Shown here: one piece after another, positions 1 to 64,000 of the stretch | How the letters are laid out: every line of letters begins with the position of its first letter | How positions within the stretch are numbered: position 1 is the first letter of the stretch | Origin: a virus | Virus record (IMG/VR): IMGVR_UViG_3300032893_000006 | Span: 32,001-96,000 of that record | DNA: 64,000 nt | Reading direction: 5' to 3' (one strand) | The notes under the pieces: generated by a model | Told to the model about the DNA's origin: nothing | The model's database searches: none | The model's input: the letters and a program-made list of their open reading frames with translations, nothing else | Position numbers and translations under genes: made by a program

Positions 1-246
1 CTCGCTATCGCCGTCCATCCAACTACAAGCATCCCGTGCGCTCGTTCCGGTATGCTCACTCCATTCGCCAGACTCTTCATTGTCGAAGGTCTCGTCCTCA
101 TCGACTTCACCGCGCAAGACAGCGATCTGTGCATCGATAGCCGCGTGGTTATCATCACCGAAAAACGTCCTAGCTGGAATCCGTGGCTTGAGTGCTTCAA
201 GCGCTTCGATCTCAGCATCGATCTCTTCGCGTGTAGGTCTACTCAT
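1..246 (-). CDS. Hypothetical acidic protein, runs off the window start (MSRPTREEIDAEIEALEALKPRIP...)
   Basis: ATG at 246 with GGGAG RBS; frame open to position 1; hand-translated. Confidence 0.7.
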   Translation of the reverse strand, partial: MSRPTREEIDAEIEALEALKPRIPARTFFGDDNHAAIDAQIAVLRGEVDEDETFDNEESGEWSEHTGTSARDACSWMDGDSE

Positions 247-266
247 GCGTCTCCCTTCAGTGTGTG

Positions 267-1190
267 TTACAGGTTTTCCAGAACGTCAGTCACGCGCTCC
301 CAGTTAGTGCTGCAACGCCTGAGTAGCTCACGGTGGTTCTCTTCTTCCTCTTCGACGCGCTTGTATGCATCGTCGTCGCGAATCTCAACCACTTTGCGAC
401 GTATCAAGTCTGCAATGACCGTTGGGTCCAAAGCGTCAAGCTCCCAACTGTCATCACCATGCACGTCGGCATAGCTGCGGAACCGGCTATCGGTGCTCTT
501 GGCCGGGTTCGGTGGCGGTTTGTACTGCCGAATCTGATTCATGTTGAGAGCAATCCGGGAGAATTCAAACTGCGAGGAATCCCCCAGATGGTGAGCCATG
601 AACATGCGGATGCGATCTTCAATATCGCGGCTCATGTCCTGTCCGGAAGGGTCGTGGTCGCCGAGATGAATCACATGGGTGGCTTGACCTTTCCTTGCGT
701 TCCTGATGAAGCGCTGCGCGGCTCCCCACATCTCAGACTGAGACGTGTATCCACGGCAGGAGAAGTACGAAACATCCTCGGTCCGGCAGACACCTTCGAT
801 CACGCCGACCAGTGCGTCTTTTTCGATCCACACCTCAGGACGTACCGGGCAGTTCTCCCACTTGTCTTTGCGATATTGTTCGGCGATGGCGGCGATGATC
901 TCTTCCGGGCTGTCCCAGTGAGACACACTGCGAACGTTCCGCGTGCGATCCTCAAGAGCATTCCAGTCGATCATGCCTGCCAGACGCGCGTCGTTGACGA
1001 TGCTGCCGACACGCTTGTACTCCTGCTGCTTGTTCGGGATGATGTCCCTACTCACTAGCTGGTAGTACAACTGTCGAAGCGTCAGAACGAATCCTTGCGC
1101 CTGATATTGGGCAATGATGGCGTTACAGGTAGCGATGAGTGAGCGGCTTGACTCTGAGAACCGCTTCTCTTGATATTCAATCTTTGGCAT
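267..1190 (-). CDS. Spo11/Topo VI subunit A-like (winged helix + Toprim) nuclease/topoisomerase
   Basis: TLRQLYY (RxxYY, candidate catalytic Tyr), EVWIEKDAL (Toprim Glu), GDHDPSG (DxD). Confidence 0.7.
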   Translation of the reverse strand: MPKIEYQEKRFSESSRSLIATCNAIIAQYQAQGFVLTLRQLYYQLVSRDIIPNKQQEYKRVGSIVNDARLAGMIDWNALEDRTRNVRSVSHWDSPEEIIAAIAEQYRKDKWENCPVRPEVWIEKDALVGVIEGVCRTEDVSYFSCRGYTSQSEMWGAAQRFIRNARKGQATHVIHLGDHDPSGQDMSRDIEDRIRMFMAHHLGDSSQFEFSRIALNMNQIRQYKPPPNPAKSTDSRFRSYADVHGDDSWELDALDPTVIADLIRRKVVEIRDDDAYKRVEEEEENHRELLRRCSTNWERVTDVLENL

Positions 1191-1196
1191 CTATCC

Positions 1197-1977
1197 TCAC
1201 TTTCCAGCGCCAAGCATGAAGCTCGCTCGGCTCTCAATTGCTTTGAGTACGTTTGCAGGATCACCGAAGAACGATTCGATTTTGTCGGATAATTTACAGA
1301 TCGACAGCATCGCTTCGTAGAAAAACTTTGCTGCTTCCTCGGTGTAGGGAATTTCCTGCAAGTGATCGAGTTCTCTTTCCGCAAACCCACCGATGAAGGA
1401 GTTCAGTTTATCCAGATAGTTGTCAGGTTCAGAATGACAGTTATCGCCTGCGCGCTCCCACACGATCTGATCTCCCGACTTGCGATGAGCCGTGACCTTG
1501 ACATAAGCCCGTGCCATCAAGCCCACCGAATATGTGTGATCGTCACTTGGCCAGCGGTAGTCGTGGATGCCGTGCCACGATCCTTTGTTTTCGGAGTAGT
1601 TCTTGTCGTAGCCGCCATTCGGGACAATCTTTCCATCTGCTGTCTTCCAGTAATGGATATTGGCACGTGTTGTGTAGAGAATGACTGTCTCGCGTGTGAC
1701 CTCGCAGTTCACATAATCCTGTGCGGCGATGCGAAGAAACTCGATGCCCTCCGCTTTGGTTTTTGTCATGACGTAGTAATTCACGCGCATCTTGCCGACA
1801 GAGATATCGCGTTTCTTGGCAGCGTTCGCTTTCGCTGTTAGCTCAAGCTCTTCCGGGATGGTGAAGGTGAACCACCCATCCTTATCGACACTGATCTCAG
1901 TCCGAAAAGAGAATTGGGTCGCCGCCAGAGTAGTTCTCCGGTCGAACTTCGATCTTTTCCGTTCCCAGTGATGGCAT
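1197..1977 (-). CDS. Hypothetical protein, apparently split by a 1-nt frameshift near 1903-1908 (track ORF is 1197..1790)
   Basis: ATG at 1977 overlaps the upstream stop (TGATG) and gives MPSLGTEKIEVRPENYSGGDPILF; a +1 shift continues RTEISVDKDGWFTFTIPEELE... in frame with 1197..1790. Confidence 0.5.
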
Positions 1978-2387
1978 CAGGCCCCCAGTCTCTTCCGAAG
2001 TTTAGACCACTCTGCCCCAGTCAAAAGGTCGAGCGGATGGTTGTCAGGAGTCATCTCAGAGAGAAGGAACTGGATCGCGCTGGCATCCTTATAGTCGGGA
2101 CGCTCATGGAAGGCGCGATACTTTTCCTCGCGCTCGATACGCTCGCGATTCTTTTCTTCGTGCTCTCGAATCATTTCTGGCGTGGCGACGACAAAATGCG
2201 AGCGGCTGTACCCCTTGGTGCGTCCAGTGACCTTGTCGATCTGCGTAGTACCGACCCAGACACTTTTCGGAGTAACCTTTGTGATGGTGTGGATGACTCC
2301 AGACCATCGCGTTTCACCGGAAGCAATCGAGCGAATAATTGGGGCGATCTTATCGCCTGCCTTTACATCCATCAATGTCTTTTCCAT
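1977..2387 (-). CDS. Hypothetical protein
   Basis: 136 aa ORF with GGAGGTG RBS. Confidence 0.75.
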   Translation of the reverse strand: MEKTLMDVKAGDKIAPIIRSIASGETRWSGVIHTITKVTPKSVWVGTTQIDKVTGRTKGYSRSHFVVATPEMIREHEEKNRERIEREEKYRAFHERPDYKDASAIQFLLSEMTPDNHPLDLLTGAEWSKLRKRLGA

Positions 2388-2407
2388 AACACCTCCGCGA
2401 TCTCCGA

Positions 2408-2632
2408 TTGAGTTGCCCTCGAAACCGTGTAGCTTTTTTCAGGGAATGGCAACGGATCGGAGTCAAGGATCGTCACCGATCAGACGCACAGCGATACGTT
2501 ACCCAGTGCCCAGTGTCGATGGCGGCAAGAAGTTCAAGCGCCTCGGAGGAATCGCCCGATTCCTTGCCACCATCTACGCCGCCGCGATTTTCATGGCGGC
2601 AACTCAAGTTCTCCAATTGATCCCCCGATCAA
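2408..2632 (-). ncRNA. Candidate structured leader or sRNA
   Basis: 10-bp closing stem TTGAGTTGCC/GGCAACTCAA (2408-2417, 2598-2607), 12-bp inner stem GATGGTGGCAAG/CTTGCCGCCATC and further hairpins, downstream of a promoter. Confidence 0.4.
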
Positions 2633-2651
2633 GATAGAAAAGTTACTTGTT

Positions 2652-2702
2652 AGTCTGCGCTCAGAGGGAACGTCATGTCAACAAGAATTTTACCGAAGTA
2701 AA
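2652..2702 (-). promoter_or_regulatory. Leftward sigma70-type promoter with upstream inverted repeat
   Basis: TTGACA (2681-2676), 18 nt, CAGACT; upstream TTTAC-N4-GTAAA; 23/27 identical to 10487-10513. Confidence 0.65.
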
Positions 2703-2705
2703 AGG

Positions 2706-2918
2706 CTATGACTTGTCACGAGTCTTCAAGAGAAACAGCGGCCATAGACAAGCCACCTGTATCTTGGCCAAGAGATAGTAGAATTCGAAGCCCTCGAAGC
2801 GCTCGCGACTTCTGCGGTCTGCTTCCCGAGAGCTTTCTGTAGGTGTGAGAATCATGCCAGCGAAGATCACGGCGACACTCAGGACGTATGCCGTCGCGAT
2901 CACGATAAGCGCCCTCAC
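2706..2918 (-). CDS. Small membrane protein
   Basis: GTG overlaps the upstream stop; two hydrophobic segments. Confidence 0.6.
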   Translation of the reverse strand: MRALIVIATAYVLSVAVIFAGMILTPTESSREADRRSRERFEGFEFYYLLAKIQVACLWPLFLLKTRDKS

Positions 2919-3121
2919 TGCGTGCTCCTGAAGCGAGCGTAAATCTTGTCGTTCGCTCTTGCGACAATCCCCGCTGGTCCGGGGACATTGAGCCTCACGC
3001 TCTCCGCCGCGCTCTTGCACTTCCTATGCCAGACGGTGGTGCCCCAATACTCACTGACCACCTTGCGATAGATGAAGTTGTAGCGCCGGACGTAGATATC
3101 GATTATCGGTCGTGGTTTCAT
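2915..3121 (-). CDS. Hypothetical protein
   Basis: 68 aa ORF with TCGGAGG RBS. Confidence 0.65.
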   Translation of the reverse strand: MKPRPIIDIYVRRYNFIYRKVVSEYWGTTVWHRKCKSAAESVRLNVPGPAGIVARANDKIYARFRSTQ

Positions 3122-3156
3122 GCGTCCTCCGAATGTTGGTCGCCTATCAAGGCGGG

Positions 3157-3600
3157 TTACTTCGTTAGCTTGGCCACATACCGCTTGCAGGATTCGAGTG
3201 ATGGAAACGTTTCGCTCGGTTGCTCGCCGGTTGGTATGTAGCGCCAGCCGTCCGGCGTCTCTTCGATCTGGCCTTTAATCTGGCCGTTGATAGAGAGCAC
3301 GCAGGAACCATCCTTGAGGTGTTTGAATTCGATGTGCACGCCGCTCGCTATCACCAGATCGAGGCGCGAGGATACCATCTCCGGCGCGCGTCGCACAGAG
3401 GCGTGTTTCTGCTCTTCCACAACTTCCCACTTGCCTACATTGTTGCCGTTGCGGTCGCGGATATTTCCACTCTCGCCGCCAGCGGCAGGCTCCTGCGGCC
3501 ACTCACGCTTACTCTTGGCGTACAGTTCCGTCCACACGTCGTCCAGACTCTGCATGGCCTCGTTGCCGAGTTCAATTTCCAGTCTGAATTTCATAGTCAT
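3157..3600 (-). CDS. Hypothetical protein
   Basis: 147 aa ORF with TCGGAGG RBS. Confidence 0.7.
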   Translation of the reverse strand: MTMKFRLEIELGNEAMQSLDDVWTELYAKSKREWPQEPAAGGESGNIRDRNGNNVGKWEVVEEQKHASVRRAPEMVSSRLDLVIASGVHIEFKHLKDGSCVLSINGQIKGQIEETPDGWRYIPTGEQPSETFPSLESCKRYVAKLTK

Positions 3601-3662
3601 TTCCTCCGATACTCACGCTGTGAGCCGTTGTGGTGCGTTGGTGTTTATCCAGACCTTGGACG

Positions 3663-3890
3663 CTAGCGCCGCACGGCGCGCACGTCGCAGAGGCTAGTGC
3701 GTCCCGGCGCGAAGCGTACGCGCAGAATAGGTTCGAGCCACGGCATCACATCTTCAACCGTGACGTTGCCTGCTGTCCAGAATCCTTCCGACTCTTGGCC
3801 GTGCGCAATACGCACTTGCGTCCTCCCCATGGACGGCGAGTAGTAACAGGTGACGCGCGGTGCCTCTGGTGTTGTGTTGGTCTCGCTCAT
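3663..3890 (-). CDS. Hypothetical protein
   Basis: ATG overlaps the stop of 3887..4516. Confidence 0.55.
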   Translation of the reverse strand: MSETNTTPEAPRVTCYYSPSMGRTQVRIAHGQESEGFWTAGNVTVEDVMPWLEPILRVRFAPGRTSLCDVRAVRR

Positions 3891-4516
3891 AGGCACTCCC
3901 CGTCCTCGTCGAATTCGTATTCGTTCGCTATGATGGTTTCGTCGACTGCCTCGTCACTGGTTTGGTAGTGATACTCCTCTTCAAGACTTCTGTATATCCA
4001 ATCTGCAAAGCTGCGCATGGAGTCTTGGAGTTCATTGGATACAACGAGACTTAATTCGTCTCCCTCATCGTCGGTGGCTGTGACGCTCATCATCCCCGAG
4101 TGACTATAGCGGTTGTCGTTCTGGCTGATTATGCCGTTCATCGACTTGCCTTCGAGAAGACGCAGGCGGCATTGCAGCGCCATGAGCGAGTCTGCGATCT
4201 CGTGCAACGTCGAGTCGGTAGGAAATTCTTTACGAATAGCTTCTGCGCATCCGGGCTCAAACTTATAGCTGCCGGTAAAGCACGCGCCGTCGCCCTGTGA
4301 CCAGAATCCAGACCACCAGATGTTTACCTCGTGGCGCGTTTTTCCGTTCATGAGCTTCACCTCATGCGTGTTGAACGTGATTCCAAGAATTTTCGCCGCC
4401 GTCTCGAATGATTCGTACTCTGGTTCAAACTCAAAGCCTTCGAGCCACCATTCGCGCGCACGTTGCTTTGCTTCATCCGACAACTGTTCGAACTGTAAAA
4501 CGGTCTCTGTCTCCAT
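3887..4516 (-). CDS. Conserved phage/plasmid early protein (FEQLSDEAKQRAREWW type)
   Basis: Recognisable N-terminal motif; CCCTCGGAGGGG RBS. Confidence 0.7.
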   Translation of the reverse strand: METETVLQFEQLSDEAKQRAREWWLEGFEFEPEYESFETAAKILGITFNTHEVKLMNGKTRHEVNIWWSGFWSQGDGACFTGSYKFEPGCAEAIRKEFPTDSTLHEIADSLMALQCRLRLLEGKSMNGIISQNDNRYSHSGMMSVTATDDEGDELSLVVSNELQDSMRSFADWIYRSLEEEYHYQTSDEAVDETIIANEYEFDEDGECL

Positions 4517-4562
4517 AGTGTGTCCCCTCCGAGGGATTGTCAGTTCATATCGTGTTGGTTGT

Positions 4563-4757
4563 TTATCGATTGATCTTCTTCTTCATCACCAATTCAACGC
4601 AAACAGCGATGGAGAGAAACAGCGCAAGCGGACCTAAGAGAGCAATCAGCGCGACATCGGGATCAATTCTCCCTTGATCGTCTCGAACTATATCCAGTGC
4701 AATACGTGCGCCGAAAACTCCGGCGATAAACCATAACGCTACGATGATTCCTATCAT
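4563..4757 (-). CDS. Small membrane protein
   Basis: Two hydrophobic helices, basic C-terminus. Confidence 0.6.
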   Translation of the reverse strand: MIGIIVALWFIAGVFGARIALDIVRDDQGRIDPDVALIALLGPLALFLSIAVCVELVMKKKINR

Positions 4758-4807
4758 GTTGTTGTCCTTTCTGCCGGGAAACCGACCCGGCGCGGGTTGC
4801 GAGTTTA

Positions 4808-5128
4808 TCAGTCTGGTGGAAGCCCCCTCCATGTGTTTCGAATGAAGTCGCCAAAAGCGCCACTAATCATCACGATGCATTTATGGGTATAGAAAATTGA
4901 TGGTTGTGTGCGGACAGCGTAGGAAAGAAAATTCGCCGCGTCGGTTGTCCGGCCAGAATCGAAAAGGCGATTCAAATAAACCACTAATGCCCTGATCTGC
5001 TTTTGTGTTTGAGCAGTTGTCGCCGCCAGCCGCGCCACACGCTCAATAGCGGTATCACTGTCAGGGAATGGCGCGGTTGCCGGGGCAGATAGAATTGCGG
5101 TTACTAGGTCCGCTACTGAAATACTCAT
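4808..5128 (-). CDS. Hypothetical protein
   Basis: 106 aa ORF co-oriented with the early operon. Confidence 0.55.
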   Translation of the reverse strand: MSISVADLVTAILSAPATAPFPDSDTAIERVARLAATTAQTQKQIRALVVYLNRLFDSGRTTDAANFLSYAVRTQPSIFYTHKCIVMISGAFGDFIRNTWRGLPPD

Positions 5129-5174
5129 TGCCGGTCCAGTCTGCCGCGATACGCTCGCGGCCAGCGGTTACTGG

Positions 5175-6428
5175 CTAACGGTCAACGTACACTGTATCCC
5201 CGAATGGTGCCGTTTTGTTTTCGGTCGTGCTCAACCACAACACGGGGTACGGTGGCGGAACCTCAGGAAAGGTTCCGTACAGGTCCGTGATGCAGATGGC
5301 GCACACTGCTGTGCCGTCCTTCTCGATTGCCTCAAGCGCTGGCCGAAAGTTCGTGCCGCCGCCGCCTTTGGGTTTCCACTCCAACGGCTCGCCCTTGCCA
5401 AAATGATCGACGCCACACACGGCGGCATCCGCATAGATCACAGTCACGCCAGCCGGTGAGCACTCGTCGATGACGGACTCAATAATTCCACGCGCGTATT
5501 GCAGTGACGTGGCGTCGACTGATCCTGACGTGTCTACCATGATTGCGACTTCGCCCATCTCGTGCGAGTGAAGCGCTGGCAGGTAGATGCCATGCGAGAT
5601 GTAGCGGGTATTAGGCCGCGTCCATGAGTAGTCGCTATTAGTGCGCTCAGAAAAGAAACGGAGCAGTAGAGACCGCAGGTCGACGCGCGGCCTCATTGCC
5701 ACTTCCATGAAACGATTCATGCCAACCGGGAGGTTCCCCATCATCTTGGCTTGCGTCGCCGCCATGGTCGTGCGCTCTTTCCAGTCCTGCTCACTTGGAG
5801 CAGGCGCGCCGCCCTCGTCTGGCTGTGTAGGCGCGTCGCGGACTTCACCGAGCGGGTCAGGCTGTCCATCACCGCTAGCGCCGTCCTGAGGGGTTCCCTG
5901 CGCGTTTGATTGGCCCTGTGACGCGCTGTTCGATTGTTGCTGGCCCTTTCCACCCTGTTTCTGCTGCTGGCCATTGCTGCCGCCAGTTCCGGCCTGCTGT
6001 TGGCCAGACTTGCCGCTTTGCTGGCCCGGATTTTCACCAAGTCGCGCGTAGTACCATTCTGCCGACTTGCCCTCCTCTCCAGACTTCGGATAGAAAACAC
6101 CTTCTGGCAACTTAAAACCAGCCTCGCGCAGTTCGTGATTGATTGCCATGTCGCAGGCCATGTTCCATGGCGTCATGCCGCGCCCGTCACGCCGCCATGG
6201 ATGCCCCGCCGCGCAGTGCATGACTTCATGCGCGACTAGCGCCGTGCATACGTCATGCGATAGCGTCTCGATGAAGGCGGGATTGAAAGCCAGTACGCGT
6301 CCATCTGTCCACGCCGTCTGGCACGTTGAATCTTCGCGCAGTTCGAGATGCAGCGCGAGCGATCCAAAGAACGGGGATTCGAGGACCAAACTTGTACGGG
6401 CTGCGACCAGTTTACTTTTTGCGCTCAT
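5175..6428 (-). CDS. VWA-like domain protein with N-terminal HExxH metallopeptidase (DUF2201-like)
   Basis: HEVMH motif, Q/G/S-rich linker, MIDAS VDTSGS, GGGTNF, ITDLYG. Confidence 0.85.
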   Translation of the reverse strand: MSAKSKLVAARTSLVLESPFFGSLALHLELREDSTCQTAWTDGRVLAFNPAFIETLSHDVCTALVAHEVMHCAAGHPWRRDGRGMTPWNMACDMAINHELREAGFKLPEGVFYPKSGEEGKSAEWYYARLGENPGQQSGKSGQQQAGTGGSNGQQQKQGGKGQQQSNSASQGQSNAQGTPQDGASGDGQPDPLGEVRDAPTQPDEGGAPAPSEQDWKERTTMAATQAKMMGNLPVGMNRFMEVAMRPRVDLRSLLLRFFSERTNSDYSWTRPNTRYISHGIYLPALHSHEMGEVAIMVDTSGSVDATSLQYARGIIESVIDECSPAGVTVIYADAAVCGVDHFGKGEPLEWKPKGGGGTNFRPALEAIEKDGTAVCAICITDLYGTFPEVPPPYPVLWLSTTENKTAPFGDTVYVDR

Positions 6429-7053
6429 ATCTTTTTCTCCTCATCGTCAGCGATTTTTCTGTGCTGTGTTTGAGTAATCTCTCATGTAAAGTTCCCGGAG
6501 TGATGCCAAGTTTATTTGCCCATTCAGTCAGAGTCAGCGTCTCTCCGTTATGTGTGAGTCTGCGATTGTGCCGAGTATTATTCGCCTGCTCTTTAGCGCT
6601 CGCCCATCGGCAATTTCCCGGCTCGTAATTGCCATCGTTGTTGTTACGTTCGATGGACTGCCCACGTTCACGCTCGCCCATATCAGCAAAAAAGTTTTTG
6701 AAGTCTAACCAACGCTGGCAGATTGCAATGCTACGTGCGCCGTAGAGCGGATACTTCGGATCAAGCGGATTGGTGCATCGAGAAAGCATTCCTTTCCAAC
6801 TGGCATAGGCGCGCGTTTTGGACCGCCCATGCGTGGTTTTCAGTTCCTGCATTCTTGCCGACGTGCGATCTCGTTTGAGACATCCGCACGACTGTGTATT
6901 GCCGGTGATGAGACGGTAACCTAGAACAATTGCGACCGCTCCGCAATCGCACTGACATTCCCACTGTGTATTTCCAGCACGATTACTCGCTGCGCGCCTC
7001 ACTACTTGCAGGCGCGCAAACCGTTTACCAGTCAGATTGAGAGGGCTACTCAT
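6412..7053 (-). CDS. HNH-family homing endonuclease
   Basis: GKRFARL..WECQCDCG..SCGC, MLSRC, SIERNNNDGNYEPGNCRWA pattern. Confidence 0.85.
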   Translation of the reverse strand: MSSPLNLTGKRFARLQVVRRAASNRAGNTQWECQCDCGAVAIVLGYRLITGNTQSCGCLKRDRTSARMQELKTTHGRSKTRAYASWKGMLSRCTNPLDPKYPLYGARSIAICQRWLDFKNFFADMGERERGQSIERNNNDGNYEPGNCRWASAKEQANNTRHNRRLTHNGETLTLTEWANKLGITPGTLHERLLKHSTEKSLTMRRKRYERKK

Positions 7054-7952
7054 TGTGCAACGATTTTCCCGTAAGTTGCCGCCATTGCGTCCAGAATGCT
7101 CTGTGCGCGTTTGGCTGTATCGACGCGTACGTTCATGTCCTCGCGCAGTACCTGAGGCTCAGCAACGGCCAGCGCTTCGGTTTGCTGGCGCAACTGTTCG
7201 AGCGTCGGATCATCGGCAAGGTTGATGCGCTTCAAAACGTCGCACACGTCACGAGCGTTCTGAATGAGAGAATCACGGAAGATTCCGGGCTTGATCTCGC
7301 CATCCTCGCCCTTGGTCGTCGCCGTCAGACGTTCGTGGATGCGTTGCACAACTTCATGCAAGCGCTTCACGGCGTCGTTTTGCGCGTCCTCAAATTCCGC
7401 CCTTGCGCGCTGCTCTGTTTTCTCTGCGAGTATCTTGATCTCCTCTTCGGAGAGTTCAACGCGCCAATCTCCGGCAGACGGCACAGGTTTGAATTGAATA
7501 TCAAAGCTGTAGCGCGAGCGAAGGTCGGTCGGGTAGTCCGTATCTTCAAACAGGCCATTAAAGCGCCGCTGCGCTTCGACGCGAAGTGCCGGATAGTCAG
7601 CGATGAATTCGTCAAGCAGCGTATCGAACTTGTGCCGCCCTTGCCGCATGAGGTCCATGTACGTGTGGTAGTTTTTGACGGGCAGAATGCGCCATCCGTC
7701 GTCGGACCATGGCAGCGTCTGTGCATCGTTCAACTGGCGCAGCGCGCCGATGTGCTGTACCAGTGCCTTGTACGTTACAGCGTCGGCAGGCAGAAGGTGC
7801 TTGTTATAGCGGCCTGCGTCCAGACTTGCGCCGTGCGCGTCGGCGACTTCTTGCGAGACCTTGCGGTCATATTTGCGCGCCGTCCATGCGGTGATGCGCA
7901 ACCCTGCGAGCATTGCACGCGTGTGAAGGTCTTTCTGTTGTGTTTTTGCCAT
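7050..7952 (-). CDS. Conserved phage protein of the AAA/VWA neighbourhood
   Basis: 300 aa helical ORF (WTARKYDRKVS, GRYNKHLL) between the AAA and VWA genes. Confidence 0.7.
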   Translation of the reverse strand: MAKTQQKDLHTRAMLAGLRITAWTARKYDRKVSQEVADAHGASLDAGRYNKHLLPADAVTYKALVQHIGALRQLNDAQTLPWSDDGWRILPVKNYHTYMDLMRQGRHKFDTLLDEFIADYPALRVEAQRRFNGLFEDTDYPTDLRSRYSFDIQFKPVPSAGDWRVELSEEEIKILAEKTEQRARAEFEDAQNDAVKRLHEVVQRIHERLTATTKGEDGEIKPGIFRDSLIQNARDVCDVLKRINLADDPTLEQLRQQTEALAVAEPQVLREDMNVRVDTAKRAQSILDAMAATYGKIVAQ

Positions 7953-7954
7953 GG

Positions 7955-8985
7955 CTATCGATTACCCCCCGAGATAAGTTGCCCCAATGGGCCAGCGTTG
8001 AGATTGTTGAAGGTTTGTGTATACGCAAGTTTGGGCGTGTGACGGATTGCATCACGAAAAGCCAAGACAGCGAATTCGCCGCGATCCTTCGTGAGCCGTG
8101 CAATGTACTTTCCAACATGCGCAAAGTTCTGTTCGTTGGCGCGTGCCGCAAGTCCAGTCGTCACCGCGTACAGTTCGTCGACCTTGGTTGGGATCGGTGA
8201 ATTAACTGGATCGGTAAGAATCTGATCGATGGTGACAAGACTTCCAGCGAGCTTGCGAAATGCAAGGTACTCGGTCGCTGCTGCGACTCCGACTGCGCCA
8301 GCGAAGGCGGCGGCTTCAATGTCGCGCGGCAGGTTCAACTGCTCAAGCTGTGCGACGCGCGCCCATGTGCGCGGTACCGGCGAGTTTACAAGGTCTGCCG
8401 ATGCTTCGAACTTTGAGAGCAGGTCTGGCCGGTAGCGAAGGAAGGCAATCAGAGTAACCGGGATGCCGGAATCAATCGCCCATCCTGACCAGTCGTCGAT
8501 GATTGCTTCGAGTTCGACGATAGCCGCGAACCGCGACTTGACGGGCTCAAGGATGCCAGTCACGCCAGCGCGATCTGTACGGCGGTTTGTTGCCGCGACG
8601 AACGTCACGCAATCGGGCAGCTTGTGACCGTTCACGCGACGCGCCAGCAGCAACTGCATAAAGCTGGCCTGCACTGCCGGTGGAGCTTGGCCAAGTCATC
8701 GAGAAACCACACGGTTGGCTTGGTGGCGTCGATTGCGTCGGCGAGTTCGCCGTACGGAAGAAAGGTTGCGCGCTTCGCGCTTTTCTCCGGCCACGGCAAG
8801 CCCTTTGCGTCGGTCGGGTCGGCGACGGCAGGATGCGAGATGATGAGTTCAGCTTTTGCCGCTTGCGTGGCTTGCAGCACGATATCTGTTTTGCCGATAC
8901 CGGGTGCGCCAGTGATGAGTAAGGGCAGGCGCGCGGGAATCATTGCCGCGAGCAGTTGAGTAAGTTGCGATGGACTGATTGCCAT
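7955..8985 (-). pseudogene. MoxR-like AAA+ ATPase split by a 1-nt frameshift at about 8691
   Basis: Walker A GAPGIGKT in 8632..8985; Walker B FLDDL continues as GQAPPAVQASFMQL only if one G is added (TTGGCC to TTGGGCC); sensor AATN in 7955..8674. Confidence 0.8.
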
Positions 8986-9051
8986 GGTGTCCCCTCCGAG
9001 GGATGGTGTGTTGATGGTTGTGGTTGTGTCCAGATTCTGGACGGATGCATA

Positions 9052-9297
9052 TTACAGCGTGTCAATGTCGAAGTGAATGCGACCACGCAACACGCGTGCG
9101 CGTGTCTTGATGCGGTTGAGGTCGACAATCGCGCGGCTGTAGTTGCCGGTGATCTCGCGCCACTCGTCCTCGCTCATATCGTCTGTCTGGTTGCGGAAAT
9201 TTGCGCGTGCGGTTTCGAATGCGTGCTGCGCGTAGGATGCCTCGCCTTTCAGCGCGTGCAGTTCGCTAGCGCTTTGAATCAATCTGGTTATGCTCAT
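9052..9297 (-). CDS. Hypothetical coiled-coil protein
   Basis: 81 aa ORF with CCCTCGGAGGGG RBS. Confidence 0.65.
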   Translation of the reverse strand: MSITRLIQSASELHALKGEASYAQHAFETARANFRNQTDDMSEDEWREITGNYSRAIVDLNRIKTRARVLRGRIHFDIDTL

Positions 9298-9332
9298 AAC
9301 CCCTCCGAGGGTTGGGTTGTGGTGCGTTGCGG

Positions 9333-9515
9333 TTATGCCAGCAGGTCGATGCGCTTGGTGCTTGTCATCAACTGCGCAGGTCGTGAGACGTAGCGCGCGA
9401 CCTCAAACACTGTCGCTGTGCTGTCAACGTCGCGTTGTATGGCCAGTGCCTTGCGTGCAGCGTCCTCTTCTGACTCTGCGTCGACTTCGATGGTCCACGT
9501 GACTCTGTATTCCAT
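9333..9515 (-). CDS. Small conserved phage protein (YRVTWTIEVDAES..AARKA)
   Basis: Recognisable motif; GGGGAG RBS. Confidence 0.7.
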   Translation of the reverse strand: MEYRVTWTIEVDAESEEDAARKALAIQRDVDSTATVFEVARYVSRPAQLMTSTKRIDLLA

Positions 9516-9554
9516 GTGATCTCCCCAATGATCTCAATGACAGTGCGTTGTGGT

Positions 9555-9680
9555 TTACTGCTTATTCTTGCGCTCCATTGAATTGGGCAGAACAAACAGC
9601 TTGATGATGGCCAGACCTGCGAACGTCCCGGCCACGATGATTCCGATGTACGAGAAAGCGAAAAACACTTGGTTGTGCAT
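9555..9680 (-). CDS. Single-TM micropeptide (MHNQVFFAFSYIGIIVAG...)
   Basis: 41 aa, CTCGGAGGG RBS, one hydrophobic helix. Confidence 0.6.
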   Translation of the reverse strand: MHNQVFFAFSYIGIIVAGTFAGLAIIKLFVLPNSMERKNKQ

Positions 9681-9724
9681 GGTGATTCCCTCCGAGTAGT
9701 GGTGTGCGGTGCGTGGTGGGTGAC

Positions 9725-9859
9725 TTACTCGTCGTCCTCGATCTCGCTGGCGTCGCAGTTGTAATCCATGCCGCAATCGCGGCAGCGAAGGTGCGCCAGT
9801 TTACCGAGAATGCCGAGCAGCGTTGCGTACAGTGATCCACATGCTGGACAAGACATCAT
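9725..9859 (-). CDS. Small zinc-ribbon protein (CPACG...CRDCG, acidic tail)
   Basis: 44 aa hand-translated, two CxxC pairs, CTCGGAGGG RBS. Confidence 0.65.
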   Translation of the reverse strand: MMSCPACGSLYATLLGILGKLAHLRCRDCGMDYNCDASEIEDDE

Positions 9860-9898
9860 GTTTTCCCTCCGAGTTGAAGTGTGGTCGTGCTGGTGCGG

Positions 9899-10123
9899 TT
9901 ATGCGCTGCGGTGCTCGTGGCGCGCGTAGACGTTGGCAGGTTCGCCTGTGAAAGTTGGAAGAGTTTGAAGGTCTGGGAAGCCAGCTTGCTGCGCTTCGAG
10001 GTTGACGATTTTCTGCGCCCTGTCAATGATCGTCATAAAATCCCGATGCGTTCTTGGGTCCATTTCTGATCGATCTGTTCTTATAGCGATGCGTGTCAGC
10101 TTGCTATACGCTTCGAGGTACAT
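9899..10123 (-). CDS. Hypothetical protein, first gene of the leftward operon
   Basis: 74 aa ORF with TCGGAGGG RBS. Confidence 0.65.
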   Translation of the reverse strand: MYLEAYSKLTRIAIRTDRSEMDPRTHRDFMTIIDRAQKIVNLEAQQAGFPDLQTLPTFTGEPANVYARHEHRSA

Positions 10124-10144
10124 TGCGATTCCCTCCGATGCTCC

Positions 10145-10455
10145 ATTAGTAGTTGCTCAGGCGCGCCGCGTGAAGGCTGGAGTTTTGCGCCCGGAGAATG
10201 CAGCGATGCATTCCCATACTCATACTCAAAATGCACTCTCAGGTACTTGTGCCATTCACCATCGGTTAGCGCGCGTCTCGCGACGTTGCCCGTTTGCGTG
10301 TCTCACGACATGAGGTGATCCGTCCGCTTCGCTGGAATAGCGTGTGCAGGGGTTTCACAGGTTTCAGCGTTGCCCGTGTTCGCTCTGAGTTTTCAATGAC
10401 CTTGAGTTGATTCCCCCTGAGGGGTTTGGGTGTCTCACGACAGCCATCAACTTAC
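10145..10455 (-). ncRNA. Candidate structured 5' leader with repeated GNRA hairpins
   Basis: UGUC-GUGA-GACA at 10431-10442 and 10299-10310, CGUC-GCGA-GACG at 10274-10285, repeated ACGGGCAACG, 9-bp hairpin near 10194-10215. Confidence 0.5.
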
Positions 10456-10462
10456 AGAGACG

Positions 10463-10513
10463 ACTCTACAGAAGATACTCTGCGCCTGTCAACAACAATT
10501 TTACGAGAGTAAA
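10463..10513 (-). promoter_or_regulatory. Main leftward early promoter with upstream inverted repeat
   Basis: TTGACA (10492-10487), 18 nt, TAGAGT; shares the upstream motif of the 2676-2702 promoter. Confidence 0.7.
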
Positions 10514-10594
10514 GAAACATCCCACGGAAGTGGTATGGAAGGGTGGTAGGTCTGAGTGGTAGGGGTGTGCGTCCGAAGTTTGGACGGGCGGGGT

Positions 10595-10831
10595 ATGATC
10601 GTGAGCATGAGCCAACCTGATTACGGCCTGCGTCTTGAACCGGGCATCTTGAATGTTGTGACGTTGCGTCTCGTTCTTGACCGCGAGCATAAACCGGAGA
10701 CGATCACGGTCGTCTGCCACACGTACTACCAAGGTTCCGGTGATGTGGAGTTGTGGAACGTTGAGGACGGTCGCCTTGTGCGTCGCGCGACGTACTATCG
10801 CGTACTCAGTTGCGAGCGAGTGGACGACTGA
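10595..10831 (+). CDS. Hypothetical protein, paralog of 11652..11855
   Basis: Shared KP..CHxY..GRLV..YxRV pattern. Confidence 0.55.
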   Translation: MIVSMSQPDYGLRLEPGILNVVTLRLVLDREHKPETITVVCHTYYQGSGDVELWNVEDGRLVRRATYYRVLSCERVDD

Positions 10832-11202
10832 TATCACTTCATCGGGTAGAGTTTCCAATGGTCGTGGCCGATACGGTTTCTCGTCGCGTAGCGCAACCAG
10901 TCTAGGCGTGGTACTCGCACAGTGCGACAAGACGTGGCGGTCGCATCTTCGGGATGATCTCCAGCCAGAACGTCGCCCCATTCGTGGTGATCTCTTCCAG
11001 TGTCTCGATCTCGCTCGTCGCCATGCTCAACCTCTGCGCTTTATGATACCCTGCGCTCATGAGTGATTCACGCGTGAAGTGCTACCAGTTGCGCCGGTAC
11101 CGTGCTCGCGATCTTTGACGTGATCTCGTTTGCCGTCTGCGCTGTCGTCGCCATCGTGATTATGTGTCTCGCGATCATTTCCAGACCTTGGACGGGTGGA
11201 CG

Positions 11203-11445
11203 ATGAAGCGCCGCAACTTTCTTCGCATGGTTGCCGGTGCCGCTGTTGCGCCAGCGCTGCCCGGTGTGGACGATCCCGTTTTTTCCCCGCTGCGCCCGGA
11301 TTCCTGTGCTGACGTTGCGCTTGCGCAACAACTGGCGATCACTCCCCGTGAAGCGCTATTCTTTTTGGGCTCCCCTGCGCTGCACGTCGTGTACCTCAAT
11401 TCTGTGACTATAGTGGTGGGCTTCAAGGGGGATAATTCCGAATGA
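11203..11445 (+). CDS. Small protein with a twin-arginine-like signal (MKRRNFL)
   Basis: RRNFL followed by an Ala-rich hydrophobic stretch. Confidence 0.5.
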   Translation: MKRRNFLRMVAGAAVAPALPGVDDPVFSPLRPDSCADVALAQQLAITPREALFFLGSPALHVVYLNSVTIVVGFKGDNSE

Positions 11446-11651
11446 CTCTTTCCCAAGCGAGACGTCATCTTTCACGCTGCGAATTCTTTCAATTGCGCCA
11501 TCGTGTTCGCTCCACTTTCCGCTGCACCGGCCTGCGCTTTCGCCTCATGGCCGAAGTTGACATCATCCTCTTCGACTTGTAACCCAAAAATCCGGTGTCT
11601 TGTGATGATCCCACCCAGTGGGCCATTCCACTCCTCGAAAGGAAACCAACC

Positions 11652-11855
11652 ATGAAACCTGAAACCATCAATCCCATCAAGCTCACCATCGACTGCGACG
11701 ACTCCAAGCCCATCGTCACCACATGCCACTTCTACACCTTCAGCCCATTGACGAAAGTTCTCGCACTCTACATCGTCATAAATGGTCGACTCGTCGAAGC
11801 TGGTTGCTATACCCGCGTCTCTCAGTACAGCGAGCACAGAACACAAGACAAGTAA
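11652..11855 (+). CDS. Hypothetical protein, paralog of 10595..10831
   Basis: AAAGGA RBS; similarity seen by eye. Confidence 0.55.
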   Translation: MKPETINPIKLTIDCDDSKPIVTTCHFYTFSPLTKVLALYIVINGRLVEAGCYTRVSQYSEHRTQDK

Positions 11856-12550
11856 CCCCACCTTACGTGCACCACGCGCGGAACCGTGCACACGCGATCC
11901 CTGCGCTTTTCTCCCCACCACTGCCCTCTGCGCAACTGCCCCGCGCTGCGCTCTCTCTTCGTGTCCACGTGCGAAACCTCCGCATCTATTTCCCACGTCG
12001 CCAGACTACAACCTCATCCCGCGCCCTCCACGCATCCCTCTCAACCCTCCCTGCACTTCATCTCTACCGCGACATCGCTTTGTGTCTCTTCCGTACTTCG
12101 CTCTCCCCGTAGTGGTGCTCTTCGATTCTTCCGCACTTCGCCAGCGTCACCGCGCGGCAGGCTAGAAACCCTTCCGGCCAGAATGAAGCGCTATCAAGCG
12201 CTATCAAGCGAAAACCGGCGCAGCATTCACGCTCGCGCATCGGTCGGCTGCGGTGCCGGTGGTGCCGTCTGGTGCCCGTTCTTGGCCCGGAATTGGCCCC
12301 CGGCGCGCCCTTGGTCCCTGTCTGCCGCCCATTCTGTAGAATCGGCGACCGGACCCCCACAAGTGCCCCACACGCGTGGATCGGTCGACCCGTTGCCCCT
12401 GTCAGATGACCCGGATGGGTGACGAAGGCGGAGCGAAAACGTTGTCCGGCCACCCCCCCACCGCCGCAGGCAGTGACGGCTTTCCGCCTTGGTCCTTTAT
12501 GCCCAAAAAAAATATAGAGCGCAGACTTTCATAGCGCATAATGAGCGCAG

Positions 12551-12566
12551 CGTTTCACGTGGAACG
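12551..12566. promoter_or_regulatory. parS: parS-type palindrome (chromosomal ParB/Spo0J consensus)
   Basis: CGTTTCACGTGGAACG matches the tGTTtCAcGTGAAACa consensus; intergenic; second copy at 58124. Confidence 0.8.
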
Positions 12567-12613
12567 TTTGTTCTTGACGCAGATGTAGTTGATTGCGATA
12601 CAGTGTAGTGATT

Positions 12614-13354
12614 ATGAATACAAATTTACCGACATCGATTCGAATTCCGAAAGTGGTGATGGAGTTGGCGCGAAAGATGGCGCAGGCTGAAGAGCGCAGT
12701 GTTTCGTACATTCTGTTGCGGTGGATTCAGGTTGGTGCTCAGAATGAGGCGCAGGGTTTGAGTTCACATTCACCGGTTGGTTCTGGCGCGGGTGCGGATG
12801 AAAAAGCGCAGAAAAGTTCGGAAGTTGTTCCGTTCTCCGGCGCGTTGGCTGGTGAAGTCGCTTCTGTCGCTTTGGTCGCGGAATCCCCCCGAGAGGGGAG
12901 CAAGACGCCCGGAGCGCAGAGTATCCCGGGTGGCCCTCGCATTCGCGTCGGCTCCAGCCTTAATGGTGGCGAGGTCTTACGCCATCAGGCGCAGACTATC
13001 TCAGGAGCCCCCGCTTCCTCCATTGAAGACTTGCGTATCGATTCCGTCATCCGCGCAATCAACGCCACACCACCTCCAGAGAACTTTCCGGGCATGTCCG
13101 GCACTCCCATTAATACGGAACCATTTCACCCTGAACCGTCTACCTGTGCGATCAAGTACACTCCCGAGCCAGCGAAGGTCACCAGTAAACTCGGCAAGGC
13201 GCAGAAAAAACCGAAACCGATTCTCCCCCCACGCTCGATTCCCGGCGTCACCACCGCTGCAGAACTTCCCACACCTCCCAAGGAAAAACACTGCCCCTCC
13301 TGCGGAGCCATCAGGGGGATGCACCAGAAAGGCTGTAAGGAGAGCCGCAAATGA
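12614..13354 (+). CDS. Ribbon-helix-helix DNA-binding protein with a long Pro-rich tail and terminal CxxC..H..C knuckle
   Basis: TSIRIPKVVMELARKMAQAEERSVSYILLRWI is Arc/CopG-like; C-terminal CPSCGAIRGMHQKGC. Confidence 0.65.
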   Translation: MNTNLPTSIRIPKVVMELARKMAQAEERSVSYILLRWIQVGAQNEAQGLSSHSPVGSGAGADEKAQKSSEVVPFSGALAGEVASVALVAESPREGSKTPGAQSIPGGPRIRVGSSLNGGEVLRHQAQTISGAPASSIEDLRIDSVIRAINATPPPENFPGMSGTPINTEPFHPEPSTCAIKYTPEPAKVTSKLGKAQKKPKPILPPRSIPGVTTAAELPTPPKEKHCPSCGAIRGMHQKGCKESRK

Positions 13355-13773
13355 AAGCGCAAGTATTTCCGATGGTGAATCCCGATGAGCAAGCGCGACG
13401 GAAGTTTGCGTCGCACGTCCAGAACGTCGCTTTCAACCTTACGCTCAGTCGAAGAATGATTGATCTTCTACAGGTCGTGCGGGACTACGGATTTCCATAT
13501 TACGTTGTAGGTTCTAAACAACAGCGAGAAGAATACGACCGCTTCAAAAGCGTGTGTGAGTACCAAAACGGCGCACACCAGTACATCAACATGGTTAACG
13601 CACTGGAGCGTCGCGGCCTCGTGATCCTCAAGCCGTTCACCAAGAAAACGAAAATCGGCGATAGGAATATTGTCCTGAGTCGTGCTGGTGAAATCGTTTG
13701 CGACATGCTTGTTGAATCGGGGCTGATGCCTTGCCGCAATGAAGCACAAACCAAAGCAGCGGGGTCCCGATGA
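13351..13773 (+). CDS. Hypothetical protein (possible winged helix)
   Basis: ATGA coupling; VNALERRGLV motif. Confidence 0.65.
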   Translation: MKAQVFPMVNPDEQARRKFASHVQNVAFNLTLSRRMIDLLQVVRDYGFPYYVVGSKQQREEYDRFKSVCEYQNGAHQYINMVNALERRGLVILKPFTKKTKIGDRNIVLSRAGEIVCDMLVESGLMPCRNEAQTKAAGSR

Positions 13774-14018
13774 GATTCGCCCGTCCCCGCAAGAGCGCCG
13801 TGCTGACGTACCTCAACGAGCAAAAGCAGAAGAAGTACGATGAGGAGCATTACAAGGACTGGCCTGCGGTCACCGGCAATGAGATCGGGAATAACTTCCG
13901 TTGTCTCTTCTGTGGCGCACCACCCGGAAAGCAGTGCATGAGAGCCGATGCAACTTTCAGAAACTACCCGCACCAGAAACGACGCGATATGGCCGCGGCC
14001 TATGAGGAGTTAAAATGA
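13770..14018 (+). CDS. Small zinc-finger protein (CLFCGAPPGKQC...H)
   Basis: Cys/His pattern; coupled start and stop. Confidence 0.6.
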   Translation: MRFARPRKSAVLTYLNEQKQKKYDEEHYKDWPAVTGNEIGNNFRCLFCGAPPGKQCMRADATFRNYPHQKRRDMAAAYEELK

Positions 14019-14395
14019 CACCGCGACAGCTTGAAATTCTTCAACACACGCTCGGCTGCGACAAGTACGGCCAGAACGCGCACCGGTATGTCCCCGCTCA
14101 CCCAGACTACTTTCCCTATCACCGCAATCACTTCTGCGCAGGCGCGTCCGATGAACCCGATTGTCGAGCCCTTGTCGAAATGGGCTTTATGCAACAGCAC
14201 CAGACGACGCAGTGGTTGCCCTACTTCAACTGCTCGGCGACCGAAGCTGGAATCAAAGCGATGCGCGAAGCGTCGCCTAAGCCACCACGCCTGACCAGAT
14301 CGCAAAAACGGTATCAGGATTTCCTCGACTGGGCTGATGCAACGAACGGCAACTTTCGGCAGTTTCTCCAGCAGATCAAGGAGCAGCGGCGATGA
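14015..14395 (+). CDS. Conserved phage hypothetical protein
   Basis: QLEILQHTLG..RNHFCAG pattern; coupled ORF. Confidence 0.7.
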   Translation: MTPRQLEILQHTLGCDKYGQNAHRYVPAHPDYFPYHRNHFCAGASDEPDCRALVEMGFMQQHQTTQWLPYFNCSATEAGIKAMREASPKPPRLTRSQKRYQDFLDWADATNGNFRQFLQQIKEQRR

Positions 14396-14817
14396 AGGGA
14401 CACATTCACATTTGCTCCTTCTCGACCGGCATCGACGAGATGAGGCGACAAGACCAGCGCGATCCTGCCAAGGTGCTGGCCGTGCTCAAAGAGAACCCAC
14501 GCTTCAGCGCCTTCGAAGCCAGCGCAAATCAGGGGATCGCACGCACCATGACGCTGCTTTTCGAGCGTGGACTCGTCAAAGACGTCGGCGGCGAATACCC
14601 ATGGACCATCGTCGAGATTCTCCCTGCAGGCGAAGAAGTTCTCGCCGGAGGCCCTATGCCACCGAAGCGTGATCCATTGGTCGATGCGGTTCGGATCAGC
14701 AAGCGTACCTACGTCAGCAAGGAAATCGCGATCAAGTACAACTTGCCCGAATACATCCCGACCGAGCGAGAAAAGAACTCGGAAATTATTCTGCCCGTAG
14801 GAAGGAAGCGCAAATGA
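14392..14817 (+). CDS. Hypothetical protein
   Basis: Coupled ORF, 141 aa. Confidence 0.65.
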   Translation: MKGHIHICSFSTGIDEMRRQDQRDPAKVLAVLKENPRFSAFEASANQGIARTMTLLFERGLVKDVGGEYPWTIVEILPAGEEVLAGGPMPPKRDPLVDAVRISKRTYVSKEIAIKYNLPEYIPTEREKNSEIILPVGRKRK

Positions 14818-15041
14818 TACGCCGAAGATGGACAGCCGCGCGAGAGAAAGGTCTGATCGACGCCCTCTGCATCGTTGCCAGAGCTTTTGTCGAACAGATG
14901 ACATGGTGGGGGCATATTCCGCTACTAGGTCTCATTGTGGTCAAACGACGCGACAAGCTTTTGCGGATCGAAAAATACCTTCAAAAACAGATAACTGAAA
15001 ATCACTACGCGAAGTATTTTCCGCAGGAAGACGACAAATGA
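14814..15041 (+). CDS. Hypothetical protein
   Basis: Coupled ORF. Confidence 0.5.
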   Translation: MIRRRWTAAREKGLIDALCIVARAFVEQMTWWGHIPLLGLIVVKRRDKLLRIEKYLQKQITENHYAKYFPQEDDK

Positions 15042-15238
15042 AACACACCAACGTGGAAGTCTTAGAGTTGATCGGACCGCTAGACGATTGGCCCAGTACA
15101 CGGTTCATCATTCGCAGCAAAGACGAGCCCGGAAACTAATTGCAGATGCTTGGATAAAGTTTAGAAGACAAAAAATGAGTGCAACAAGAATTGCGATCAT
15201 TCAACAGCAACGCAACTGATTAGTATTGAGGTGTGTCG

Positions 15239-15391
15239 ATGAAAGACTTTGATCCCAACGAGTGGCACAAGGAGAACGACAGAAAAATAGAATCCAAGAT
15301 CAATGCGGTATGGTTGCTGACTGTTTGTTTGATCCTCCAGTTGTTGAAAATCGCAGTGATCCTTGCAATGCTGGCTAAATTTTATCGGTGA
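15239..15391 (+). CDS. Single-TM small protein (MKDFDPNEWHKEND...)
   Basis: GAGGTG RBS, 50 aa hand-translated. Confidence 0.6.
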   Translation: MKDFDPNEWHKENDRKIESKINAVWLLTVCLILQLLKIAVILAMLAKFYR

Positions 15392-15403
15392 TGCGGAGGG
15401 GTT

Positions 15404-15766
15404 ATGACGGCTGAAGAGGAAGTAAGAGCCGCGTGGGTGAATGCTCATTATGACGGCCATCGCATCATCGCGGACCACTATCTATCTGGGGCGCATTGGA
15501 TTCTCTCGGGGAATATCAACTATCCATTTGACCGGTCAAACCACCAGAATGAGCAAACCGCGTGGAAAGCGGCTCTTGAATACACGCGCTCCCGGCTGGC
15601 GGAGATTGCGGAGTTGGATGAGGAGATGAGTCTGCTGGCTTATTTGGCATCTCGGTGTTCCGCTGAAAAGCCTGCGCAGGCGGCTAATCGTATCCATTCG
15701 CGCCTGCAATCCATTCGCGCCGATCTCACTCGCGGCATGAACCCCGCGCAATTCACCAGCAAGTAG
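15404..15766 (+). CDS. Hypothetical protein
   Basis: GGAGGGG RBS, 120 aa. Confidence 0.65.
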   Translation: MTAEEEVRAAWVNAHYDGHRIIADHYLSGAHWILSGNINYPFDRSNHQNEQTAWKAALEYTRSRLAEIAELDEEMSLLAYLASRCSAEKPAQAANRIHSRLQSIRADLTRGMNPAQFTSK

Positions 15767-15782
15767 CCGGAGGAGAAGGAAG

Positions 15783-16172
15783 ATGGAGCAGTTAATTTTG
15801 CATCTGTTTGGCGACTACGTGACGCAATCGGACTGGATGGCGCAGAACAAGACTAAGCGGGATTTGCCAGCCTTTACTCACGCGCTCGTCTATGCGCTAC
15901 CGTTCTTTTTGCTTACCAGAGATTCGGTACGCGGACAGATCGCGTGGGCAACCATCTTCCTGACCCATTTTGTCATTGACCGCTATCGGCTGGCGCGATA
16001 CGTGGTCTGGGCGAAGGAATGGCTATCACCGACGCGACCGTTGCCGTGGAAGGATTGCACTGGCACAGGCTACGATCCAGCGAAACCTGCATGGCTTGCG
16101 GTGTGGCTGATGATTGCGGCGGACAACACCTTACATTTGGCAATCAACTACGCAGCAATTCGCTGGCTGTGA
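15783..16172 (+). CDS. DUF3307-like membrane protein
   Basis: LHLFGDYVTQ, HALVY, THFVID, ADNTLHL motifs. Confidence 0.75.
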   Translation: MEQLILHLFGDYVTQSDWMAQNKTKRDLPAFTHALVYALPFFLLTRDSVRGQIAWATIFLTHFVIDRYRLARYVVWAKEWLSPTRPLPWKDCTGTGYDPAKPAWLAVWLMIAADNTLHLAINYAAIRWL

Positions 16173-16206
16173 GCAAGTAACCGTCAGGACGCGGAGGGAG
16201 TGGGGG

Positions 16207-17229
16207 ATGATTCATTTGCTTCAGATCGATGGCAAGATACCGAACATCGCGTTGATGCGTCTTGCCGCGCATTATCGGTCTCGGGGCGAAGAAGTGAAGT
16301 ATCACCGCGCGGATTCCTTGGAGAGCGTGAAGCGGTGGTGGTTCGGCGATACAGACAAGATTTATGCCAGCGTCATCTTCTCGCGGTCCATGCCTGTCAT
16401 TAAGGAGTTGCTAGATGGTCGGCCTGATGCAATTGTCGGCGGCACGGGATCGGACGCTCCGCCGCTGCAAATCAGCAGTCTTGAGGCTCATGGAGTGACC
16501 ACACTAGAACAGGACTACTCCATTTATCCCAAATACGACAAGAGTATCGGATTCACGCAGCGCGGGTGCAGGCTCCAGTGTTCTTTCTGTGTAGTCCCCC
16601 AAAAGGAAGGCCGGGTTCGCGGAGAACATACCGTGTCCGAAATTTGGAGGGGCGATCCATGGCCGCGCGAGCTAGTTTTGCTCGACAACGACTTCTTTGG
16701 CCAGTCCGAATGGAAGGCGCGGATACAAGAGATTAGAGATGGCAATTTCAAAGTCAGCTTCAATCAGGGCATCAACGCTCGCTGCCTTACAGATGAAGCT
16801 GCTGAGGCGATTGCATCTGTGCGCTATTACGACGATGACATGAAGACACGGCGCATCTACACCGCGTGGGACAGCAAGAAGGATGAAGACCGGCTGTTCG
16901 CAGGTCTTGAGCGGCTTGTGCGCTATGGCGTGAAGCCGGATCACATCATGGTCTACATGCTCATCGGCTACTGGCCGGGAGAAACCTCGGAGGATCGAGA
17001 ATATCGACGTCGAAGGTTGCGTGAGTTTGGAGCGCGTCCATTTCCGATGGCGTACATTGGGCCTGATACATCGCCAGACCTCGCGCTTGAGTTGCGCGGC
17101 TTCCAACGGTGGGTAATCCGCCGTGCAGATGTAGGCAAGAATCGCTGCTCGTGGGAAGAGTTCAAGGCCGCAAAGTATCGGCCAGAGCGAATTGGAATGA
17201 AGTTAACCGCACCCGTAGGTGCAGAGTAA
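16207..17229 (+). CDS. Radical SAM / Fe-S oxidoreductase-like protein
   Basis: CxxxCxxC (CRLQCSFC), N-terminal IDGKIPNIALMRL, LLDNDF, FNQGINAR. Confidence 0.8.
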   Translation: MIHLLQIDGKIPNIALMRLAAHYRSRGEEVKYHRADSLESVKRWWFGDTDKIYASVIFSRSMPVIKELLDGRPDAIVGGTGSDAPPLQISSLEAHGVTTLEQDYSIYPKYDKSIGFTQRGCRLQCSFCVVPQKEGRVRGEHTVSEIWRGDPWPRELVLLDNDFFGQSEWKARIQEIRDGNFKVSFNQGINARCLTDEAAEAIASVRYYDDDMKTRRIYTAWDSKKDEDRLFAGLERLVRYGVKPDHIMVYMLIGYWPGETSEDREYRRRRLREFGARPFPMAYIGPDTSPDLALELRGFQRWVIRRADVGKNRCSWEEFKAAKYRPERIGMKLTAPVGAE

Positions 17230-17245
17230 GCAGGGGAGGGGAACG

Positions 17246-17491
17246 GTGGCAAAGTTTAGGAAGAAGCCGGTTGTGATCGAGGCAATTCAGTACCTTGGCG
17301 ATGAAGCAACCTTAAACCAGATCATTGCAATGGGTTGTCCAAGAGTTGAGCGAGAGGATGATTGGGCAATTCCTACGCTTGAAGGGGAAATGTCTGTCTC
17401 CGTCGGCGACTGGATTATCAAGGGTGTGATGGGTGAGTTTTATCCGTGCAAGCCGGATATTTTCGCTGCGACTTATGAGCGTGCTGATTAG
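17246..17491 (+). CDS. Conserved phage protein (KFRKKPVVIEA..TLEGEM..GDWIIKG..GEFYPCKPDIF)
   Basis: Recognisable motif string. Confidence 0.8.
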   Translation: MAKFRKKPVVIEAIQYLGDEATLNQIIAMGCPRVEREDDWAIPTLEGEMSVSVGDWIIKGVMGEFYPCKPDIFAATYERAD

Positions 17492-17518
17492 CCCCTTGGG
17501 GCGGCGAGGAGGATGGGG

Positions 17519-18004
17519 ATGGAAGACGAAGACGGAATCATCATCAGCAAGATCGAAGTGAGCTTTGCTCGTCCAGTTGAGTTGACTCAGCGGGAGATGC
17601 GGACGATCCACGAGATAGTCAGCAATGCTGCGCGACGTACCGAGACGCCAGAGTTCGTTCATTGGGCATCTGGCACCGGATCAAAGCCCAACTGGAGCAA
17701 GACGGATTGCCAGATATTCGGGTTTGAGCCTACGAAGGATTCTCTGGAAAGCGGCGAGCCAACGTTCGATGATTCTGTCTACTTCATCGAAACCTCAACG
17801 CGGGAGCGCTACGACACCGAGCCGTTCAAGCCGTACCAGAAGCCGAAGACGCCAGCGGATCGATTCTGCGAATTGCTCGAAGCGATTGACCAGCGCTGCG
17901 CGGCGGCTGATGGCCCCGTCACGCCGACGATCCAAGAAGCGACCACCGATGAGCTGCGTCGGCTATACCTGTTCGCAGACCGCATCAGGAAATCAGCAAT
18001 CTAA
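17519..18004 (+). CDS. Hypothetical protein
   Basis: RBS within repeat B1. Confidence 0.7.
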   Translation: MEDEDGIIISKIEVSFARPVELTQREMRTIHEIVSNAARRTETPEFVHWASGTGSKPNWSKTDCQIFGFEPTKDSLESGEPTFDDSVYFIETSTRERYDTEPFKPYQKPKTPADRFCELLEAIDQRCAAADGPVTPTIQEATTDELRRLYLFADRIRKSAI

Positions 18005-18043
18005 CCGCACCCACGGGTGCAGAGTAAGGAGGGGAGGGGAACA

Positions 18044-18346
18044 GTGGCAAAGCAACCGATGGTTAAAGGTAATCTCTATTCCATTACATGGACTGTAACG
18101 CCACGTAGATTTTGCGAAACTTGTCGCAGTCGAACTTTAGGCGGATATACGGAGCGGAGCCGCGTGGTTGCTCTTTCGATGAAAGATGCCATAGAGGTTA
18201 CTCGACCTCACGGATATTATCCCGACGCCGAACCTCTCGAAGCAAGGCTCTTGATAGCTGACTTCGCGGTGATCGTTGCTCCAAAGGCTGCGTGGGACGT
18301 GGCTAACAATCAGCCTTACAAGGATGTTGACTTGGAGTCTATTTAG
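18044..18346 (+). CDS. Hypothetical protein with CxxC
   Basis: RBS within repeat A2. Confidence 0.65.
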   Translation: MAKQPMVKGNLYSITWTVTPRRFCETCRSRTLGGYTERSRVVALSMKDAIEVTRPHGYYPDAEPLEARLLIADFAVIVAPKAAWDVANNQPYKDVDLESI

Positions 18347-18374
18347 CCCCCTTGGGGCGGCGAGGAGGATGGGG

Positions 18375-18581
18375 ATGACGGACAGGCAGTTTGTGAGGAA
18401 GGCGCATCCAGATGCCAGAGTGGATAAGTTTGTGTGCGTAGAAGGTTGCAGCCACTATCGAGTCGTGCGCCCCCAAAAAAATGGGCGATCAATAATTTTG
18501 GGCCTTTATGAGGACACGCCCAAGCTAGCATGGACTTCCGCAGCCAACCGCCTCTGGGCGCAGAAGGGAGAAGGACGGTGA
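18375..18581 (+). CDS. Hypothetical protein
   Basis: RBS within repeat B2. Confidence 0.6.
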   Translation: MTDRQFVRKAHPDARVDKFVCVEGCSHYRVVRPQKNGRSIILGLYEDTPKLAWTSAANRLWAQKGEGR

Positions 18582-18742
18582 CTGAAATTTTGTGCGATCT
18601 TCGCCGAATTGAAATCCTATGCTTTTTCGTTGGAGCATTCAGCACCTTTCCGTTTTCTTTCATATTGGGCATGGCTTACGCGGAGTCTGAATTTTATAAG
18701 CGTCGCAAGAAAGCGCAACCACCCGAGAGGAGCAGCAGATGA
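18578..18742 (+). CDS. Small membrane protein
   Basis: GTGA coupling, one hydrophobic segment. Confidence 0.5.
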   Translation: MTEILCDLRRIEILCFFVGAFSTFPFSFILGMAYAESEFYKRRKKAQPPERSSR

Positions 18743-20007
18743 ACGAGAAGCAGAGACAGCACATGCGCGACAGATTCCTGAATTGGACGCTGCCGAGCAA
18801 CTTCAACCCTGACGGCGGCATAACCTTCGAGCGGTCTAAGAGCGCCGTCAAATTCAACCATCCTTGGCCAACGGGAACGAACGTCTTGGACGCTTGTCAG
18901 GCAGAAGAAATGGTCAAGTACATAGTCGAAGGACTGCCCGCCTGTGACGCCGTTCTCGCGCATGAGCGCAAAGCGAACGAGGGGCTGAAGATTGCCGCGA
19001 GGAATGCGCTTGAGGCGTTGCGTGATGTGCTGCAAGGAAATGACATTGCATTTGAACGCGATCAACCAATCACGTCATGGAACGGTAGCCAATTTCGTCG
19101 CCGTGGGTATGACTGTATTTATGAACTACAAGCCGCCCTCGCCGTGTCAGCGCAACCCGCCAGCGAATCACCGATCGACAGGACCGATGACTGGGAAGCG
19201 CGGCAGGATACGAAGCAACCCGCCAGCGGGGGAGAGATGCAGAGGCCAGAGATGTGCAGCACCACCACGGTCAACTACCCGGCTGTGGTTTCCGAACACA
19301 AACATCAATGGATCGAGCGCATCGATGAGGACGATAAGTTATGCAGGACGTGTGAAACCTGTCCCGCCATTGAGTACTACAATCCATCCTCTCAACCAGC
19401 CGCGCCCACCGAGCAGCCCTCCGGTGATGTGGTGGAGCGGATGCTGGATGAATACCATAATTGGCCCGATAGATCGTCGCACTACTGCGCACGTGAGCGC
19501 GAGCGCATGTCCGCCGCTCTCAAGGTCGCCCGTGAAGGGATGTACTCGCTTGAGGAAATCGAGAAGGCTATCGCCTCAACAATGCAAGAGCACTGCGAAC
19601 TAAACGGCTACGAGGACTTCGTTAAGTATGGTGTCCGCCAGCGCCTCACCCGCCCGGAGCCGACTCCCAACACTCTCATACAGACGCAGCGGCTCGGCCT
19701 TGATAAGTTAATCGACCAGCGCAATCGCATCGTTGCCACCGAGATTCCAGACCCGGCTTGCGACCACCTGCGCGATGAAGTTGTCTTGGCTTTCGACATT
19801 CTCACGCAAATCCTTGGTGAGCATTTTCCTCTGATGCAGGAAAGCGCTGGCCTACGCGCTGAGTTGAAGGAGACGAGTGCAAAAGAGAAGATCGAGGCAG
19901 TTCTTTTCAGAAATCGTGACATGCTCGGATTTAAGGGTCAGACTGGTGAATCTCAAATTGATTCACTGGCCGCTGATATCGTGGCCGAGTTGAAGGAGAA
20001 GGCATGA
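18739..20007 (+). CDS. Mosaic multi-module phage accessory protein
   Basis: Short modules joined by QPAS/QPA linkers; RFLNWTLPSNFNPDGGI N-terminal module. Confidence 0.7.
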   Translation: MNEKQRQHMRDRFLNWTLPSNFNPDGGITFERSKSAVKFNHPWPTGTNVLDACQAEEMVKYIVEGLPACDAVLAHERKANEGLKIAARNALEALRDVLQGNDIAFERDQPITSWNGSQFRRRGYDCIYELQAALAVSAQPASESPIDRTDDWEARQDTKQPASGGEMQRPEMCSTTTVNYPAVVSEHKHQWIERIDEDDKLCRTCETCPAIEYYNPSSQPAAPTEQPSGDVVERMLDEYHNWPDRSSHYCARERERMSAALKVAREGMYSLEEIEKAIASTMQEHCELNGYEDFVKYGVRQRLTRPEPTPNTLIQTQRLGLDKLIDQRNRIVATEIPDPACDHLRDEVVLAFDILTQILGEHFPLMQESAGLRAELKETSAKEKIEAVLFRNRDMLGFKGQTGESQIDSLAADIVAELKEKA

Positions 20008-20180
20008 AAGCACTGAAGATCGTACTCTGTGTTTTTTGTTCGATTGCTTCGTCTTTTGAATCAGCATGGAGCTTTGTGCGATATCCAGATACGTGGTGGG
20101 CATTGTCTGCTGGAATGTGCGGAATGATTCTTGCCTTCGTATTTGGCATGATGGCAATTAAGGAGGCAGGCCGTGAGTGA
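20004..20180 (+). CDS. Small 2-TM protein
   Basis: Hand-translated 58 aa, ATGA coupling. Confidence 0.55.
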   Translation: MKALKIVLCVFCSIASSFESAWSFVRYPDTWWALSAGMCGMILAFVFGMMAIKEAGRE

Positions 20181-20517
20181 CGCGAAGGTAAATGAAAGTG
20201 TGGCTGCCGTAGACGAACTTTTGGAGGCGTTAGAGGAGGGCATAGCGTCACTGAGAGGCAAGAACCTTGAGCTTAGCATTCAGGTGAAATCCCTGACCGC
20301 CGAGCGAGACGCGCTGAAGGCAGACAATGACAAGTTGAATGACGCTCTCAATATCATCGGAGAAAAAGAGTTTGCCAATAGCGGCTACAACCTTCCGCAG
20401 ATGGTGCGCCTGATAGATCAGCTTGTGACTCTCCGAGCGCAGGTGGAGGCCAGCCCTTCTCGACAACCATCCAGCACGCCATTGCAATCTATGCAAGATA
20501 AACGAGCGCGTCACTAA
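20173..20517 (+). CDS. Coiled-coil hypothetical protein
   Basis: Heptad pattern, GGAGG RBS. Confidence 0.65.
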   Translation: MSDAKVNESVAAVDELLEALEEGIASLRGKNLELSIQVKSLTAERDALKADNDKLNDALNIIGEKEFANSGYNLPQMVRLIDQLVTLRAQVEASPSRQPSSTPLQSMQDKRARH

Positions 20518-20528
20518 AGAAGATTTTT

Positions 20529-20813
20529 ATGCGCAGTTTGGGAAAATGCCGCATAAAATTACTTGGTAGTCCAATTGAGGAGAAAGAAATGTCTCTGTAC
20601 CCGTTAGAACTAAAGCGTGGCAGCAAGATTCACTACGAGGGCCGGGAATACAAAGTCAATTTGATTGACGCATGGCACGACTCACTGGGATTCTTCCGGA
20701 ATAAAGTCGGAATCGAAACAACAACTGGAGTCTACCTTTTGGTGCCGGTGTCGTTCCCGCTTGAAACGGAAGCACCATATGTGCCGGTAGCAATGATTAA
20801 GCCAAGAGACTGA
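20529..20813 (+). CDS. Hypothetical protein
   Basis: ORF; an alternative start at 20589 has a GAGGAG RBS. Confidence 0.6.
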   Translation: MRSLGKCRIKLLGSPIEEKEMSLYPLELKRGSKIHYEGREYKVNLIDAWHDSLGFFRNKVGIETTTGVYLLVPVSFPLETEAPYVPVAMIKPRD

Positions 20814-20822
20814 GGAGCTATA

Positions 20823-21140
20823 GTGGAAGACCTCAAACCATGCCCATGGTGCGGCGAAGACCCGCAGTACATGGAACACGCGGCGAGCGGAGAGGCTTCT
20901 CTTGGCTGCATAAATAGCGCCTGCAAGTTCGAGCCAATGTGGGCATTCAAGATCGAACTTTCTCCTGAGTTTATCGCTGCTTGGAACAAGCGCGCCGACG
21001 ATGTAGCGTACCGCGAACTCGCGAAACTTTGCCGTAAACTCCTCTCAACCAAAACTATTCCAGAACTCGATAGCATCATTCTCGATGCGCGCATATTACT
21101 TAATCAGTTCAAGGAGAGAAATACACTATGGCCAGATTGA
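20823..21140 (+). CDS. Lar-family restriction alleviation-like zinc ribbon
   Basis: LKPCPWCG...C..SAC...AWNKR. Confidence 0.75.
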   Translation: MEDLKPCPWCGEDPQYMEHAASGEASLGCINSACKFEPMWAFKIELSPEFIAAWNKRADDVAYRELAKLCRKLLSTKTIPELDSIILDARILLNQFKERNTLWPD

Positions 21141-21382
21141 GAGACCTCGTCCAAGAAATGGACCGCGATGGCTACTCGCTTAATGAAGTGTTAGCTGCGA
21201 TTCGTCGAGAATGGTTCGTAATGGAACTACAAAAATACACTGGAAATCAGTGTCTTGTAGCTGCAAGACTCGGTATTCATCGGAACACCGTTAACAGAAA
21301 TCTTAGAAAATATTCCGTCGATCCAAAAATTGGCCGTGGACGTCAAACGAAATTTATGTACCAGAAAGGAACGGAGAAATGA
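21128..21382 (+). CDS. Stand-alone Fis-type helix-turn-helix protein
   Basis: YTGNQCLVAARLGIHRNTVNRNL. Confidence 0.75.
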   Translation: MARLRDLVQEMDRDGYSLNEVLAAIRREWFVMELQKYTGNQCLVAARLGIHRNTVNRNLRKYSVDPKIGRGRQTKFMYQKGTEK

Positions 21383-21651
21383 AAGGCACAGTGCAGTTCT
21401 TCAACAACAGCAAGGGATGGGGATTTATCAAGCGGGAAAATGAGGCTGACTTGTTTGTTCACTATACGGGCATCAAGTCGGAAGGCTATAAGACACTCAA
21501 CGAAGGTGACGTCGTAGAGTTCGATGTAGCACGCGGCCAGAAAGGTGAGCAGGCCGAAAACGTCACCGTCATCACCAAAGCTCAAATAAAGCCGGTTCAC
21601 CGGCACGCAAAGGCATCAAATGCGTCCGAAGCGTCTGATTCTGGTAATTGA
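21379..21651 (+). CDS. csp: Cold-shock domain protein (CspA family)
   Basis: KGTVQFFNNSKGWGFI (RNP1), LFVHY (RNP2), GYKTLNEGDVVEF, AENV. Confidence 0.95.
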   Translation: MKGTVQFFNNSKGWGFIKRENEADLFVHYTGIKSEGYKTLNEGDVVEFDVARGQKGEQAENVTVITKAQIKPVHRHAKASNASEASDSGN

Positions 21652-21973
21652 AGCGAACGAAACGGCTCTTTCTACGTTGTTGTTGGCGATTTCGATCAAC
21701 GGATTTAGAGTAATTGGCGTCTGCGATAAAGATCAGGCGCTTAAAGCTCTATCCGAAAACGAGATCGACGCAGTGTTTATGCGTACACCGGTGGCTTGCT
21801 GGTTTGATGTACCGGTTGTCGTCTGCGACAGCATATCGCGCGCTATAGTACGGCTCCGCATAGCTACATGGGGAGCACCAAGGAAAAACAAATCGGATGC
21901 GAACTCCAGAGGAAAAACGAGCGCAGGTGAAAAAATCTCTGCAGAAGCGCAAGCAGAGGTTAAAAAAGGCTAA
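21620..21973 (+). CDS. Degenerate response-regulator receiver domain
   Basis: ILVIE..GFRVIG..DQALKAL..IDAVF topology; the phospho-Asp position is not Asp. Confidence 0.55.
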   Translation: MRPKRLILVIEANETALSTLLLAISINGFRVIGVCDKDQALKALSENEIDAVFMRTPVACWFDVPVVVCDSISRAIVRLRIATWGAPRKNKSDANSRGKTSAGEKISAEAQAEVKKG

Positions 21974-22094
21974 TCTTTGCCAAGATTGTGGAAAAATGGA
22001 CCGTAAAGACGACAAGACCTTATGTCTATTCTGTCTCAACGCACGGCGGCGACGGCGCGCCACGGCAAAAATCGAGAAAGATGCTTACCCCTAA
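21897..22094 (+). CDS. Small basic zinc-finger protein
   Basis: CQDC...CLFC with Lys/Arg-rich flanks. Confidence 0.55.
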   Translation: MRTPEEKRAQVKKSLQKRKQRLKKANLCQDCGKMDRKDDKTLCLFCLNARRRRRATAKIEKDAYP

Positions 22095-22098
22095 CCGC

Positions 22099-22126
22099 TT
22101 GACATTCAACAGAAACGCGTTATCGT
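22099..22126 (+). promoter_or_regulatory. Sigma70-type promoter of the XRE gene
   Basis: TTGACA, 16 nt, TATCGT, intergenic. Confidence 0.5.
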
Positions 22127-22161
22127 AAGGCGCAGAGATGGATAAAATGGGAGGGCGATAA

Positions 22162-22401
22162 ATGCCGCGAAGAAAGCCGACACCTGAGGACCTTGATCGT
22201 CGCCAAGCGCGAGCGGAGGAAATGAAAGCTTTCATGGCTGACAATAATTTTACTGAGGTAAAATTAGCCGATGTTCTCGGCGTTTCGCGAAGAACTGTTC
22301 AAATGATGAAAGCTGGAAGGGTCACGCCATCGACAGAAACAATTCGAAAATGGGAGTCGCTTTTGAAGCAATACGGACTCAAGCCCACGCTGCCGCTGTA
22401 A
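22162..22401 (+). CDS. XRE/Cro-like HTH regulator
   Basis: TEVKLADVLGVSRRTVQMMKAG..PS. Confidence 0.8.
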   Translation: MPRRKPTPEDLDRRQARAEEMKAFMADNNFTEVKLADVLGVSRRTVQMMKAGRVTPSTETIRKWESLLKQYGLKPTLPL

Positions 22402-22436
22402 ATGATGTAATCTAGGAAATCATCAGGAGGAGATTT

Positions 22437-22901
22437 ATGCCATTGGAAGTAGACGAAGTAGTTGATATCCCCGGTTTGACGGGCGAAGAGATCATTGTCG
22501 ATCTTTGTGAGCAAATCAAAAACAAGCTCCGTCGCGATTGCAATCTCCGTCCTGCTGATTCATACATTAACGGATACAGTGCAGAGATTTCGGTGAAGAT
22601 TCAGTGCTACGGCATCGATACTGCGCAAGTGGAGACGACGATTTCTGCGACAAAAGAACCTCCGTCCGAAGCGGGAACAAAACCTGTTTTGGAAGTAACC
22701 GAGCAGGTGATTATTGCCCATGAACCCGATCTCGAAGCTGTTCGCGACCGCAGCGCACTAGAAGCCCCGCAGCTTGAGAAAAACGATACTCCGGCACCAT
22801 CTGCTCCAGAAGGAGAAAAAGCTCAAGAGCCAAGTCGTCGCCAATACGGTCAACGGACGCATCGTGTTGCAGGAGGCGGAGCCGGAAGCTTCGATAAGTA
22901 A
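22437..22901 (+). CDS. Hypothetical acidic protein
   Basis: AGGAGGAG RBS, 154 aa. Confidence 0.75.
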   Translation: MPLEVDEVVDIPGLTGEEIIVDLCEQIKNKLRRDCNLRPADSYINGYSAEISVKIQCYGIDTAQVETTISATKEPPSEAGTKPVLEVTEQVIIAHEPDLEAVRDRSALEAPQLEKNDTPAPSAPEGEKAQEPSRRQYGQRTHRVAGGGAGSFDK

Positions 22902-22919
22902 TACGCCACGAGAAAGGGC

Positions 22920-23213
22920 TTGTTTAGTCGTCTAGGCGTCGGCAAATCGAATGGAAAACCCCATCGTGTTTGTCGGAAATGCCGGGAAATTGTTCGTCGC
23001 CATGACAAATGGCGTCAGGTGAAACGACACGTTTTCGGGATATTCGGAACCGTGTACGAAATCGAGCACAAAGATTGTAGCGATCCGGAGCTTAAAATCG
23101 CGAAAATGCTGGCTCAGCCTGAGACGCCAATGTCGCAATGGCTCCGGGAGAACCAATTACCGGCGACGACGTGGACCGGCACTAGCGACAAAGTGTCGGA
23201 GACGATTCAATGA
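22920..23213 (+). CDS. Hypothetical protein with CxxC...HxxC
   Basis: TTG start, AAGGG RBS. Confidence 0.55.
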   Translation: MFSRLGVGKSNGKPHRVCRKCREIVRRHDKWRQVKRHVFGIFGTVYEIEHKDCSDPELKIAKMLAQPETPMSQWLRENQLPATTWTGTSDKVSETIQ

Positions 23214-23569
23214 ACTCAGTTCAAGAAGACCAAATCATCAAAGCAGTGGCTATGTTTGCCGAGGCTTTTCGTAGCCTCGCCGACACAGCGCGGAGTGCCT
23301 ATGAGGAAGGGAAAAGGGTCTCAGAACGGCTCTGGCCCGAGCGACCAGAGAAACAGCGAGAAGCTAAAGTCTCCAGAGTCCCCACAGCCGAAGACAGGGC
23401 GAAAGAAGACCAAGGTGCAGCCGATACGCGCCCCATTAGTCAATGGCTCTCCCTCGACGAAGAACTCGCTGAGCCCCGCCTTGGACCAAGAGAGCGAGAA
23501 TGGCTTAGAGAGCACCCCGAAGAACAAGTCTATGCGCCGGGTACCAAAGCTGGCGGTAAAGCGGGATAG
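23210..23569 (+). CDS. Hypothetical protein
   Basis: ATGA coupling, charged helical sequence. Confidence 0.6.
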   Translation: MNSVQEDQIIKAVAMFAEAFRSLADTARSAYEEGKRVSERLWPERPEKQREAKVSRVPTAEDRAKEDQGAADTRPISQWLSLDEELAEPRLGPREREWLREHPEEQVYAPGTKAGGKAG

Positions 23570-24179
23570 ACACGATGACGCACTTCGTCGTCTCGGTGTT
23601 CGCCAAACAGAAGTCGATCTTTGTCCGCCATTGACAACGATGATTCGTACCACAATTCGTGGCGGGACGAGAACTGCGCTGCGCGCTATGCGATTCGCAT
23701 CGAACGATCTATCGATCAAGGCTTTCCTCGACACATACAATTCAATTCCAGAAGGCGACCGCGAAAAACTGCCTTGGGAGGCCATCGCAATTGCTGCCAA
23801 AGTCGACGTTGAGCGTTTGTTAGGAGCGATACATTTCGCCCTTCAATCGGATTCAGTGATGCAGGTAAAATTCATTGCGCTGAGCCATTATCCGAGCGTG
23901 ATGAAGAAGATGATGAAATATGCGAAAGATAAAACTGGAGAACGCGACCGTGCGGCTATCAATCAAGCAATGGGATTCACGCCTTCTCCCAAGCCGCCTA
24001 CTTTTATAGGCAAAGCGATATTTGGAGCAGAATCGGTTTCCGATGATTCCGAAGAAGAAATAAAACAACCGGCATTTTCAATGGAAGATAACGTAAATTC
24101 TATTTTTCCATCTTCAACCGACATGCAAAATAAATTGATTCCGATACGTCAACGCCTCCTCGAAGAAGGCGATAAGTAA
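23301..24179 (+). CDS. Putative terminase small subunit (start uncertain: 23301 or 23533)
   Basis: Immediately upstream of terL; basic disordered N-terminus and helical body; no diagnostic motif. Confidence 0.35.
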   Translation: MRKGKGSQNGSGPSDQRNSEKLKSPESPQPKTGRKKTKVQPIRAPLVNGSPSTKNSLSPALDQESENGLESTPKNKSMRRVPKLAVKRDRHDDALRRLGVRQTEVDLCPPLTTMIRTTIRGGTRTALRAMRFASNDLSIKAFLDTYNSIPEGDREKLPWEAIAIAAKVDVERLLGAIHFALQSDSVMQVKFIALSHYPSVMKKMMKYAKDKTGERDRAAINQAMGFTPSPKPPTFIGKAIFGAESVSDDSEEEIKQPAFSMEDNVNSIFPSSTDMQNKLIPIRQRLLEEGDK

Positions 24180-24256
24180 ATAATTCCGAGCGCGGATGGC
24201 ATGTTCTCTTCACAGCCAGCGCCACGTGACAAGCAAGCTGGCTGACGGAGGCAGCT

Positions 24257-27200
24257 ATTTATTCCCCAAAAATCGTACAGGCAAATCTCGACGCTTTCGC
24301 GGCCAAAAATAAGTGGATGCCTATTCCACACTCGCAAGATGAGATCGACGACTTCAAAGAAGTAATTGCAAAAATCGTCGACATCGAAGAGACTAGCCGA
24401 TCCGCCTCTGTATCTCTTAAAGGCCCAATCAGTTCGAACGTCGCGACGGAGATCAGGCAGTTCATTCAAAACGAACAAGTCTTATGCGCCCTCGATAACA
24501 GCTATTGGGAGGCGCGCTACGCATACGTGTGTAACGAGAAGGGAGAGATTTCAAAATTTAGGAACAGAAAATCTCAGGAAGTCTTCGATCAAATTGTCGG
24601 CGACTTCGACGAGCGTCAGGTCTCAATTGAGGTTCTTTGCCTCGATCCGAACGCTAAGATACTGACTGCTGACCTCAAGTGGAAACGCCTCGATGACATT
24701 CAAATCGGCGAAGAACTGGTAGCTGTCGATGAAGGGCAAAGCATGAACGAGAGACGTGCTGAAGCAGCAAAGCGACAGCGCGAATTGAGGAGCGGCGTTC
24801 ACAGAGGAAAATCGACAAAACGCTTGCGTAAAGAACGTAAAATGCGAACGACTATTGTCGAAAATAAATGGGAATCTTGCAAAGAAGCATTGAAGTTTAC
24901 GTTTGAAGATGGGAGAACTTTAATCTGCTCGGCGGATCACCAGTGGTTGTGCAAGCAGCGCGGAGGATGCGAACCTATATGGCAAAAATCTGAAGAAATG
25001 CGGGTGGGAGATCAGGCCAGATATATAACGAAGCCGTGGAATGAGCAGACAACCGCTGATGCATGGATGGGGGGAATCATCGATGGAGAAGGATCGCTCG
25101 ACAGTGGATGTGGCATCGAAATAAATATCACTCAGGTGTTCAATGTAGTTTTCGACCGCGTAAAGGAATATCTTTCGATCTCCGGATATAACTTCCAACA
25201 GGGAATCGACAAAAGACAGCCGTCTAAGGATGGCAGGGGAAAACTGGGATCAAAGGACGTCGGGAGGTTATACGTTTCGCGGATGGATGAAGCATTTCGG
25301 ATCATCGGCCAGACGAGGCCATTCCGTTTTATCTCTAAAAAATGGTGGGAAGGGAAAAGTCTTCCCGGAAAGAAGACAGGAATTGGCTGGTCACGGATTG
25401 TAAAGATTGAAATCCTTCCAAAACAGCGCATGATTGACATCCAAACTTCGACAAGGACATTCATCGCGGAGGGTTTTGTATCTCACAATTGTCTTAAAGG
25501 TCGGCAGGTCGGAATCACGACCAAGACCGCCTTGAAGTTCATGCACCGTCTGATGTTCATCCCCCACACACAGGCTGTTATGGCTTCGGTACAAGCTGAG
25601 AAGTCGGAACTCATTGGCCGAATTCTGGACATTGCATATACCAAGTCGCCATGGTGGCTAGTGCCGATGCGCGGCTCCAAGGGACGGTTCGACAATGGCT
25701 CCGTCTTATCCATCCAGTCAGGTATGCAGGCGACCGGTATTGCTCAGGGATGGACGCCGACTTGCCTTCCGTACTTCTCAAAAATCCGAATGGCAAACGG
25801 ATTCCTCAAGGCGATTAGTGAAGTTAGTGTAGGTGAAAGAGTTCTCACACATCAAGGTAAAATCGCAACTGTAAAAAAGGCTTTCGAAACAAAACCTTTT
25901 GCGCAAACGAAAGTTTTACGACTATGGGGACACTATTCACCACTCGAATGCACAATCGAACACCGCGTCTCGACGCCGGATGGTTTTGTTGAGGCCGACC
26001 AGATTTCAGTGGGAGACTATGTATGCCATCCGCTGCGAGAGATTAAACACTCTCTCCTCAAGGCTCAGTTTACGCACTTCAGTCGTGGCAAGATCGCAGC
26101 AAACAAGGCGCATAATTTCGATGCTCCGTTCGATCTTCCATTTGGGTATTTGTGTGGCCTGTACCTCGCTGAAGGCAGCTTGCATAAGAGTGGAATTGGG
26201 AAGAAAAAGCCGTATCTGTCAGAAGTAATTTTTACGGTACATGAAAGAGAAGCAGAGGACCGTGTTCAGATGTTGCGTCGATTTCTCGGGAAGGAGCAGC
26301 ATATAAAAGTTAAGAAACACAACGAGCATGGCGCGCAGATTAAAATTTCAGCGGCTTGGCTGGCGCGGTGGATATCGGAAAATTTTGGAGAGAAAACAAA
26401 CAAGCAAATTCCAGACTGGATTTGGGATGCTGGCGAAGAATTTTGCAGGGGAATACTCTATGGATATTTAGATGGAGATGGCCATTGCGATACCAGCAGC
26501 AATAATGTGGTAGCTCCGACAATATGTTCGCAGATCGCTTATCAGATGCGCGACTTGGTCGCATCTTTGAAATACGGTTGGGCATCGATTTATTTCGTTG
26601 ACGAACATAGGCAAGGTTCCATGAAAAAGCGTCCAGTTTGGCGGCTGGTGTTGAGTGGCCCCGTTGGTGCGGGATATCGTCGGGATCGCGGACTGCCGTT
26701 CAGAAAACCGATGAAACATGCTCGCCATTGGCGCTATGGAGTCGACGGCAAAACAGTCGATGTGATGATTGAAAGCATTTCCCATAACTCGTCTGCTAGC
26801 CTTTGGGATTTGGAGGTTGATAGCGAAGACCATTCGTTCACTACAGATCAGTGTGCGGTACACAATTGCGTGCACATCTCCGAGCTTGCCGACATTCCAA
26901 AGCCAGAGAAGGTCATTGAAGAAGGTCTGCTCCGCGCCACCCACTCGTCTCGAAATCTATTCCTTGTTCTCGAAGGAACTGGCGGCGGCAATACAGGATG
27001 GCTTGCGGAGACTTGGCGTAACGCCAAGCGCGATTATCCACTCGGCAAGCACCGTCTCTGCCCGATCTTTCTGCCGTGGTTTACTGCCACCGATCTCTAT
27101 CCGGAAGCGGATTGGATTCGTAAATTCCCGATCCCCGGAAACTTCATGCGCGAGCGTCTCGATGCCACAGTCAAGCACGTCGCTCGGTGCGAGGCATTCG

Positions 27201-28384
27201 TCCGCAACACGCCGTACATGCGCAAGGTTTATGGTGCAGGATGGACGATGCCAATCGACCAGCAGTGGTTCTATGACTTCAATTATCGGCAGGCAGTCAA
27301 CAACCGCACACAGAGAGTGTGGATGGCGCAGATGCCTGCTGACGACTTCGAGGCGTTGACAGGAAAGCATGACTCCGTCTTCGAAGCGGATGTCATCGAG
27401 GACCTTGAGAGCAATATCTATGAGATCATCACGAATCGCGCTACAGGAGAAGAGACAAAGCTGCGCAAGCAGCCGGTGGATGCGTATGCGATCACCGGCC
27501 ACGATGTCGACCCGTCGTTTTACCCGAGCAAGGACCAGATCGATTTTAGCAAGCCGCCAATCAACGTTTATTGGAATTCGAGCCGAGGCCAAGAGTACGA
27601 GTGGCAGATGGTCCCTCTGATTTGGCTTCCCGAAGAAAACGAAGAAAACACGATGGATCGTCTTCTGATTTTTGAACACCCAGCCAAATGGAACGAGTAC
27701 ACTCTTGGTATCGATACAGCGGATGGTCTAGGCAAAGAAGACGAAGAAAGGACTGTGCTTTCGCTGGCGAAAAATCGCTATCATGGCGGCTACGATGAAC
27801 AGGTAGCCGAATTCACCTCGAACAGAGTTAATGCGGCGCAGGCTGTAGCATTCGCCGCCTGCATTGGAGCGTACTGGAGCCCTTGCGTTCAAGATAGTCG
27901 TGGCATCATGTATGCTATCGAACAGATTGGAAGGCCGGGAGAGACATGTCAGCACCAGCTAAAAATGATGGGATTTCATCGTCATTACCGTCCCAAAAGG
28001 TTCGATTCAAAAAAAATCAAAGATGAATTAGGAAAGAAAGAAGGATGGTGGTCAAGCGCTTGGGCAGTACCGATCCTGATGACGCGGTACGTTGAGGCGA
28101 TCAATGGGGGATGGTACGTTCCTCGTTCGCGTTGGCTGATTGAGGAATTGAAGACGTTGGAGCGCCGTCAAGCGGCAGGAAAGTCGAAGATGGTGCACAG
28201 AAGCGGCCAATTCGATGACAGAGTTCGAGCGTCGGCACAGTCGTTTTTCTGCGCGCACGACCTCGATGTTCTCGCAGACCGCGCCCAAAAGAGAAGAGTC
28301 GTGCCAAAGCAAATGAACGAACCTACGCCAATGCGGCGAGCGGGGCAAGTCTCAGTGAGCGACGGCGATGACGATTGGGGATAA
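24257..28384 (+). CDS. terL: Terminase large subunit with two inteins (probable ATT start at 24257; first ATG at 24317)
   Basis: After splicing: LKGRQVGITT (Walker A), VHISELA (Walker B), LEGTG coupling motif, LGIDTADG nuclease motif. Confidence 0.9.
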   Translation: MYSPKIVQANLDAFAAKNKWMPIPHSQDEIDDFKEVIAKIVDIEETSRSASVSLKGPISSNVATEIRQFIQNEQVLCALDNSYWEARYAYVCNEKGEISKFRNRKSQEVFDQIVGDFDERQVSIEVLCLDPNAKILTADLKWKRLDDIQIGEELVAVDEGQSMNERRAEAAKRQRELRSGVHRGKSTKRLRKERKMRTTIVENKWESCKEALKFTFEDGRTLICSADHQWLCKQRGGCEPIWQKSEEMRVGDQARYITKPWNEQTTADAWMGGIIDGEGSLDSGCGIEINITQVFNVVFDRVKEYLSISGYNFQQGIDKRQPSKDGRGKLGSKDVGRLYVSRMDEAFRIIGQTRPFRFISKKWWEGKSLPGKKTGIGWSRIVKIEILPKQRMIDIQTSTRTFIAEGFVSHNCLKGRQVGITTKTALKFMHRLMFIPHTQAVMASVQAEKSELIGRILDIAYTKSPWWLVPMRGSKGRFDNGSVLSIQSGMQATGIAQGWTPTCLPYFSKIRMANGFLKAISEVSVGERVLTHQGKIATVKKAFETKPFAQTKVLRLWGHYSPLECTIEHRVSTPDGFVEADQISVGDYVCHPLREIKHSLLKAQFTHFSRGKIAANKAHNFDAPFDLPFGYLCGLYLAEGSLHKSGIGKKKPYLSEVIFTVHEREAEDRVQMLRRFLGKEQHIKVKKHNEHGAQIKISAAWLARWISENFGEKTNKQIPDWIWDAGEEFCRGILYGYLDGDGHCDTSSNNVVAPTICSQIAYQMRDLVASLKYGWASIYFVDEHRQGSMKKRPVWRLVLSGPVGAGYRRDRGLPFRKPMKHARHWRYGVDGKTVDVMIESISHNSSASLWDLEVDSEDHSFTTDQCAVHNCVHISELADIPKPEKVIEEGLLRATHSSRNLFLVLEGTGGGNTGWLAETWRNAKRDYPLGKHRLCPIFLPWFTATDLYPEADWIRKFPIPGNFMRERLDATVKHVARCEAFVRNTPYMRKVYGAGWTMPIDQQWFYDFNYRQAVNNRTQRVWMAQMPADDFEALTGKHDSVFEADVIEDLESNIYEIITNRATGEETKLRKQPVDAYAITGHDVDPSFYPSKDQIDFSKPPINVYWNSSRGQEYEWQMVPLIWLPEENEENTMDRLLIFEHPAKWNEYTLGIDTADGLGKEDEERTVLSLAKNRYHGGYDEQVAEFTSNRVNAAQAVAFAACIGAYWSPCVQDSRGIMYAIEQIGRPGETCQHQLKMMGFHRHYRPKRFDSKKIKDELGKKEGWWSSAWAVPILMTRYVEAINGGWYVPRSRWLIEELKTLERRQAAGKSKMVHRSGQFDDRVRASAQSFFCAHDLDVLADRAQKRRVVPKQMNEPTPMRRAGQVSVSDGDDDWG
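24638..25489 (+). mobile_element. Intein 1 in TerL (284 aa) with a LAGLIDADG-type endonuclease
   Basis: Starts CLDPNAK, block B CSADHQW, WMGGIIDGEGS, ends FVSHN before Cys. Confidence 0.92.
25763..26866 (+). mobile_element. Intein 2 in TerL (368 aa) with a two-motif LAGLIDADG endonuclease
   Basis: Starts CLPYFSK, block B CTIEHRV, YLCGLYLAEGS and ILYGYLDGDG, ends AVHN before Cys. Confidence 0.92.
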
Positions 28385-28402
28385 TTAAGAAAGGGAATAG
28401 AC

Positions 28403-28804
28403 ATGTCGAGAAATGCATATTTGACGACTCCGGTCGTGTTCTGGCTCGATACGTTGAATGGTACCGTCAAGATGGGGCTACCGGAACAGTATGAAGCACC
28501 GCCATTTCATGAAAAAATCGTCTGTAACACTGTGTGGGACGTCGAGAGATGGTCGCAAAAGATGCGCGAGCAGGATCGCATTCGGCAACAGATGGAAGAC
28601 GATAAACGTGGCGCTGAAGAAGAGCGCATCCGTGGCGAGATTCGTAGCCACATCCACCACCTGATCGCAAATTCCAAAAACAATCTCAATCGAGATTTTC
28701 TCAAAAAATACCTTGAAAAATCCGACAAACTGCCGAACGATCCGACGCGATGGAATCGCGAAAGCTATCTCCACATTGAAGGTTACGAGAAAAACCATGG
28801 ATAA
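28403..28804 (+). CDS. Hypothetical protein
   Basis: AAGGGA RBS, 133 aa. Confidence 0.7.
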   Translation: MSRNAYLTTPVVFWLDTLNGTVKMGLPEQYEAPPFHEKIVCNTVWDVERWSQKMREQDRIRQQMEDDKRGAEEERIRGEIRSHIHHLIANSKNNLNRDFLKKYLEKSDKLPNDPTRWNRESYLHIEGYEKNHG

Positions 28805-29390
28805 GATTAAGAGCGAAAATGCTAGACGCCAATGGGCTGCACGTAGGAAAGAACGTAGTAGCCACTGGCAAATAGAAGATGGCACAGTTCATATCTCAAT
28901 GACCAGAGGCTTAGAAGCCTTGATTGATTTTGACGATTTCGAACGTGTTCGGCTTTATACATGGGTTCCACGTTTTTCGCACACGCGAAAATCCGACGGT
29001 GTATCGGTCTATTACGCAGAGGCTGTGGTCCCAAACGAAACCGGAACTGAGAAGATATTTCTTCATAATCTAGTCATGCCGCCCACAGATGGAATGCGCG
29101 TGGATCACCGAGATCGTGATGGCTTAAATTGCAGAAAAGGCAATCTTCGTTTTGGAACAGAATCTCAAAATTCTGCAAATAAATCATCAGTGCGGACTAT
29201 TCGAAAATATAGAGGTGTTGTTAAGGACAACACCTCTAAGAATTGGATCGCGAAGATCATGGTCAATGGCAAATATATTTGCAAGTGCGGATTACCTACA
29301 GCAGAAGCCGCTGCTCGTGCCTACAATGATCTCGCGCTCTCCCACTTTGGAGAATTTGCCATGCTGAATACATTTTCGGGGGTCGTGTAG
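28797..29390 (+). CDS. HNH-AP2 homing endonuclease
   Basis: VDHRDRDGLNCRKGNLR then YRGV..WIAKI..AARAYN..HFGEFAMLN. Confidence 0.88.
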   Translation: MDKIKSENARRQWAARRKERSSHWQIEDGTVHISMTRGLEALIDFDDFERVRLYTWVPRFSHTRKSDGVSVYYAEAVVPNETGTEKIFLHNLVMPPTDGMRVDHRDRDGLNCRKGNLRFGTESQNSANKSSVRTIRKYRGVVKDNTSKNWIAKIMVNGKYICKCGLPTAEAAARAYNDLALSHFGEFAMLNTFSGVV

Positions 29391-29611
29391 TGAAATCGCT
29401 ATCAGGAAAAGATTGTCCGGTGCCTTGTGATGAAAGTTGGTGTGATTGGCAGAGAGCAATCGGCTTCTACTGCTTTCAGGTCCGTATTTCTCAATGGAGA
29501 CAGCGGATATCTTTAACGCCAACGTTGATGCTCGATTGGGAAGGGCTTGAATATCTTTCATTGAGCGTCATTTGGGTATTCTGGGAATTAGCAATTGATT
29601 GGCGTCTTTGA
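29390..29611 (+). CDS. Small Trp-rich hypothetical protein
   Basis: Coupled ORF. Confidence 0.45.
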   Translation: MKSLSGKDCPVPCDESWCDWQRAIGFYCFQVRISQWRQRISLTPTLMLDWEGLEYLSLSVIWVFWELAIDWRL

Positions 29612-29826
29612 TGCATATCACTCAATGCTTCATTCACGATCACGTTCTCCGGGAGGATGAAGTCTCATCGGCAACTGAGATCGGAAGAAAAACGTATGAC
29701 GGCGAAGGTTCTCATCGCCCAGAATTGAGTGTTTGGTTGTGGAGGGTCAGAAGGGACAACGGAAGAACTTGCTACGGCCACGGCAGCGACCCGAGCCATG
29801 GTGAAAAGCAATACATGGGGGAGTAA
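29599..29826 (+). CDS. Hypothetical protein
   Basis: Overlapping coupled ORF. Confidence 0.4.
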   Translation: MASLMHITQCFIHDHVLREDEVSSATEIGRKTYDGEGSHRPELSVWLWRVRRDNGRTCYGHGSDPSHGEKQYMGE

Positions 29827-30203
29827 TGCATAAAAAGTATCATGGAAAAAAGCACAGAAAGAGGGGCACCAGAGGAAGGGAACGCACCACGGAGGCTGTT
29901 CGTAAGAAACCAGAAAAGCCTGCCCAAGTTGCGACGATACCGAATCCGATGCATGTAAAGGGTCTTGATTCGTCCCCAGTCGGTCCTGTCCTACTTGAAC
30001 GCATTTGTGATAGCGGAAGGAAGGAACTGCCTGTTCTGGAAGTGGTAGAGCGATACAATGGCGCTCAGCCCTTTTGGGGATGCGGAATTAAGTTCCGGTG
30101 GTACTTCGGCTCTAGCTGTCAATGTCCGCAATGTTTTCGCATTTACTCTTTTACGAAAACCGATCTCGATGAAAAGAATGTTTGGATAGTCCCGCAAAAT
30201 TGA
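29826..30203 (+). CDS. Hypothetical protein with basic N-terminus and CPQC
   Basis: GGGGAG RBS, TAATG coupling. Confidence 0.55.
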   Translation: MHKKYHGKKHRKRGTRGRERTTEAVRKKPEKPAQVATIPNPMHVKGLDSSPVGPVLLERICDSGRKELPVLEVVERYNGAQPFWGCGIKFRWYFGSSCQCPQCFRIYSFTKTDLDEKNVWIVPQN

Positions 30204-30265
30204 TGTAAAGTGACTGAGAATACGTCGTCCAGATTCTGGATTTCCGGGGGGGAAACGGAAATGAA

Positions 30266-32365
30266 GTGCCTGTTCAACTGGAAGCCTATAACAGCCGGAA
30301 GGTAGACACGGTTCGTTGGCAGTGTCCTCCTTTCGAATCTTCTCCTGAATCAAGAGTCTCGTGGGTCGAGGACATGATTCAAGAGGGAGAGGGTTTCCTT
30401 GAGAATCAAAGTTGCTACAAGAATCTGAGCGAGAGCCTACGCATTTTCGACGCCGTTGTTCGTGCAGACAAGACCAAGTCGACGCTCCTCACGAACGAAC
30501 TCAAATACGACATCAGAAAATTCTGCGAGACGCTTGCCGAGGTCCGTGAGATTGCAGGATACGGATCAGATCATCCCGCCTACAAGCCAATCGCGGAGAT
30601 GCTGACCAAGGTTGCGAAAGCTGTCTATCTTGAGTCAGATTTTCCGTTCCAAATCCTGAAAGTTTTGCAGTACGCAGCCGTCATGGGTATCGGCTATCTC
30701 TGGCCGAAAGTGAAGGCAGATGAGTATGGCTATGGCGAGCGCAAGCTTGTGTTCGAGCCGCTCGGGCTGCTCGATGTCATTCCCGTGCAGATTCCCCGCA
30801 GCAATGATATTCAGGATGCATACTGCGTTACCATCTTCGACTACCTGCCGATTGCTGAAGCTTACGGACGTTTCCCGCTGTTTCAAAACCAGCTACAGGT
30901 AATCGGTCGATGGAACTACAAGAACCGAATTCAAGCGCGCCGTCAGGATTTTGCGGAGATGCATCGCTACGGAGATCAGAACCGCTCGTTCGGAAACCTA
31001 TACTGCGAGATTCGCTACACATTTGTTCGGGACATGCGCATCAACACAACCGGGCAAGAACTTCCTATGGGGGATGAAGGAACGACGTGGTTCTACCGCG
31101 TGCCAACGGTTGGCCAAACGATATTCGATGGCATTCACAATGGTCTGCCGTCGTTCCGTGCAGCGACGAAGGAAGATTGCCGCGTGTATCCGGGTTTGCG
31201 TTTAATCATCACGTCGACCGGCATCGAAAAGCCCTTGTACGATGGACCAGCATTCGACTGGGATACCAAGATGCCTGTCATTCAGTACACCGTCGACGAC
31301 TGGGCATGGGAGCCTCTTGGTCGGTCTCTCGTTGAAGACGTAGGCCGCATCGAGCAGACTCGCCGCAAGATCGAGAGGAAACTCGATCAGGTCATCACCG
31401 TCACCTTGAACCCGCCGCTTGGCTACAACATGACTGAAACTGGTGGTCCGAAGATCGAGCACTTCGACATCTTCGAAGAGGACGTCCGCATCGGTCTCGA
31501 CGGCAAGCCGAGCGAAACAATTCAGTCGGTGCTTCCGGACGAAGTGCGCCCAACAGAACTTCATTTCAAATTCCTTGAGTACCTGAAGAACGCTCTGCAG
31601 ACTCAGTTAGGATTGCTCGATCTCGGGAATCTCCAGAACATAAAGATGAATATTGCAAGTGATACTGCCGACAAGATGTTGGAATCGATAGGGCCTATCG
31701 CGAAAGGTATTGCCGCGCGCATCGAGAAAGCCAATAAATCTGTCGGTAACCGCGTGAAGTCGCTCATACTTCAGTGGTTCAATGTCCGGCGCATTATGGA
31801 GTACATCGGACCGACTGTGGCCCCGGAGATTTTCGATTTCAATCCCGATGATCTAATTCCGAGCCACCTTCCGGACGAGATGATCGGTAACGCTTTTCCA
31901 GAGAACGCCTCGATGTACTCGCGTCTGGAAAGAGCGCGGTGGTTTGCAAGAAATATTCGTCTGATCTCTGTTCCAAACACGCTTTTGCGGATCACCCAAA
32001 TTCAGCGCCAGTTAATGCTCCTGCAACTAAAGCGTGGCGGAGCGCCGCTGTCGTGGGCGACAGTCATGAAGGAACTCGATATTCCAAACTGGGGCGATTC
32101 GAAAGGCAATACAGAAAAGGAAAAATGGTTTAACGAAGAGCTTGAAATGCAAAAGCTCAAGCTCCTCGCGACTGCGATGGCGCAGCAAATGATGAAGCAA
32201 CTTGGGCTCCAACCTCCGGGAGAGGAAGGTGGCGGTCAAGGCAAAGGTAAGGGTGGCGGCGGCGGTCCCACGGGACGCAAGCCATCGGGCCAGTCTGGAC
32301 CAAAAATAAAGCAAAAAGGTGGTGACGGTGGAGAACCGCGCACGACGATAAGCGAGAGCGGCTAA
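30266..32365 (+). CDS. Portal protein
   Basis: 699 aa between terL and scaffold/capsid; Gly/Lys-rich tail; assigned mainly by size and position. Confidence 0.75.
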   Translation: MPVQLEAYNSRKVDTVRWQCPPFESSPESRVSWVEDMIQEGEGFLENQSCYKNLSESLRIFDAVVRADKTKSTLLTNELKYDIRKFCETLAEVREIAGYGSDHPAYKPIAEMLTKVAKAVYLESDFPFQILKVLQYAAVMGIGYLWPKVKADEYGYGERKLVFEPLGLLDVIPVQIPRSNDIQDAYCVTIFDYLPIAEAYGRFPLFQNQLQVIGRWNYKNRIQARRQDFAEMHRYGDQNRSFGNLYCEIRYTFVRDMRINTTGQELPMGDEGTTWFYRVPTVGQTIFDGIHNGLPSFRAATKEDCRVYPGLRLIITSTGIEKPLYDGPAFDWDTKMPVIQYTVDDWAWEPLGRSLVEDVGRIEQTRRKIERKLDQVITVTLNPPLGYNMTETGGPKIEHFDIFEEDVRIGLDGKPSETIQSVLPDEVRPTELHFKFLEYLKNALQTQLGLLDLGNLQNIKMNIASDTADKMLESIGPIAKGIAARIEKANKSVGNRVKSLILQWFNVRRIMEYIGPTVAPEIFDFNPDDLIPSHLPDEMIGNAFPENASMYSRLERARWFARNIRLISVPNTLLRITQIQRQLMLLQLKRGGAPLSWATVMKELDIPNWGDSKGNTEKEKWFNEELEMQKLKLLATAMAQQMMKQLGLQPPGEEGGGQGKGKGGGGGPTGRKPSGQSGPKIKQKGGDGGEPRTTISESG

Positions 32366-32400
32366 TTACACCGTCACCCCCTTCCAATCTAGGAGGATCA

Positions 32401-32637
32401 GTGGCAAAGATTAGAAACATCAAAAACTACTATCTGACAGAAATCGTCTTCGAACCCCCTGTCGACTTGAATGAAGTGCACGACTTCATCAGGCGCAGCC
32501 GCGCGAACGCAGAGCTTGTCGGAATCTTTTCGAATGGCGGCGTGCAGGGCATTACGATGAAGCAGCGCACGCATATTCTGTCGACCGAAGATTCAAAGGT
32601 TCGCGAGATTTTAGGGATTAAAGACATAGAGATTTAG
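32401..32637 (+). CDS. Hypothetical protein
   Basis: AGGAGG RBS, GTG start. Confidence 0.65.
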   Translation: MAKIRNIKNYYLTEIVFEPPVDLNEVHDFIRRSRANAELVGIFSNGGVQGITMKQRTHILSTEDSKVREILGIKDIEI

Positions 32638-32687
32638 CGCAGACTAAGTAGTGAGTTAGCGCAGATTAACTTTTTTACGAAAATCTC

Positions 32688-32805
32688 TTGACAACAAAAC
32701 TAGATCGGCTCTAAGTTCATTAAGAAGAGAACGTGCTCCCCTCCTTGGGATAAAGCGGCGACTCAAGCCACGAAAGACGGCGCTTGAGTTCGCCGTTTTT
32801 CTTTT
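32688..32805 (+). promoter_or_regulatory. Late promoter with conserved leader and terminator-like hairpin (copy 1)
   Basis: TTGACA, 18 nt, TAAGTT; leader motif shared with 49292-49355; hairpin plus U-tract. Confidence 0.75.
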
Positions 32806-32836
32806 GCGTGAAAAACCAAAACAAGGAGAGCACATC

Positions 32837-32953
32837 ATGGCACGGAAGAGACATCACAAGAAGGTCGCAGCGATGCACGCGGTTTCAGCCAAGAAGCATG
32901 GCCGTAAGCACGGCGGCAAGAAGCACGCGAAGAAGACCATCACCAAGGCGTAA
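32837..32953 (+). CDS. 38-aa Lys/His-rich basic micropeptide (MARKRHHKKVAAMHAVSAKKHGRKHGGKKHAKKTITKA)
   Basis: AAGGAG RBS; hand-translated; below the ORF-track cutoff. Confidence 0.7.
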   Translation: MARKRHHKKVAAMHAVSAKKHGRKHGGKKHAKKTITKA

Positions 32954-32991
32954 TCACAGCCCACACCTCGAAAGAACAAGGGAGAAACACA

Positions 32992-33294
32992 GTGGGTACC
33001 AGTCCTACGCCTATGCCGGATCAGGGTCAAGGTGCCGCCCCTCAGGGCGGCACTCCACCTGATAACTCGTCGCAGACACCAGCGTCTGCCACATCTCAGT
33101 CTCCATCTCAGGCTCCAGCGAATCAGTTACAGATGATTTTGGCGCAGTGGTACAAGGCCGCGAAAGATATGGCCGGTGCTGACCCACGCCTCGCATCCGG
33201 TGCACAGAAAGTTGCGGATGGAATTCATGAGATGCAGCAGGCTATCGTGGTGCCGCAGCAGCCTACTCCAACGCAGCAGCAACCAACCTACTAA
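32992..33294 (+). CDS. Gln/Pro-rich small head-associated protein
   Basis: AAGGGAG RBS, located before the scaffold gene. Confidence 0.7.
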   Translation: MGTSPTPMPDQGQGAAPQGGTPPDNSSQTPASATSQSPSQAPANQLQMILAQWYKAAKDMAGADPRLASGAQKVADGIHEMQQAIVVPQQPTPTQQQPTY

Positions 33295-33312
33295 GTCTGA
33301 TTCCGGGAGAAC

Positions 33313-34326
33313 ATGACTATGCCAACAGTCGCAGAAGTCTTGAAACAATCTGGATTTTCCGATGAGGAAATCGCAAAGCTTGATGGTCGTGTAAGCACCG
33401 CGTTCAGCGGAGTGCTGAGCAGCGCCGAGGCCGAAAAGAAGGCAGCAGCGGATGCGCTCGCCAAGGCCGAAGAAACACGGAAAGCAGCGGAAGCTGCAGA
33501 AGTTGAAGCTCGCAAGCGTGCTGAGAAAGCTGAACTTGTAGAGCGTTCGAACAAAGAGTTCTACGACGGCAACATCGTACCTGCATTGAATTCTTGGGAG
33601 GATCGCTGGAAGCAGATGGAGATTGAATCGACAAAAAAGGAAGCTGAGATCGCGTTTTACAAGACTCAGCTTGATGGAGCCAAGAAGAGCGGCTTCATCA
33701 CAGGCGATATTCCGGCCTTCACGTTCACTCCTCCTGCCACGATCCCGGGTGCACCGCAAAATCCCGCGCAGCCCCGCGATTCGCAAGGCCGTTATACCCC
33801 CGGAGTTCCGGGAAGCACTCCCGGGAGCCCGACTCTGATCGACGATGTGCGCAGCGCCCTGTCCGACACCACATGGACCCTGCAGCAGTATCAAAAGCTT
33901 TATGGCCAGATGTACCCGGGCGATGCGATGGAGGATGCTCGCGAGGCCGCAGCGTTGAAGTTGCCGTACCGCGATCACGTCTCACGTAAGTACAAGTTCA
34001 ACGAGCGCGCGCAGGAACTTCAGTTGGAAGCGCAGAAAAGGCACGATGAAGAAGTTCGCTCGGCAGTTGCAAAGGAGTACGAGGACAAACTGAAGCAGGC
34101 GCAGGAAACTGCCAAGGCCGACCTTGAGAAGCAGCGTCGTGAGTGGGCTGAACGCACCGGCAGCAATCCGGATGTGCGCAGCACTGAACCTTCGAGAATG
34201 CAGGAAGTTCAGCGCGCCGTAAAGGAAGGTACTCGTCCCGATCCATTGACTTTGAACTCTCGCGAGCGCACCAAGGTGACTCGCCAGCAGATCAATGAAC
34301 GAATTTCGGCGGATAGCGCAGCTTAA
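33313..34326 (+). CDS. Capsid scaffolding protein
   Basis: Ala/Glu/Lys coiled coil directly upstream of the capsid gene. Confidence 0.7.
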   Translation: MTMPTVAEVLKQSGFSDEEIAKLDGRVSTAFSGVLSSAEAEKKAAADALAKAEETRKAAEAAEVEARKRAEKAELVERSNKEFYDGNIVPALNSWEDRWKQMEIESTKKEAEIAFYKTQLDGAKKSGFITGDIPAFTFTPPATIPGAPQNPAQPRDSQGRYTPGVPGSTPGSPTLIDDVRSALSDTTWTLQQYQKLYGQMYPGDAMEDAREAAALKLPYRDHVSRKYKFNERAQELQLEAQKRHDEEVRSAVAKEYEDKLKQAQETAKADLEKQRREWAERTGSNPDVRSTEPSRMQEVQRAVKEGTRPDPLTLNSRERTKVTRQQINERISADSAA

Positions 34327-34361
34327 TAACTGCGCACCAATAAAGGTAACAGGAGACACAA

Positions 34362-35624
34362 ATGCCAAACGATCCACTGCTGAATGAAATAGACGCCTCT
34401 AACCTACAGGCGGTGAGGATCGACGTTGTATTCAACAACTTCTTCGTTGGATACCCGTTCCTCGAAAAACTTCGTCGTGTGGGTGTGGCTGATCCATTCC
34501 TTGGCGGCTCGGCGATGCAGGAAGGCATCCTTTACGGTCGTGCACAGGGCGCAGCCGTGAATCCCGGCCAGACTGTCACGGTAACGCGTCAGCAGATCAA
34601 CACCGGCATGAAGTTCCAACCGAAGGCATACGCCTCGTGGTTCCCGATGGATGACTGGGAACTGGATGACGGCTCCGGAACTGGTGGTGTCATCAACTCC
34701 GGCCCACCGCGCATCGTGGACGAGTACCAGCTTTGGATGGAAAACCTCGTCATGCAGATCAACACGATGCTTGAGATGGACGCGTTCCGTCACGGGCAGA
34801 GTGCCTCGGCAACCGTTACCGACAACCGCATCAAGGCCAGCAACGGCATGGACGAAGCCCTCAACAACGGTATCGACCCGTCCGTCTACGGCAACCGGTA
34901 CACGACGTACGGTGCACAGCAGCGCAATGGCAACATCGGTATTGCGTTGAATTCGACACCTCTTTATCTCGGCACAAATCCCGGCGTCTTCAATGGCACC
35001 GGAACCAGCAGCCCCGGCCAGATCGGTATGCCGCAGTTGCATCAGCTTTGGGATCAGTGCCGCATTACCGGTGGACAGCCGACTCTTGGCATCACCAACG
35101 TCTTCGGTTTCAAGGCAATCTGCGTGGCGCTCGATCAGCAACGCCGCGACGTGAACCTAACCAAGCACGATCTTCGTTGGGACGCTTTCAGTTTCAACGG
35201 CGTAGATATCTACACCGATCCGCTGGCACCTTCAGCGCAGGCGCAGAACTACATCCCGTTGGGTCCGAATCCCGGACCGGCAAGCAACACCACGCTGGTT
35301 GACGGTGTTGGCTCGAACACCACCACAATTTCATTCCAGACGCCGCAGTTTACGAACCCGACGACGAATGCTGCAGTCAACTTCTCGCCGACCGGTTCTG
35401 GATTGCCGTCACTGACCACAATCCAGCCGTCCGAGGTGCTCTACTTTCTCGAACCGGAGAGCTTCTTCCTTCGCACGACCAACAAGCGTGGCTGGAACTT
35501 TGGCGTTCGTCGGGCACCAATGCCGAATAACGTCAGCATCGACGCGATCTTCATGCGCTTGGGTACGAACCTGTACAACACGCAACCGCGTCACTCGGCA
35601 TACGCATTCGGCTTCACGGCCTAA
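34362..35624 (+). CDS. Major capsid protein
   Basis: 420 aa after the scaffold, strong RBS, biased codons. Confidence 0.75.
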   Translation: MPNDPLLNEIDASNLQAVRIDVVFNNFFVGYPFLEKLRRVGVADPFLGGSAMQEGILYGRAQGAAVNPGQTVTVTRQQINTGMKFQPKAYASWFPMDDWELDDGSGTGGVINSGPPRIVDEYQLWMENLVMQINTMLEMDAFRHGQSASATVTDNRIKASNGMDEALNNGIDPSVYGNRYTTYGAQQRNGNIGIALNSTPLYLGTNPGVFNGTGTSSPGQIGMPQLHQLWDQCRITGGQPTLGITNVFGFKAICVALDQQRRDVNLTKHDLRWDAFSFNGVDIYTDPLAPSAQAQNYIPLGPNPGPASNTTLVDGVGSNTTTISFQTPQFTNPTTNAAVNFSPTGSGLPSLTTIQPSEVLYFLEPESFFLRTTNKRGWNFGVRRAPMPNNVSIDAIFMRLGTNLYNTQPRHSAYAFGFTA

Positions 35625-35642
35625 GAAACAGGAGACGCATTC

Positions 35643-36521
35643 ATGCCACTTCAGCAAATTCTTCCAACTTGGCTCGCTCTCAATAACGCGAACTTCACTT
35701 CGCAGAGCGGTATGCAAGACCCAGTCTCCGGCCAGCCGTACAATGCTGGCGGTTTGAATCTCGGCGACTACTTCGACGTGACGAATGACGAGGCAGCGTC
35801 GGCGTCGTATCAGTCGAACGGTATCCTTTACGAAGGCCGTTATCGTCTGGTGCAGGTTGACTCGGGAGCAACTGCTGCGAACGTGAAGACTGGCACAGTT
35901 GGTTATGTTCGCGCGGGAAGCACAGTAAAGAGCGCAGTCATTACCAACGCGGGCTCAGGCGGCACGGCTGGCAGCTACACCGTGAACGCGACGGCGGGAA
36001 GCGGTGGCGGCTCTGGAGCGCAGATCAGCGTCACTGTTGGTTCATCTGGAACAGTCACTTCCGTCTCGGTTATCAATCCGGGATACGGCTATGTGTCTGC
36101 GCCAAGCTTCAACGTGGCGACGCCGACCGGCGCAAGCGGCGCAACTGTTGCAGCGCAGCTTGGTATCTCGGTCAACGTGGTTACCAGTGGCGACGTGGCC
36201 TACAGTGGCCTGTCAAACTCGGCACTCGCAGGGATCGGCCTCGTTCGCCCAGTGGTCTTCCTGAACTCGATCACGCCGGGTAACTACGGCTTTGTTCAAG
36301 AACTGGGAACAGCGACAGTGCTTGGATCGAGCAACCTTTCCGACAAAACGATTGCAGACTACGTCGACTACGACACATCTGCAAACAACGGAACCGTGAC
36401 TACGAGAACGTCCCCAACAAACAGCCCGATTGGCAAGACGATTGGAAACGCAATCGACACGCCACAGACGTCGCTGTTGTTTAAGGCGATTCTGAACAAC
36501 GTTCCTGTCGTTCAAGAATAA
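35643..36521 (+). CDS. Capsid decoration/minor structural protein with an inserted NPGxGY beta module
   Basis: Follows the capsid gene; Gly/Ser/Thr-rich. Confidence 0.6.
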   Translation: MPLQQILPTWLALNNANFTSQSGMQDPVSGQPYNAGGLNLGDYFDVTNDEAASASYQSNGILYEGRYRLVQVDSGATAANVKTGTVGYVRAGSTVKSAVITNAGSGGTAGSYTVNATAGSGGGSGAQISVTVGSSGTVTSVSVINPGYGYVSAPSFNVATPTGASGATVAAQLGISVNVVTSGDVAYSGLSNSALAGIGLVRPVVFLNSITPGNYGFVQELGTATVLGSSNLSDKTIADYVDYDTSANNGTVTTRTSPTNSPIGKTIGNAIDTPQTSLLFKAILNNVPVVQE

Positions 36522-36527
36522 ATACCG

Positions 36528-36560
36528 CGAGAGGAGAGAAATGCTTTTTCTCTCCTCTCG
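36528..36560. other. Perfect 14-bp hairpin (CGAGAGGAGAGAAA/TTTCTCTCCTCTCG)
   Basis: Direct inspection; no downstream U-tract. Confidence 0.85.
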
Positions 36561-36574
36561 AATGCGGAGCTTCG

Positions 36575-36946
36575 ATGCAGGTGTGCAACAACATCCCGAC
36601 TATCGTCTACCAGAACTCATGGCTCAGTCAGACTTCGGCCATCGGTAGTTCTGGTAGTCCGCAAAGCTTGTATACATTCTCAAGCACCGGGCAATACAGA
36701 GTGTCAATTACACTTGAGGTTGTGTCCAGTTCCGGGTCACCAACAGTCACGCTTCACTTTTGGCCGGAGTATGCTCAGGTTGCAGGTGTGCAGGCTAATC
36801 CATCATCGCCGATGAATGACGTAAGTTCCGGAAGCAGTTTTTCTCTAGTGGCATCAAGCGGACAGATCGCTGACTTCTACACCGTGATCTCGGGCAGTGG
36901 CCTAAGCTACTACAACCTGTACATCACTATTGAGCAACTTCAGTAA
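36575..36946 (+). CDS. Stand-alone fibre-tip-like beta domain
   Basis: Similar to the C-terminus of 56945..58117 (QTxAIG, GxYRV, terminal IxEQL). Confidence 0.6.
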   Translation: MQVCNNIPTIVYQNSWLSQTSAIGSSGSPQSLYTFSSTGQYRVSITLEVVSSSGSPTVTLHFWPEYAQVAGVQANPSSPMNDVSSGSSFSLVASSGQIADFYTVISGSGLSYYNLYITIEQLQ

Positions 36947-36958
36947 GGAGTAGTAACT

Positions 36959-37309
36959 ATGCAGATTACGATGTTGACGACGCCGAGCACGAACAGTGGG
37001 CTGTACCCGGATTTTATCGGCAAGCGCAGCATGTTCGTCGGTGTCGGCACAGGACCGGCAAGTTACACTGCTGGAACGCCTGATCCAGTATCGTTGAACG
37101 TGACCCCGTTCTATATTGATGCAATGTTGAGCGGGGGAACTATGGACACGACCGGAAACTACATGGTCTTGTTCTACAACAAAACGACAGGCACTCGGCA
37201 GACGTGGTACGCACGATATTTTCACCTGAGTGCTGGAGCGTTCACAGAATACACCGGCAACCTGAGTGCGATTCTGTTTCAAGTTGGAGGCATCGGAGGA
37301 CAGTTCTAA
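36959..37309 (+). CDS. Small structural protein
   Basis: AAGGAG RBS, beta-rich composition. Confidence 0.7.
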   Translation: MQITMLTTPSTNSGLYPDFIGKRSMFVGVGTGPASYTAGTPDPVSLNVTPFYIDAMLSGGTMDTTGNYMVLFYNKTTGTRQTWYARYFHLSAGAFTEYTGNLSAILFQVGGIGGQF

Positions 37310-37340
37310 AAGCCTCCCAAACCAGTCTTCTCCCGGAGAC

Positions 37341-37381
37341 AAAAAACGCCCTCTAGCGGAGCAATCTGCGGAGGGCGTTTT
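37341..37381. terminator. Bidirectional intrinsic terminator
   Basis: AAAAAACGCCCTC...GCAA loop...GAGGGCGTTTT between convergent genes. Confidence 0.85.
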
Positions 37382-37383
37382 GA

Positions 37384-37947
37384 TTAGCGAGAAAAACTAT
37401 CATCGCTGTAGTTAGATCGAGGAAAATTTAATTGAGAGAATTCGCCAAAATATCGAAAGGCAGCGCGATCATAGGCGACCGCAGCTTCTACCTTGGATAC
37501 ATAGTGCCCGAGGTGGTGGACTTTGCCTCGGACTTTTATCATTGCTTCAAATTTCCCATTTCGGAGAAGTTGGACGCCTTTGTACCCCGTTTTATTGTTC
37601 GCGCGCTTCGCACAGTTTGCGCCATTCTGAGAAACAGTACCGGGGCGCAAGTTCTCATCTCGATTGTCAAGGCCATCGCCGTTCTTGTGATCGATGGTTG
37701 GCGAGATGAAGTCATTGGTGATGAAGCGATGCATCGTGATTCGTTTTTCTTTTCCAGCTACAGACATTTTTCGCATCGCATACCAGCCGCGTCCTTTTCG
37801 ATCAAGTTCTGCGGTCCAGTTGAACTGATTGACCAGTTCATATCGATGTGCACTGACCAACGCGTTCTTGCCTTGGGACAATGGAACGATGCGGTAGGAT
37901 GGGTCAAGCGGCTGCTCGACAACGTGTCTCACCACGGTGCGCTTCAT
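37384..37947 (-). CDS. HNH-AP2 homing endonuclease, antisense to the late operon
   Basis: IDHKNGDGLDNRDENLR, GYKGV, AAVAYDRAA..YFGEFSQLNF. Confidence 0.9.
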   Translation of the reverse strand: MKRTVVRHVVEQPLDPSYRIVPLSQGKNALVSAHRYELVNQFNWTAELDRKGRGWYAMRKMSVAGKEKRITMHRFITNDFISPTIDHKNGDGLDNRDENLRPGTVSQNGANCAKRANNKTGYKGVQLLRNGKFEAMIKVRGKVHHLGHYVSKVEAAVAYDRAAFRYFGEFSQLNFPRSNYSDDSFSR

Positions 37948-38024
37948 GATCTCTCCATCACAGAGATTGTGCGGCAGGTGGCCGCTTTAGATTCCTCTCA
38001 GTGTAGCAGACTGGAGGCAATCTA

Positions 38025-39293
38025 ATGCCGTTCCAGAACATGTATCAGGAGCTTCTCGGTGCTGTACCCGGCTCGAACTTGGGGTTGGTGAAGACCAAGA
38101 TCAATGAAGCTTTCCTGACAATTCAGAACGAGAACGTCTGGTCCTTTGAGCTTCTCACGGGAGGATGGCTCACGCCCGGACTTCTTGGCGGCACTGGCAT
38201 CAGCGGAGCGCCGGGGACGAACTTCCTGAGCCCGGGAACGATCACGGTGTCTCCGTACACGACACAGATCACTGGAGACGCGGTCGCGACCGCAGCTTGG
38301 CTTGCGACTCTGTCGACGCCTCCATTCATCACGCAATACCAGTTCCGCGTTCCCTACTACTCGCTCTACAGCGCCATCTCCCTGACGTTTGCTGGCACGC
38401 TTGCATATGTGACGGTCTTGACTCCCGGCTCCGGACAGACACCGGGCATGTATACCTTGAACGGGACTGGAGGATCGGGAACCGGCGCGCAGATCATCGT
38501 GACGGTCGACTCGAACGGCGAAGTGACCACTCCTCCTCTTGTGACCAACCAAGGCAGTGGATACGCGCCGGGTGGAGTTGCGAATCCACCGAGCTTCACG
38601 CTCGCCGCAGGCGGCACACCAGCAACGTTCTCGGCCACCTTGAACGCGATCATCACCACCGACAGGCCGTGGATGGAGCCAGCACAGGTCAACGCAGGCT
38701 ACATGGCTTATCAGGCGTACTTCGCTGCTCCTCCGGGATTCAAGCGCTGGTACAACATCCGCGACACCACCAACAACAACTACATGGATTGGTGGACCAA
38801 GACCCAAGAGGACTTATCCGATGAGGATGCCGAGAGAACGTTCTTCGATGAGCCCCTTTATGTAGTTCCGTACCAGCAAGACACGAGGCCGGGATCGCCG
38901 ACGTATGGACAGATGCTGTTCGAGCTTTGGCCGCACCCGATCACACAGCTTCCGTATACGTTCGGATGTGAGTGTAATTGGCCGCAACTCACAAATCCGA
39001 CCGACATTGTTCCGTACCCTCTGACAGAAGAGGTCGTCAAGCTCAGAGCTTACGAGATGATGTCACTCTGGAAGGAATCGCAGAAGGGTGACGATATGGA
39101 GCGAGGCGCTGGTGCCGATTGGAAGTTCTTGGTAGGAGCCTACCGGGCGGAGTACGCCAATCGGCTAAAGCAATGCAGGAATATGGACAGACACCTCGTA
39201 GACCTGTACTTCACAAAGATGAAGCGGTTGCCCGCGACACAGGGCGATCCGTATGCCACCATCTCCGGAACTTTGAATGTGGGGTCAATGTAA
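38025..39293 (+). CDS. Head-tail adaptor/tail tubular-like structural protein with an NQGSGY insert
   Basis: Position and adaptor-like helical ends; function inferred. Confidence 0.55.
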   Translation: MPFQNMYQELLGAVPGSNLGLVKTKINEAFLTIQNENVWSFELLTGGWLTPGLLGGTGISGAPGTNFLSPGTITVSPYTTQITGDAVATAAWLATLSTPPFITQYQFRVPYYSLYSAISLTFAGTLAYVTVLTPGSGQTPGMYTLNGTGGSGTGAQIIVTVDSNGEVTTPPLVTNQGSGYAPGGVANPPSFTLAAGGTPATFSATLNAIITTDRPWMEPAQVNAGYMAYQAYFAAPPGFKRWYNIRDTTNNNYMDWWTKTQEDLSDEDAERTFFDEPLYVVPYQQDTRPGSPTYGQMLFELWPHPITQLPYTFGCECNWPQLTNPTDIVPYPLTEEVVKLRAYEMMSLWKESQKGDDMERGAGADWKFLVGAYRAEYANRLKQCRNMDRHLVDLYFTKMKRLPATQGDPYATISGTLNVGSM

Positions 39294-39827
39294 GGGATGC
39301 TTATGACGCGCAGAAAAAGCAAACTCGCCAAAATATTTCCGCTCTGCCTTGCGACGAGCAACAGTGGCGAGTTGAATCGTATCGTAAAGGCCGAGATCAA
39401 TTTCCTTTTGGTTAACAACGATTCTAGCTCTCCATTTTCTGCTTCGCTTGAACCAACATACGCCGGTAACGCCAGAGGTGTTGTTTGCGGCAGGCTTCTT
39501 GTTCGCATGGTTTTGCGCGTGCGTGCATTCTCTAAGATTCTTTCTTCTACAATTGAGAGAATTTCCATCCCAATGATCGACCTCGCATTGGGGTTCGCCG
39601 CATATTTGGCGATGCAGGTAGACAGTGCGTGGCTCGCCTTCTCTTCCACGTCGCGCTGCATAGAAGCTTTTTGTGAATCGGCTATATTCAGCGTACCAGT
39701 TCCATTGTATTGCCCATTTGTAATCACGAGCGTCAACGATAGCGCACTGGCCTCTAGTCAGAGCAATCAAACGCACAGATTTTTCGGACGGTTGAACAAC
39801 TGTTTGTCGCTGTTTAGGGTTTGCCAC
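39285..39827 (-). CDS. HNH-AP2 homing endonuclease, antisense to the late operon
   Basis: VDHWDGNSLNCRRKNLR, NTSGVTGVCW..KWRARI..YFGEFA. Confidence 0.9.
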   Translation of the reverse strand: MANPKQRQTVVQPSEKSVRLIALTRGQCAIVDARDYKWAIQWNWYAEYSRFTKSFYAARRGREGEPRTVYLHRQICGEPQCEVDHWDGNSLNCRRKNLRECTHAQNHANKKPAANNTSGVTGVCWFKRSRKWRARIVVNQKEIDLGLYDTIQLATVARRKAERKYFGEFAFSARHKHPLH

Positions 39828-39865
39828 ACAGAAATTTTATCAGTTGATTTTGAGGGAGTATAAAA

Positions 39866-40246
39866 ATGAGCGGTTACGCAGGAGATGGACAAGCCAAACT
39901 TCTCAACGTCACCCAACAGGGATACTTTTGGGCGAGCGAAACAGTGACAGTTGGCGAGCTAAGCATTGGTTTCGAATTGAGCCGCACGACTTCGATGTAC
40001 TATCCGTGGGGATTCGCTGTTGAGGTTCAGTTCTCGGGAAACCCCGGAACATTCGAAATCGACATCATGGGCGCGGAAACAGACGCCAAAAATAACTATG
40101 TCAAGCTTGGAAGCATCACGGCGACGAACGCGACATTCGTCGGGCGCTTCGAAGGACTGACATACTATCCACGCTATGTGGCCCTTTACGTCACATCGCT
40201 AGGAAACGCCGGGACGGTGAGCGTGAGCGGAAAGGTAACAAGGTAA
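39866..40246 (+). CDS. Small structural protein, tandem paralog 1
   Basis: Similar along its length to 40250..40642. Confidence 0.8.
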   Translation: MSGYAGDGQAKLLNVTQQGYFWASETVTVGELSIGFELSRTTSMYYPWGFAVEVQFSGNPGTFEIDIMGAETDAKNNYVKLGSITATNATFVGRFEGLTYYPRYVALYVTSLGNAGTVSVSGKVTR

Positions 40247-40249
40247 AGT

Positions 40250-40642
40250 ATGCCCGGCTATGCTGGAAACGGACAATCGAAGCTTCTGCAGATGAACGAG
40301 CAGAGGAACCTTTGGGCAAATGAAAATGTTGCCGAAGGTGAACTTAGCGTAGCCTTTCAGATTAGCCGCGTTACCAGCACATACTACCCATGGGGACTGT
40401 CATTTGAAGTGATCTTTTCTGGTGATCCGGGTGCATTCGAGATCGACATTATGGGAGCAAACAGCGACAATAATTTTTCCTATGTGCAGATCGGAAGCAT
40501 CACGGATGCAAGCGGAAGCATTGTTGCGGGCCAATTTGTCGGAAGATGGGATATGCCGTCAAATATTTGGCCAAAATTTATTGCGGCCTACATGAAGACA
40601 ATTACCAACGCCGTAAAAGTAAATCTTGAGGTTACTCGATGA
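40250..40642 (+). CDS. Small structural protein, tandem paralog 2
   Basis: GYAGxGQxKLL..GELS..YYPWG..FSGxPGxFEIDIMGA shared with paralog 1. Confidence 0.8.
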   Translation: MPGYAGNGQSKLLQMNEQRNLWANENVAEGELSVAFQISRVTSTYYPWGLSFEVIFSGDPGAFEIDIMGANSDNNFSYVQIGSITDASGSIVAGQFVGRWDMPSNIWPKFIAAYMKTITNAVKVNLEVTR

Positions 40643-41817
40643 AGAGGGCACTACTTTTCGCGATAATCGGCGTTGCGATGCCGGTGTTGGCTCAAAAGTA
40701 TCCTCCTGTCTTACTACTGGATGGAGCGGGAAATCCCTACCCATTCGGAAACGGCGCACAACTTCATTCAAACCCTCCAATCATGGAGTGCTATACAAAT
40801 GCGACGGGGATCGTTCAACCATGCAATTTTAGCGGTGGAGGTGGAGGAAATCCGGGCGGTTCAAATGGCGATATTCAATACAACAATAACGGAACATTCG
40901 GAGGTTCCGCAGCGACAATAACAGCAGGCGGCTCAATCACTATTCCCTCAGGGCAGTCGATAAACCTATCCAGTCAAGGCCCGGGAGTTCTCTTTGGAGG
41001 TACGCCGACATTCTTTCCCACGTACCCTGTGATCTCTGATGAAGAATATTCGCCGTCAAGCGTAGGCTCTTCGACTCAGCCTGTGTTTTTTGGCAAAGTT
41101 TTTACATTTACACCATCATGGACCAGTAGCAGCACAATTGTGGAATTGATAGGAGATTTTGGATTTACAACGTCCCAATCGACAGATAGCACAAGTTATT
41201 CAGTCATACAGCATTCTGAAATCGGTGCGGTGGCCGGGGGATCGGGTTTGATTGATTCGGTGATCGGAGGAGAATTTTCAGCAGTAAATCAAGGAACTGG
41301 GTCTGTAACTCAAGGTCAAGGGCTCATCGCCGATTGCCATAATCTTGGTCTTGGAACTGTTACTGAATGCGCGTCTATCGACGTCAATGAAGGGGGAAAC
41401 GCTCCCCCGGATACCGGACCGGTCACCACGGCAATTGGCGTTAAAATCGATGGCATTTTAGAGGGCTCCACAAACTATGACATTTGGGCGACTGATGCTT
41501 CGGCGTTGAATCGCTTTGATGGTCTGGTAATGTTTCCGATCACCGAATCAATCGGAACGCAAACGATATCTGGATGTTCGTTGACTTCTGCGGCTGGAGG
41601 TGCATCTACAGGTTCTTTTCATTCCGGAACCAACGGTACTTGCACCGTCACTATCACACCCGGCATAACTGCTGCTCATGGATTCTACTGCGCAGCACAG
41701 GATACGACAACCGTCGCCGACACCTTGCACCAGACCGCAACAGGAGCAACATCTTGTATAGTGTCTGGAACTACAGCTTCTGGCGATGTAATCACATGGA
41801 CTGCAGCGGCGTTTTAA
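40639..41817 (+). CDS. Secreted fibre/adhesin-like protein with a Sec signal peptide
   Basis: MKR + hydrophobic core + VLA/Q; 8 Cys in the mature part; Gly/Thr/Ser-rich. Confidence 0.7.
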   Translation: MKRALLFAIIGVAMPVLAQKYPPVLLLDGAGNPYPFGNGAQLHSNPPIMECYTNATGIVQPCNFSGGGGGNPGGSNGDIQYNNNGTFGGSAATITAGGSITIPSGQSINLSSQGPGVLFGGTPTFFPTYPVISDEEYSPSSVGSSTQPVFFGKVFTFTPSWTSSSTIVELIGDFGFTTSQSTDSTSYSVIQHSEIGAVAGGSGLIDSVIGGEFSAVNQGTGSVTQGQGLIADCHNLGLGTVTECASIDVNEGGNAPPDTGPVTTAIGVKIDGILEGSTNYDIWATDASALNRFDGLVMFPITESIGTQTISGCSLTSAAGGASTGSFHSGTNGTCTVTITPGITAAHGFYCAAQDTTTVADTLHQTATGATSCIVSGTTASGDVITWTAAAF

Positions 41818-41818
41818 T

Positions 41819-44800
41819 ATGAAGAGAATATTCACAGCATTGGCATTCTTTTGTTGTGCAATGACGGGGCTCGCGCAAAACGGAGCAGTGCAGCGGTACT
41901 GCGACTTCGGAGCCAGTCAGGCAATTGTTTCCGGCCTGAGAAGCTCGAACTATCAGCAGGGCGACATCCCCCAGTGCACGGTGACAGTCTATTTGACCGG
42001 AACAACAACGCTGGCCCCGATCTATACAGCAAGCACTTCTACTGCGACGGTTGGCTCGATATCGGTCACTGCAGGTGGCACCTATTCTGTATGCCCAACC
42101 GGTATCAGCTTGAGCGGCGGAGGCGGAACAGGAGCGGCTGCGACACCGTCTTGCACGGGGACTGCAGTCACTTCGGTTGCGGTAACGAATCCCGGTTCTG
42201 GATATACGAGCGCACCCACAATTTCTTTTACCGGTGGGACCGGAAGCGGAGCCACTGCGACTGCAAACATGACTGGCAATTTGACCAATCCATTTGTGGC
42301 TAATGCAGACGGTTCTTACCTTTTTTACGCTCTTCAAAACCAAGGTCTTGACGTTCAATTGAGCGGCGGTATTTTTCCGAATACATACCCAACTCCGAAC
42401 ACGCTGGTAGACGTATTTCCAAACCAGAGCTTCTCCCCTGTCAGTGGTGTCACTCAATTGAGTGCAACTGGACCAATCGAGGTAAATGGCGGTTCTGGCC
42501 CGGTCACAGGCTCAGTGCTGATCTCCTGCCCTTCATGCGGCTCCGGTTCTACAACCAATGCACTGACGATGAATAATTCTGGATCAGGCGCGTCATCCGG
42601 CTCGACCTTCAATGGCTCCTCGGCGATCACACTGAGCTATAACACGCTCGGTGCTGCTCCGACCGCGAGCCCGATATTTACGGGAATCGTTGATGCGAGT
42701 GGGGCCACTCAATTTAAACTACCCGTTGCTGCTGGTTATACATCCGCAGCGAATGGAGAAATTGGGTACGACTCGACCAACAAGAATTTTCACGCTTGGG
42801 TGAACGGAGCGGACACGTTGCTAATTCCGCTCGCATCTGGCTTTACAAGCGGACACTGTGGTCAGCCGACAAGCTCGGGCGGATCATGGACGATTGTAGA
42901 CGCAGGTGCCGCGTGCGGGACCGGTTCGGGAGGAGTTACGAGCCTAAACTCATTAACCGGAGGTATAAACTTAACATCGACCAGCAGCACGATAACAATT
43001 ACACCGGGAAGCTCAACAATTGACTTGGAGACCAGTGGAGGAGGCGGAGGAGGTTTACCCTCAAACGCGCTCTTCATTTGCGCGGGCGATTCGATGTGCG
43101 ACGATGATAACCATGTCCTTTCGCCTGCAATAGCTATTGCCTCATTTACTGTTTCTGGATCGACGGTGACTGTAAACACGAGTGCGGCGCATGGCCTTAC
43201 ATCTGGCAACTGGGTTTCAATGAGAGCGGCAACTGGTTGGCCTCAAAACGTGAGTCCGATGGGCCTTGGAACAGGACTCACTATATTTCAGGCAACGGTG
43301 ACGAGTTCTACCCAGTTCACATTGAACGTTGGAAGCCGTTCTGTTTCGCCCTGTTCGTCTTCCTGCGGGAATGCATACTCGGCAATGCCGTATGTCGAAT
43401 TTGCTAAATCGGCTAATCCCCTGTTTCCTTCAGGCGCTTTAACAAACACTGCGACCTGTATGGATACCGGATATCGTCTTCAAACTCTAGCTTCCGATTT
43501 TTCCGGTCTTATTAGTGCATGTGTCGGATCGACCACAGGTAAAGTACCGTACGTCACACTTACCAACGCGAACGATGACGTAGCTCTCTGCGAAACCGCT
43601 GCACAGATCGAGGGATATTACCAGACCATCTTTTCCGCTATCCACGCCATTAATGGGTTTGCCAGCGCTATGACTGCCACAGGAGCGAACTGGGCTACGA
43701 ACACGTTGGGATGCTCAACGCACGTCTGGGATATACAAGAGCAAGTAGACCTTTGGCTACGTCAGCAGTCTAAACAGGAAGTTCAGGCTACAAGTCCGGG
43801 GTCGACCGCCTATTGGGATGCACTGGAAGATATTGGTCCGGACTTAACTGACGCAAACAATACGGCGTTGATCGCAACCAACACCGGTTTTGGTCCGGAA
43901 GGAGCGGCGCGAGCAGCCCAGATTGGATCGCAGTCTCTTCTCGTAGGTAATGGAACGTCCGAGCCACGTAATACTTTGTGGTTTAGAGCCATCAACAGTA
44001 ACGCAGCAGCAGGCATTAACAGCTTGAGCTATGTTCCACGCAACGGCACCACGAATTATCTCTATCAGTGGTTTAATTCATCTTCATCTCTCGTGGCGTC
44101 GCTGACAGATTCGGGCATATTTTCGCCTACATATCTCAACGTGGGGTCCAACGGATTGAGCGGATGCCCGGGCGGTAGGCCGTTTTGTATAGGCACCGGC
44201 TTCAATATTGATTCCAGCAATGTGCTTTATGTGGTTCATGGGATCAACGCTGATTCCGGAGGAAGCTCTAGTAAATATTGGGCTACAGATGGAAGCGTGC
44301 AATCGGTCCCATCCGGAGGCTTCCCGATCACCATAGGTTCCACATCGATTGCATCTGGCAGCACTACGACTACAATTGCAGGTCTCACGCTTTCCAGTCC
44401 TGCATTTACAGGAACTGCGGATGCGAGTGGGTCCACTCAATTTAAACTACCCGTTGCTGCTGGTTATACATCCGCAGCGAATGGAGAAATTGGGTACGAC
44501 TCGACCAACAAGAATTTTCACGCTTGGGTGAACGGAGCGGACACGTTGCTAATTCCGCTCGCATCTGGCTTTACAAGCGGTCACTGTGGTCAGCCAACAA
44601 GTTCAGGTGGATCGTGGACTATTGTTGACGCTGGCGGGGCTTGCGGAACCAGTGGCGGCGGAGCAGCGTGGTCAGCGCTTACCAGTGGAACCAATACGAG
44701 CATGTCGGCGGTGATGGGTTCTGGTTCTAGCCTTGGCTATACCGGAACCGGGGCTATTAACGCTTCAGCAGTTGACGGTGTAACAGTTACCGGAACTCCG

Positions 44801-45403
44801 AGTGCAGGTCAAGTGCCAACTGCAACCAGTGGTACGGCGGCAACGTGGCAGACTCCGAGCAGCGGAACAGGAAACTTTGTCAATATAGGAGCATCTGTCG
44901 CGTGGTCCGGATGCACGTATTCTGGTGGAGTCTGTACAACTTCCGGATCGTCTACTAGCTCAATCACTATATCCAGCATTCCATCGACTTACCTAAGTTT
45001 AGTTATTAGAGTAGTTGGAGGCATAGCGACGTCTGGCTCTAATGCTGATGTCGGAATGCAATTTAATGGTGATACAGGAAACCACTACGACCGCGCCTAT
45101 AATTATTACGGAAACACTAATGCTCAAGGTGATCCAACAAACTCAGCCTTTGTGCCTATTGGCACCCTTGCGGGAGGAGCAGGAACTAAAGGCGGCACTA
45201 TGACCGCTACCATTGAAAATTATGCAGGAACAACAACTTACTATCGCCAATTTCATTCAGAAGGCTACACGTATTACGGCGGACCGGAAGGATTCCAAAA
45301 TTCGGGTGACTGGCAAAGCACAAGCGCTATAACTTCCATTACGCTTGTCTTAAGTTCTGGTGATTATTATGGAACAAACTTTGAGATTTATGGGACCAAC
45401 TAG
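41819..45403 (+). CDS. Secreted tailspike-like protein: signal peptide, virion-anchor-like N-domain, SGNH-like central domain
   Basis: MKRIFTALAFFCCAMTGLA/Q; TVTVYLTGTTTLAPIY...NPFVANADGSYLFYA; ICAGDS motif; 22 mature Cys. Confidence 0.7.
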   Translation: MKRIFTALAFFCCAMTGLAQNGAVQRYCDFGASQAIVSGLRSSNYQQGDIPQCTVTVYLTGTTTLAPIYTASTSTATVGSISVTAGGTYSVCPTGISLSGGGGTGAAATPSCTGTAVTSVAVTNPGSGYTSAPTISFTGGTGSGATATANMTGNLTNPFVANADGSYLFYALQNQGLDVQLSGGIFPNTYPTPNTLVDVFPNQSFSPVSGVTQLSATGPIEVNGGSGPVTGSVLISCPSCGSGSTTNALTMNNSGSGASSGSTFNGSSAITLSYNTLGAAPTASPIFTGIVDASGATQFKLPVAAGYTSAANGEIGYDSTNKNFHAWVNGADTLLIPLASGFTSGHCGQPTSSGGSWTIVDAGAACGTGSGGVTSLNSLTGGINLTSTSSTITITPGSSTIDLETSGGGGGGLPSNALFICAGDSMCDDDNHVLSPAIAIASFTVSGSTVTVNTSAAHGLTSGNWVSMRAATGWPQNVSPMGLGTGLTIFQATVTSSTQFTLNVGSRSVSPCSSSCGNAYSAMPYVEFAKSANPLFPSGALTNTATCMDTGYRLQTLASDFSGLISACVGSTTGKVPYVTLTNANDDVALCETAAQIEGYYQTIFSAIHAINGFASAMTATGANWATNTLGCSTHVWDIQEQVDLWLRQQSKQEVQATSPGSTAYWDALEDIGPDLTDANNTALIATNTGFGPEGAARAAQIGSQSLLVGNGTSEPRNTLWFRAINSNAAAGINSLSYVPRNGTTNYLYQWFNSSSSLVASLTDSGIFSPTYLNVGSNGLSGCPGGRPFCIGTGFNIDSSNVLYVVHGINADSGGSSSKYWATDGSVQSVPSGGFPITIGSTSIASGSTTTTIAGLTLSSPAFTGTADASGSTQFKLPVAAGYTSAANGEIGYDSTNKNFHAWVNGADTLLIPLASGFTSGHCGQPTSSGGSWTIVDAGGACGTSGGGAAWSALTSGTNTSMSAVMGSGSSLGYTGTGAINASAVDGVTVTGTPSAGQVPTATSGTAATWQTPSSGTGNFVNIGASVAWSGCTYSGGVCTTSGSSTSSITISSIPSTYLSLVIRVVGGIATSGSNADVGMQFNGDTGNHYDRAYNYYGNTNAQGDPTNSAFVPIGTLAGGAGTKGGTMTATIENYAGTTTYYRQFHSEGYTYYGGPEGFQNSGDWQSTSAITSITLVLSSGDYYGTNFEIYGTN
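42692..44645 (+). repeat. In-frame direct repeat inside the 1194-aa gene; 148 bp identical (42705-42852 and 44433-44580)
   Basis: Offset 1728 nt (576 codons); flanks more diverged. Confidence 0.95.
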
Positions 45404-45410
45404 GAAACTC

Positions 45411-45782
45411 ATGCGCTACATTCTCGTCGTCCATGTGTTGATGCTTGTCTCTATTGCAAAAGCGCAAGTAGCTCCGATTGCCTACGAGGATAGCCTTACG
45501 TGGCAGGCTCCAGTTGCCTCGACCGATCCTGTGGTCGGCTACAACGTGTACCGCGCACTTGGAACCAGCGGAACATACGCAGTTTTGAATACTCAACCTG
45601 TGACTGCGACAGCGTATATCGACGGCACCGTCGCTTTGGCAACGAGTTATTCTTATCAGGTAAAGAGCGTAGATGCCCAAGGCAATCAGAGTGTTCCGTC
45701 AAACACGATAACCATCAATCCCGTAAGGAGATTACGATGCGCCGAGTTTCAATTCCGCTTCTTGTTTTCCTGCTTTCGATGA
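45411..45782 (+). CDS. Secreted single fibronectin type III domain protein
   Basis: Signal peptide ending AKA/Q; LTWQAP..VGYNVYR..YSYQVKSVD..SVPSN. Confidence 0.8.
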   Translation: MRYILVVHVLMLVSIAKAQVAPIAYEDSLTWQAPVASTDPVVGYNVYRALGTSGTYAVLNTQPVTATAYIDGTVALATSYSYQVKSVDAQGNQSVPSNTITINPVRRLRCAEFQFRFLFSCFR

Positions 45783-46267
45783 TGCTGACCTCCGGATGCA
45801 GGAGCCAAGTCTCTCCAGCGCCACAACCATCGAATACAGTGACGATTGCTCCTGCCTCGTGCCCATCTGGGCAAACGTGCAGCTATTCGTATTTAGTGAG
45901 TCGTGCGATCTGTAGCTCGGCGACAAGCTGCCCGACACCTGCGACTGGAGTCTACACACCGCTGAATGCAACTGCGCTGGCAACCTCGACCTATACTGAC
46001 ACGACGCCTCCATCAGGACAATATGTTGCATATGTAACTCAGGCGACGCTTGATGGAACTCATTTTGGAAATCCCTCTCCCGCCTCAGCGGCTATTCTCA
46101 CAGCGCTTTATCCGGGGACCCCCGGCACGCCGACTGTGACGGCTTTAGCGGCCTTAGCGCCTCCAGTAAAAATAGGTGTGCCAGTGCAATTGACTACTCT
46201 TGTTCCTGTTCCAGATCGCCCTATGGCTAAGTCGATGGTCCTAGCTTTGAGGGTAGAAAGTAAGTGA
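45737..46267 (+). CDS. Lipoprotein with an FN3-like domain
   Basis: MRR + hydrophobic core + lipobox TSG/C; YLVSR..YTPLNAT..TYTDT resembles the preceding FN3. Confidence 0.7.
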   Translation: MRRVSIPLLVFLLSMMLTSGCRSQVSPAPQPSNTVTIAPASCPSGQTCSYSYLVSRAICSSATSCPTPATGVYTPLNATALATSTYTDTTPPSGQYVAYVTQATLDGTHFGNPSPASAAILTALYPGTPGTPTVTALAALAPPVKIGVPVQLTTLVPVPDRPMAKSMVLALRVESK

Positions 46268-46488
46268 CATTTGCGGAGAGATATGGCGCTCAGATTCTTG
46301 CAAATTTGGACGCGATTAGGAGTGAGTTGAAACGGGTAGAAACTATCCGGTTTTTTTACGAAAGACGAAAAGTTCCAGTGTTTGTAGAAGTAGGCAATGG
46401 GTGGTACCGAAGAGTCTACCCGCAAAAGAGAGATCGGCAGAGGAAGAACAACTTAGCAGCCTACCAAGTGCTGCAAAAAAATAAGTGA
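46264..46488 (+). CDS. Hypothetical basic protein
   Basis: GTGA coupling on both sides. Confidence 0.45.
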   Translation: MTFAERYGAQILANLDAIRSELKRVETIRFFYERRKVPVFVEVGNGWYRRVYPQKRDRQRKNNLAAYQVLQKNK

Positions 46489-46739
46489 TTTGGGAGCCTA
46501 TCGTGGATATCGACACAGCTTGGGAAGAAATAACCAAATTGCGGCGCATTGTGGTTGACGGAAATGGACAGAAACCTTTAACCACCCGCATGACAGAAGT
46601 GGAGGGGAAGATGGAAGAAATCACCGCTCTTCGAACCGACGTGAAAAAGCTCATGGGAATCGTGCTAGGGGCACTCCTCGCCATGCTCGGCACAGTTGGC
46701 GCGGACTTTTTCATTCGTATTTTGCATTCAACCAAATAA
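46485..46739 (+). CDS. Holin/antiholin-like protein (coiled coil plus one C-terminal TM)
   Basis: TM LMGIVLGALLAMLGTVG; adjacent to the endolysin. Confidence 0.5.
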   Translation: MIWEPIVDIDTAWEEITKLRRIVVDGNGQKPLTTRMTEVEGKMEEITALRTDVKKLMGIVLGALLAMLGTVGADFFIRILHSTK

Positions 46740-46743
46740 AGAC

Positions 46744-47193
46744 ATGGCAAGCTCATTGGATATTGCAATTCCGGCTCTATGCGCATGGCGCGAAAATCGC
46801 GGCGGAGGTGCGTTGGGGATGCAGTCTGTTCTCAATGTTCTACAAAACAGAGCTAATCGCGATAGGACAACCATGTACGCCGAAGCAGTGAAGAAACTTC
46901 AATTTTCTTCGCTTACAGCAAAGGGTGATCCGGAATTGACGCTATGGCCAGTTGAAGGTGATCCGCAATATGTCGAAGCTGAGCAGATGATGCAAGAGGC
47001 TCTAGCGGGACAGCTTGCTGATATCACACACGGAGCCACGATCTACTACGCTCCAACAGGTATTGGCCCTAGCAGCCAGACATTCGCGGTTCCCGGAGGA
47101 GCGACTGTCCCATTTCCTGAAAATTGGCAACAATCAAAGGTGCAATTCACGACGGGTATTGAGAATCAGCTTTTTTTCAAGGAGATCGCATGA
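46744..47193 (+). CDS. Endolysin, SleB/Hydrolase_2-type cell wall hydrolase
   Basis: AWRENRG..GMQSVLNVLQNR..QFS..GATIYY motif order. Confidence 0.8.
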   Translation: MASSLDIAIPALCAWRENRGGGALGMQSVLNVLQNRANRDRTTMYAEAVKKLQFSSLTAKGDPELTLWPVEGDPQYVEAEQMMQEALAGQLADITHGATIYYAPTGIGPSSQTFAVPGGATVPFPENWQQSKVQFTTGIENQLFFKEIA

Positions 47194-47471
47194 GCAACTT
47201 TATTCAAGTTCTCGCACAACTCATTGCTAATCTACTGCAACGTGCATTCGGCACAAAGCCGAACACGCTGCTTACAGTCACCGGCGTCGTCGCTGCTCTT
47301 GCTGCGCTGCTTGCTGCTCTTCCACCAAGCATCGTTCCGGTCAAATATCAACCGTGGTTAACAGGAGCAGCAATGTTCTTTTCGCTGCTTGCTGGTGCTT
47401 TGGGATATGGCCAAAAGGCGAATGCGAGCGATCCAACACCTCCACCGAAGTCGCCCAAGGAAACCAAGTAA
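47190..47471 (+). CDS. Putative holin (2 TM)
   Basis: Two hydrophobic helices and a charged tail, coupled to the endolysin. Confidence 0.6.
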   Translation: MSNFIQVLAQLIANLLQRAFGTKPNTLLTVTGVVAALAALLAALPPSIVPVKYQPWLTGAAMFFSLLAGALGYGQKANASDPTPPPKSPKETK

Positions 47472-47503
47472 CACAGGTAAAAAACTCTCTAGGAGAAGAC
47501 ACA

Positions 47504-48052
47504 ATGAAAAGGCGTCAATTTATCACCAGCATTGCGAAAGCAACTGCCGCTGCAATTATGATCGGTTCAACCACAGTTATGGTCGAGGGCTGCACCTTCG
47601 ACGTTAAAACCGCTCTCAACACCTTACTCGATTCGCTCAACGCGATCCTCAAGGTTGCCGAGCCCAACGCGACATGGACAAGTCCACTCTCGAACGCAAT
47701 AGCGGCCCTTGAACAAGCCGAGAGCGCATGGCAATCCGGAAGTCCAGCGCAGGTGATCGTCAGTGCGCTGAACACCATCGAGGCTGTGATCGCCGTGATT
47801 CCAGTAACCGCATCCTATGCCCCACTCGTCGACATCATTATTGCTGGAATCGAGGCCGTAATGTCAGCACTAGGACTGACATTTTCGCTGTCTGGAGAAG
47901 ATTCACGAAAGCGCGCAACCGTCGTAAACAGCCCTCACTTCAAAGCTACGACAATCAAGACGTCGGCACTCCACCCGACGTGGACTGGAGCCTACAAGCA
48001 TCAGTGGAATAGCGAGTGCAATACGCTGAAGATGCCACAGGCAAAAATCTAA
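47504..48052 (+). CDS. Tat-signal lipoprotein (spanin-like position)
   Basis: MKRRQFI twin-Arg motif, lipobox VEG/C, amphipathic helices. Confidence 0.6.
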   Translation: MKRRQFITSIAKATAAAIMIGSTTVMVEGCTFDVKTALNTLLDSLNAILKVAEPNATWTSPLSNAIAALEQAESAWQSGSPAQVIVSALNTIEAVIAVIPVTASYAPLVDIIIAGIEAVMSALGLTFSLSGEDSRKRATVVNSPHFKATTIKTSALHPTWTGAYKHQWNSECNTLKMPQAKI

Positions 48053-48065
48053 CCGTCAACCAAGC

Positions 48066-48136
48066 TTGCGGCGGGACACCGGAATTCCGCATACCTCCAA
48101 TCCGGTGCAACCTGACATCCCGCCGCAACCTTTTTT
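48066..48136 (+). promoter_or_regulatory. Large hairpin with U-tract upstream of the protease gene
   Basis: 11-bp outer stem (48066-76/48118-28), 7-bp inner stem (48077-83/48101-07), ACCTCC in the loop. Confidence 0.6.
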
Positions 48137-48147
48137 AGGAGCAGATC

Positions 48148-49014
48148 ATGGCATACCTCCCCCTCTCTCCTGCCGGACGCCGGTACGGTCGGTTTCGCGA
48201 CAACCCCTACCATCCCGCGCGGACCTTACTCGCGATGAACCCAACAACAGACGTCATTCTTCCAGCCAAGGCTGCAACATCTCAGTGGACCGGGCCAATT
48301 CGCGATCAAGGCCAAGAAGGCTCCTGCACTGGTCAGATGGGAGGCGCGCTACGTGATGCGCTCTACCGTAAGCTATTTCAGTACGAAAAAGATCGCAGTA
48401 TTTCCGCCGATCAATTCAAGGTATCGGCCTCTTTCATCTACAAGTGCAATCTCATCGCTGACGGCGATCTTGGCACAGATGCTGGTAGCAGCATTCATCA
48501 GACCGTCATGACGCTCAACCAGAAAGGAGCGTGCCTCGAATCCGAGGAGCCGTACAGCGACAGCGACTATTCGACCGAGCCTACACAGACGCAGTACGAA
48601 CAAGCGCTCACTTACAAATCTGGGGCCTACCATTACATTCCTGATCTCCAGACCATGAAGTCTTGTATCGCATCAGGTTATCCGTTCGGTTTCGGAATCT
48701 CTGTCTATTCGTCGTTCGAGGGGACATGGTCTGAGCCGGGAATGATGCCGGTGCCTGATCCAAACACAGAGCAACTCCTCGGAGGTCATGCTCAACCAGT
48801 CTTTGACTACGACGACACCCTTGAGTTTCCGGACGGAAACGTTGGCGGATTCTTGATCCAGAACTCGTGGGGCAGCGACTGGGGAATTTCTGCACCGGGA
48901 CGAAATGATGGCGGTTTCTATTGGATGCCATACGCCTTCGTTGAAGGTAGCGATCCAAAGAATGGTCCGTTCGTGAACGATGCGTGGGTTATTCACCTTG
49001 GTCCAGCTTGGTAA
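48148..49014 (+). CDS. Papain-like (C1A) cysteine peptidase
   Basis: IRDQGQEGSCTG (oxyanion Gln, catalytic Cys), GGHA (His), QNSWG (Asn). Confidence 0.92.
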   Translation: MAYLPLSPAGRRYGRFRDNPYHPARTLLAMNPTTDVILPAKAATSQWTGPIRDQGQEGSCTGQMGGALRDALYRKLFQYEKDRSISADQFKVSASFIYKCNLIADGDLGTDAGSSIHQTVMTLNQKGACLESEEPYSDSDYSTEPTQTQYEQALTYKSGAYHYIPDLQTMKSCIASGYPFGFGISVYSSFEGTWSEPGMMPVPDPNTEQLLGGHAQPVFDYDDTLEFPDGNVGGFLIQNSWGSDWGISAPGRNDGGFYWMPYAFVEGSDPKNGPFVNDAWVIHLGPAW

Positions 49015-49029
49015 AACTCAAAGGAGGAT

Positions 49030-49251
49030 ATGGTGCCAATAGAGAAAAGCACAGGATCGGAAGCAGAGAAAAAACGAAATTTTCACGATCTTCGACACGG
49101 AAAGACCTTTCGAAAAACCGAGAAAAAATATGGGAGGGCGAAAGCTCGAAGTCAAATGATCGCGATTGCATTGGAAGCGCAGCGCGCAGGGAAGAAGAAG
49201 TCGAAGAAGCACAAAAAAGCGCAGCACAAGAAAAGGGTCTCGAAGCGCTGA
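49030..49251 (+). CDS. Small Lys-rich basic protein
   Basis: AAGGAGG RBS; MIAIALEA helix and poly-Lys tail. Confidence 0.75.
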   Translation: MVPIEKSTGSEAEKKRNFHDLRHGKTFRKTEKKYGRAKARSQMIAIALEAQRAGKKKSKKHKKAQHKKRVSKR

Positions 49252-49257
49252 TTTATC

Positions 49258-49355
49258 GTGACAATCGACCCGTTTTGCGGTATAAATTTTGAGAGAACGT
49301 GCTCCCCGGGCAGGGACAAAGCGGCGACTCAAGCTTAAGGCTTGAGCCGCTTTTT
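49258..49355 (+). promoter_or_regulatory. Late promoter with conserved leader and terminator-like hairpin (copy 2)
   Basis: GTGACA, 17 nt, TATAAA; leader shared with 32726-32800. Confidence 0.8.
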
Positions 49356-49377
49356 GTTTGGCCCAAGGAGTCATGAG

Positions 49378-49650
49378 ATGGCAAAGCTGAGCTATAAACG
49401 TCGGCAAGAACTGCCAGCTTCTGAGTTCGCGATTCCCTCCGAGCGAAAATATCCGCTTGATACGAAGAACCGGGCGCGCGATGCGCTATCACGTGCTTCA
49501 CAAAACGCATCTCCTTCACAAAAAGCGCAGATCAAGAAAAAAGTCCATCAGAAGTACCCGAGCATTAAGGTGAGCGGGCTTCATGGAGCCGAGAAAAAAG
49601 CCACTCGGCGCAAGCACTCGGTTCGAAAAATTTCACTTCGAAAGGATTAA
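49378..49650 (+). CDS. Small basic protein (LPASEFAIPSERKYPL..ARDALSR; DUF6582-like)
   Basis: Motif recalled from phage head-region proteins; AAGGAG RBS. Confidence 0.7.
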   Translation: MAKLSYKRRQELPASEFAIPSERKYPLDTKNRARDALSRASQNASPSQKAQIKKKVHQKYPSIKVSGLHGAEKKATRRKHSVRKISLRKD

Positions 49651-49652
49651 CC

Positions 49653-49817
49653 ATGAAGGGCAAAGCGAAAAACCTCTCTGTTTTGAAAGCACCAAAAAAC
49701 CCGAAAAAGATTCGGACCTCGCGCAATCACATCGGCGGATGGCCGAAGTTGACATCTCCCCGCGTCAAGAAGACGGTCGGTAAAAGTGGCCGCAAGCGCG
49801 TTTCTCGTAAGGCGTAA
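49653..49817 (+). CDS. 54-aa Lys/Arg-rich micropeptide
   Basis: Hand-translated MKGKAKNLSVLKAPKNPKKIRT...RVSRKA; AAAGGA RBS. Confidence 0.65.
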   Translation: MKGKAKNLSVLKAPKNPKKIRTSRNHIGGWPKLTSPRVKKTVGKSGRKRVSRKA

Positions 49818-49859
49818 CCTTCAGCAGGCGCAAACAAGCTCAGGCGTGAGAGGTATCCC

Positions 49860-50036
49860 ATGAACGAGATCGACTCAGGCAACCTTCCTAATGTGCGTCG
49901 CGCTCCTAAAAAGTCGCGGCGCACCATTACGTCCGGCATGGATAAATCCACGTCTGGGTGCACGACCGGCAGCAAGTATAAAGCGAAGAGTATCCTCAAG
50001 GAACTGTCCGCAACGAAGCGTCCACCGTACAAATAA
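49860..50036 (+). CDS. 58-aa basic micropeptide
   Basis: Hand-translated MNEIDSGNLPNVRRAPKKSRR...; GAGGT RBS. Confidence 0.55.
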   Translation: MNEIDSGNLPNVRRAPKKSRRTITSGMDKSTSGCTTGSKYKAKSILKELSATKRPPYK

Positions 50037-50048
50037 TCAGAGGTATCA

Positions 50049-50309
50049 ATGGCATCAGAATACGGAGCGGCGCAGCCCATTGTCGATCTTGCCAAGTCGG
50101 CAAGCAACAGCTTTTACGACTGGGGAAATCTCGGTCCGGTGAAACGCGCGATCAAATCGGCGAGCGATGCCATCCAGAGCGCGGTAACGCCGAAGTCGAC
50201 CAAAAAGCCAATCGCGGTTTCATGGGCTTATTACGGAAAACCGCAACCTCGCCCGGGAGATGACAAGCCCACAACGCGGAAAGCGATTCCAAAGGTGTCG
50301 AGGCGATAG
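50049..50309 (+). CDS. Small protein with a basic C-terminus
   Basis: GAGGT RBS. Confidence 0.65.
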   Translation: MASEYGAAQPIVDLAKSASNSFYDWGNLGPVKRAIKSASDAIQSAVTPKSTKKPIAVSWAYYGKPQPRPGDDKPTTRKAIPKVSRR

Positions 50310-50340
50310 ATGAAAGCGAGAAGAAAGCGAGCAAAATTCG

Positions 50341-51840
50341 ATGCCTTCGAATTACCAATGGATACAGCTAACGACAGCGATCTCGCAGCTTGCGCAACGT
50401 CTCAGCGATCCAAGTAACGCTTTTTGGACACAAGCAGAACTTGTTATCTACATTCAGCAAGCCCTGCGTCTATTTAACACCCTAACCTTCACTTGGAAAA
50501 CAGACTTCACCTACAACTCGTCGACTATCTGGAACTCGCTTGGCTCATTGAACGGTTCCCCTCGTCTTCGTACGCAAACCGACGTTAATTGCTATACGCA
50601 GATTGAGTACATGCTGCTGGAACCGCCTACAGGCGGAACGTGGACCGGCACCAATCAGTTTTCCATTGCCAATCTGTCGCAGGCGCTGCAGACTCGGCGC
50701 GACGAGATGATTCAAGTTGGCAATCTCAATTCCGTTTTGCTGCCGAATATTCCTGTGACGCCTAATGTGCGTCGCACCTATCTTCCAGATTCCACAATTG
50801 ACGTGGCGCGAGTTCGCTATCTTGCGTTGCAAACCTCCACGACCGGATCGGCTTCTTCTGGGGCGACAAGCATTACTGTTGGATCGACACGGGGAATCAC
50901 TCAAGGGCAAATTGTGAGCGGCAATGGAATTGCTTACGGCTCGGCAGTAGTTGCTGTCGAACCCAACTCCATCACAATTGCTCCAGCGTCAATTGGGGTT
51001 GTAACAGGAACGTTAAACTTCTACAGCGCGTCGATTATTTTTCGCGACGACACAGTAGCTTCGGAATTCTATGAGGCACCTCTCTATCAGCAGCCTTCAG
51101 GAACTCCGCAAATATTTTCGCTATCTTCCGAACCACCTCTTTCATGGAATGTTGACATTGCACCGAACACGGTCGGAAGTTACGAAGCAATTGTTTCTCA
51201 GACTGGCACAGCATTTTCGCCCCCGTCTGCAACACTGCTCAATATTCCCGATGATTTCACTTGGGCGTTAATCTTTGGAGCTATGGCTGACCTGCTTGGT
51301 CGCGAAGCTGAGGCATCTGATCCGCAGCGGGCTGAGTATTGCTTAAAGCGCTACATGGACGGCCTGATGCTACTTCAAAAAATTCCATGGATTATGCTCG
51401 GGCGCGTTAATGGAAAAGCAGTCAATTGCGATTCAATCTTCGCTTTGGATCACTTCGACAGCAACTGGGACTCAAACCCAACTAATTTTGGCCCGGTAAT
51501 TGTGACAGGTGGCGTCGACTTCGTTGCGGCTCCATCTGGATCGGGAATTGGGCTGACGGTTCTCGGTAACGCGCCGATTCCGGTTTCCGGAAGTGATTAT
51601 GTGCAGGTGAGCAGAAGTGACTATGACATCATCCTCGATCTAGCTCAAAGCTTTGCGTGTTTTAAGATGGGCGGCGCTGACTGGCAGCAATCGCTTGAAC
51701 TTGAGGCGCGAGCCATTCAAGCCTGTTCTGCTGAAAATACTCGCCTCCGTAGCTTCGGTGCCTTCAGCGACATTCTAGTGCAGAGAGGGCAGCAAGAGCA
51801 GAGAGATCAGAATCCATACAACGCGAACAAGGCAAAGTAG
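50341..51840 (+). CDS. Head-tail adaptor/tail structural protein
   Basis: LTTAISQLAQRLSDP..FWTQAELVIYIQQA adaptor-type N-terminus; ALIFGAMADL C-terminal helix. Confidence 0.6.
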   Translation: MPSNYQWIQLTTAISQLAQRLSDPSNAFWTQAELVIYIQQALRLFNTLTFTWKTDFTYNSSTIWNSLGSLNGSPRLRTQTDVNCYTQIEYMLLEPPTGGTWTGTNQFSIANLSQALQTRRDEMIQVGNLNSVLLPNIPVTPNVRRTYLPDSTIDVARVRYLALQTSTTGSASSGATSITVGSTRGITQGQIVSGNGIAYGSAVVAVEPNSITIAPASIGVVTGTLNFYSASIIFRDDTVASEFYEAPLYQQPSGTPQIFSLSSEPPLSWNVDIAPNTVGSYEAIVSQTGTAFSPPSATLLNIPDDFTWALIFGAMADLLGREAEASDPQRAEYCLKRYMDGLMLLQKIPWIMLGRVNGKAVNCDSIFALDHFDSNWDSNPTNFGPVIVTGGVDFVAAPSGSGIGLTVLGNAPIPVSGSDYVQVSRSDYDIILDLAQSFACFKMGGADWQQSLELEARAIQACSAENTRLRSFGAFSDILVQRGQQEQRDQNPYNANKAK

Positions 51841-51849
51841 GGGTGAGCT

Positions 51850-52173
51850 TTGAAAACGACAGCCAAAAAGACAAAAAGCGGAGATCAAATCTATTTTGAA
51901 GACCAAGCTGAAAAAGAGGAGCTTGAAGCTCTCGGATTCGATTTTACCGAGTGGAACAACCTTTCTGAAGATGATTGTATCTATGTTTTTCTAAAACAGG
52001 AGAGCCTTGGGTGTCATGCTACCACACAGGAAGAACTGGAAACTTACTCCTCTCGAATGCTTCAGGCGCTACACAGCAAGGGTATTCAGGTGAAGGTTAT
52101 CGATAAGTTTAGAGACGTCGGAGACGGATTTTGGACCCGCTTTATATTCTCGACTAACAGAACGATTCAGTAA
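51850..52173 (+). CDS. Acidic hypothetical protein inserted between tail genes
   Basis: TTG start; charged, non-structural composition. Confidence 0.55.
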   Translation: MKTTAKKTKSGDQIYFEDQAEKEELEALGFDFTEWNNLSEDDCIYVFLKQESLGCHATTQEELETYSSRMLQALHSKGIQVKVIDKFRDVGDGFWTRFIFSTNRTIQ

Positions 52174-52182
52174 CGAGGAGCA

Positions 52183-55100
52183 ATGGACTTTAGAGGATTA
52201 GACCTTACGTCTCCGATCAACCGGCTGAAGTCCGGTTTTGCCGCGATGTGTGTCAACGTCCGCGCCTACTTCAAGGGAGGTTTTCAGATTCGCAATCTCC
52301 TGACCAATGCAATCATAACCGTAGCCGATGCGATTGAAACGATAGCGAGGCTGAACGACACCACTCCTGCCGGACCGGGAAGCGGATACACTTATGTAAT
52401 TGCAGCGGGTACTAAGATTTATGCGGCGTCAACAGGTAGTCCTTCCGCTATTGCGACAGGAATGAGCGGTAACCCAGTCTCCATGGTGCCGTTTCGACCG
52501 AATGCCTCTGTGCAGCCGTGGATGTATATCGGCGACTCTGCCCCGACACCAGCAGGATCGATCACCTATGTAACCATCAGCACAAAATACGCTATAAATG
52601 GCGATGCTACTACCTTCGATTGCTCGTCCATGTTAAAGGTGCGTTCCGATAGCCTGATTTATAAAATGGGAATTGAAGAACCGCAGACAGCACCCGTTGT
52701 TTCAACGACCGGAACAACAACAACCGGAACAGATGCTCTGCCAGCAACTACGGTGCCGTGGACAAACGTTGGCGGAGTCAATCCTTCATATAACTATGGC
52801 CAGACAAGTGGTAGCGACGGAACTTCGCCCGTAATTATTTCAACACCGGCTGGCGCACAAACATTAACTCTGGCAATCACTGGAACTGCCACAGTCAACG
52901 GAGCAACTCACGGTCCCGGCGATACAGGTCCGACTGGATCGAGTTATCCCGCAAACTTTACAGGCGCGGGGCCAACAATTGTCCTTGGGGCCTTTACTGA
53001 CGGCTCAGGAAATGTCCTGACGGGGACTTCTCCTGTGCCTCTTCTCGCGAATGTTGGTTCTGGAATCACGCTTCAGATTCCGGCTGGAGCATCCCAATTT
53101 CAAATCGGCATCGATTCTCACGCTAACACATTCTCAGCCAATTCTGGATCGTTTACTGTCAATTGGACTTTGGTAACGAGCGCCATAGCGACGGTCATCT
53201 CAACCCTTGGAAATGTCACAGTTTATTATTGGGGCGATTCGCCCCATACGGGTCCAGTTGCAGACTACATCTGGAAAAATCCGAATGACACCGGCACGGG
53301 TATTGCGCGCTCAACCGGAACTGCTGCGGGAACGGTAACAAACAATTCGTGGATGTTTGACTCATCGCCAGAGGACGGCACTGTGCCCTTGCTATGGGAC
53401 ACTCTCAACTCCTCCGCTACAATCACCGGATCGATCCCAGTGTTTTCTCCAGCACTTGAGTCGGCTGGATATCAAGACTTCAATATGTGCGTTGTTGGAA
53501 CCATTTTTGTTCCAGCCGCAGGAACCTACGAGTTCACCTTCGTCAACAAAGATCAGATCATGGTTGGTATTGGCGGCGGGGCTACGGTTCCGGGAGGCTA
53601 CGTCACTGGGCAGGTGGGACAGACAGAAACAGTCGTCAATGCTCTACCTTTGATTTATGTCTCAACTCCGAACGGAGCAGGCGGTAAAGTTTTTCAGACG
53701 ATCAGCATCACTTTTCCGGGGTCAGGGTCGTATGAAGTCGAAATTGATTACGACTACTGGTACCACACTGGCCGGTGCCTATACATGCTACTTGGTACAG
53801 TGGCTTCGCTCCCACCGTCTACTTCGAACATTATTCCACCGCTTCCGCAGGGTGTGCGCACTGGAGTCTCCTACGCCTGCAAATATAGGAATTCGCAAAC
53901 CGGAGCAGTGTCCAATCCCGGTCCGACTTCGACTCCGCAGGTAACACCGGTACTAGATAATACGGTGGTCTGCCCATACTCACCCGATCCTCAGGTGGAC
54001 AAGGTTGACTACTATCGTCAGGATTCTGGGCTCGCGAACTATACGTACGTAGCGACCGGACCAAACACCAATCCACCTACTCCGATCACGGATACGTTGA
54101 CCGATCTCGAAGCTGCCGACAACCAAGTGATGGATACAGACGACTACGAGCCATTTCCATCAATTGACTTGCCGCAATCTGGCGTTGTTAATGTGTCAGG
54201 CGGCGTGATCTCATGGGTAAGCGGAAACAAGTTCAATATTCGGTGGCTTGCAGGAACAATCATTGAGATTGGCTACCCAACACAGTTGGCATACAGCTTG
54301 ATCGCGCGGCCAACATCCGACACAACTATTGTCATTCCGGAGGTTCCTGACGGAACAAGCCTGACCTACAACATTCCTGAGCCGATTCTCGCTGCACAGC
54401 CGCTGCCTTATCTATTCGGACCCACCGATAACATCAATTTCGAATACGGCGTCGGCGACCCATTACGCCCGGGGACGCTTTACTGGTCCAAAGGCAGCAA
54501 TCTTGACTCTGCTCCTGATACAAACCAGCTTGACGTGACCGATCCTTCCGAGCCGCTCGTGAACGGAGCAATCAGCGGTGGATTAGGAGTTTTATTCTCA
54601 ATTCGCAGGGCGTGGATCATCGAGCCGAACTACTACAATGCTACGGCTACAGCGCAGGGCGTGTCCGGAACAACATGGAGTCTGCAAGTCTCGCAGATCA
54701 ATCGCGGGCTATTTATGCCACGTTGCGTAGCTGTCGAAGGCTCCGGAAACATATTCTTTCGTGTGGATGATGGCATTCATGTTTCAGTTGCTGGCTTGTC
54801 ATCACAGTCAATTACCGATGAGATGCTCTACCCATTATTCCCTCATGAAGGTTCTGCGCCCCAAGCAATTGTCCGTAATGGCGTAACAATCTATCCCCCG
54901 GACGATACGAATCCAGAAGCGCAAAAGTTCGCCATTCAAAACGGTTATCTGTATTACGACTACGGCTATAGCTACGAAGCGCCAGTCGTAACCGATGTCT
55001 CGTTTATCCCGGAAAGTGCTACATCTGCTGGCGATGGAATTGCATGGGCTAATCCTAGTTCTGCGACAGCAGGATCACTGCCTGCGGTAGCAAACGTTAC

Positions 55101-56790
55101 CGGCTTCAGCATTTCTTCAAATGTAGTGACGTTCATCGCCAACAACGCTTTTGAGTCTGGTCAGTACGTGGTTTTGGCAACAACCGATGCGCTTTTCTTG
55201 AATGGACTCACGGTTCAAATCATCTCTACCGGACTCAGCAATACTCAGTTTGAGTTCAATTTCCCATGGTCCGATACTTCTCTTAGCGCTGAATCTGGTA
55301 CGGCGACTCCCGTTGCAAATAACTTTGCATCCGTGACCGAACCGGCTATTCCTTTTTCACTTAATGCGGGCGAATCTATTGCATGGTCGCTTCCAACCAC
55401 TTTCAGCACTCCTGAGGTTGATGGAACAAACTTTGCGGCGGCGGAGGCTGGTGCGGCGGCATCTGCGTGGCAGCAGGGTGGAGCATTTGGAACTTCAAGT
55501 GGAAGCCCGTTCCTTGCGACGGTTGGATGTAGCTGGTCTGGATTTCAAGCGCCTTCTCTTCCTGCCGGTGCGACAATTTCTCGCATTTACCCTGTTTTTT
55601 ATGCGACCGGGCAGGTGTTATCGAACAGCGTTGCTGTGAATTACAGCGCGAGCATCACTAGCGGTCAGGTTTGGAGCGGCAGCATCCTACTTGGTTCGTT
55701 TTCTCAGCAATATACTGCTCCGGATGCATCGAAATCTCTTGGAAATACGCTCGCTATCGTATCGCAGGCGGAATTGGATATTACTGTTAAATCAACGGAC
55801 TATGCGCCGGGAACGATCACCAGTGCCGCAGCAATAAGTCAGGTTGCTTTGGCTGTATATTACACGCTATCCGGGACTCCACCACCAGCAGGACAAACGC
55901 AAACGTTAGAGCTAACTGGTACTGGGTTAAGCTTGCCAAGCGGCGCTGTTGTGACTGGCATCGCCGTCAATTTCGATAGCGGGATGGCTTTTGGAACTGT
56001 CACTTCTGCAAATGTTCAACTGACAGTATCCGGATCGCCGGTTGGTAACGCCAAAACTTATACTCCGTCGACATGGCCGACCGCATCTTCACTTGGTAGC
56101 AGTAGTGATTTGTGGGGACAAGGCAGTATGTCCGGCGCAGACGCAAACAACATGGGAGTAAATGTGTCCGCGCTTCTCACCTCGGATTCACAATTGAATC
56201 TGAATGGAATGTCGGTCACTGTTTATTACGAGACCACAGAACCGGCTGAGGGCAACGCGACTTTAGTTTTTGATATTGCAGCTAAAGGTTGGGAGCTTGA
56301 TCTCTATACTGGAACGCAGCCAGTGAGTCATGCGCCAAATGAAGGACAAAGCCAGCAAGGCATCCTTGTCGGTTGTGCTGATGGTACCGTGCGCATGATG
56401 CAGAGCAGCGGCACTGAAACTGTAACCGGAAAGGTTCTTTCGCCTGCCATTGGTGGAGCGGGATGGCAACACATCAAGGAATATACATTGGAATACAGTT
56501 CCAATTCGTCAATCACCGTTACACCAATCGTAGCCGACGCAAATAATGGAAGCTATGCGCCAAGCCCGATTACGTTGCCTTCAACAGGAGGAACGCCAAC
56601 AAAACTTCATGGCTTGTGGGGAGCGAATAAGTTCAAGCTTATGCAATTCGAGATCGATATCACAAACGATCTTTCCGCTCAGGTGTATCTCGACGGCGTT
56701 TCAATTCAGATAAAATCTTGGGGAGCGAATTCTGTCTATCAGCCTGTAAATCCATTCGGTGAGCAAGGTGGTTACGGAGGACAGCCATGA
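52183..56790 (+). CDS. Large tail protein (nozzle/stabilisation-like) with an inserted PA14-like domain
   Basis: FRGLDL N-terminus and LYWSK motif typical of podoviral tubular B proteins; GTIFVPAAGTYEF..DQ..YEVEIDY. Confidence 0.6.
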   Translation: MDFRGLDLTSPINRLKSGFAAMCVNVRAYFKGGFQIRNLLTNAIITVADAIETIARLNDTTPAGPGSGYTYVIAAGTKIYAASTGSPSAIATGMSGNPVSMVPFRPNASVQPWMYIGDSAPTPAGSITYVTISTKYAINGDATTFDCSSMLKVRSDSLIYKMGIEEPQTAPVVSTTGTTTTGTDALPATTVPWTNVGGVNPSYNYGQTSGSDGTSPVIISTPAGAQTLTLAITGTATVNGATHGPGDTGPTGSSYPANFTGAGPTIVLGAFTDGSGNVLTGTSPVPLLANVGSGITLQIPAGASQFQIGIDSHANTFSANSGSFTVNWTLVTSAIATVISTLGNVTVYYWGDSPHTGPVADYIWKNPNDTGTGIARSTGTAAGTVTNNSWMFDSSPEDGTVPLLWDTLNSSATITGSIPVFSPALESAGYQDFNMCVVGTIFVPAAGTYEFTFVNKDQIMVGIGGGATVPGGYVTGQVGQTETVVNALPLIYVSTPNGAGGKVFQTISITFPGSGSYEVEIDYDYWYHTGRCLYMLLGTVASLPPSTSNIIPPLPQGVRTGVSYACKYRNSQTGAVSNPGPTSTPQVTPVLDNTVVCPYSPDPQVDKVDYYRQDSGLANYTYVATGPNTNPPTPITDTLTDLEAADNQVMDTDDYEPFPSIDLPQSGVVNVSGGVISWVSGNKFNIRWLAGTIIEIGYPTQLAYSLIARPTSDTTIVIPEVPDGTSLTYNIPEPILAAQPLPYLFGPTDNINFEYGVGDPLRPGTLYWSKGSNLDSAPDTNQLDVTDPSEPLVNGAISGGLGVLFSIRRAWIIEPNYYNATATAQGVSGTTWSLQVSQINRGLFMPRCVAVEGSGNIFFRVDDGIHVSVAGLSSQSITDEMLYPLFPHEGSAPQAIVRNGVTIYPPDDTNPEAQKFAIQNGYLYYDYGYSYEAPVVTDVSFIPESATSAGDGIAWANPSSATAGSLPAVANVTGFSISSNVVTFIANNAFESGQYVVLATTDALFLNGLTVQIISTGLSNTQFEFNFPWSDTSLSAESGTATPVANNFASVTEPAIPFSLNAGESIAWSLPTTFSTPEVDGTNFAAAEAGAAASAWQQGGAFGTSSGSPFLATVGCSWSGFQAPSLPAGATISRIYPVFYATGQVLSNSVAVNYSASITSGQVWSGSILLGSFSQQYTAPDASKSLGNTLAIVSQAELDITVKSTDYAPGTITSAAAISQVALAVYYTLSGTPPPAGQTQTLELTGTGLSLPSGAVVTGIAVNFDSGMAFGTVTSANVQLTVSGSPVGNAKTYTPSTWPTASSLGSSSDLWGQGSMSGADANNMGVNVSALLTSDSQLNLNGMSVTVYYETTEPAEGNATLVFDIAAKGWELDLYTGTQPVSHAPNEGQSQQGILVGCADGTVRMMQSSGTETVTGKVLSPAIGGAGWQHIKEYTLEYSSNSSITVTPIVADANNGSYAPSPITLPSTGGTPTKLHGLWGANKFKLMQFEIDITNDLSAQVYLDGVSIQIKSWGANSVYQPVNPFGEQGGYGGQP

Positions 56791-56948
56791 AGTATGGAAG
56801 CATAACTTCTCGTCGTTGCGCACGTTGCCTGACCATAGGTACCGGGCAACTCGCGAATGGAATCTGTGTGAAGTGTTACGAGTGGCAAAAGAAGAATCCA
56901 GAGAAGAAGATCAAATTGCCGGTCGTTGTTAAGCCGAGGGTCTCGTGA
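56787..56948 (+). CDS. Small zinc-binding protein (CARC...CVKC)
   Basis: Hand-translated 53 aa, coupled at both ends. Confidence 0.5.
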   Translation: MKYGSITSRRCARCLTIGTGQLANGICVKCYEWQKKNPEKKIKLPVVVKPRVS

Positions 56949-58117
56949 GTTCTAATCCTCTAGTTTCGTCATTTCGTTTCGTCAACTCTATTCCGGAGGG
57001 CGCGGCGCATCCAACTGTCGTGAAGGCGCTGCGTGATCTTACCAATAGCACCACCGATCTTCAAACCTCAATTCCTCTTCTCCAGAAGCAATTAGATGAC
57101 TTGAAAACGAGCACGACCACAGCCGCATCCACACAGACCATCGTAGAAAATATCACGCAGAATCCATTTGCCGGACTGGGTAGCGTGAATAACGAATCAT
57201 CGGAAACCTCCTATACCACTCAAACTTCCGACAACGGAATCCTGCTGATTTTCTCAGATGCCTCGGCGGTCGCGGTTACGTTAAATTTTGCCGTGTCGGC
57301 ACCATGGTTTTGCTTTGCGGTGAATTGGGGCGCTGGCGTTGTCACCTTTACTCCACAGTCTGGAAACATTTCCTATATTGGGAACCTCGCCGCGTCGTCG
57401 ATGCCCTTAACTAAGGGCTACCTGACGATGATCGTCTTTGACGGAACAAACTTTTGGGCCGCTACGCTCCCGACTGTTCCCCAGACGTTCAACGCCATCA
57501 CTCACGAGTTCCTGATCTCTTACGATGCGACGACAGGGCTCTTTACAGCGGCGCAGCCTGCTTTTACCGACATCAGCGGTACGGCAACTTCATCTCAAGG
57601 AGGCACTGGCATAAACTCTTCGGCGTCGACCGGGGTAGCTCAGGTCAGTGCCGGTACGTGGTCCATCTCGGCAGCGTTAGCCAATGGAACAACCGGCACA
57701 ACGCAAACAGCAAATGATAACTCCACCAAGGTCGCGACGACGGCTTATGTGGATGGCACTTTGCCACGCGTTAAGGCTTCAACTACACTTACCGGACAGA
57801 CTGGAGCAATCGGCACAACCGCCATTTATACACCATCCGCTGCAGGCTCTTACCGCGTCACGTTTGTCTTGTGGATAACAACTGTGGGAACAGGAGGCAC
57901 GATCAGTGCAACGGCCTCATCAAATAACGGCGCTGGTGGATCATCGAACTTTTATGGAACAAGCGGTGCGAGCACGACGGTACTGGGGGCGCAGGTGCAA
58001 GCTGCTTTGATGTTTCACGTTGCTGCAGGTCAGGCGATCAACTACTCGACTTCCTTTAGTTCAGTCACCGGAAGTCCTGTTTACAGCTTAGATATCATTG
58101 TGGAGCAACTGAAGTAG
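56945..58117 (+). CDS. Tail fibre-like protein
   Basis: N-terminal coiled coil, Thr/Gly-rich shaft, NSTKVATTAYV motif, beta-rich tip. Confidence 0.7.
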   Translation: MSSNPLVSSFRFVNSIPEGAAHPTVVKALRDLTNSTTDLQTSIPLLQKQLDDLKTSTTTAASTQTIVENITQNPFAGLGSVNNESSETSYTTQTSDNGILLIFSDASAVAVTLNFAVSAPWFCFAVNWGAGVVTFTPQSGNISYIGNLAASSMPLTKGYLTMIVFDGTNFWAATLPTVPQTFNAITHEFLISYDATTGLFTAAQPAFTDISGTATSSQGGTGINSSASTGVAQVSAGTWSISAALANGTTGTTQTANDNSTKVATTAYVDGTLPRVKASTTLTGQTGAIGTTAIYTPSAAGSYRVTFVLWITTVGTGGTISATASSNNGAGGSSNFYGTSGASTTVLGAQVQAALMFHVAAGQAINYSTSFSSVTGSPVYSLDIIVEQLK

Positions 58118-58123
58118 TGGGAA

Positions 58124-58139
58124 TGTTCCACGTGAAACG
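58124..58139. promoter_or_regulatory. parS: parS-type palindrome, second copy
   Basis: TGTTCCACGTGAAACG, intergenic; 58125-58146 is the exact reverse complement of 12544-12565. Confidence 0.8.
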
Positions 58140-58221
58140 CTGCGCTTTTCTTTTAAGTTCTCAGAGGTTCGAAATGGTTGTAAAATTTCTACAGTTTCCA
58201 GCATGAACGCCCGGGAGCGTC

Positions 58222-58767
58222 ATGGGAAAGGGCGCTCCCGTGTCTTGGCTTAGCTCTATTTTTGGCGGTCAAAATCCGACCCTGAATCAAAATATCAATC
58301 AGACCGGCCAGATTGCTGGCTTTGCAACCGGTCTCGGTCAAGGTGCGCTCACAAGCGGTACCAACTGGATGCAAAACATTGTCTCCGGAGACCCCTCGAA
58401 GATCGCGCAATCTCTCGCTCCAGAGATTTCGGCGCAGCAGGGTGGGATCAGCCAACAAAAGAAGCAACTGGCTGAGTTTGGATCGCGCTCTGGTGGTACA
58501 GCATCTGCAGCCTCGAACTTGGATTCTCAGGGCCGTGGCAACATCATCAATCTTGTGGGTGGTTTGCAATCCCAAACCGCAGGAAATCTAGCAAATGTAG
58601 GATCGAGCCTTTTGAACACCGGGCTCAATGCCACCACAACACAAGCCGATCTGTCACAAGAACGGATGCAGAACTGGGCGAACTCGATTTTTGGTGGTGC
58701 GCTGACGGGCGGCGCGGGTATCGGTCTAGGAAAACTGGCGAAAATCGCCGGTCTTTCCCTTGGGTAA
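58222..58767 (+). CDS. Internal virion/DNA ejection protein (Gly/Ala/Gln-rich)
   Basis: Composition and position typical of podoviral pilot proteins. Confidence 0.65.
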   Translation: MGKGAPVSWLSSIFGGQNPTLNQNINQTGQIAGFATGLGQGALTSGTNWMQNIVSGDPSKIAQSLAPEISAQQGGISQQKKQLAEFGSRSGGTASAASNLDSQGRGNIINLVGGLQSQTAGNLANVGSSLLNTGLNATTTQADLSQERMQNWANSIFGGALTGGAGIGLGKLAKIAGLSLG

Positions 58768-58782
58768 ACATTAGGAGTGTAG

Positions 58783-60873
58783 ATGGCGACACCGGGACAA
58801 TTTGTTGAGCAGGCGATGCTGTCTGGATGGGAGCAGGGCGCTGGTGAAAAGGATGCGCATAAAGAGCAGGAGCGTCAGCAGAAAATCACCGATTTGCTAG
58901 ACCAGCGCGATGCACTGAAGTCAAAGTACGCCGCAACACTCGATGAAAAGGGTCAGCCGACTGACGCGACGTCGGCGATCAACCAGAGCATCCTTGCAAA
59001 TCAGGCTGCAATTCGCGAATTTTACCATCCTGATAAGAATCCCGGCGCGATTGCGAAGTATGGCCGTCTGCTTATGGAGCGGATGCACATGGTCAAGCCA
59101 CAACCGACCATAAATATTCCTTCGCAGTCAAGCGTTCCGCTGCCGCAAGATAGCTCAGTCTCGCTCGATGCGCTTCCGGCATACTCTCAGGCAACGGCTT
59201 CAAAAGATGCGTCCGGACAGACGCACCCTTCGAATGTGGCGCAACCGGGCGTTGCGGCATCGACAGTTTCAATGTCCTCTCCACCGGCTGCAACCGAGAC
59301 GATGGTGATTGCAAATCCCAAAGGGCTTGTAGCACCGGGAAATCTGCCGATTTGGAATCGCCCCCTGATTCAGAATGCGGACGGAACTCACAGCAGCGAC
59401 TATTCGGTCTCGTTCTCGAACGACAAGGGACAGGAGGTTCTTGTTCCGACGATTGTCGACGGAAAATTCCTCACTCCTGATGGCAAAAAGCCACCTGAGG
59501 GCAGCAAAGAAGAAAAGATGATGTTCGCCCGGGCGTGGCAGCATTACCTAAAGACCGGCCAGAACTTTGGCACCTTCGACAGCCCGGAAAACGCGGACCA
59601 GTACGCACAGCAGCTTCATGGACGCGGCCAGCGTCCGGGCACACTACCCACGGGACCACAAACGACCGTTTCTGGCCAACCGCTCACCGAAAGCCAGCGT
59701 GCGCACATGTTGAAGAATCAAGCTGCTGACAAGGCTGGTGCGGCTGGCGTTGAGGCAGGCGCACCAATGTCTCCCGCGCAGACAGCAGCGATTCAACGCG
59801 GCATCAATGCGGCTGACATGCAGGCCGATCTCGATCAGAAGATGGCGGCGTTCGACAAGCTCTATCCACACGCTACCGAAGAGCGGAGATCGCAGTACCG
59901 GGACATGGTTGCTGAAACCATGTTGGGTATCAAGCCAAGTCAGGAAGTCGGCAAGTGGATTCAGATGCCCGGAAAAGTTAACGGCCAGCCGGTTACTTTG
60001 CTCTACAACGAAAAGGACGGCACCTACAAGACACAAACCGGCGAAGAAGTACCGGCAGAAGTTCTGCAGAATTTCATCGCCGATCCGAAGCAGACAAAGA
60101 TGTCGGCGAACGACCGTTTGTGGGATGCTTATGCGGCTTCGCTAGGCAAGACGATGGATCAGTTAACCATGGCCGACAAACCCGGCTTCGAAACATGGCT
60201 GAACAAGATGAAAGCTCGTTCGACGACGAGACAAGTCGCGGTTCCTGATCGTGATGGCAACGTTCATATCATCGACCTCACGAGCATGTCGAGTCCTGTC
60301 GAAATTCTTTCTCCTCAGGTTCCAGCGCCTGCGGCACCTACAGCGCCGAGCGCGCCACAGGGCGCAGGCGGAGCACCAACACCGCCGCGTCTACCGCACA
60401 CCCCTTCTGGAAATATCGGCAACAAGCCGCGCGCACAAGTGAAGAACGATGTGATCCTTAATTTCAAAAAAGCAACGCCGGATTACACGAAAGCGAAGAA
60501 CACATACGAGGATGCCAATCGAATCGCAGCTTTGGGGGATAAGTGGATTCAAGCGCCAAGCTCGGAAGCTGACGGCCAGTTTGTTCTCTCTCTGATTCGT
60601 TCGGAGGCTGGCCGCGTCAATGCACAGGAGATTGCACAAGTCTTCCAAGCTGGTGGTATCTCAGAGGCCCCCGAACGTTGGGCGAGCAAGGTGGGTCATG
60701 GCGAACTATCTCCGGAACTACGGAAACAACTGCTTGACTTTGTTCACATGCAACGCGATGCCGCCAAACAAGCTCTCGACTCGCTGGACAATTCGCAGGG
60801 GTCAGGAGCAGGGCAGAGCGGTGATTTTTGGTCGCAACTCCCCGACCATAATCCAACTACCGGGGTGCGTTAA
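58783..60873 (+). CDS. Internal virion/DNA ejection protein
   Basis: Helical low-complexity protein containing a GNLPIWNRPLIQNADG..EVLVPT..YLKTGQNFG..YAQQLH module. Confidence 0.6.
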   Translation: MATPGQFVEQAMLSGWEQGAGEKDAHKEQERQQKITDLLDQRDALKSKYAATLDEKGQPTDATSAINQSILANQAAIREFYHPDKNPGAIAKYGRLLMERMHMVKPQPTINIPSQSSVPLPQDSSVSLDALPAYSQATASKDASGQTHPSNVAQPGVAASTVSMSSPPAATETMVIANPKGLVAPGNLPIWNRPLIQNADGTHSSDYSVSFSNDKGQEVLVPTIVDGKFLTPDGKKPPEGSKEEKMMFARAWQHYLKTGQNFGTFDSPENADQYAQQLHGRGQRPGTLPTGPQTTVSGQPLTESQRAHMLKNQAADKAGAAGVEAGAPMSPAQTAAIQRGINAADMQADLDQKMAAFDKLYPHATEERRSQYRDMVAETMLGIKPSQEVGKWIQMPGKVNGQPVTLLYNEKDGTYKTQTGEEVPAEVLQNFIADPKQTKMSANDRLWDAYAASLGKTMDQLTMADKPGFETWLNKMKARSTTRQVAVPDRDGNVHIIDLTSMSSPVEILSPQVPAPAAPTAPSAPQGAGGAPTPPRLPHTPSGNIGNKPRAQVKNDVILNFKKATPDYTKAKNTYEDANRIAALGDKWIQAPSSEADGQFVLSLIRSEAGRVNAQEIAQVFQAGGISEAPERWASKVGHGELSPELRKQLLDFVHMQRDAAKQALDSLDNSQGSGAGQSGDFWSQLPDHNPTTGVR

Positions 60874-63800
60874 TGCCTGACGGTACAATGTTGTTTTTTT
60901 CTCCTGACGGAAAAGTGAAAGAGGTCCCGTCTTCACTGGCCGACAAGGCACTTGCGAATGGTGGTGAGCGTGCAATTGTCTTCAATGCTCCTAATGGAAA
61001 GCAGAAGTTGGTTCCGCAGAGCAAGGTGAAAGACGCGCTCGACAATGGTGGCTACGTCGCAAACGCTTCAGACCTTACCGTCCACACCGGAGAAGGTGTC
61101 TACAAGATGGTTGGACAGGGTGGCAAAGCCATTTCTGTCCCGTATAGCCTGATCGGCAGTGCGTCGAAGATCGGCTATGTGATGGACCCATCCGAGCGCA
61201 AAAGATATACGCAAGATGCTGCCGCTGACCCACGGCTAAACAGCAACCAACATCTTCTACCGGGAGTAAAAGCGGTTGGACGCAATACTGCTGGCCAGAC
61301 AGTGTACGCCGGAGAGTCCGGAACAGATCAAAAGACCAGCGCGTCGTCTCGATTCCTGTCAAGCGCAGGAGGAGCCGTTTCCGGGGCAGCAAAGGGGCTT
61401 TACCACGGCATTGTTGAGGGTCCACAAAACCCACACGAAGCTGCCATGATGGGTGAAGGCCCGGGCGAGAGTCCGGAGTGGCGCGATCCGATCCTTGGAC
61501 GATTAACCATGGTGCTCGATAGGCTTCTCGTTCAACCATCGGTTGTGCAGGCACAACAAGCCGTCGATGAGATGAAGAAAGCGAACGCGGCGACGCCGTG
61601 GTATTCATTTGCGCCGAACGGCGAAGCAAAAGAGCATCGCCAGCTTGCTGCCGGTCATGCGCTTGCGGCGGCAGTGCCCGGTGTTGGGCCATGGGCCGCG
61701 CAGGTTGGTGAGCAGATCGGCCAGCAGATTGGCACTGGCGACGTCGCCGGTGCAGCCGGAACGCTCGCAGGCAATGTGGCAATCTACGAAGCGCCGCACG
61801 CTATCGGCAAGACGGCGAAATTTACCTTCGGTGTGCCAAAGTCGACCATGGATGCAGTGACTGAAACGACGCCTCGCGACATTCGCGAAATGGCAGAGAA
61901 GGTTGCCGAAGAGAACGAGGCGGCGCGCAAGAAAGCTGCTGACGACTACGCGAAGGCTCAGGAAACATATAAGCAAAAGAAAGCTGAAGCAGAACATGAG
62001 ACTCGCGGTCGTGAGATCGGACACAAGTACGACGTCAAGCAGAAGGCGAAGCAGGGCGTTGAGAATTACCGCAAAGAAGCTGCCGACGTTGCCGAGCACA
62101 ACGCCCGCGTCTGGAAGAAGACCTCCGAGGCTTATAAGTCGGAATTGGACAAGGTCCGCGACGACAACAAGCGGGTCACAGACAAATACGACGCCGAGCG
62201 CAGCCGCATTGAAGACGAGAACAAGGCCGCAGAGCATCTGCTGGAGATGCGTCGTGCCGAAGAAGATGCTCTCGAAAAAGAGACAGAAGAATACTACGCC
62301 AAAGAAGATGCGGAAAAGGCTAAAGCGAAGGATGCGGAGAATGCTGCGTGGGAACCGTGGCATAAAAAGATGGATGAGGTTCCGGTTGATATCGGACCTG
62401 TTCAGGCAAAACTGAAGCCGATTCTGGACGTATCTCCTGAAGCTCGTCGTGCGATGTCTCAACTTACTCCTGACCCGGCTGATGTTGAGCCGGATTCCTT
62501 GTTTGCACAGGATCGCAAAGTTGTCATGGCGCAACAAGGCTACACTGGCGATTACTGGGATTTGCCACCAGATAGAAGAGCTATCATCGATCAGATCACC
62601 TCTTCAAACGGCTTCCAGCCAGAGCCAATTGATCTCAATCCGCAGGGTGGTGGAACGATACCGCTGAAAATTATTCAGCGCGCTCAATCGATCATTGGAA
62701 GAAATATCGCCAAAGGCCGCTACGAAGGCCCGCTGCTTGGCGAGATGAAGCAGATACAGGCTGCTCTTCGTGGCGTCGTCACAACTGAGTCGGCGGCACA
62801 TGGCGCTGCGTCGCTTCTCGATTCGGCGCGCAAAGCTACGATTGACTATCAGGAAGCATTTGGGCGCGAGCGCCCGTCGCCGAAGACGCTCGATAAGATT
62901 CGCCAGAAGGGAGCCAACCCTGAGGAGTTCAAGGAGCGTGAGGAGGAAGAGCGCTTGGCTGGCGCGGCGAAATTATCTCCGGAGCTTGTCGAGGCGTACA
63001 AGAAAGTCAAGGCGCGCCGCGAAGCATTGAAGGCAATGAAGACAGAAGACCAGCTTCGCAAATCGATTCAGCAGGTACCACCGCCTCCGACCGTAGGCGA
63101 TCTGCGCCCCGGCTACAATCTCAAACCGAATCCGGTGTACCAGCTTCCGACCGTAGGCGATCTGCGTTCTGGATATGCTTTGAAACCTGAGCCGCAGATG
63201 CCTGCGGCTGGTGCCGCTATTGAAGAAGTGAAGCAGCCGGAACGTGTGCCCGTGCCCGAGGAACCATCGAACGAACCACCTCCACAAAAAACTATTTCCG
63301 GCGAAGATATCACCAAAGAAAAAGAGAAAAGAATCCGGGCGCAAGCAAGAGAACTCAGGAAGACTGGTTTACGCCGCGCGATGTATGCGACACTCACCGG
63401 CTTGCCTTTTGCAGTGATCGAGCTATTCACTCGCGCTGGCGCGACAGGTGCCGGTGAAGCGGCAATTGGTGGCCTTGCTGCCGGTGGAGTTGTACTCGCT
63501 GGATCGCAGATTATTGCAAACCTTGTTGAGAAGCCTGCGGTGAAGGCGTGGCTCTCACAGATCACTCCAAAAGATGCTGAGATGTGGTCGAAACTCCCTC
63601 CAGAGCAGAAAGCGCTTTTCACAGAAGACATGAAGGCGATTCTTGATGCGGCAGATAAAAGGAAGATTCCAGTATCGCCCATTTTTCGTGCGTTCGTTTC
63701 CGGTACTGCCGGTGCACAGCAGACGACGCCTGAGGAACTTAAACAAAAGGCGGCGCAATACTGGCGGCAAATTCAATCGCAGCAGGCGACACCGACCGGA

Positions 63801-63947
63801 GGCAGTTCGAGTCCACAACCGGCGCTTTATAATCCAGAACCGGAGCCAGATGCTGGAGCATATACGGTCGGGCCGCAATCGATTAACCTTCCGCCAAGTG
63901 TTACGCATGTCTTCGATGAGAAGACGGGTACAATCGTTGCAGTGTAA
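60873..63947 (+). CDS. Large internal virion/ejection protein
   Basis: 1024 aa with coiled coils and a 20-aa tandem repeat at about 63086-63200. Confidence 0.6.
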   Translation: MPDGTMLFFSPDGKVKEVPSSLADKALANGGERAIVFNAPNGKQKLVPQSKVKDALDNGGYVANASDLTVHTGEGVYKMVGQGGKAISVPYSLIGSASKIGYVMDPSERKRYTQDAAADPRLNSNQHLLPGVKAVGRNTAGQTVYAGESGTDQKTSASSRFLSSAGGAVSGAAKGLYHGIVEGPQNPHEAAMMGEGPGESPEWRDPILGRLTMVLDRLLVQPSVVQAQQAVDEMKKANAATPWYSFAPNGEAKEHRQLAAGHALAAAVPGVGPWAAQVGEQIGQQIGTGDVAGAAGTLAGNVAIYEAPHAIGKTAKFTFGVPKSTMDAVTETTPRDIREMAEKVAEENEAARKKAADDYAKAQETYKQKKAEAEHETRGREIGHKYDVKQKAKQGVENYRKEAADVAEHNARVWKKTSEAYKSELDKVRDDNKRVTDKYDAERSRIEDENKAAEHLLEMRRAEEDALEKETEEYYAKEDAEKAKAKDAENAAWEPWHKKMDEVPVDIGPVQAKLKPILDVSPEARRAMSQLTPDPADVEPDSLFAQDRKVVMAQQGYTGDYWDLPPDRRAIIDQITSSNGFQPEPIDLNPQGGGTIPLKIIQRAQSIIGRNIAKGRYEGPLLGEMKQIQAALRGVVTTESAAHGAASLLDSARKATIDYQEAFGRERPSPKTLDKIRQKGANPEEFKEREEEERLAGAAKLSPELVEAYKKVKARREALKAMKTEDQLRKSIQQVPPPPTVGDLRPGYNLKPNPVYQLPTVGDLRSGYALKPEPQMPAAGAAIEEVKQPERVPVPEEPSNEPPPQKTISGEDITKEKEKRIRAQARELRKTGLRRAMYATLTGLPFAVIELFTRAGATGAGEAAIGGLAAGGVVLAGSQIIANLVEKPAVKAWLSQITPKDAEMWSKLPPEQKALFTEDMKAILDAADKRKIPVSPIFRAFVSGTAGAQQTTPEELKQKAAQYWRQIQSQQATPTGGSSSPQPALYNPEPEPDAGAYTVGPQSINLPPSVTHVFDEKTGTIVAV

Positions 63948-64000
63948 TGCCAAATCAGAACAAACTCGTCAAGGTCAACGATCTTGGCATTGTTGCCTTC
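63947..64000 (+). CDS. Start of the next ORF, truncated (MPNQNKLVKVNDLGIVAF...)
   Basis: TAATG coupling, open to the window end. Confidence 0.55.
   Translation, partial: MPNQNKLVKVNDLGIVAF

Follow-up and report, generated by a model that had tools for sequence, protein, structure and literature searches.

This locus raises the question of whether a leader found ahead of two blocks of structural genes acts as a regulatory switch for them, and by what means it might do so. We analysed a window of 64,000 nt (bases 32001-96000 of the 134,337-bp IMG/VR virus record IMGVR_UViG_3300032893_000006, rated complete), in whose coordinates all features are given. The initial annotation had described two shared motif stretches, each lying shortly after a -10 box, ending in a hairpin with a U-tract and followed by a small basic protein gene, and all of this description holds. 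The sequence AGAGAACGTGCTCCCC matches exactly at 32726-32741 and 49292-49307, and AAAGCGGCGACTCAAGC at 32752-32768 and 49318-49334; in shuffled sequence, allowing up to three mismatches, the mean number of matches is below one (0.55 and 0.32, respectively). The leader copies extend over 32726-32806 and 49291-49361. Their motif is present only twice in the whole record, and a filter-free covariance-model scan of the window returned the same two copies and no others. Sigma70-like promoter hexamers, read directly from the sequence, lie upstream of each copy, with a gap between the -10 and the motif of 8 nt (copy 1) and 5 nt (copy 2), and a strong SD precedes the small basic ORF at both copies.

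32688-32717, plus strand: promoter-like site of copy 1, with -35 TTGACA (32688-32693), an 18-nt spacer and -10 TAAGTT (32712-32717)
32837-32953, plus strand: first gene after copy 1; its translation is a Lys/Arg/His-rich protein of 38 aa
After the 38-aa gene: head block with proteins of 100 aa, 337 aa and 420 aa, the last SU10_MCP-like (34362-35624)
49258-49286, plus strand: promoter-like site of copy 2, with -35 GTGACA (49258-49263), a 17-nt spacer and -10 TATAAA (49281-49286)
49378-49650, plus strand: first gene after copy 2; a basic, DUF6582-like protein of 90 aa
After the 90-aa gene: small ORFs, then a 499-aa SU10-adaptor-like protein (50341-51840)

The likeness of the 420-aa protein to the SU10 capsid protein comes from the ESM Atlas and is only a lead, as is the adaptor likeness of the 499-aa protein. 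The 90-aa protein matches Pfam DUF6582 with an E value of 2.4e-5, under the curated cutoff of that family, and it also matches residues 280-332 of the crAss001 cargo protein gp45 (PDB 7qog, E 5.6e-4). This similarity points to a virion protein that is packaged or ejected, in keeping with an operon for virion proteins downstream of copy 2. Two other genes of the region deserve mention in their own right. A 288-aa protein encoded inside the structural region (48148-49014) contains a cysteine protease domain of the papain family (Peptidase_C1, E 2.3e-7). The sole PHROG match of a 1355-aa ORF (24317-28384) is to a short segment of the terminase large subunit (residues 370-451), and its relatives align over only ~500 residues, consistent with insertions.

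In both copies the motif is followed by a GC-rich hairpin and U-tract (GUUUUUCUUUUG and CUUUUUGUUUGG), which we refer to as P2 and which has the form of an intrinsic terminator.

32752-32805, plus strand: intrinsic terminator P2 of copy 1, a terminator scan hit, with hairpin 32752-32799 and U-tract 32796-32805
49318-49359, plus strand: intrinsic terminator P2 of copy 2, with hairpin 49318-49355 and U-tract 49351-49359

The hairpin is the RNAfold MFE structure at both loci (-33.2 kcal/mol with z -3.4 in copy 1; -27.9 kcal/mol in copy 2, where it is followed by the U-rich tail CUUUUUGUUUGG). A U-rich tail (at least 5 U in an 8-nt window) also follows P2 in 47 of the 51 family members, with a median of 8 U within the last 12 nt of the tail.

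The initial annotation had named a lack of conservation in relatives as grounds for refutation; the leader is conserved there. When IMG/VR was scanned for exact 14-mers of the 5' motif, the only hits were chance ones within genes, a blastn search of the region against GenBank phages gave no matches, and GTDB genomes searched with the capsid protein yielded no relatives. As exact-word scans were useless, we took neighbouring proteins as queries to find relatives: the 420-aa protein returned 35 loci at 65-95% identity, and the 499-aa protein a further 23. All retrieved loci carry a leader of the same build, with either a small basic ORF or a different structural gene downstream, in the order promoter, short conserved 5' motif, small variable hairpin, A-rich junction, GC hairpin with U-tract, CA-rich spacer, AAGGAG and start codon. 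In the copies inspected the leader begins a few nucleotides downstream of a promoter-like site; TTGACA/TAAGTT-type hexamers recur in relatives, and the GTGACA-N17-TATAAA arrangement ahead of the second copy is kept in the complete relatives G001 and G002. Small basic ORFs homologous to the 38-aa protein are found in relatives, where some leader copies are not followed by such an ORF; the initial annotation had suggested that the basic proteins might do the sensing. The commonest sequence variant alone has 77 matching stretches in IMG/VR.

Copy number varies among these genomes. Three complete genomes have two copies each, and in G001 and G002 these are 17-20 kb apart, as in the window phage. 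The partial or proviral records G006, G007 and G009 have 5-7 covariance-model hits each, and in G007, where the 5' motif was counted 10 times, leaders are found upstream of the terminase, head block, capsid gene, adaptor block, large tail protein and ejection block. The leader is thus spread over structural operons: every copy is on the coding strand, co-oriented ahead of terminase, head, capsid, adaptor or tail genes. A search with the element itself returned four high-scoring copies on Acidobacteriaceae/Acidobacteriota MAG contigs of 186-602 kb. These copies on large contigs suggest, from sequence, that the hosts of this clade are Acidobacteriota and that integrated relatives exist, some members being temperate. 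The copies on the bacterial MAG contigs L218, L220 and L225 score 58-76 bits, and two of them lie 2 kb apart in L225.

Comparison among relatives indicated how the conserved part of the leader ahead of the terminator can fold. Plain MAFFT alignments of 16-17 leaders, which had not been fitted to any structure, were submitted to RNAalifold, and the consensus that was returned was not the terminator; it comprised two other helices, P0b and P1. P0b pairs the 5' motif CGUGC with GC(G)GCG at the start of the 5' arm of the terminator, thereby enclosing P1. Outside it lies P0a, in which the outermost 5' triplet pairs with the three bases that follow the 3' strand of P0b. In the window these elements lie as follows.

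32727-32764, plus strand: sensor/antiterminator of copy 1, closed by P0a (GAG 32727-32729 with CUC 32762-32764)
32732-32736 with 32755-32760, plus strand: P0b of copy 1 (CGUGC with GC(G)GCG)
32739-32749, plus strand: P1 of copy 1, a CCC/GGG hairpin, followed by the A-rich junction AUAAA (32750-32754)
49293-49330, plus strand: sensor/antiterminator of copy 2, closed by P0a (GAG 49293-49295 with CUC 49328-49330)
49298-49302 with 49321-49326, plus strand: P0b of copy 2 (CGUGC with GC(G)GCG)
49305-49315, plus strand: P1 of copy 2 (CCC/GGG), followed by the junction ACAAA (49316-49320)

Two covariance models collected 57 distinct copies, and the final pair counts were taken from alignments fitted to the model. 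Over these 57 distinct sequences the five base pairs of P0b are 97.5% paired, with changes on both sides at four of the five; one pair occurs as AU (31), GC (21) and UA (2), and another as UA (34), CG (11) and UG (9). None of 500 shuffles reached the observed measures, and slid controls pair at no more than 35%. The variants met include CAUGC/GCAAUG, CGUGC/GCGGCG, CGCGC/GCAGCG, CGCGG/CUGGCG, CUUGC/GUAGAG and UAUGC/GCCAUA. P0a forms all three of its pairs in nearly all of 56 rows; among 37 copies it reads GAG/CUC in 23, UAG/CUA in 8 and GAG/CUU in 2. P1, which spans 10-37 nt, is variable in sequence (CCC/GGG, CUUGCC/GGCAAG and UUUCUGAUCC/GGAUUCAGAAA, among others) and always folds. Conserved unpaired bases are few, namely a CC 5' of P1, AAYAA 3' of P1, a purine that bulges from P0b and a single G or A separating P0b from P0a. 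The 5' spacer is 1-3 nt long and the junction varies from CAA to AACAA; its A-rich character could be conserved merely because it is the A-tract partner of the terminator U-tract. The sensor domain of copy 2 scores 48.5 and 40.8 bits with the covariance models.

The first ~10 nt of the P2 5' arm are the 3' strands of P0b and P0a, so the antiterminator and the terminator are mutually exclusive. The leader therefore offers two covarying alternative folds, and their predicted stabilities differ. In every full-length member the MFE structure is the P2 terminator hairpin (-23 to -46 kcal/mol), and a fold constrained to contain P0 is typically less stable by 7-10 kcal/mol, and by up to 22 kcal/mol in one relative; the antiterminator being the weaker fold, the default state would be OFF. 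The nascent prefix, taken without the 3' arm of P2, has the antiterminator fold (P0a, P1, and P0b in its own or a nearby register) as its MFE in most members. In copy 1 this fold, at about -10 kcal/mol, is within 0.5 kcal/mol of the prefix MFE. In copy 2 the prefix MFE of -11.5 kcal/mol is an antiterminator-type fold in which P0a and P1 are combined with a P0b variant of 3 bp, and the bulged 5-bp register lies 1.1 kcal/mol above it. In these folding models P0 is predicted to form first and to lose to the terminator unless it is held, which is the classical antiterminator arrangement.

The same leader appears to reach further downstream, to the start of the first gene.

32822-32839, plus strand: SD region of copy 1, with AAGGAG at 32823-32828 and the start codon at 32837-32839
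49361-49380, plus strand: SD region of copy 2, with AAGGAG at 49365-49370 and the start codon at 49378-49380

In copy 1, 32822-32833 is complementary to 32733-32747, which covers the 5' strand of P0b, the 5' strand of P1 and the loop; in copy 2, GCCCAAGGAG (49361-49370) is complementary to CUCCCCGGGC (49302-49311). When the leader is folded as far as the start codon, this SD pairing spans the terminator hairpin in both copies (MFE -46.8 kcal/mol, z -4.8 in copy 1; -43.4 kcal/mol, z -3.4 in copy 2). The variable P1 of relatives tracks the bases beside their own SD, with pairs such as GUGG/CCAC, GUGA/UCAC, CCUUUGGG/CCCAAAGG, GUUUGG/CCAAAC and UACGC/GCGUA. Cognate duplexes are more stable than non-cognate ones (-13.2 versus -10.9 kcal/mol, with none of 20,000 permutations as low), and this remains so for 35 non-redundant copies from all operon types (-12.9 versus -11.1 kcal/mol, permutation p = 4e-5); for copy 2 the cognate duplex reaches -19.4 kcal/mol against a non-cognate mean of -10.8. 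The complementarity arises in part because a C-rich strand faces the G-rich SD, and the effect is modest (a mean of ~2 kcal/mol) but specific.

Some members have no terminator. In L187 (3076-3116), L181 (3338-3376) and L179 (5340-5380) the SD follows directly after P0a-P0b-P1, and the terminator-less leaders of L187 and L181 precede a gene for a small basic protein of the 'HGK...QAIAIAL' type, like the one at 49030-49251 in the window. Both the P0-P1 hairpin and its complementarity to the SD are retained in these variants, as in CCCCCCCUUG with CAAGGGGGGG, from which it follows that P0-P1 is a conserved sensor joined to variable expression platforms.

Based on these results, we propose, with a probability of roughly 0.6, that the leader is a two-state, on/off switch for the virion operons that acts on both transcription and translation and responds to a trans-acting factor. 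The promoters would fire with host polymerase. In the OFF state, P2 and its U-tract would form and halt RNA polymerase 65-80 nt after the start, releasing an RNA of that length, and in transcripts that escape, the C-rich P1 region would pair with the SD region and block translation of the first gene. In the ON state, GAG..CGUGC would pair with GC(G)GCG.CUC to form a stacked P0a-P0b-P1 hairpin, which would preclude the terminator and leave the SD free. The factor, most likely a protein that the phage makes at an earlier stage of infection or following induction, would stabilise P0-P1 when virion genes are needed and thus open both locks at all leader-bearing operons. We infer such a factor because of the energy gap between the two folds, the masked SD of genes that require high expression and the pattern of one sensor with variable platforms. 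The suggestion in the initial annotation of an attenuation or antitermination switch ahead of the capsid and tail blocks is thereby supported, and it is sharpened by the covariation of an antiterminator helix built in part from a strand of the terminator.

We searched for the factor among the genes of the phage. No candidate RNA-binding antiterminator was recognised among the window ORFs, and no domain of that kind turned up when 30 ORFs of the early and middle regions (12.5-30 kb) were scanned against Pfam. The CAT_RBD domain (PF03123) is absent from the phage genome, the controls having been detected in four genomes; ANTAR (PF03861) had no match in the genome and its control was equally silent. 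The phage encodes a canonical cold-shock protein (Csp, 21379-21651; CSD, E 9e-25), which is found in G000, G002 and G003. As an obligatory antiterminator it was rejected, being missing from the complete leader-bearing relatives G001 and G005. Three genes are common to all seven compared genomes and lie directly upstream of the packaging/late block, and a fourth, in every relative, lies before the head leader, in most of them directly.

22162-22401: XRE-type HTH protein, 79 aa, upstream of the late block
22437-22901: acidic protein of 154 aa with the invariant motif DCNLR..D.Y..GY
23256-24179: 307-aa protein, upstream of the late block
32401-32637: 78-aa protein, before the head leader

The first three are, by position, candidates for late-gene regulators or the small terminase, and all four are candidate effectors by position only. 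An AlphaFold model of the 78-aa protein (pLDDT 81.6) has a beta-alpha-beta-beta-alpha order and found no significant match in the PDB, its resemblance to dodecin, PII or RRM folds being weak; the model of the 154-aa protein (pLDDT 47) is too poor for use.

Other ways of reading the conserved bases were also considered and set aside. A leader peptide is contradicted by the start codon (AUG/GUG/UUG) within P0b, which becomes CGC or CUC in about 12 members and has no SD before it. A CsrA-type GGA motif in the 3' strand of P1 is absent from several members. The near-palindrome GAGAACGTGCTC, pointed out in the initial annotation, is present in the window; as a DNA palindrome (GAGAAC/GTGCTC) it is not conserved in relatives.

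The absence of an identified regulator gives weight to the view that nothing is bound at all. According to this explanation the folds are the same, and co-transcriptional competition between them sets a readthrough that is fixed or depends on physiology (polymerase speed, NTP, temperature); the terminator would also end the upstream operon, and the anti-SD pairing would merely tune translation of the first gene. The antiterminator is indeed the first fold open to the nascent RNA, and the searches of phage ORFs and Pfam families identified no regulator. Since conserved unpaired nucleotides are few and the A-rich junction is possibly just an A-tract partner, a kinetic attenuator of this sort, an attenuator or insulator working without a factor, would fit much of the data. 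It should be noted, however, that the complete leader, at equilibrium, hides the SD of genes in need of strong expression, that the sensor hairpin is kept even where no terminator is attached to it, and that one leader at up to ~10 operons resembles the signal of a regulon. We regard a factor-free leader as unlikely. The lack of a protein partner could also speak for a riboswitch, an ON switch for a small molecule reporting the state of the host, whose aptamer would be P0a-P0b-P1 including the bulged purine and the CC/AAYAA internal loop. As in transcriptional ON riboswitches, one strand of the closing helix also belongs to the terminator, and one conserved sensor is combined with two kinds of expression platform. 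The domain is, however, very small, with variable junction lengths and a freely variable P1; no Rfam class matches it, and virion genes would be unusual targets, all of which makes this reading improbable. In wider terms, it is a doubtful conjecture that P0a-P0b-P1 is the sensor that switches a whole virion regulon of 2 to ~10 operons and that its effector is new in kind, the leader then being a small-molecule riboswitch of a new class or the target of RNA-binding antiterminator proteins of a new family.

Two further explanations go back to the initial annotation. In phage lambda, PR'-tR' is a promoter-proximal terminator ahead of the late genes that yields a short terminated RNA unless Q antiterminates. 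By analogy, a Q-like protein would here load at a DNA site and a promoter-proximal pause, the motif being a DNA or pause element. The layout agrees with this analogy, a terminator close to the promoter and ahead of late genes, and the mechanism does not. The two Q families searched, PF06530 and PF03589, have no match in the 134-kb genome, with their controls detected, and the motif lacks a conserved -10-like pause hexamer. In L126, L137, L138, L140 and L154, an extra hairpin of 30-70 nt stands between promoter and leader motif and moves the element that much farther from the promoter, which argues that the motif is an RNA feature rather than a promoter-anchored DNA site; the conserved positions, moreover, covary as RNA base pairs. 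We give this reading almost no credence. The extra hairpin is of the GACGC...GCGUC type, belongs to one subclade and may be a 5' stabiliser. A role for the terminated transcripts of 65-80 nt as trans-acting small RNAs made from two or more loci had also been raised. Transcription from the promoter to the terminator would release a short RNA whose single-stranded 5' end is followed by a hairpin, an A-rich linker and a terminator with a U tail, and regulatory roles are possible for short RNAs that arise by termination at late promoters of phages (PMC7547250). Against it, the variable part of each copy matches the SD downstream of that same copy, every copy is co-oriented and just upstream of a gene, terminator-less members exist, and an antisense partner of the 5' motif was sought in the genomes and not found. 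The cis-specific match to the SD points to a primary role in cis; a small RNA may exist as a by-product and is very unlikely to be the main function.

The timing of virion-gene expression in uncultured, non-model phages is mostly unknown. A common leader of many virion operons, in which one RNA couples control of termination with masking of the SD, is notable in this setting. The leader is defined by sequence, occurs in multiple copies and flags the structural operons of Acidobacteriota phages and prophages that form a clade with genomes of 50-140 kb; it thus provides a handle for annotating late operons and a bait for the regulator or ligand. If the effector were a metabolite or a new protein family, this would be a new antitermination system, and should the riboswitch reading be true, the phage would time particle production by the metabolic state of its host.

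How does the proposed switch compare with systems already described? A search with Rfam release 15 at gathering thresholds found no match in the window or in the loci of 10 relatives, an Rfam scan of 32600-32900 at E<=10 gave only chance-level rows, and no description of this leader was found in the literature, in line with the initial annotation, which had recognised no known family. The platforms of ON riboswitches, such as the adenine-responsive pbuE/ydhL, resemble the leader in that sensor helix and terminator share a strand, the sensor is transcribed first and is the weaker fold, its stabilisation leads to readthrough, and one sensor is found with either terminator or SD-sequestration platforms. 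The sensor of our leader is much simpler, with no ligand known and no matching Rfam class, and the leader differs further in its targets, phage virion operons, and in having terminator and anti-SD element within the same RNA. In the RAT elements of BglG, SacY and LicT, likewise, a short, imperfectly paired hairpin that contains internal loops overlaps the terminator 5' arm, as it does here; both hairpins would need a bound protein, and a single protein could serve several leaders. To our knowledge RAT has no sequence relation to the leader, whose hairpin starts at or near the 5' end of the transcript and also governs access to the SD, in a phage that has no CAT_RBD protein.

Among phage systems, lambda PR'-tR' with Q and N with nutL/nutR share with our leader a seemingly constitutive promoter that is followed at once by a terminator, ahead of late genes. 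There are also two copies per genome in the case of N, with a small basic protein gene just downstream of one of them, as N lies after nutL. Lambda Q and N make the polymerase processively resistant to terminators and share no RNA strand with a terminator, unlike the leader, and its presence at almost every structural operon of relatives argues for local rather than processive action. The boxA and the boxB with conserved loop that make up nut have no counterpart across the family: a boxA-like UGCUC occurs only in the subfamily of the window, other members having UGCC, CGCC or GCGG there, and P1 loops are conserved in neither sequence nor length. The put sites of HK022 are also structured RNAs placed right after phage promoters in two copies and affect termination in cis; they consist of two stem-loops that modify the polymerase for distant terminators and share no sequence with those terminators, whereas our leader physically competes with an adjacent one. 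ANTAR RNAs have two tandem hexaloop hairpins, the second overlapping the terminator, whereas the leader is a single composite hairpin with a P1 of 10-37 nt. Membership in the lambda-Q-like, N/nut, ANTAR or BglG-type systems is therefore not supported. Judged by sequence and fold, the leader has what characterises the generic terminator/antiterminator attenuator, namely a terminator with its U-tract and a covarying helix that shares a strand with that terminator, and it is a new RNA family of this known kind.

Follow-up and report, generated by a model that had tools for sequence, protein, structure and literature searches.

Predicted export signals on a tailspike homologue and its neighbours in the tail region of a soil phage with a probable acidobacterial host

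Tailed-phage particles are built in the cytoplasm, and we know of no tailed phage that mounts periplasmic parts. The described esterase tailspikes, such as G7C gp63.1, are not known to carry an export signal, and Ape1 is a periplasmic peptidoglycan O-acetylesterase. For the cyanophages Pan3 and Pam1, both podoviruses, the tail spike is represented by PDB 9vyg (chains m/n/o), in which the Pan3 spike is deposited as its first ~126-129 residues only, and by the Pam1 receptor-binding domain (7eea). Tunturi_1 (PP887698) is a cultured Acidobacteriota podovirus of Tunturiibacter; the paper on it gives neither proteomic results nor any mention of signal peptides (PMC11924767). A literature search found no paper describing export-signal-bearing tailspikes of tailed phages.

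The window analysed here is a stretch of 64,000 nucleotides from a 134-kb soil phage genome (IMG/VR record IMGVR_UViG_3300032893_000006), whose probable host belongs to the Acidobacteriota. Four consecutive genes of its tail region, here g1 to g4, are predicted to encode exported proteins. The features of the locus and its surroundings are as follows.

39866..40642, + strand: two paralogous tail proteins in tandem (126 and 130 aa) that lack both signals and Cys; the second overlaps the g1 start (ATGA)
40639..41817, + strand: g1, predicted 392-aa exported fibre-like protein with signal peptide (40639-40692), Cys-loop N-segment, GGSNGDIQYNNNGTFGG shaft motif and C-terminal beta domain
41819..45403, + strand: g2, 1194-aa tailspike-type protein; it occupies the same place behind the tail genes in some 29 related contigs and, as gp12, in Tunturi_1
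41819..41875, + strand: predicted g2 signal peptide, 19 aa, GLA/Q; variable sequence with kept character, +1 Gln invariant or nearly so
41876..42418, + strand: g2 N-terminal anchor domain from Gln20; it contains the C28/C53 pair and, at about residues 75-150, an Ig-like repeat as an insertion
42665..42901, + strand: copy 1 of a repeat inside g2, residues 283-361; its 79 aa match copy 2 at 94% identity
43046..43948, + strand: g2 SGNH/Ape1-like esterase-fold domain (Foldseek) with inserted beta domain, residues about 410-710
44393..44629, + strand: g2 internal repeat copy 2 (residues 859-937), the pair of copy 1
45411..45782, + strand: g3, protein of 123 aa with a single Fn3-like domain, predicted to be exported; the gene overlaps g4 by its final 46 nt
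45737..46267, + strand: g4, predicted 176-aa lipoprotein: a hydrophobic leader and Cys come first, the Fn3-like domain contains further Cys, and the tail is rich in Pro
46333..46349, + strand: terminator-like hairpin directly 3' of g4; a consensus match only, such sites being no commoner here than in shuffled sequence
46744..47471, + strand: lysis genes (context), an endolysin without signal (to 47193) and a holin-like protein with two TMDs (47190-47471)
47504..48052, + strand: fifth export-signal gene; its 182-aa product is helical and bears a twin-arginine motif (KRRQF) as well as a lipobox-like EGC
56945..58117, + strand: canonical fibre-like protein, 390 aa, 1 Cys, without signal; its C-terminal domain is common to proteins that follow the tail genes in relatives

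An initial annotation of this DNA had assigned Sec-type signal peptides to g1, g2 and g3 (VLA/Q, GLA/Q and AKA/Q), and the N-termini are as it described: MKRALLFAIIGVAMPVLA/QKYPP in g1, MKRIFTALAFFCCAMTGLA/QNGAV in g2 and MRYILVVHVLMLVSIAKA/QVAP in g3. Each has the Sec/signal peptidase I pattern: a basic n-region, then 7-15 uncharged hydrophobic residues as h-region, and a c-region in which -3 and -1 are small. The lipobox proposed for g4 (TSG/C) stands in part. The N-terminus is MRRVSIPLLVFLLSMMLTSG/C and the Cys is conserved in four homologues, of which one has FG/C and three AG/C; those in L012, L035 and L019 also have a hydrophobic leader before the Cys. Compared with the consensus [LVI][ASTVI][GAS]C, the g4 sequence LTSG/C is non-canonical at -3, which is T, with L at -4. 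The proposed cluster of four exported genes holds for all four N-termini and turned out to be larger, since the protein at 47504-48052 also has a twin-arginine motif and a lipobox; its MNRR.F...(E/T/I)GC pattern is kept in 6 of the 7 relatives compared.

It could be argued that these hydrophobic N-termini are wrong starts, uncleaved membrane tethers or chance resemblances and not working export signals. The record's gene call begins g2 at Met15 and misses the leader, the g4 lipobox deviates at -3, and the signals were called by a heuristic scan of n-, h- and c-regions and not by a trained predictor. Against this, the start context favours the upstream ATGs and Met15 is not conserved. Shine-Dalgarno-like sequences precede the starts of g1, g3 and g4, and g2 starts 1 nt past the g1 stop. 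At the cleavage sites of the g2 family, position -1 is Ala in 88 of 109 proteins, 97 of the same 109 have A, L or V at -3, and Gln follows; conservation of the mature proteins begins at +1 even where the leaders of homologues differ in sequence. The same scan of the entire 134-kb genome found classical signals almost confined to the g1-g4 region. A run of four adjacent signal genes far exceeds chance and, taken with the family pattern described below, excludes it. The absence of working signals is thus very improbable, and on the sequence evidence export of g1, g2 and g3 through Sec and signal peptidase I, with g4 as a lipoprotein, is likely. A leader-less g2 isoform made from an internal start at Met15 was rejected because this Met is not conserved.

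The four genes show late-operon coupling with the tail genes. Their GC content is like that of their neighbours, no promoter or terminator was found that would make them a unit of their own, and the hairpin at 46333..46349 may be the end of the tail/fibre operon. A moron or lysogenic-conversion origin was discarded given the coupling, the lack of transcription signals of their own and the same GC content. Spanins consist of an i-spanin with an uncleaved N-terminal TMD and a coiled-coil periplasmic domain and an o-spanin that is a small lipoprotein, encoded by an overlapping or following gene. We rejected g3/g4 as such a pair, g3 being beta-rich and Fn3-like with a cleavable-looking leader and g4 having 176 aa with a folded domain. 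No Pfam match to a T9SS C-terminal sorting domain was obtained. No phage-encoded DsbA or signal peptidase was found in the genome, and a glutaminyl cyclase (PF05096), present in one of three acidobacterial genomes, was uninformative. Searches of the four proteins and their neighbours against Pfam and PHROGs gave almost no matches, those to PHROGs including matches for the Ig-like insert of g2.

The slot behind the tail genes was compared across some 29 contigs of related phages together with Tunturi_1. Signals are present in 26 of 35 large genes of the slot and in 2 of 91 elsewhere (p 3.5e-17). Homologues keep them, as the initial annotation had asked to be checked: among the 21 g2 relatives the leader is lacking in L028 alone, and some 40 proteins, nearly all of them signal-bearing, have the conserved C-terminal domain of g1 (residues 300-392; 41536-41814) at 50-67% identity. 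Small signal-bearing proteins accompany the spikes in relatives, as g3 does here. The g2 anchor domain was found in at least 571 protein clusters, or 4,792 at a looser cut-off, and nearly all of the best 147 of these 4,792 cluster representatives have a signal and A/Q.

The earlier Cys counts for the mature proteins (8, 22, 0 and 4) agree with ours for g1, g2 and g4 and fail for g3, which has 2 (C110 and C121); the 9 Cys of the 1535-aa non-secreted tail protein were also found again. The 8 Cys of g1 form four sequential pairs and the 22 of mature g2 eleven, with one pair in each internal repeat, and g4 has 4 in addition to the Cys predicted to be lipid-modified. In the slot comparison the median is 1.88 Cys per 100 aa for slot proteins vs. 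0.41 elsewhere. Proteins with a signal are rich in Cys, and in 24 of these 28 the count is even. C28 and C53 of the g2 family are both present or both absent in all 21 relatives and in 114 of 114 cluster representatives. This covariation, with the mostly even counts, indicates that the Cys behave like disulfide partners, and their sequential pairing points to folding in an oxidising compartment. Together with the secretion signals, the paired Cys suggest that the proteins probably mature in the periplasm and not in the cytoplasm.

Export need not be complete. Large, fast-folding trimers might be exported inefficiently, so that an unexported fraction is mounted in the cytoplasm, with the leader uncleaved or otherwise trimmed, while the exported fraction serves as free enzyme. 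Homologues with and without a signal do occur in near-identical phage backbones. Among close homologues, L018, L021 and L022 differ in this respect from L024, L026 and L029 (one group with and the other without a signal), the N-terminal Q..VGNY being common; L018, L021 and L022 are 64-67% identical to L024 and the remaining pairs 31-40%. In addition, L028 has the same anchor domain with neither the signal nor C28 and C53, which implies that the anchor works without export. These two pools are nevertheless difficult to reconcile with a strictly co-varying Cys pair inside the anchor domain, with mostly even, sequentially paired Cys, and with a nearly invariant Gln at +1, which speaks for a role of cleavage in producing the functional form. 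We regard such a division as quite unlikely.

The initial annotation had pointed out that a segment just behind the g2 signal peptide (TVTVYLTGTTT...NPF.AN) resembles virion-anchoring N-domains of tailspikes, and this proved well founded. The anchor-domain profile matched PDB 9vyg, 'Tail spike protein', in hmmsearch (E 1.2e-4), and the N-domain aligned with the N-terminus of the Pan3 tail spike in hhalign (92%, E 5.5e-7, 48% identity over 42 columns). The matching domain begins exactly at the predicted cleavage site of g2. It is conserved in 21 relatives up to a recombination junction (...PVTL), and g2-type genes sit in the tail module with this conserved N-domain followed by interchangeable distal domains. 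On these profile matches, g2 is a real tailspike homologue. Other searches were less productive: no PDB entry was matched by phmmer, whether the query was g2, the g1 family or one of three tail proteins, the ESM Atlas gave no usable match, tblastn of the g2 N-domain against cultured phages found none (gp12 of Tunturi_1 was reached by synteny only), and a literature search for '9VYG' returned irrelevant matches only.

Structure models of g1 and g2 are of good quality in single domains only. For g2, pLDDT is 70-90 in the esterase-fold region, in a full-length model that is poor (mean 52), and the fold of the anchor domain and fibre shafts was unreadable from the models. The best Foldseek matches of the region are Ape1 (4k3u, 8gkd) and acetylxylan esterases (E 1e-4, probability 1.0). 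In its SGNH fold with an inserted beta domain, mid-g2 is like Ape1 and the esterase tailspikes G7C gp63.1 and those of Moo19 and B2. The GDS serine of block I and the Asn of block III are conserved, as is another His; the canonical block V DxxH was not seen in the region, and Pfam gave no match to it. The g1 model is likewise poor overall (mean pLDDT 56), with values above 90 in the C-terminal domain only. The best fold matches of this domain are weak and fall on tail-fibre and tailspike tips: the R-pyocin fibre 6cl6 (Z 6.2), LKA1 gp49 and Pam1. The fn3 match of g3 is also weak (E 0.004).

An esterase fold related to that of a periplasmic enzyme raises the question whether g1 and g2 enter the particle at all. 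They could be tailspike derivatives that act unattached in the periplasm or at the surface, as enzymes and lectins that strip or deacetylate the surface glycans of the infected cell (or its peptidoglycan O-acetyl groups) and thereby block superinfection, keep progeny off debris or aid lysis, with g4 as an exclusion lipoprotein like Llp or Cor. The four genes directly precede the lysis cassette. The fibre-like protein at 56945-58117 lacks a signal, so that g1 and g2 need not be the sole host-recognition parts and may be dispensable for the particle. This explanation has to account for a g2 N-domain that is homologous to the N-terminus of the Pan3 spike and conserved to a typical tailspike recombination junction, for the constant spike position of g2 and its translational coupling to the tail genes, and for the fact that its anchor domain is the sole copy in the genome. 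We consider free enzymes an unlikely, if serious, alternative.

We postulate that g2 is the tailspike of this phage, with a cleaved signal, a virion-anchor domain of the Pan3/Pam1 type and interchangeable sugar-acting or receptor-binding modules, here an Ape1-like esterase fold. The phage would have another, shorter fibre in g1, whose tip is lectin-like; g3 would be a small Fn3 protein, exported as a helper, and g4 an envelope lipoprotein with a possible anchoring or exclusion role. The four proteins would cross the inner membrane late in infection and be cleaved before Gln, which may cyclise. Disulfides and trimers would then form in the periplasm. Docking through the anchor domain would follow, on particles that are complete in all other respects, either at lysis or as soon as the contents of cytoplasm and periplasm mix through an inner membrane breached by the holin. 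That a short-tailed phage of Acidobacteriota has genuine export substrates in g1-g4, and that its spikes dock after periplasmic maturation, is a tentative proposal, to which we give slightly less than an even chance. The same degree of caution, just short of evens, applies to its central point, that the exported pool of g1 and g2 is what sits on virions. Extended to a large group of phages of Acidobacteriota as a periplasmic assembly branch, in which receptor-binding spikes and fibres are exported by Sec, cleaved ahead of Gln and disulfide-bonded, and dock onto finished particles only after the holin breach, the idea is a little less probable still.

A family of at least 571 clusters with a signal, an N-terminal Gln and paired Cys ahead of a virion anchor implies either that assembly ends with a so far undescribed step beyond the cytoplasm or that exported enzymes derived from tailspikes are in wide use among phages. 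Either outcome bears on how host range is set and on gene calling and annotation, as the record starts g2 past its leader. Spikes of this kind may need an oxidising compartment, which matters for their recombinant production. Cultured systems exist (Tunturi 1 and Tunturi 2 on Tunturiibacter, phi18:3 on Cellulophaga), which makes the question directly testable.

Similar leaders are found in other systems. Bdellovibrio bacteriovorus MAT fibres (Caulton et al. 2024, PMC10769870) resemble g2 in having a signal peptide, a conserved beta-rich N-domain of ~130 aa and variable phage-fibre-like modules. They are encoded by the bacterium outside any virion operon and displayed on its own surface. The likeness is one of architecture, and it shows that this design can serve cell-surface display without a virion, in line with the free-enzyme alternative. 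The other reading offered in the initial annotation, host-surface adhesins or exclusion factors, has a true analogue in these fibres. Phages of Porphyromonas gingivalis also encode proteins whose signal peptidase I sites expose Gln, as here, and these too fit export without mounting; their function is unassigned and tail parts are not mentioned (PMC10367356). The Q-rule has been described as Bacteroidetes-specific (PMC5837995), whereas the host here is probably an acidobacterium.

Cellulophaga phage phi18:3 (NC_021794, Pachyviridae) argues in the opposite direction. Its gp085-gp087, all three large, are encoded one after the other immediately ahead of the lysis genes, and their leaders end in S/Q, A/Q and A/Q; the annotation calls them virion structural proteins, 'based on experimental MS/MS proteomics'. 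By analogy, these signal-bearing proteins indirectly support mounting on the virion and speak against free enzymes; the MS/MS detection is silent on cleavage and could reflect co-purifying envelope material. phi18:3 differs in its Bacteroidota host and in the 0-3 Cys of gp085-gp087, and its likeness to g1 and g2 is one of leaders and position.

The Pan3/Pam1 spike shares with g2 the core ..V.VY.TGTTT....Y......L.NP..AN..G.F and variable distal domains, and the g1 tip is weakly like Pam1 7eea. The Pan3 spike starts with MAAQLFYLPF.. and, unlike g2, has no signal peptide, Cys pair or 31-aa N-terminal extension. Tunturi_1 differs in its 63-kb genome and in a major capsid protein that is 29% identical, and it has the gene order found here, with a g2-type leader and N-domain in gp12. 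Leaders are present on its gp12, gp13, gp14 ('tail spike'), gp16 and gp17 and end before Q except in gp14 (ANA/T), and the large gp12, gp13, gp14 and gp17 contain 10-32 Cys and gp16 contains 2. Every large protein of the slot in Tunturi_1 is thus signal-bearing, which is not what would be expected if the exported proteins were never part of the particle.

The consecutive tail-region genes g1 to g4 very probably encode exported proteins. The N-termini of g1, g2 and g3 have a basic n-region and an uncharged hydrophobic core followed by a predicted cleavage site before Gln, and in g4 a hydrophobic leader closes with a lipobox-like motif:

40639-41817: g1, leader ending in VLA/Q
41819-45403: g2, leader ending in GLA/Q
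45411-45782: g3, leader ending in AKA/Q
45737-46267: g4, leader ending in LTSG/C

The ATGs that give these leaders are favoured by their start contexts. The recorded gene call for g2 starts at Met15 (1180 aa) and hides the leader (window 41819-41861), and Met15 is not conserved among homologues. Shortened starts of this kind were also seen in several database homologues (e.g. MLFPVGALAQ...). A simple genome-wide n/h/c scan found classical signals nearly confined to the g1-g4 region. All four N-termini read as the initial annotation described them.

In relatives, spikes are accompanied by small leader-bearing proteins, and g3, a small, probably exported Fn3-like protein, may be a helper. Members of the g4 lipoprotein family combine an Fn3-like domain that contains Cys with a Pro-rich tail, and their genes lie near spikes or lysis genes in three related loci (L012, L019 and L035). 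A spanin role does not fit g4; our guess is Llp-like exclusion or anchoring. A fifth gene with an export signal (47504-48052) encodes a helical protein of 182 aa with a twin-arginine motif, M[KN]RR.F, and then a lipobox-like (E/T/I)GC, conserved in relatives (EGC in the window copy). By its motifs it looks like a Tat-exported lipoprotein sited after the holin. With a tail-anchored coiled-coil protein (46485-46739), it might make up part of an unusual system of the spanin type. A gene for a papain-like (C1-type) cysteine peptidase (48148-49014; weak PHROG "peptidase" match, motif QGQEGSC) directly follows the lysis genes.

The initial annotation had made retention of the signal peptide by homologues a check on its reading, and nearly all g1-family members and nearly all g2-family members compared keep it. 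Members of the g1 family resemble each other only in a beta domain of about 90 aa at the C-terminus, yet nearly all 42 carry a leader ending before Q. In the g2 family the leader sequence is variable and conservation sets in exactly at Gln +1, the first residue after the predicted cleavage site. The conserved stretch of about 110 aa (without inserts) ends at a sharp junction, ...PVTL, beyond which relatives are wholly different. Searching 1.84 billion proteins with a profile of the g2 N-part gave 4,792 cluster representatives with E <=0.001, of which 571 had E <=1e-30. Among the best 147 of the 4,792, most matches begin at residue 1 and all but four begin no later than residue 35; a leader followed by Q is present in nearly all. 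In the 109 sequences that were parsed, position -1 is Ala 88 times and position -3 holds A, L or V 97 times.

The g2-like gene has a constant position, or slot, in about 29 related viral contigs: it always follows homologues of the tail genes 38025-39293 and 39866/40250, and it lies upstream of the lysis genes and of counterparts homologous to 50341-51840 and 52183-56790. When de-duplicated ORFs of at least 250 aa were counted, 26 slot ORFs had a strong leader and 9 did not, against 2 with and 89 without outside the slot (Fisher p 3.5e-17); both leader-bearing ORFs counted outside are slot genes at a boundary. The median Cys content was 1.88 per 100 aa in leader-bearing proteins and 0.41 in the others, and even Cys counts were found in 24/28 and 53/98, respectively. 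Sequential Cys pairs number four in g1 and eleven in g2, and the virion proteins neighbouring g1-g4 contain 0 to 0.9 Cys per 100 aa. The Cys counts first reported for the four proteins hold for all but mature g3, in which two were found.

The N-terminal anchor domain of g2, which starts at Gln20, has a Cys pair (C28/C53) that is present in 17 of 21 relatives, absent in four and half-present in none; in the wider family 106 members have both Cys, 8 have neither and 0 have one. One locus (L028) has the same anchor domain without leader and without cysteines. The next slot protein also occurs in two forms. The leaderless form (L018, L021, L022) begins MSGQVQVGNYGS, and the leader form (L024, L026, L029) has an added segment of about 45 aa with Cys in it and a mature start QIIVGNYTA. 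The bodies of the two forms are 64-67% identical for L018, L021 and L022 versus L024, and 31-40% for pairs with L026 or L029. The L028 variant and these two forms indicate that fibre genes of an otherwise ordinary kind acquire and lose leaders, and that cysteines tend to accompany the leader. Together with the all-or-none behaviour of C28/C53, this speaks for folding in an oxidising compartment.

The likeness of the g2 N-domain to virion-anchoring N-domains, pointed out in the initial annotation, was borne out. Its profile matched the "Tail spike protein" of PDB 9vyg (chains m, n and o, with 126-129 residues in the deposited model) with E 1.2e-4, and the peptide hit has the sequence of the Pseudanabaena phage Pan3 tail spike (100% identity). 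Direct alignment with the Pan3 spike N-terminus (hhalign) covered 42 columns with 48% identity (probability 92%, E 5.5e-7). The predicted structure of the g2 middle (about residues 410-710) is an SGNH-esterase-like fold with an inserted beta domain, closest to the peptidoglycan O-acetylesterase Ape1 and acetylxylan esterases. The nucleophile Ser and block III Asn are conserved, but esterase activity is uncertain because neither a canonical DxxH nor a Pfam match was seen in this domain. Two copies of a 79-aa module, 94% identical, flank it (42665-42901 and 44393-44629), which suggests a recent internal duplication or recombination. For g1 only the C-terminal domain gave a confident model, which weakly resembles (Z ~6) R-pyocin fibre tips and those of several tailspikes. 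Upstream of g1, two paralogous tail proteins are encoded in tandem (39866-40246, 126 aa, MSGYAGDGQ..; 40250-40642, 130 aa, MPGYAGNGQ..); the same module forms the N-terminus of much longer proteins in L037 (4532-6916 and 6931-8304), where it appears placed as an anchor module would be.

The window spans bases 32001-96000 of the source record (134,337 bp), which is rated complete by CheckV. It encodes an intein-split terminase, portal, capsid protein, tail-gene block, g1-g4, lysis cassette and a block of large internal/ejection-type proteins. Two odd hydrophobic, aromatic-rich ORFs on the + strand (37432-38025 and 39297-39863) overlap long - strand ORFs; they may be no genes, or the true genes may lie on the opposite strand. 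The host is probably an acidobacterium, because the cultured phages with the most similar capsid protein (29% identity) are Tunturi_1 and Tunturi_2, podoviruses that infect Tunturiibacter, itself an acidobacterium (PMC11924767), genome matches of the g1 C-terminal domain fall in Acidobacteriota MAGs, and one g2 homologue is assigned by name to Candidatus Acidoferrales. In one Acidobacteria MAG (L009, 4316-6724), an 802-aa protein with a leader, beta-helix and g1-type C-terminal domain is encoded at a prophage edge, adjoining host genes and immediately upstream of terminase, portal and capsid genes. The Q-rule has been described as Bacteroidetes-specific (PMC5837995). In L009 and loci L043-L062 from two Acidobacteriota MAGs, Gln is the most frequent +1 residue (12 of 55 host signal peptides, called heuristically), and in several others A/Q occurs within the next few residues; these calls point to a Q-rule-like preference outside Bacteroidetes.

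To our knowledge, the mounting of exported parts on phage particles has no precedent, which counts against it here. We consider it possible, a little short of an even chance, that g1 and g2 are exported and then mounted on particles. There is a workable route to the particle: the phage encodes a signal-less endolysin and a holin-like protein with two TMDs, and a lesion of the canonical holin type would let the contents of cytoplasm and periplasm mix within a still-intact envelope shortly before lysis. The homology and strong conservation of the anchor argue for mounting, as do the coupling of g2 to tail genes and its being the sole gene of the genome with such a domain. Against it, a canonical leaderless fibre-like protein of 390 aa is encoded at 56945-58117 among the large internal proteins. 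It contains the motif ..ANDNSTKVATTAYVD.., has a C-terminal domain common to fibre-slot proteins of relatives, and shares a 55-aa stretch (75% identical) with a g2-like protein of L014. The Bdellovibrio MAT fibres, which have the same layout, likewise speak against mounting, as they serve cell-surface display.

Our literature search found no paper describing Sec signals on tail fibres or spikes; the nearest report describes Q-rule proteins with leaders but no known function in phages of P. gingivalis (Matrishin et al. 2023, PMC10367356). Pan3 has a P22-like podovirus gene order and, unlike g2, its spike has no leader. In the cultured Cellulophaga phage phi18:3 (NC_021794), gp085-087 have leaders that end before Q, and their annotation as structural proteins of the virion comes from MS/MS, in favour of mounting. 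The Tunturi paper presents no proteomics and makes no mention of signal peptides (PMC11924767). Tunturi_1 (PP887698) lacks any leaderless large slot protein, which also favours mounting, and, as in our phage, carries leaders on gp12 (with a g2-type N-domain), gp13, gp14 ("tail spike"), gp16 and gp17, with 10-32 Cys in gp12, gp13, gp14 and gp17 and 2 in the small gp16.
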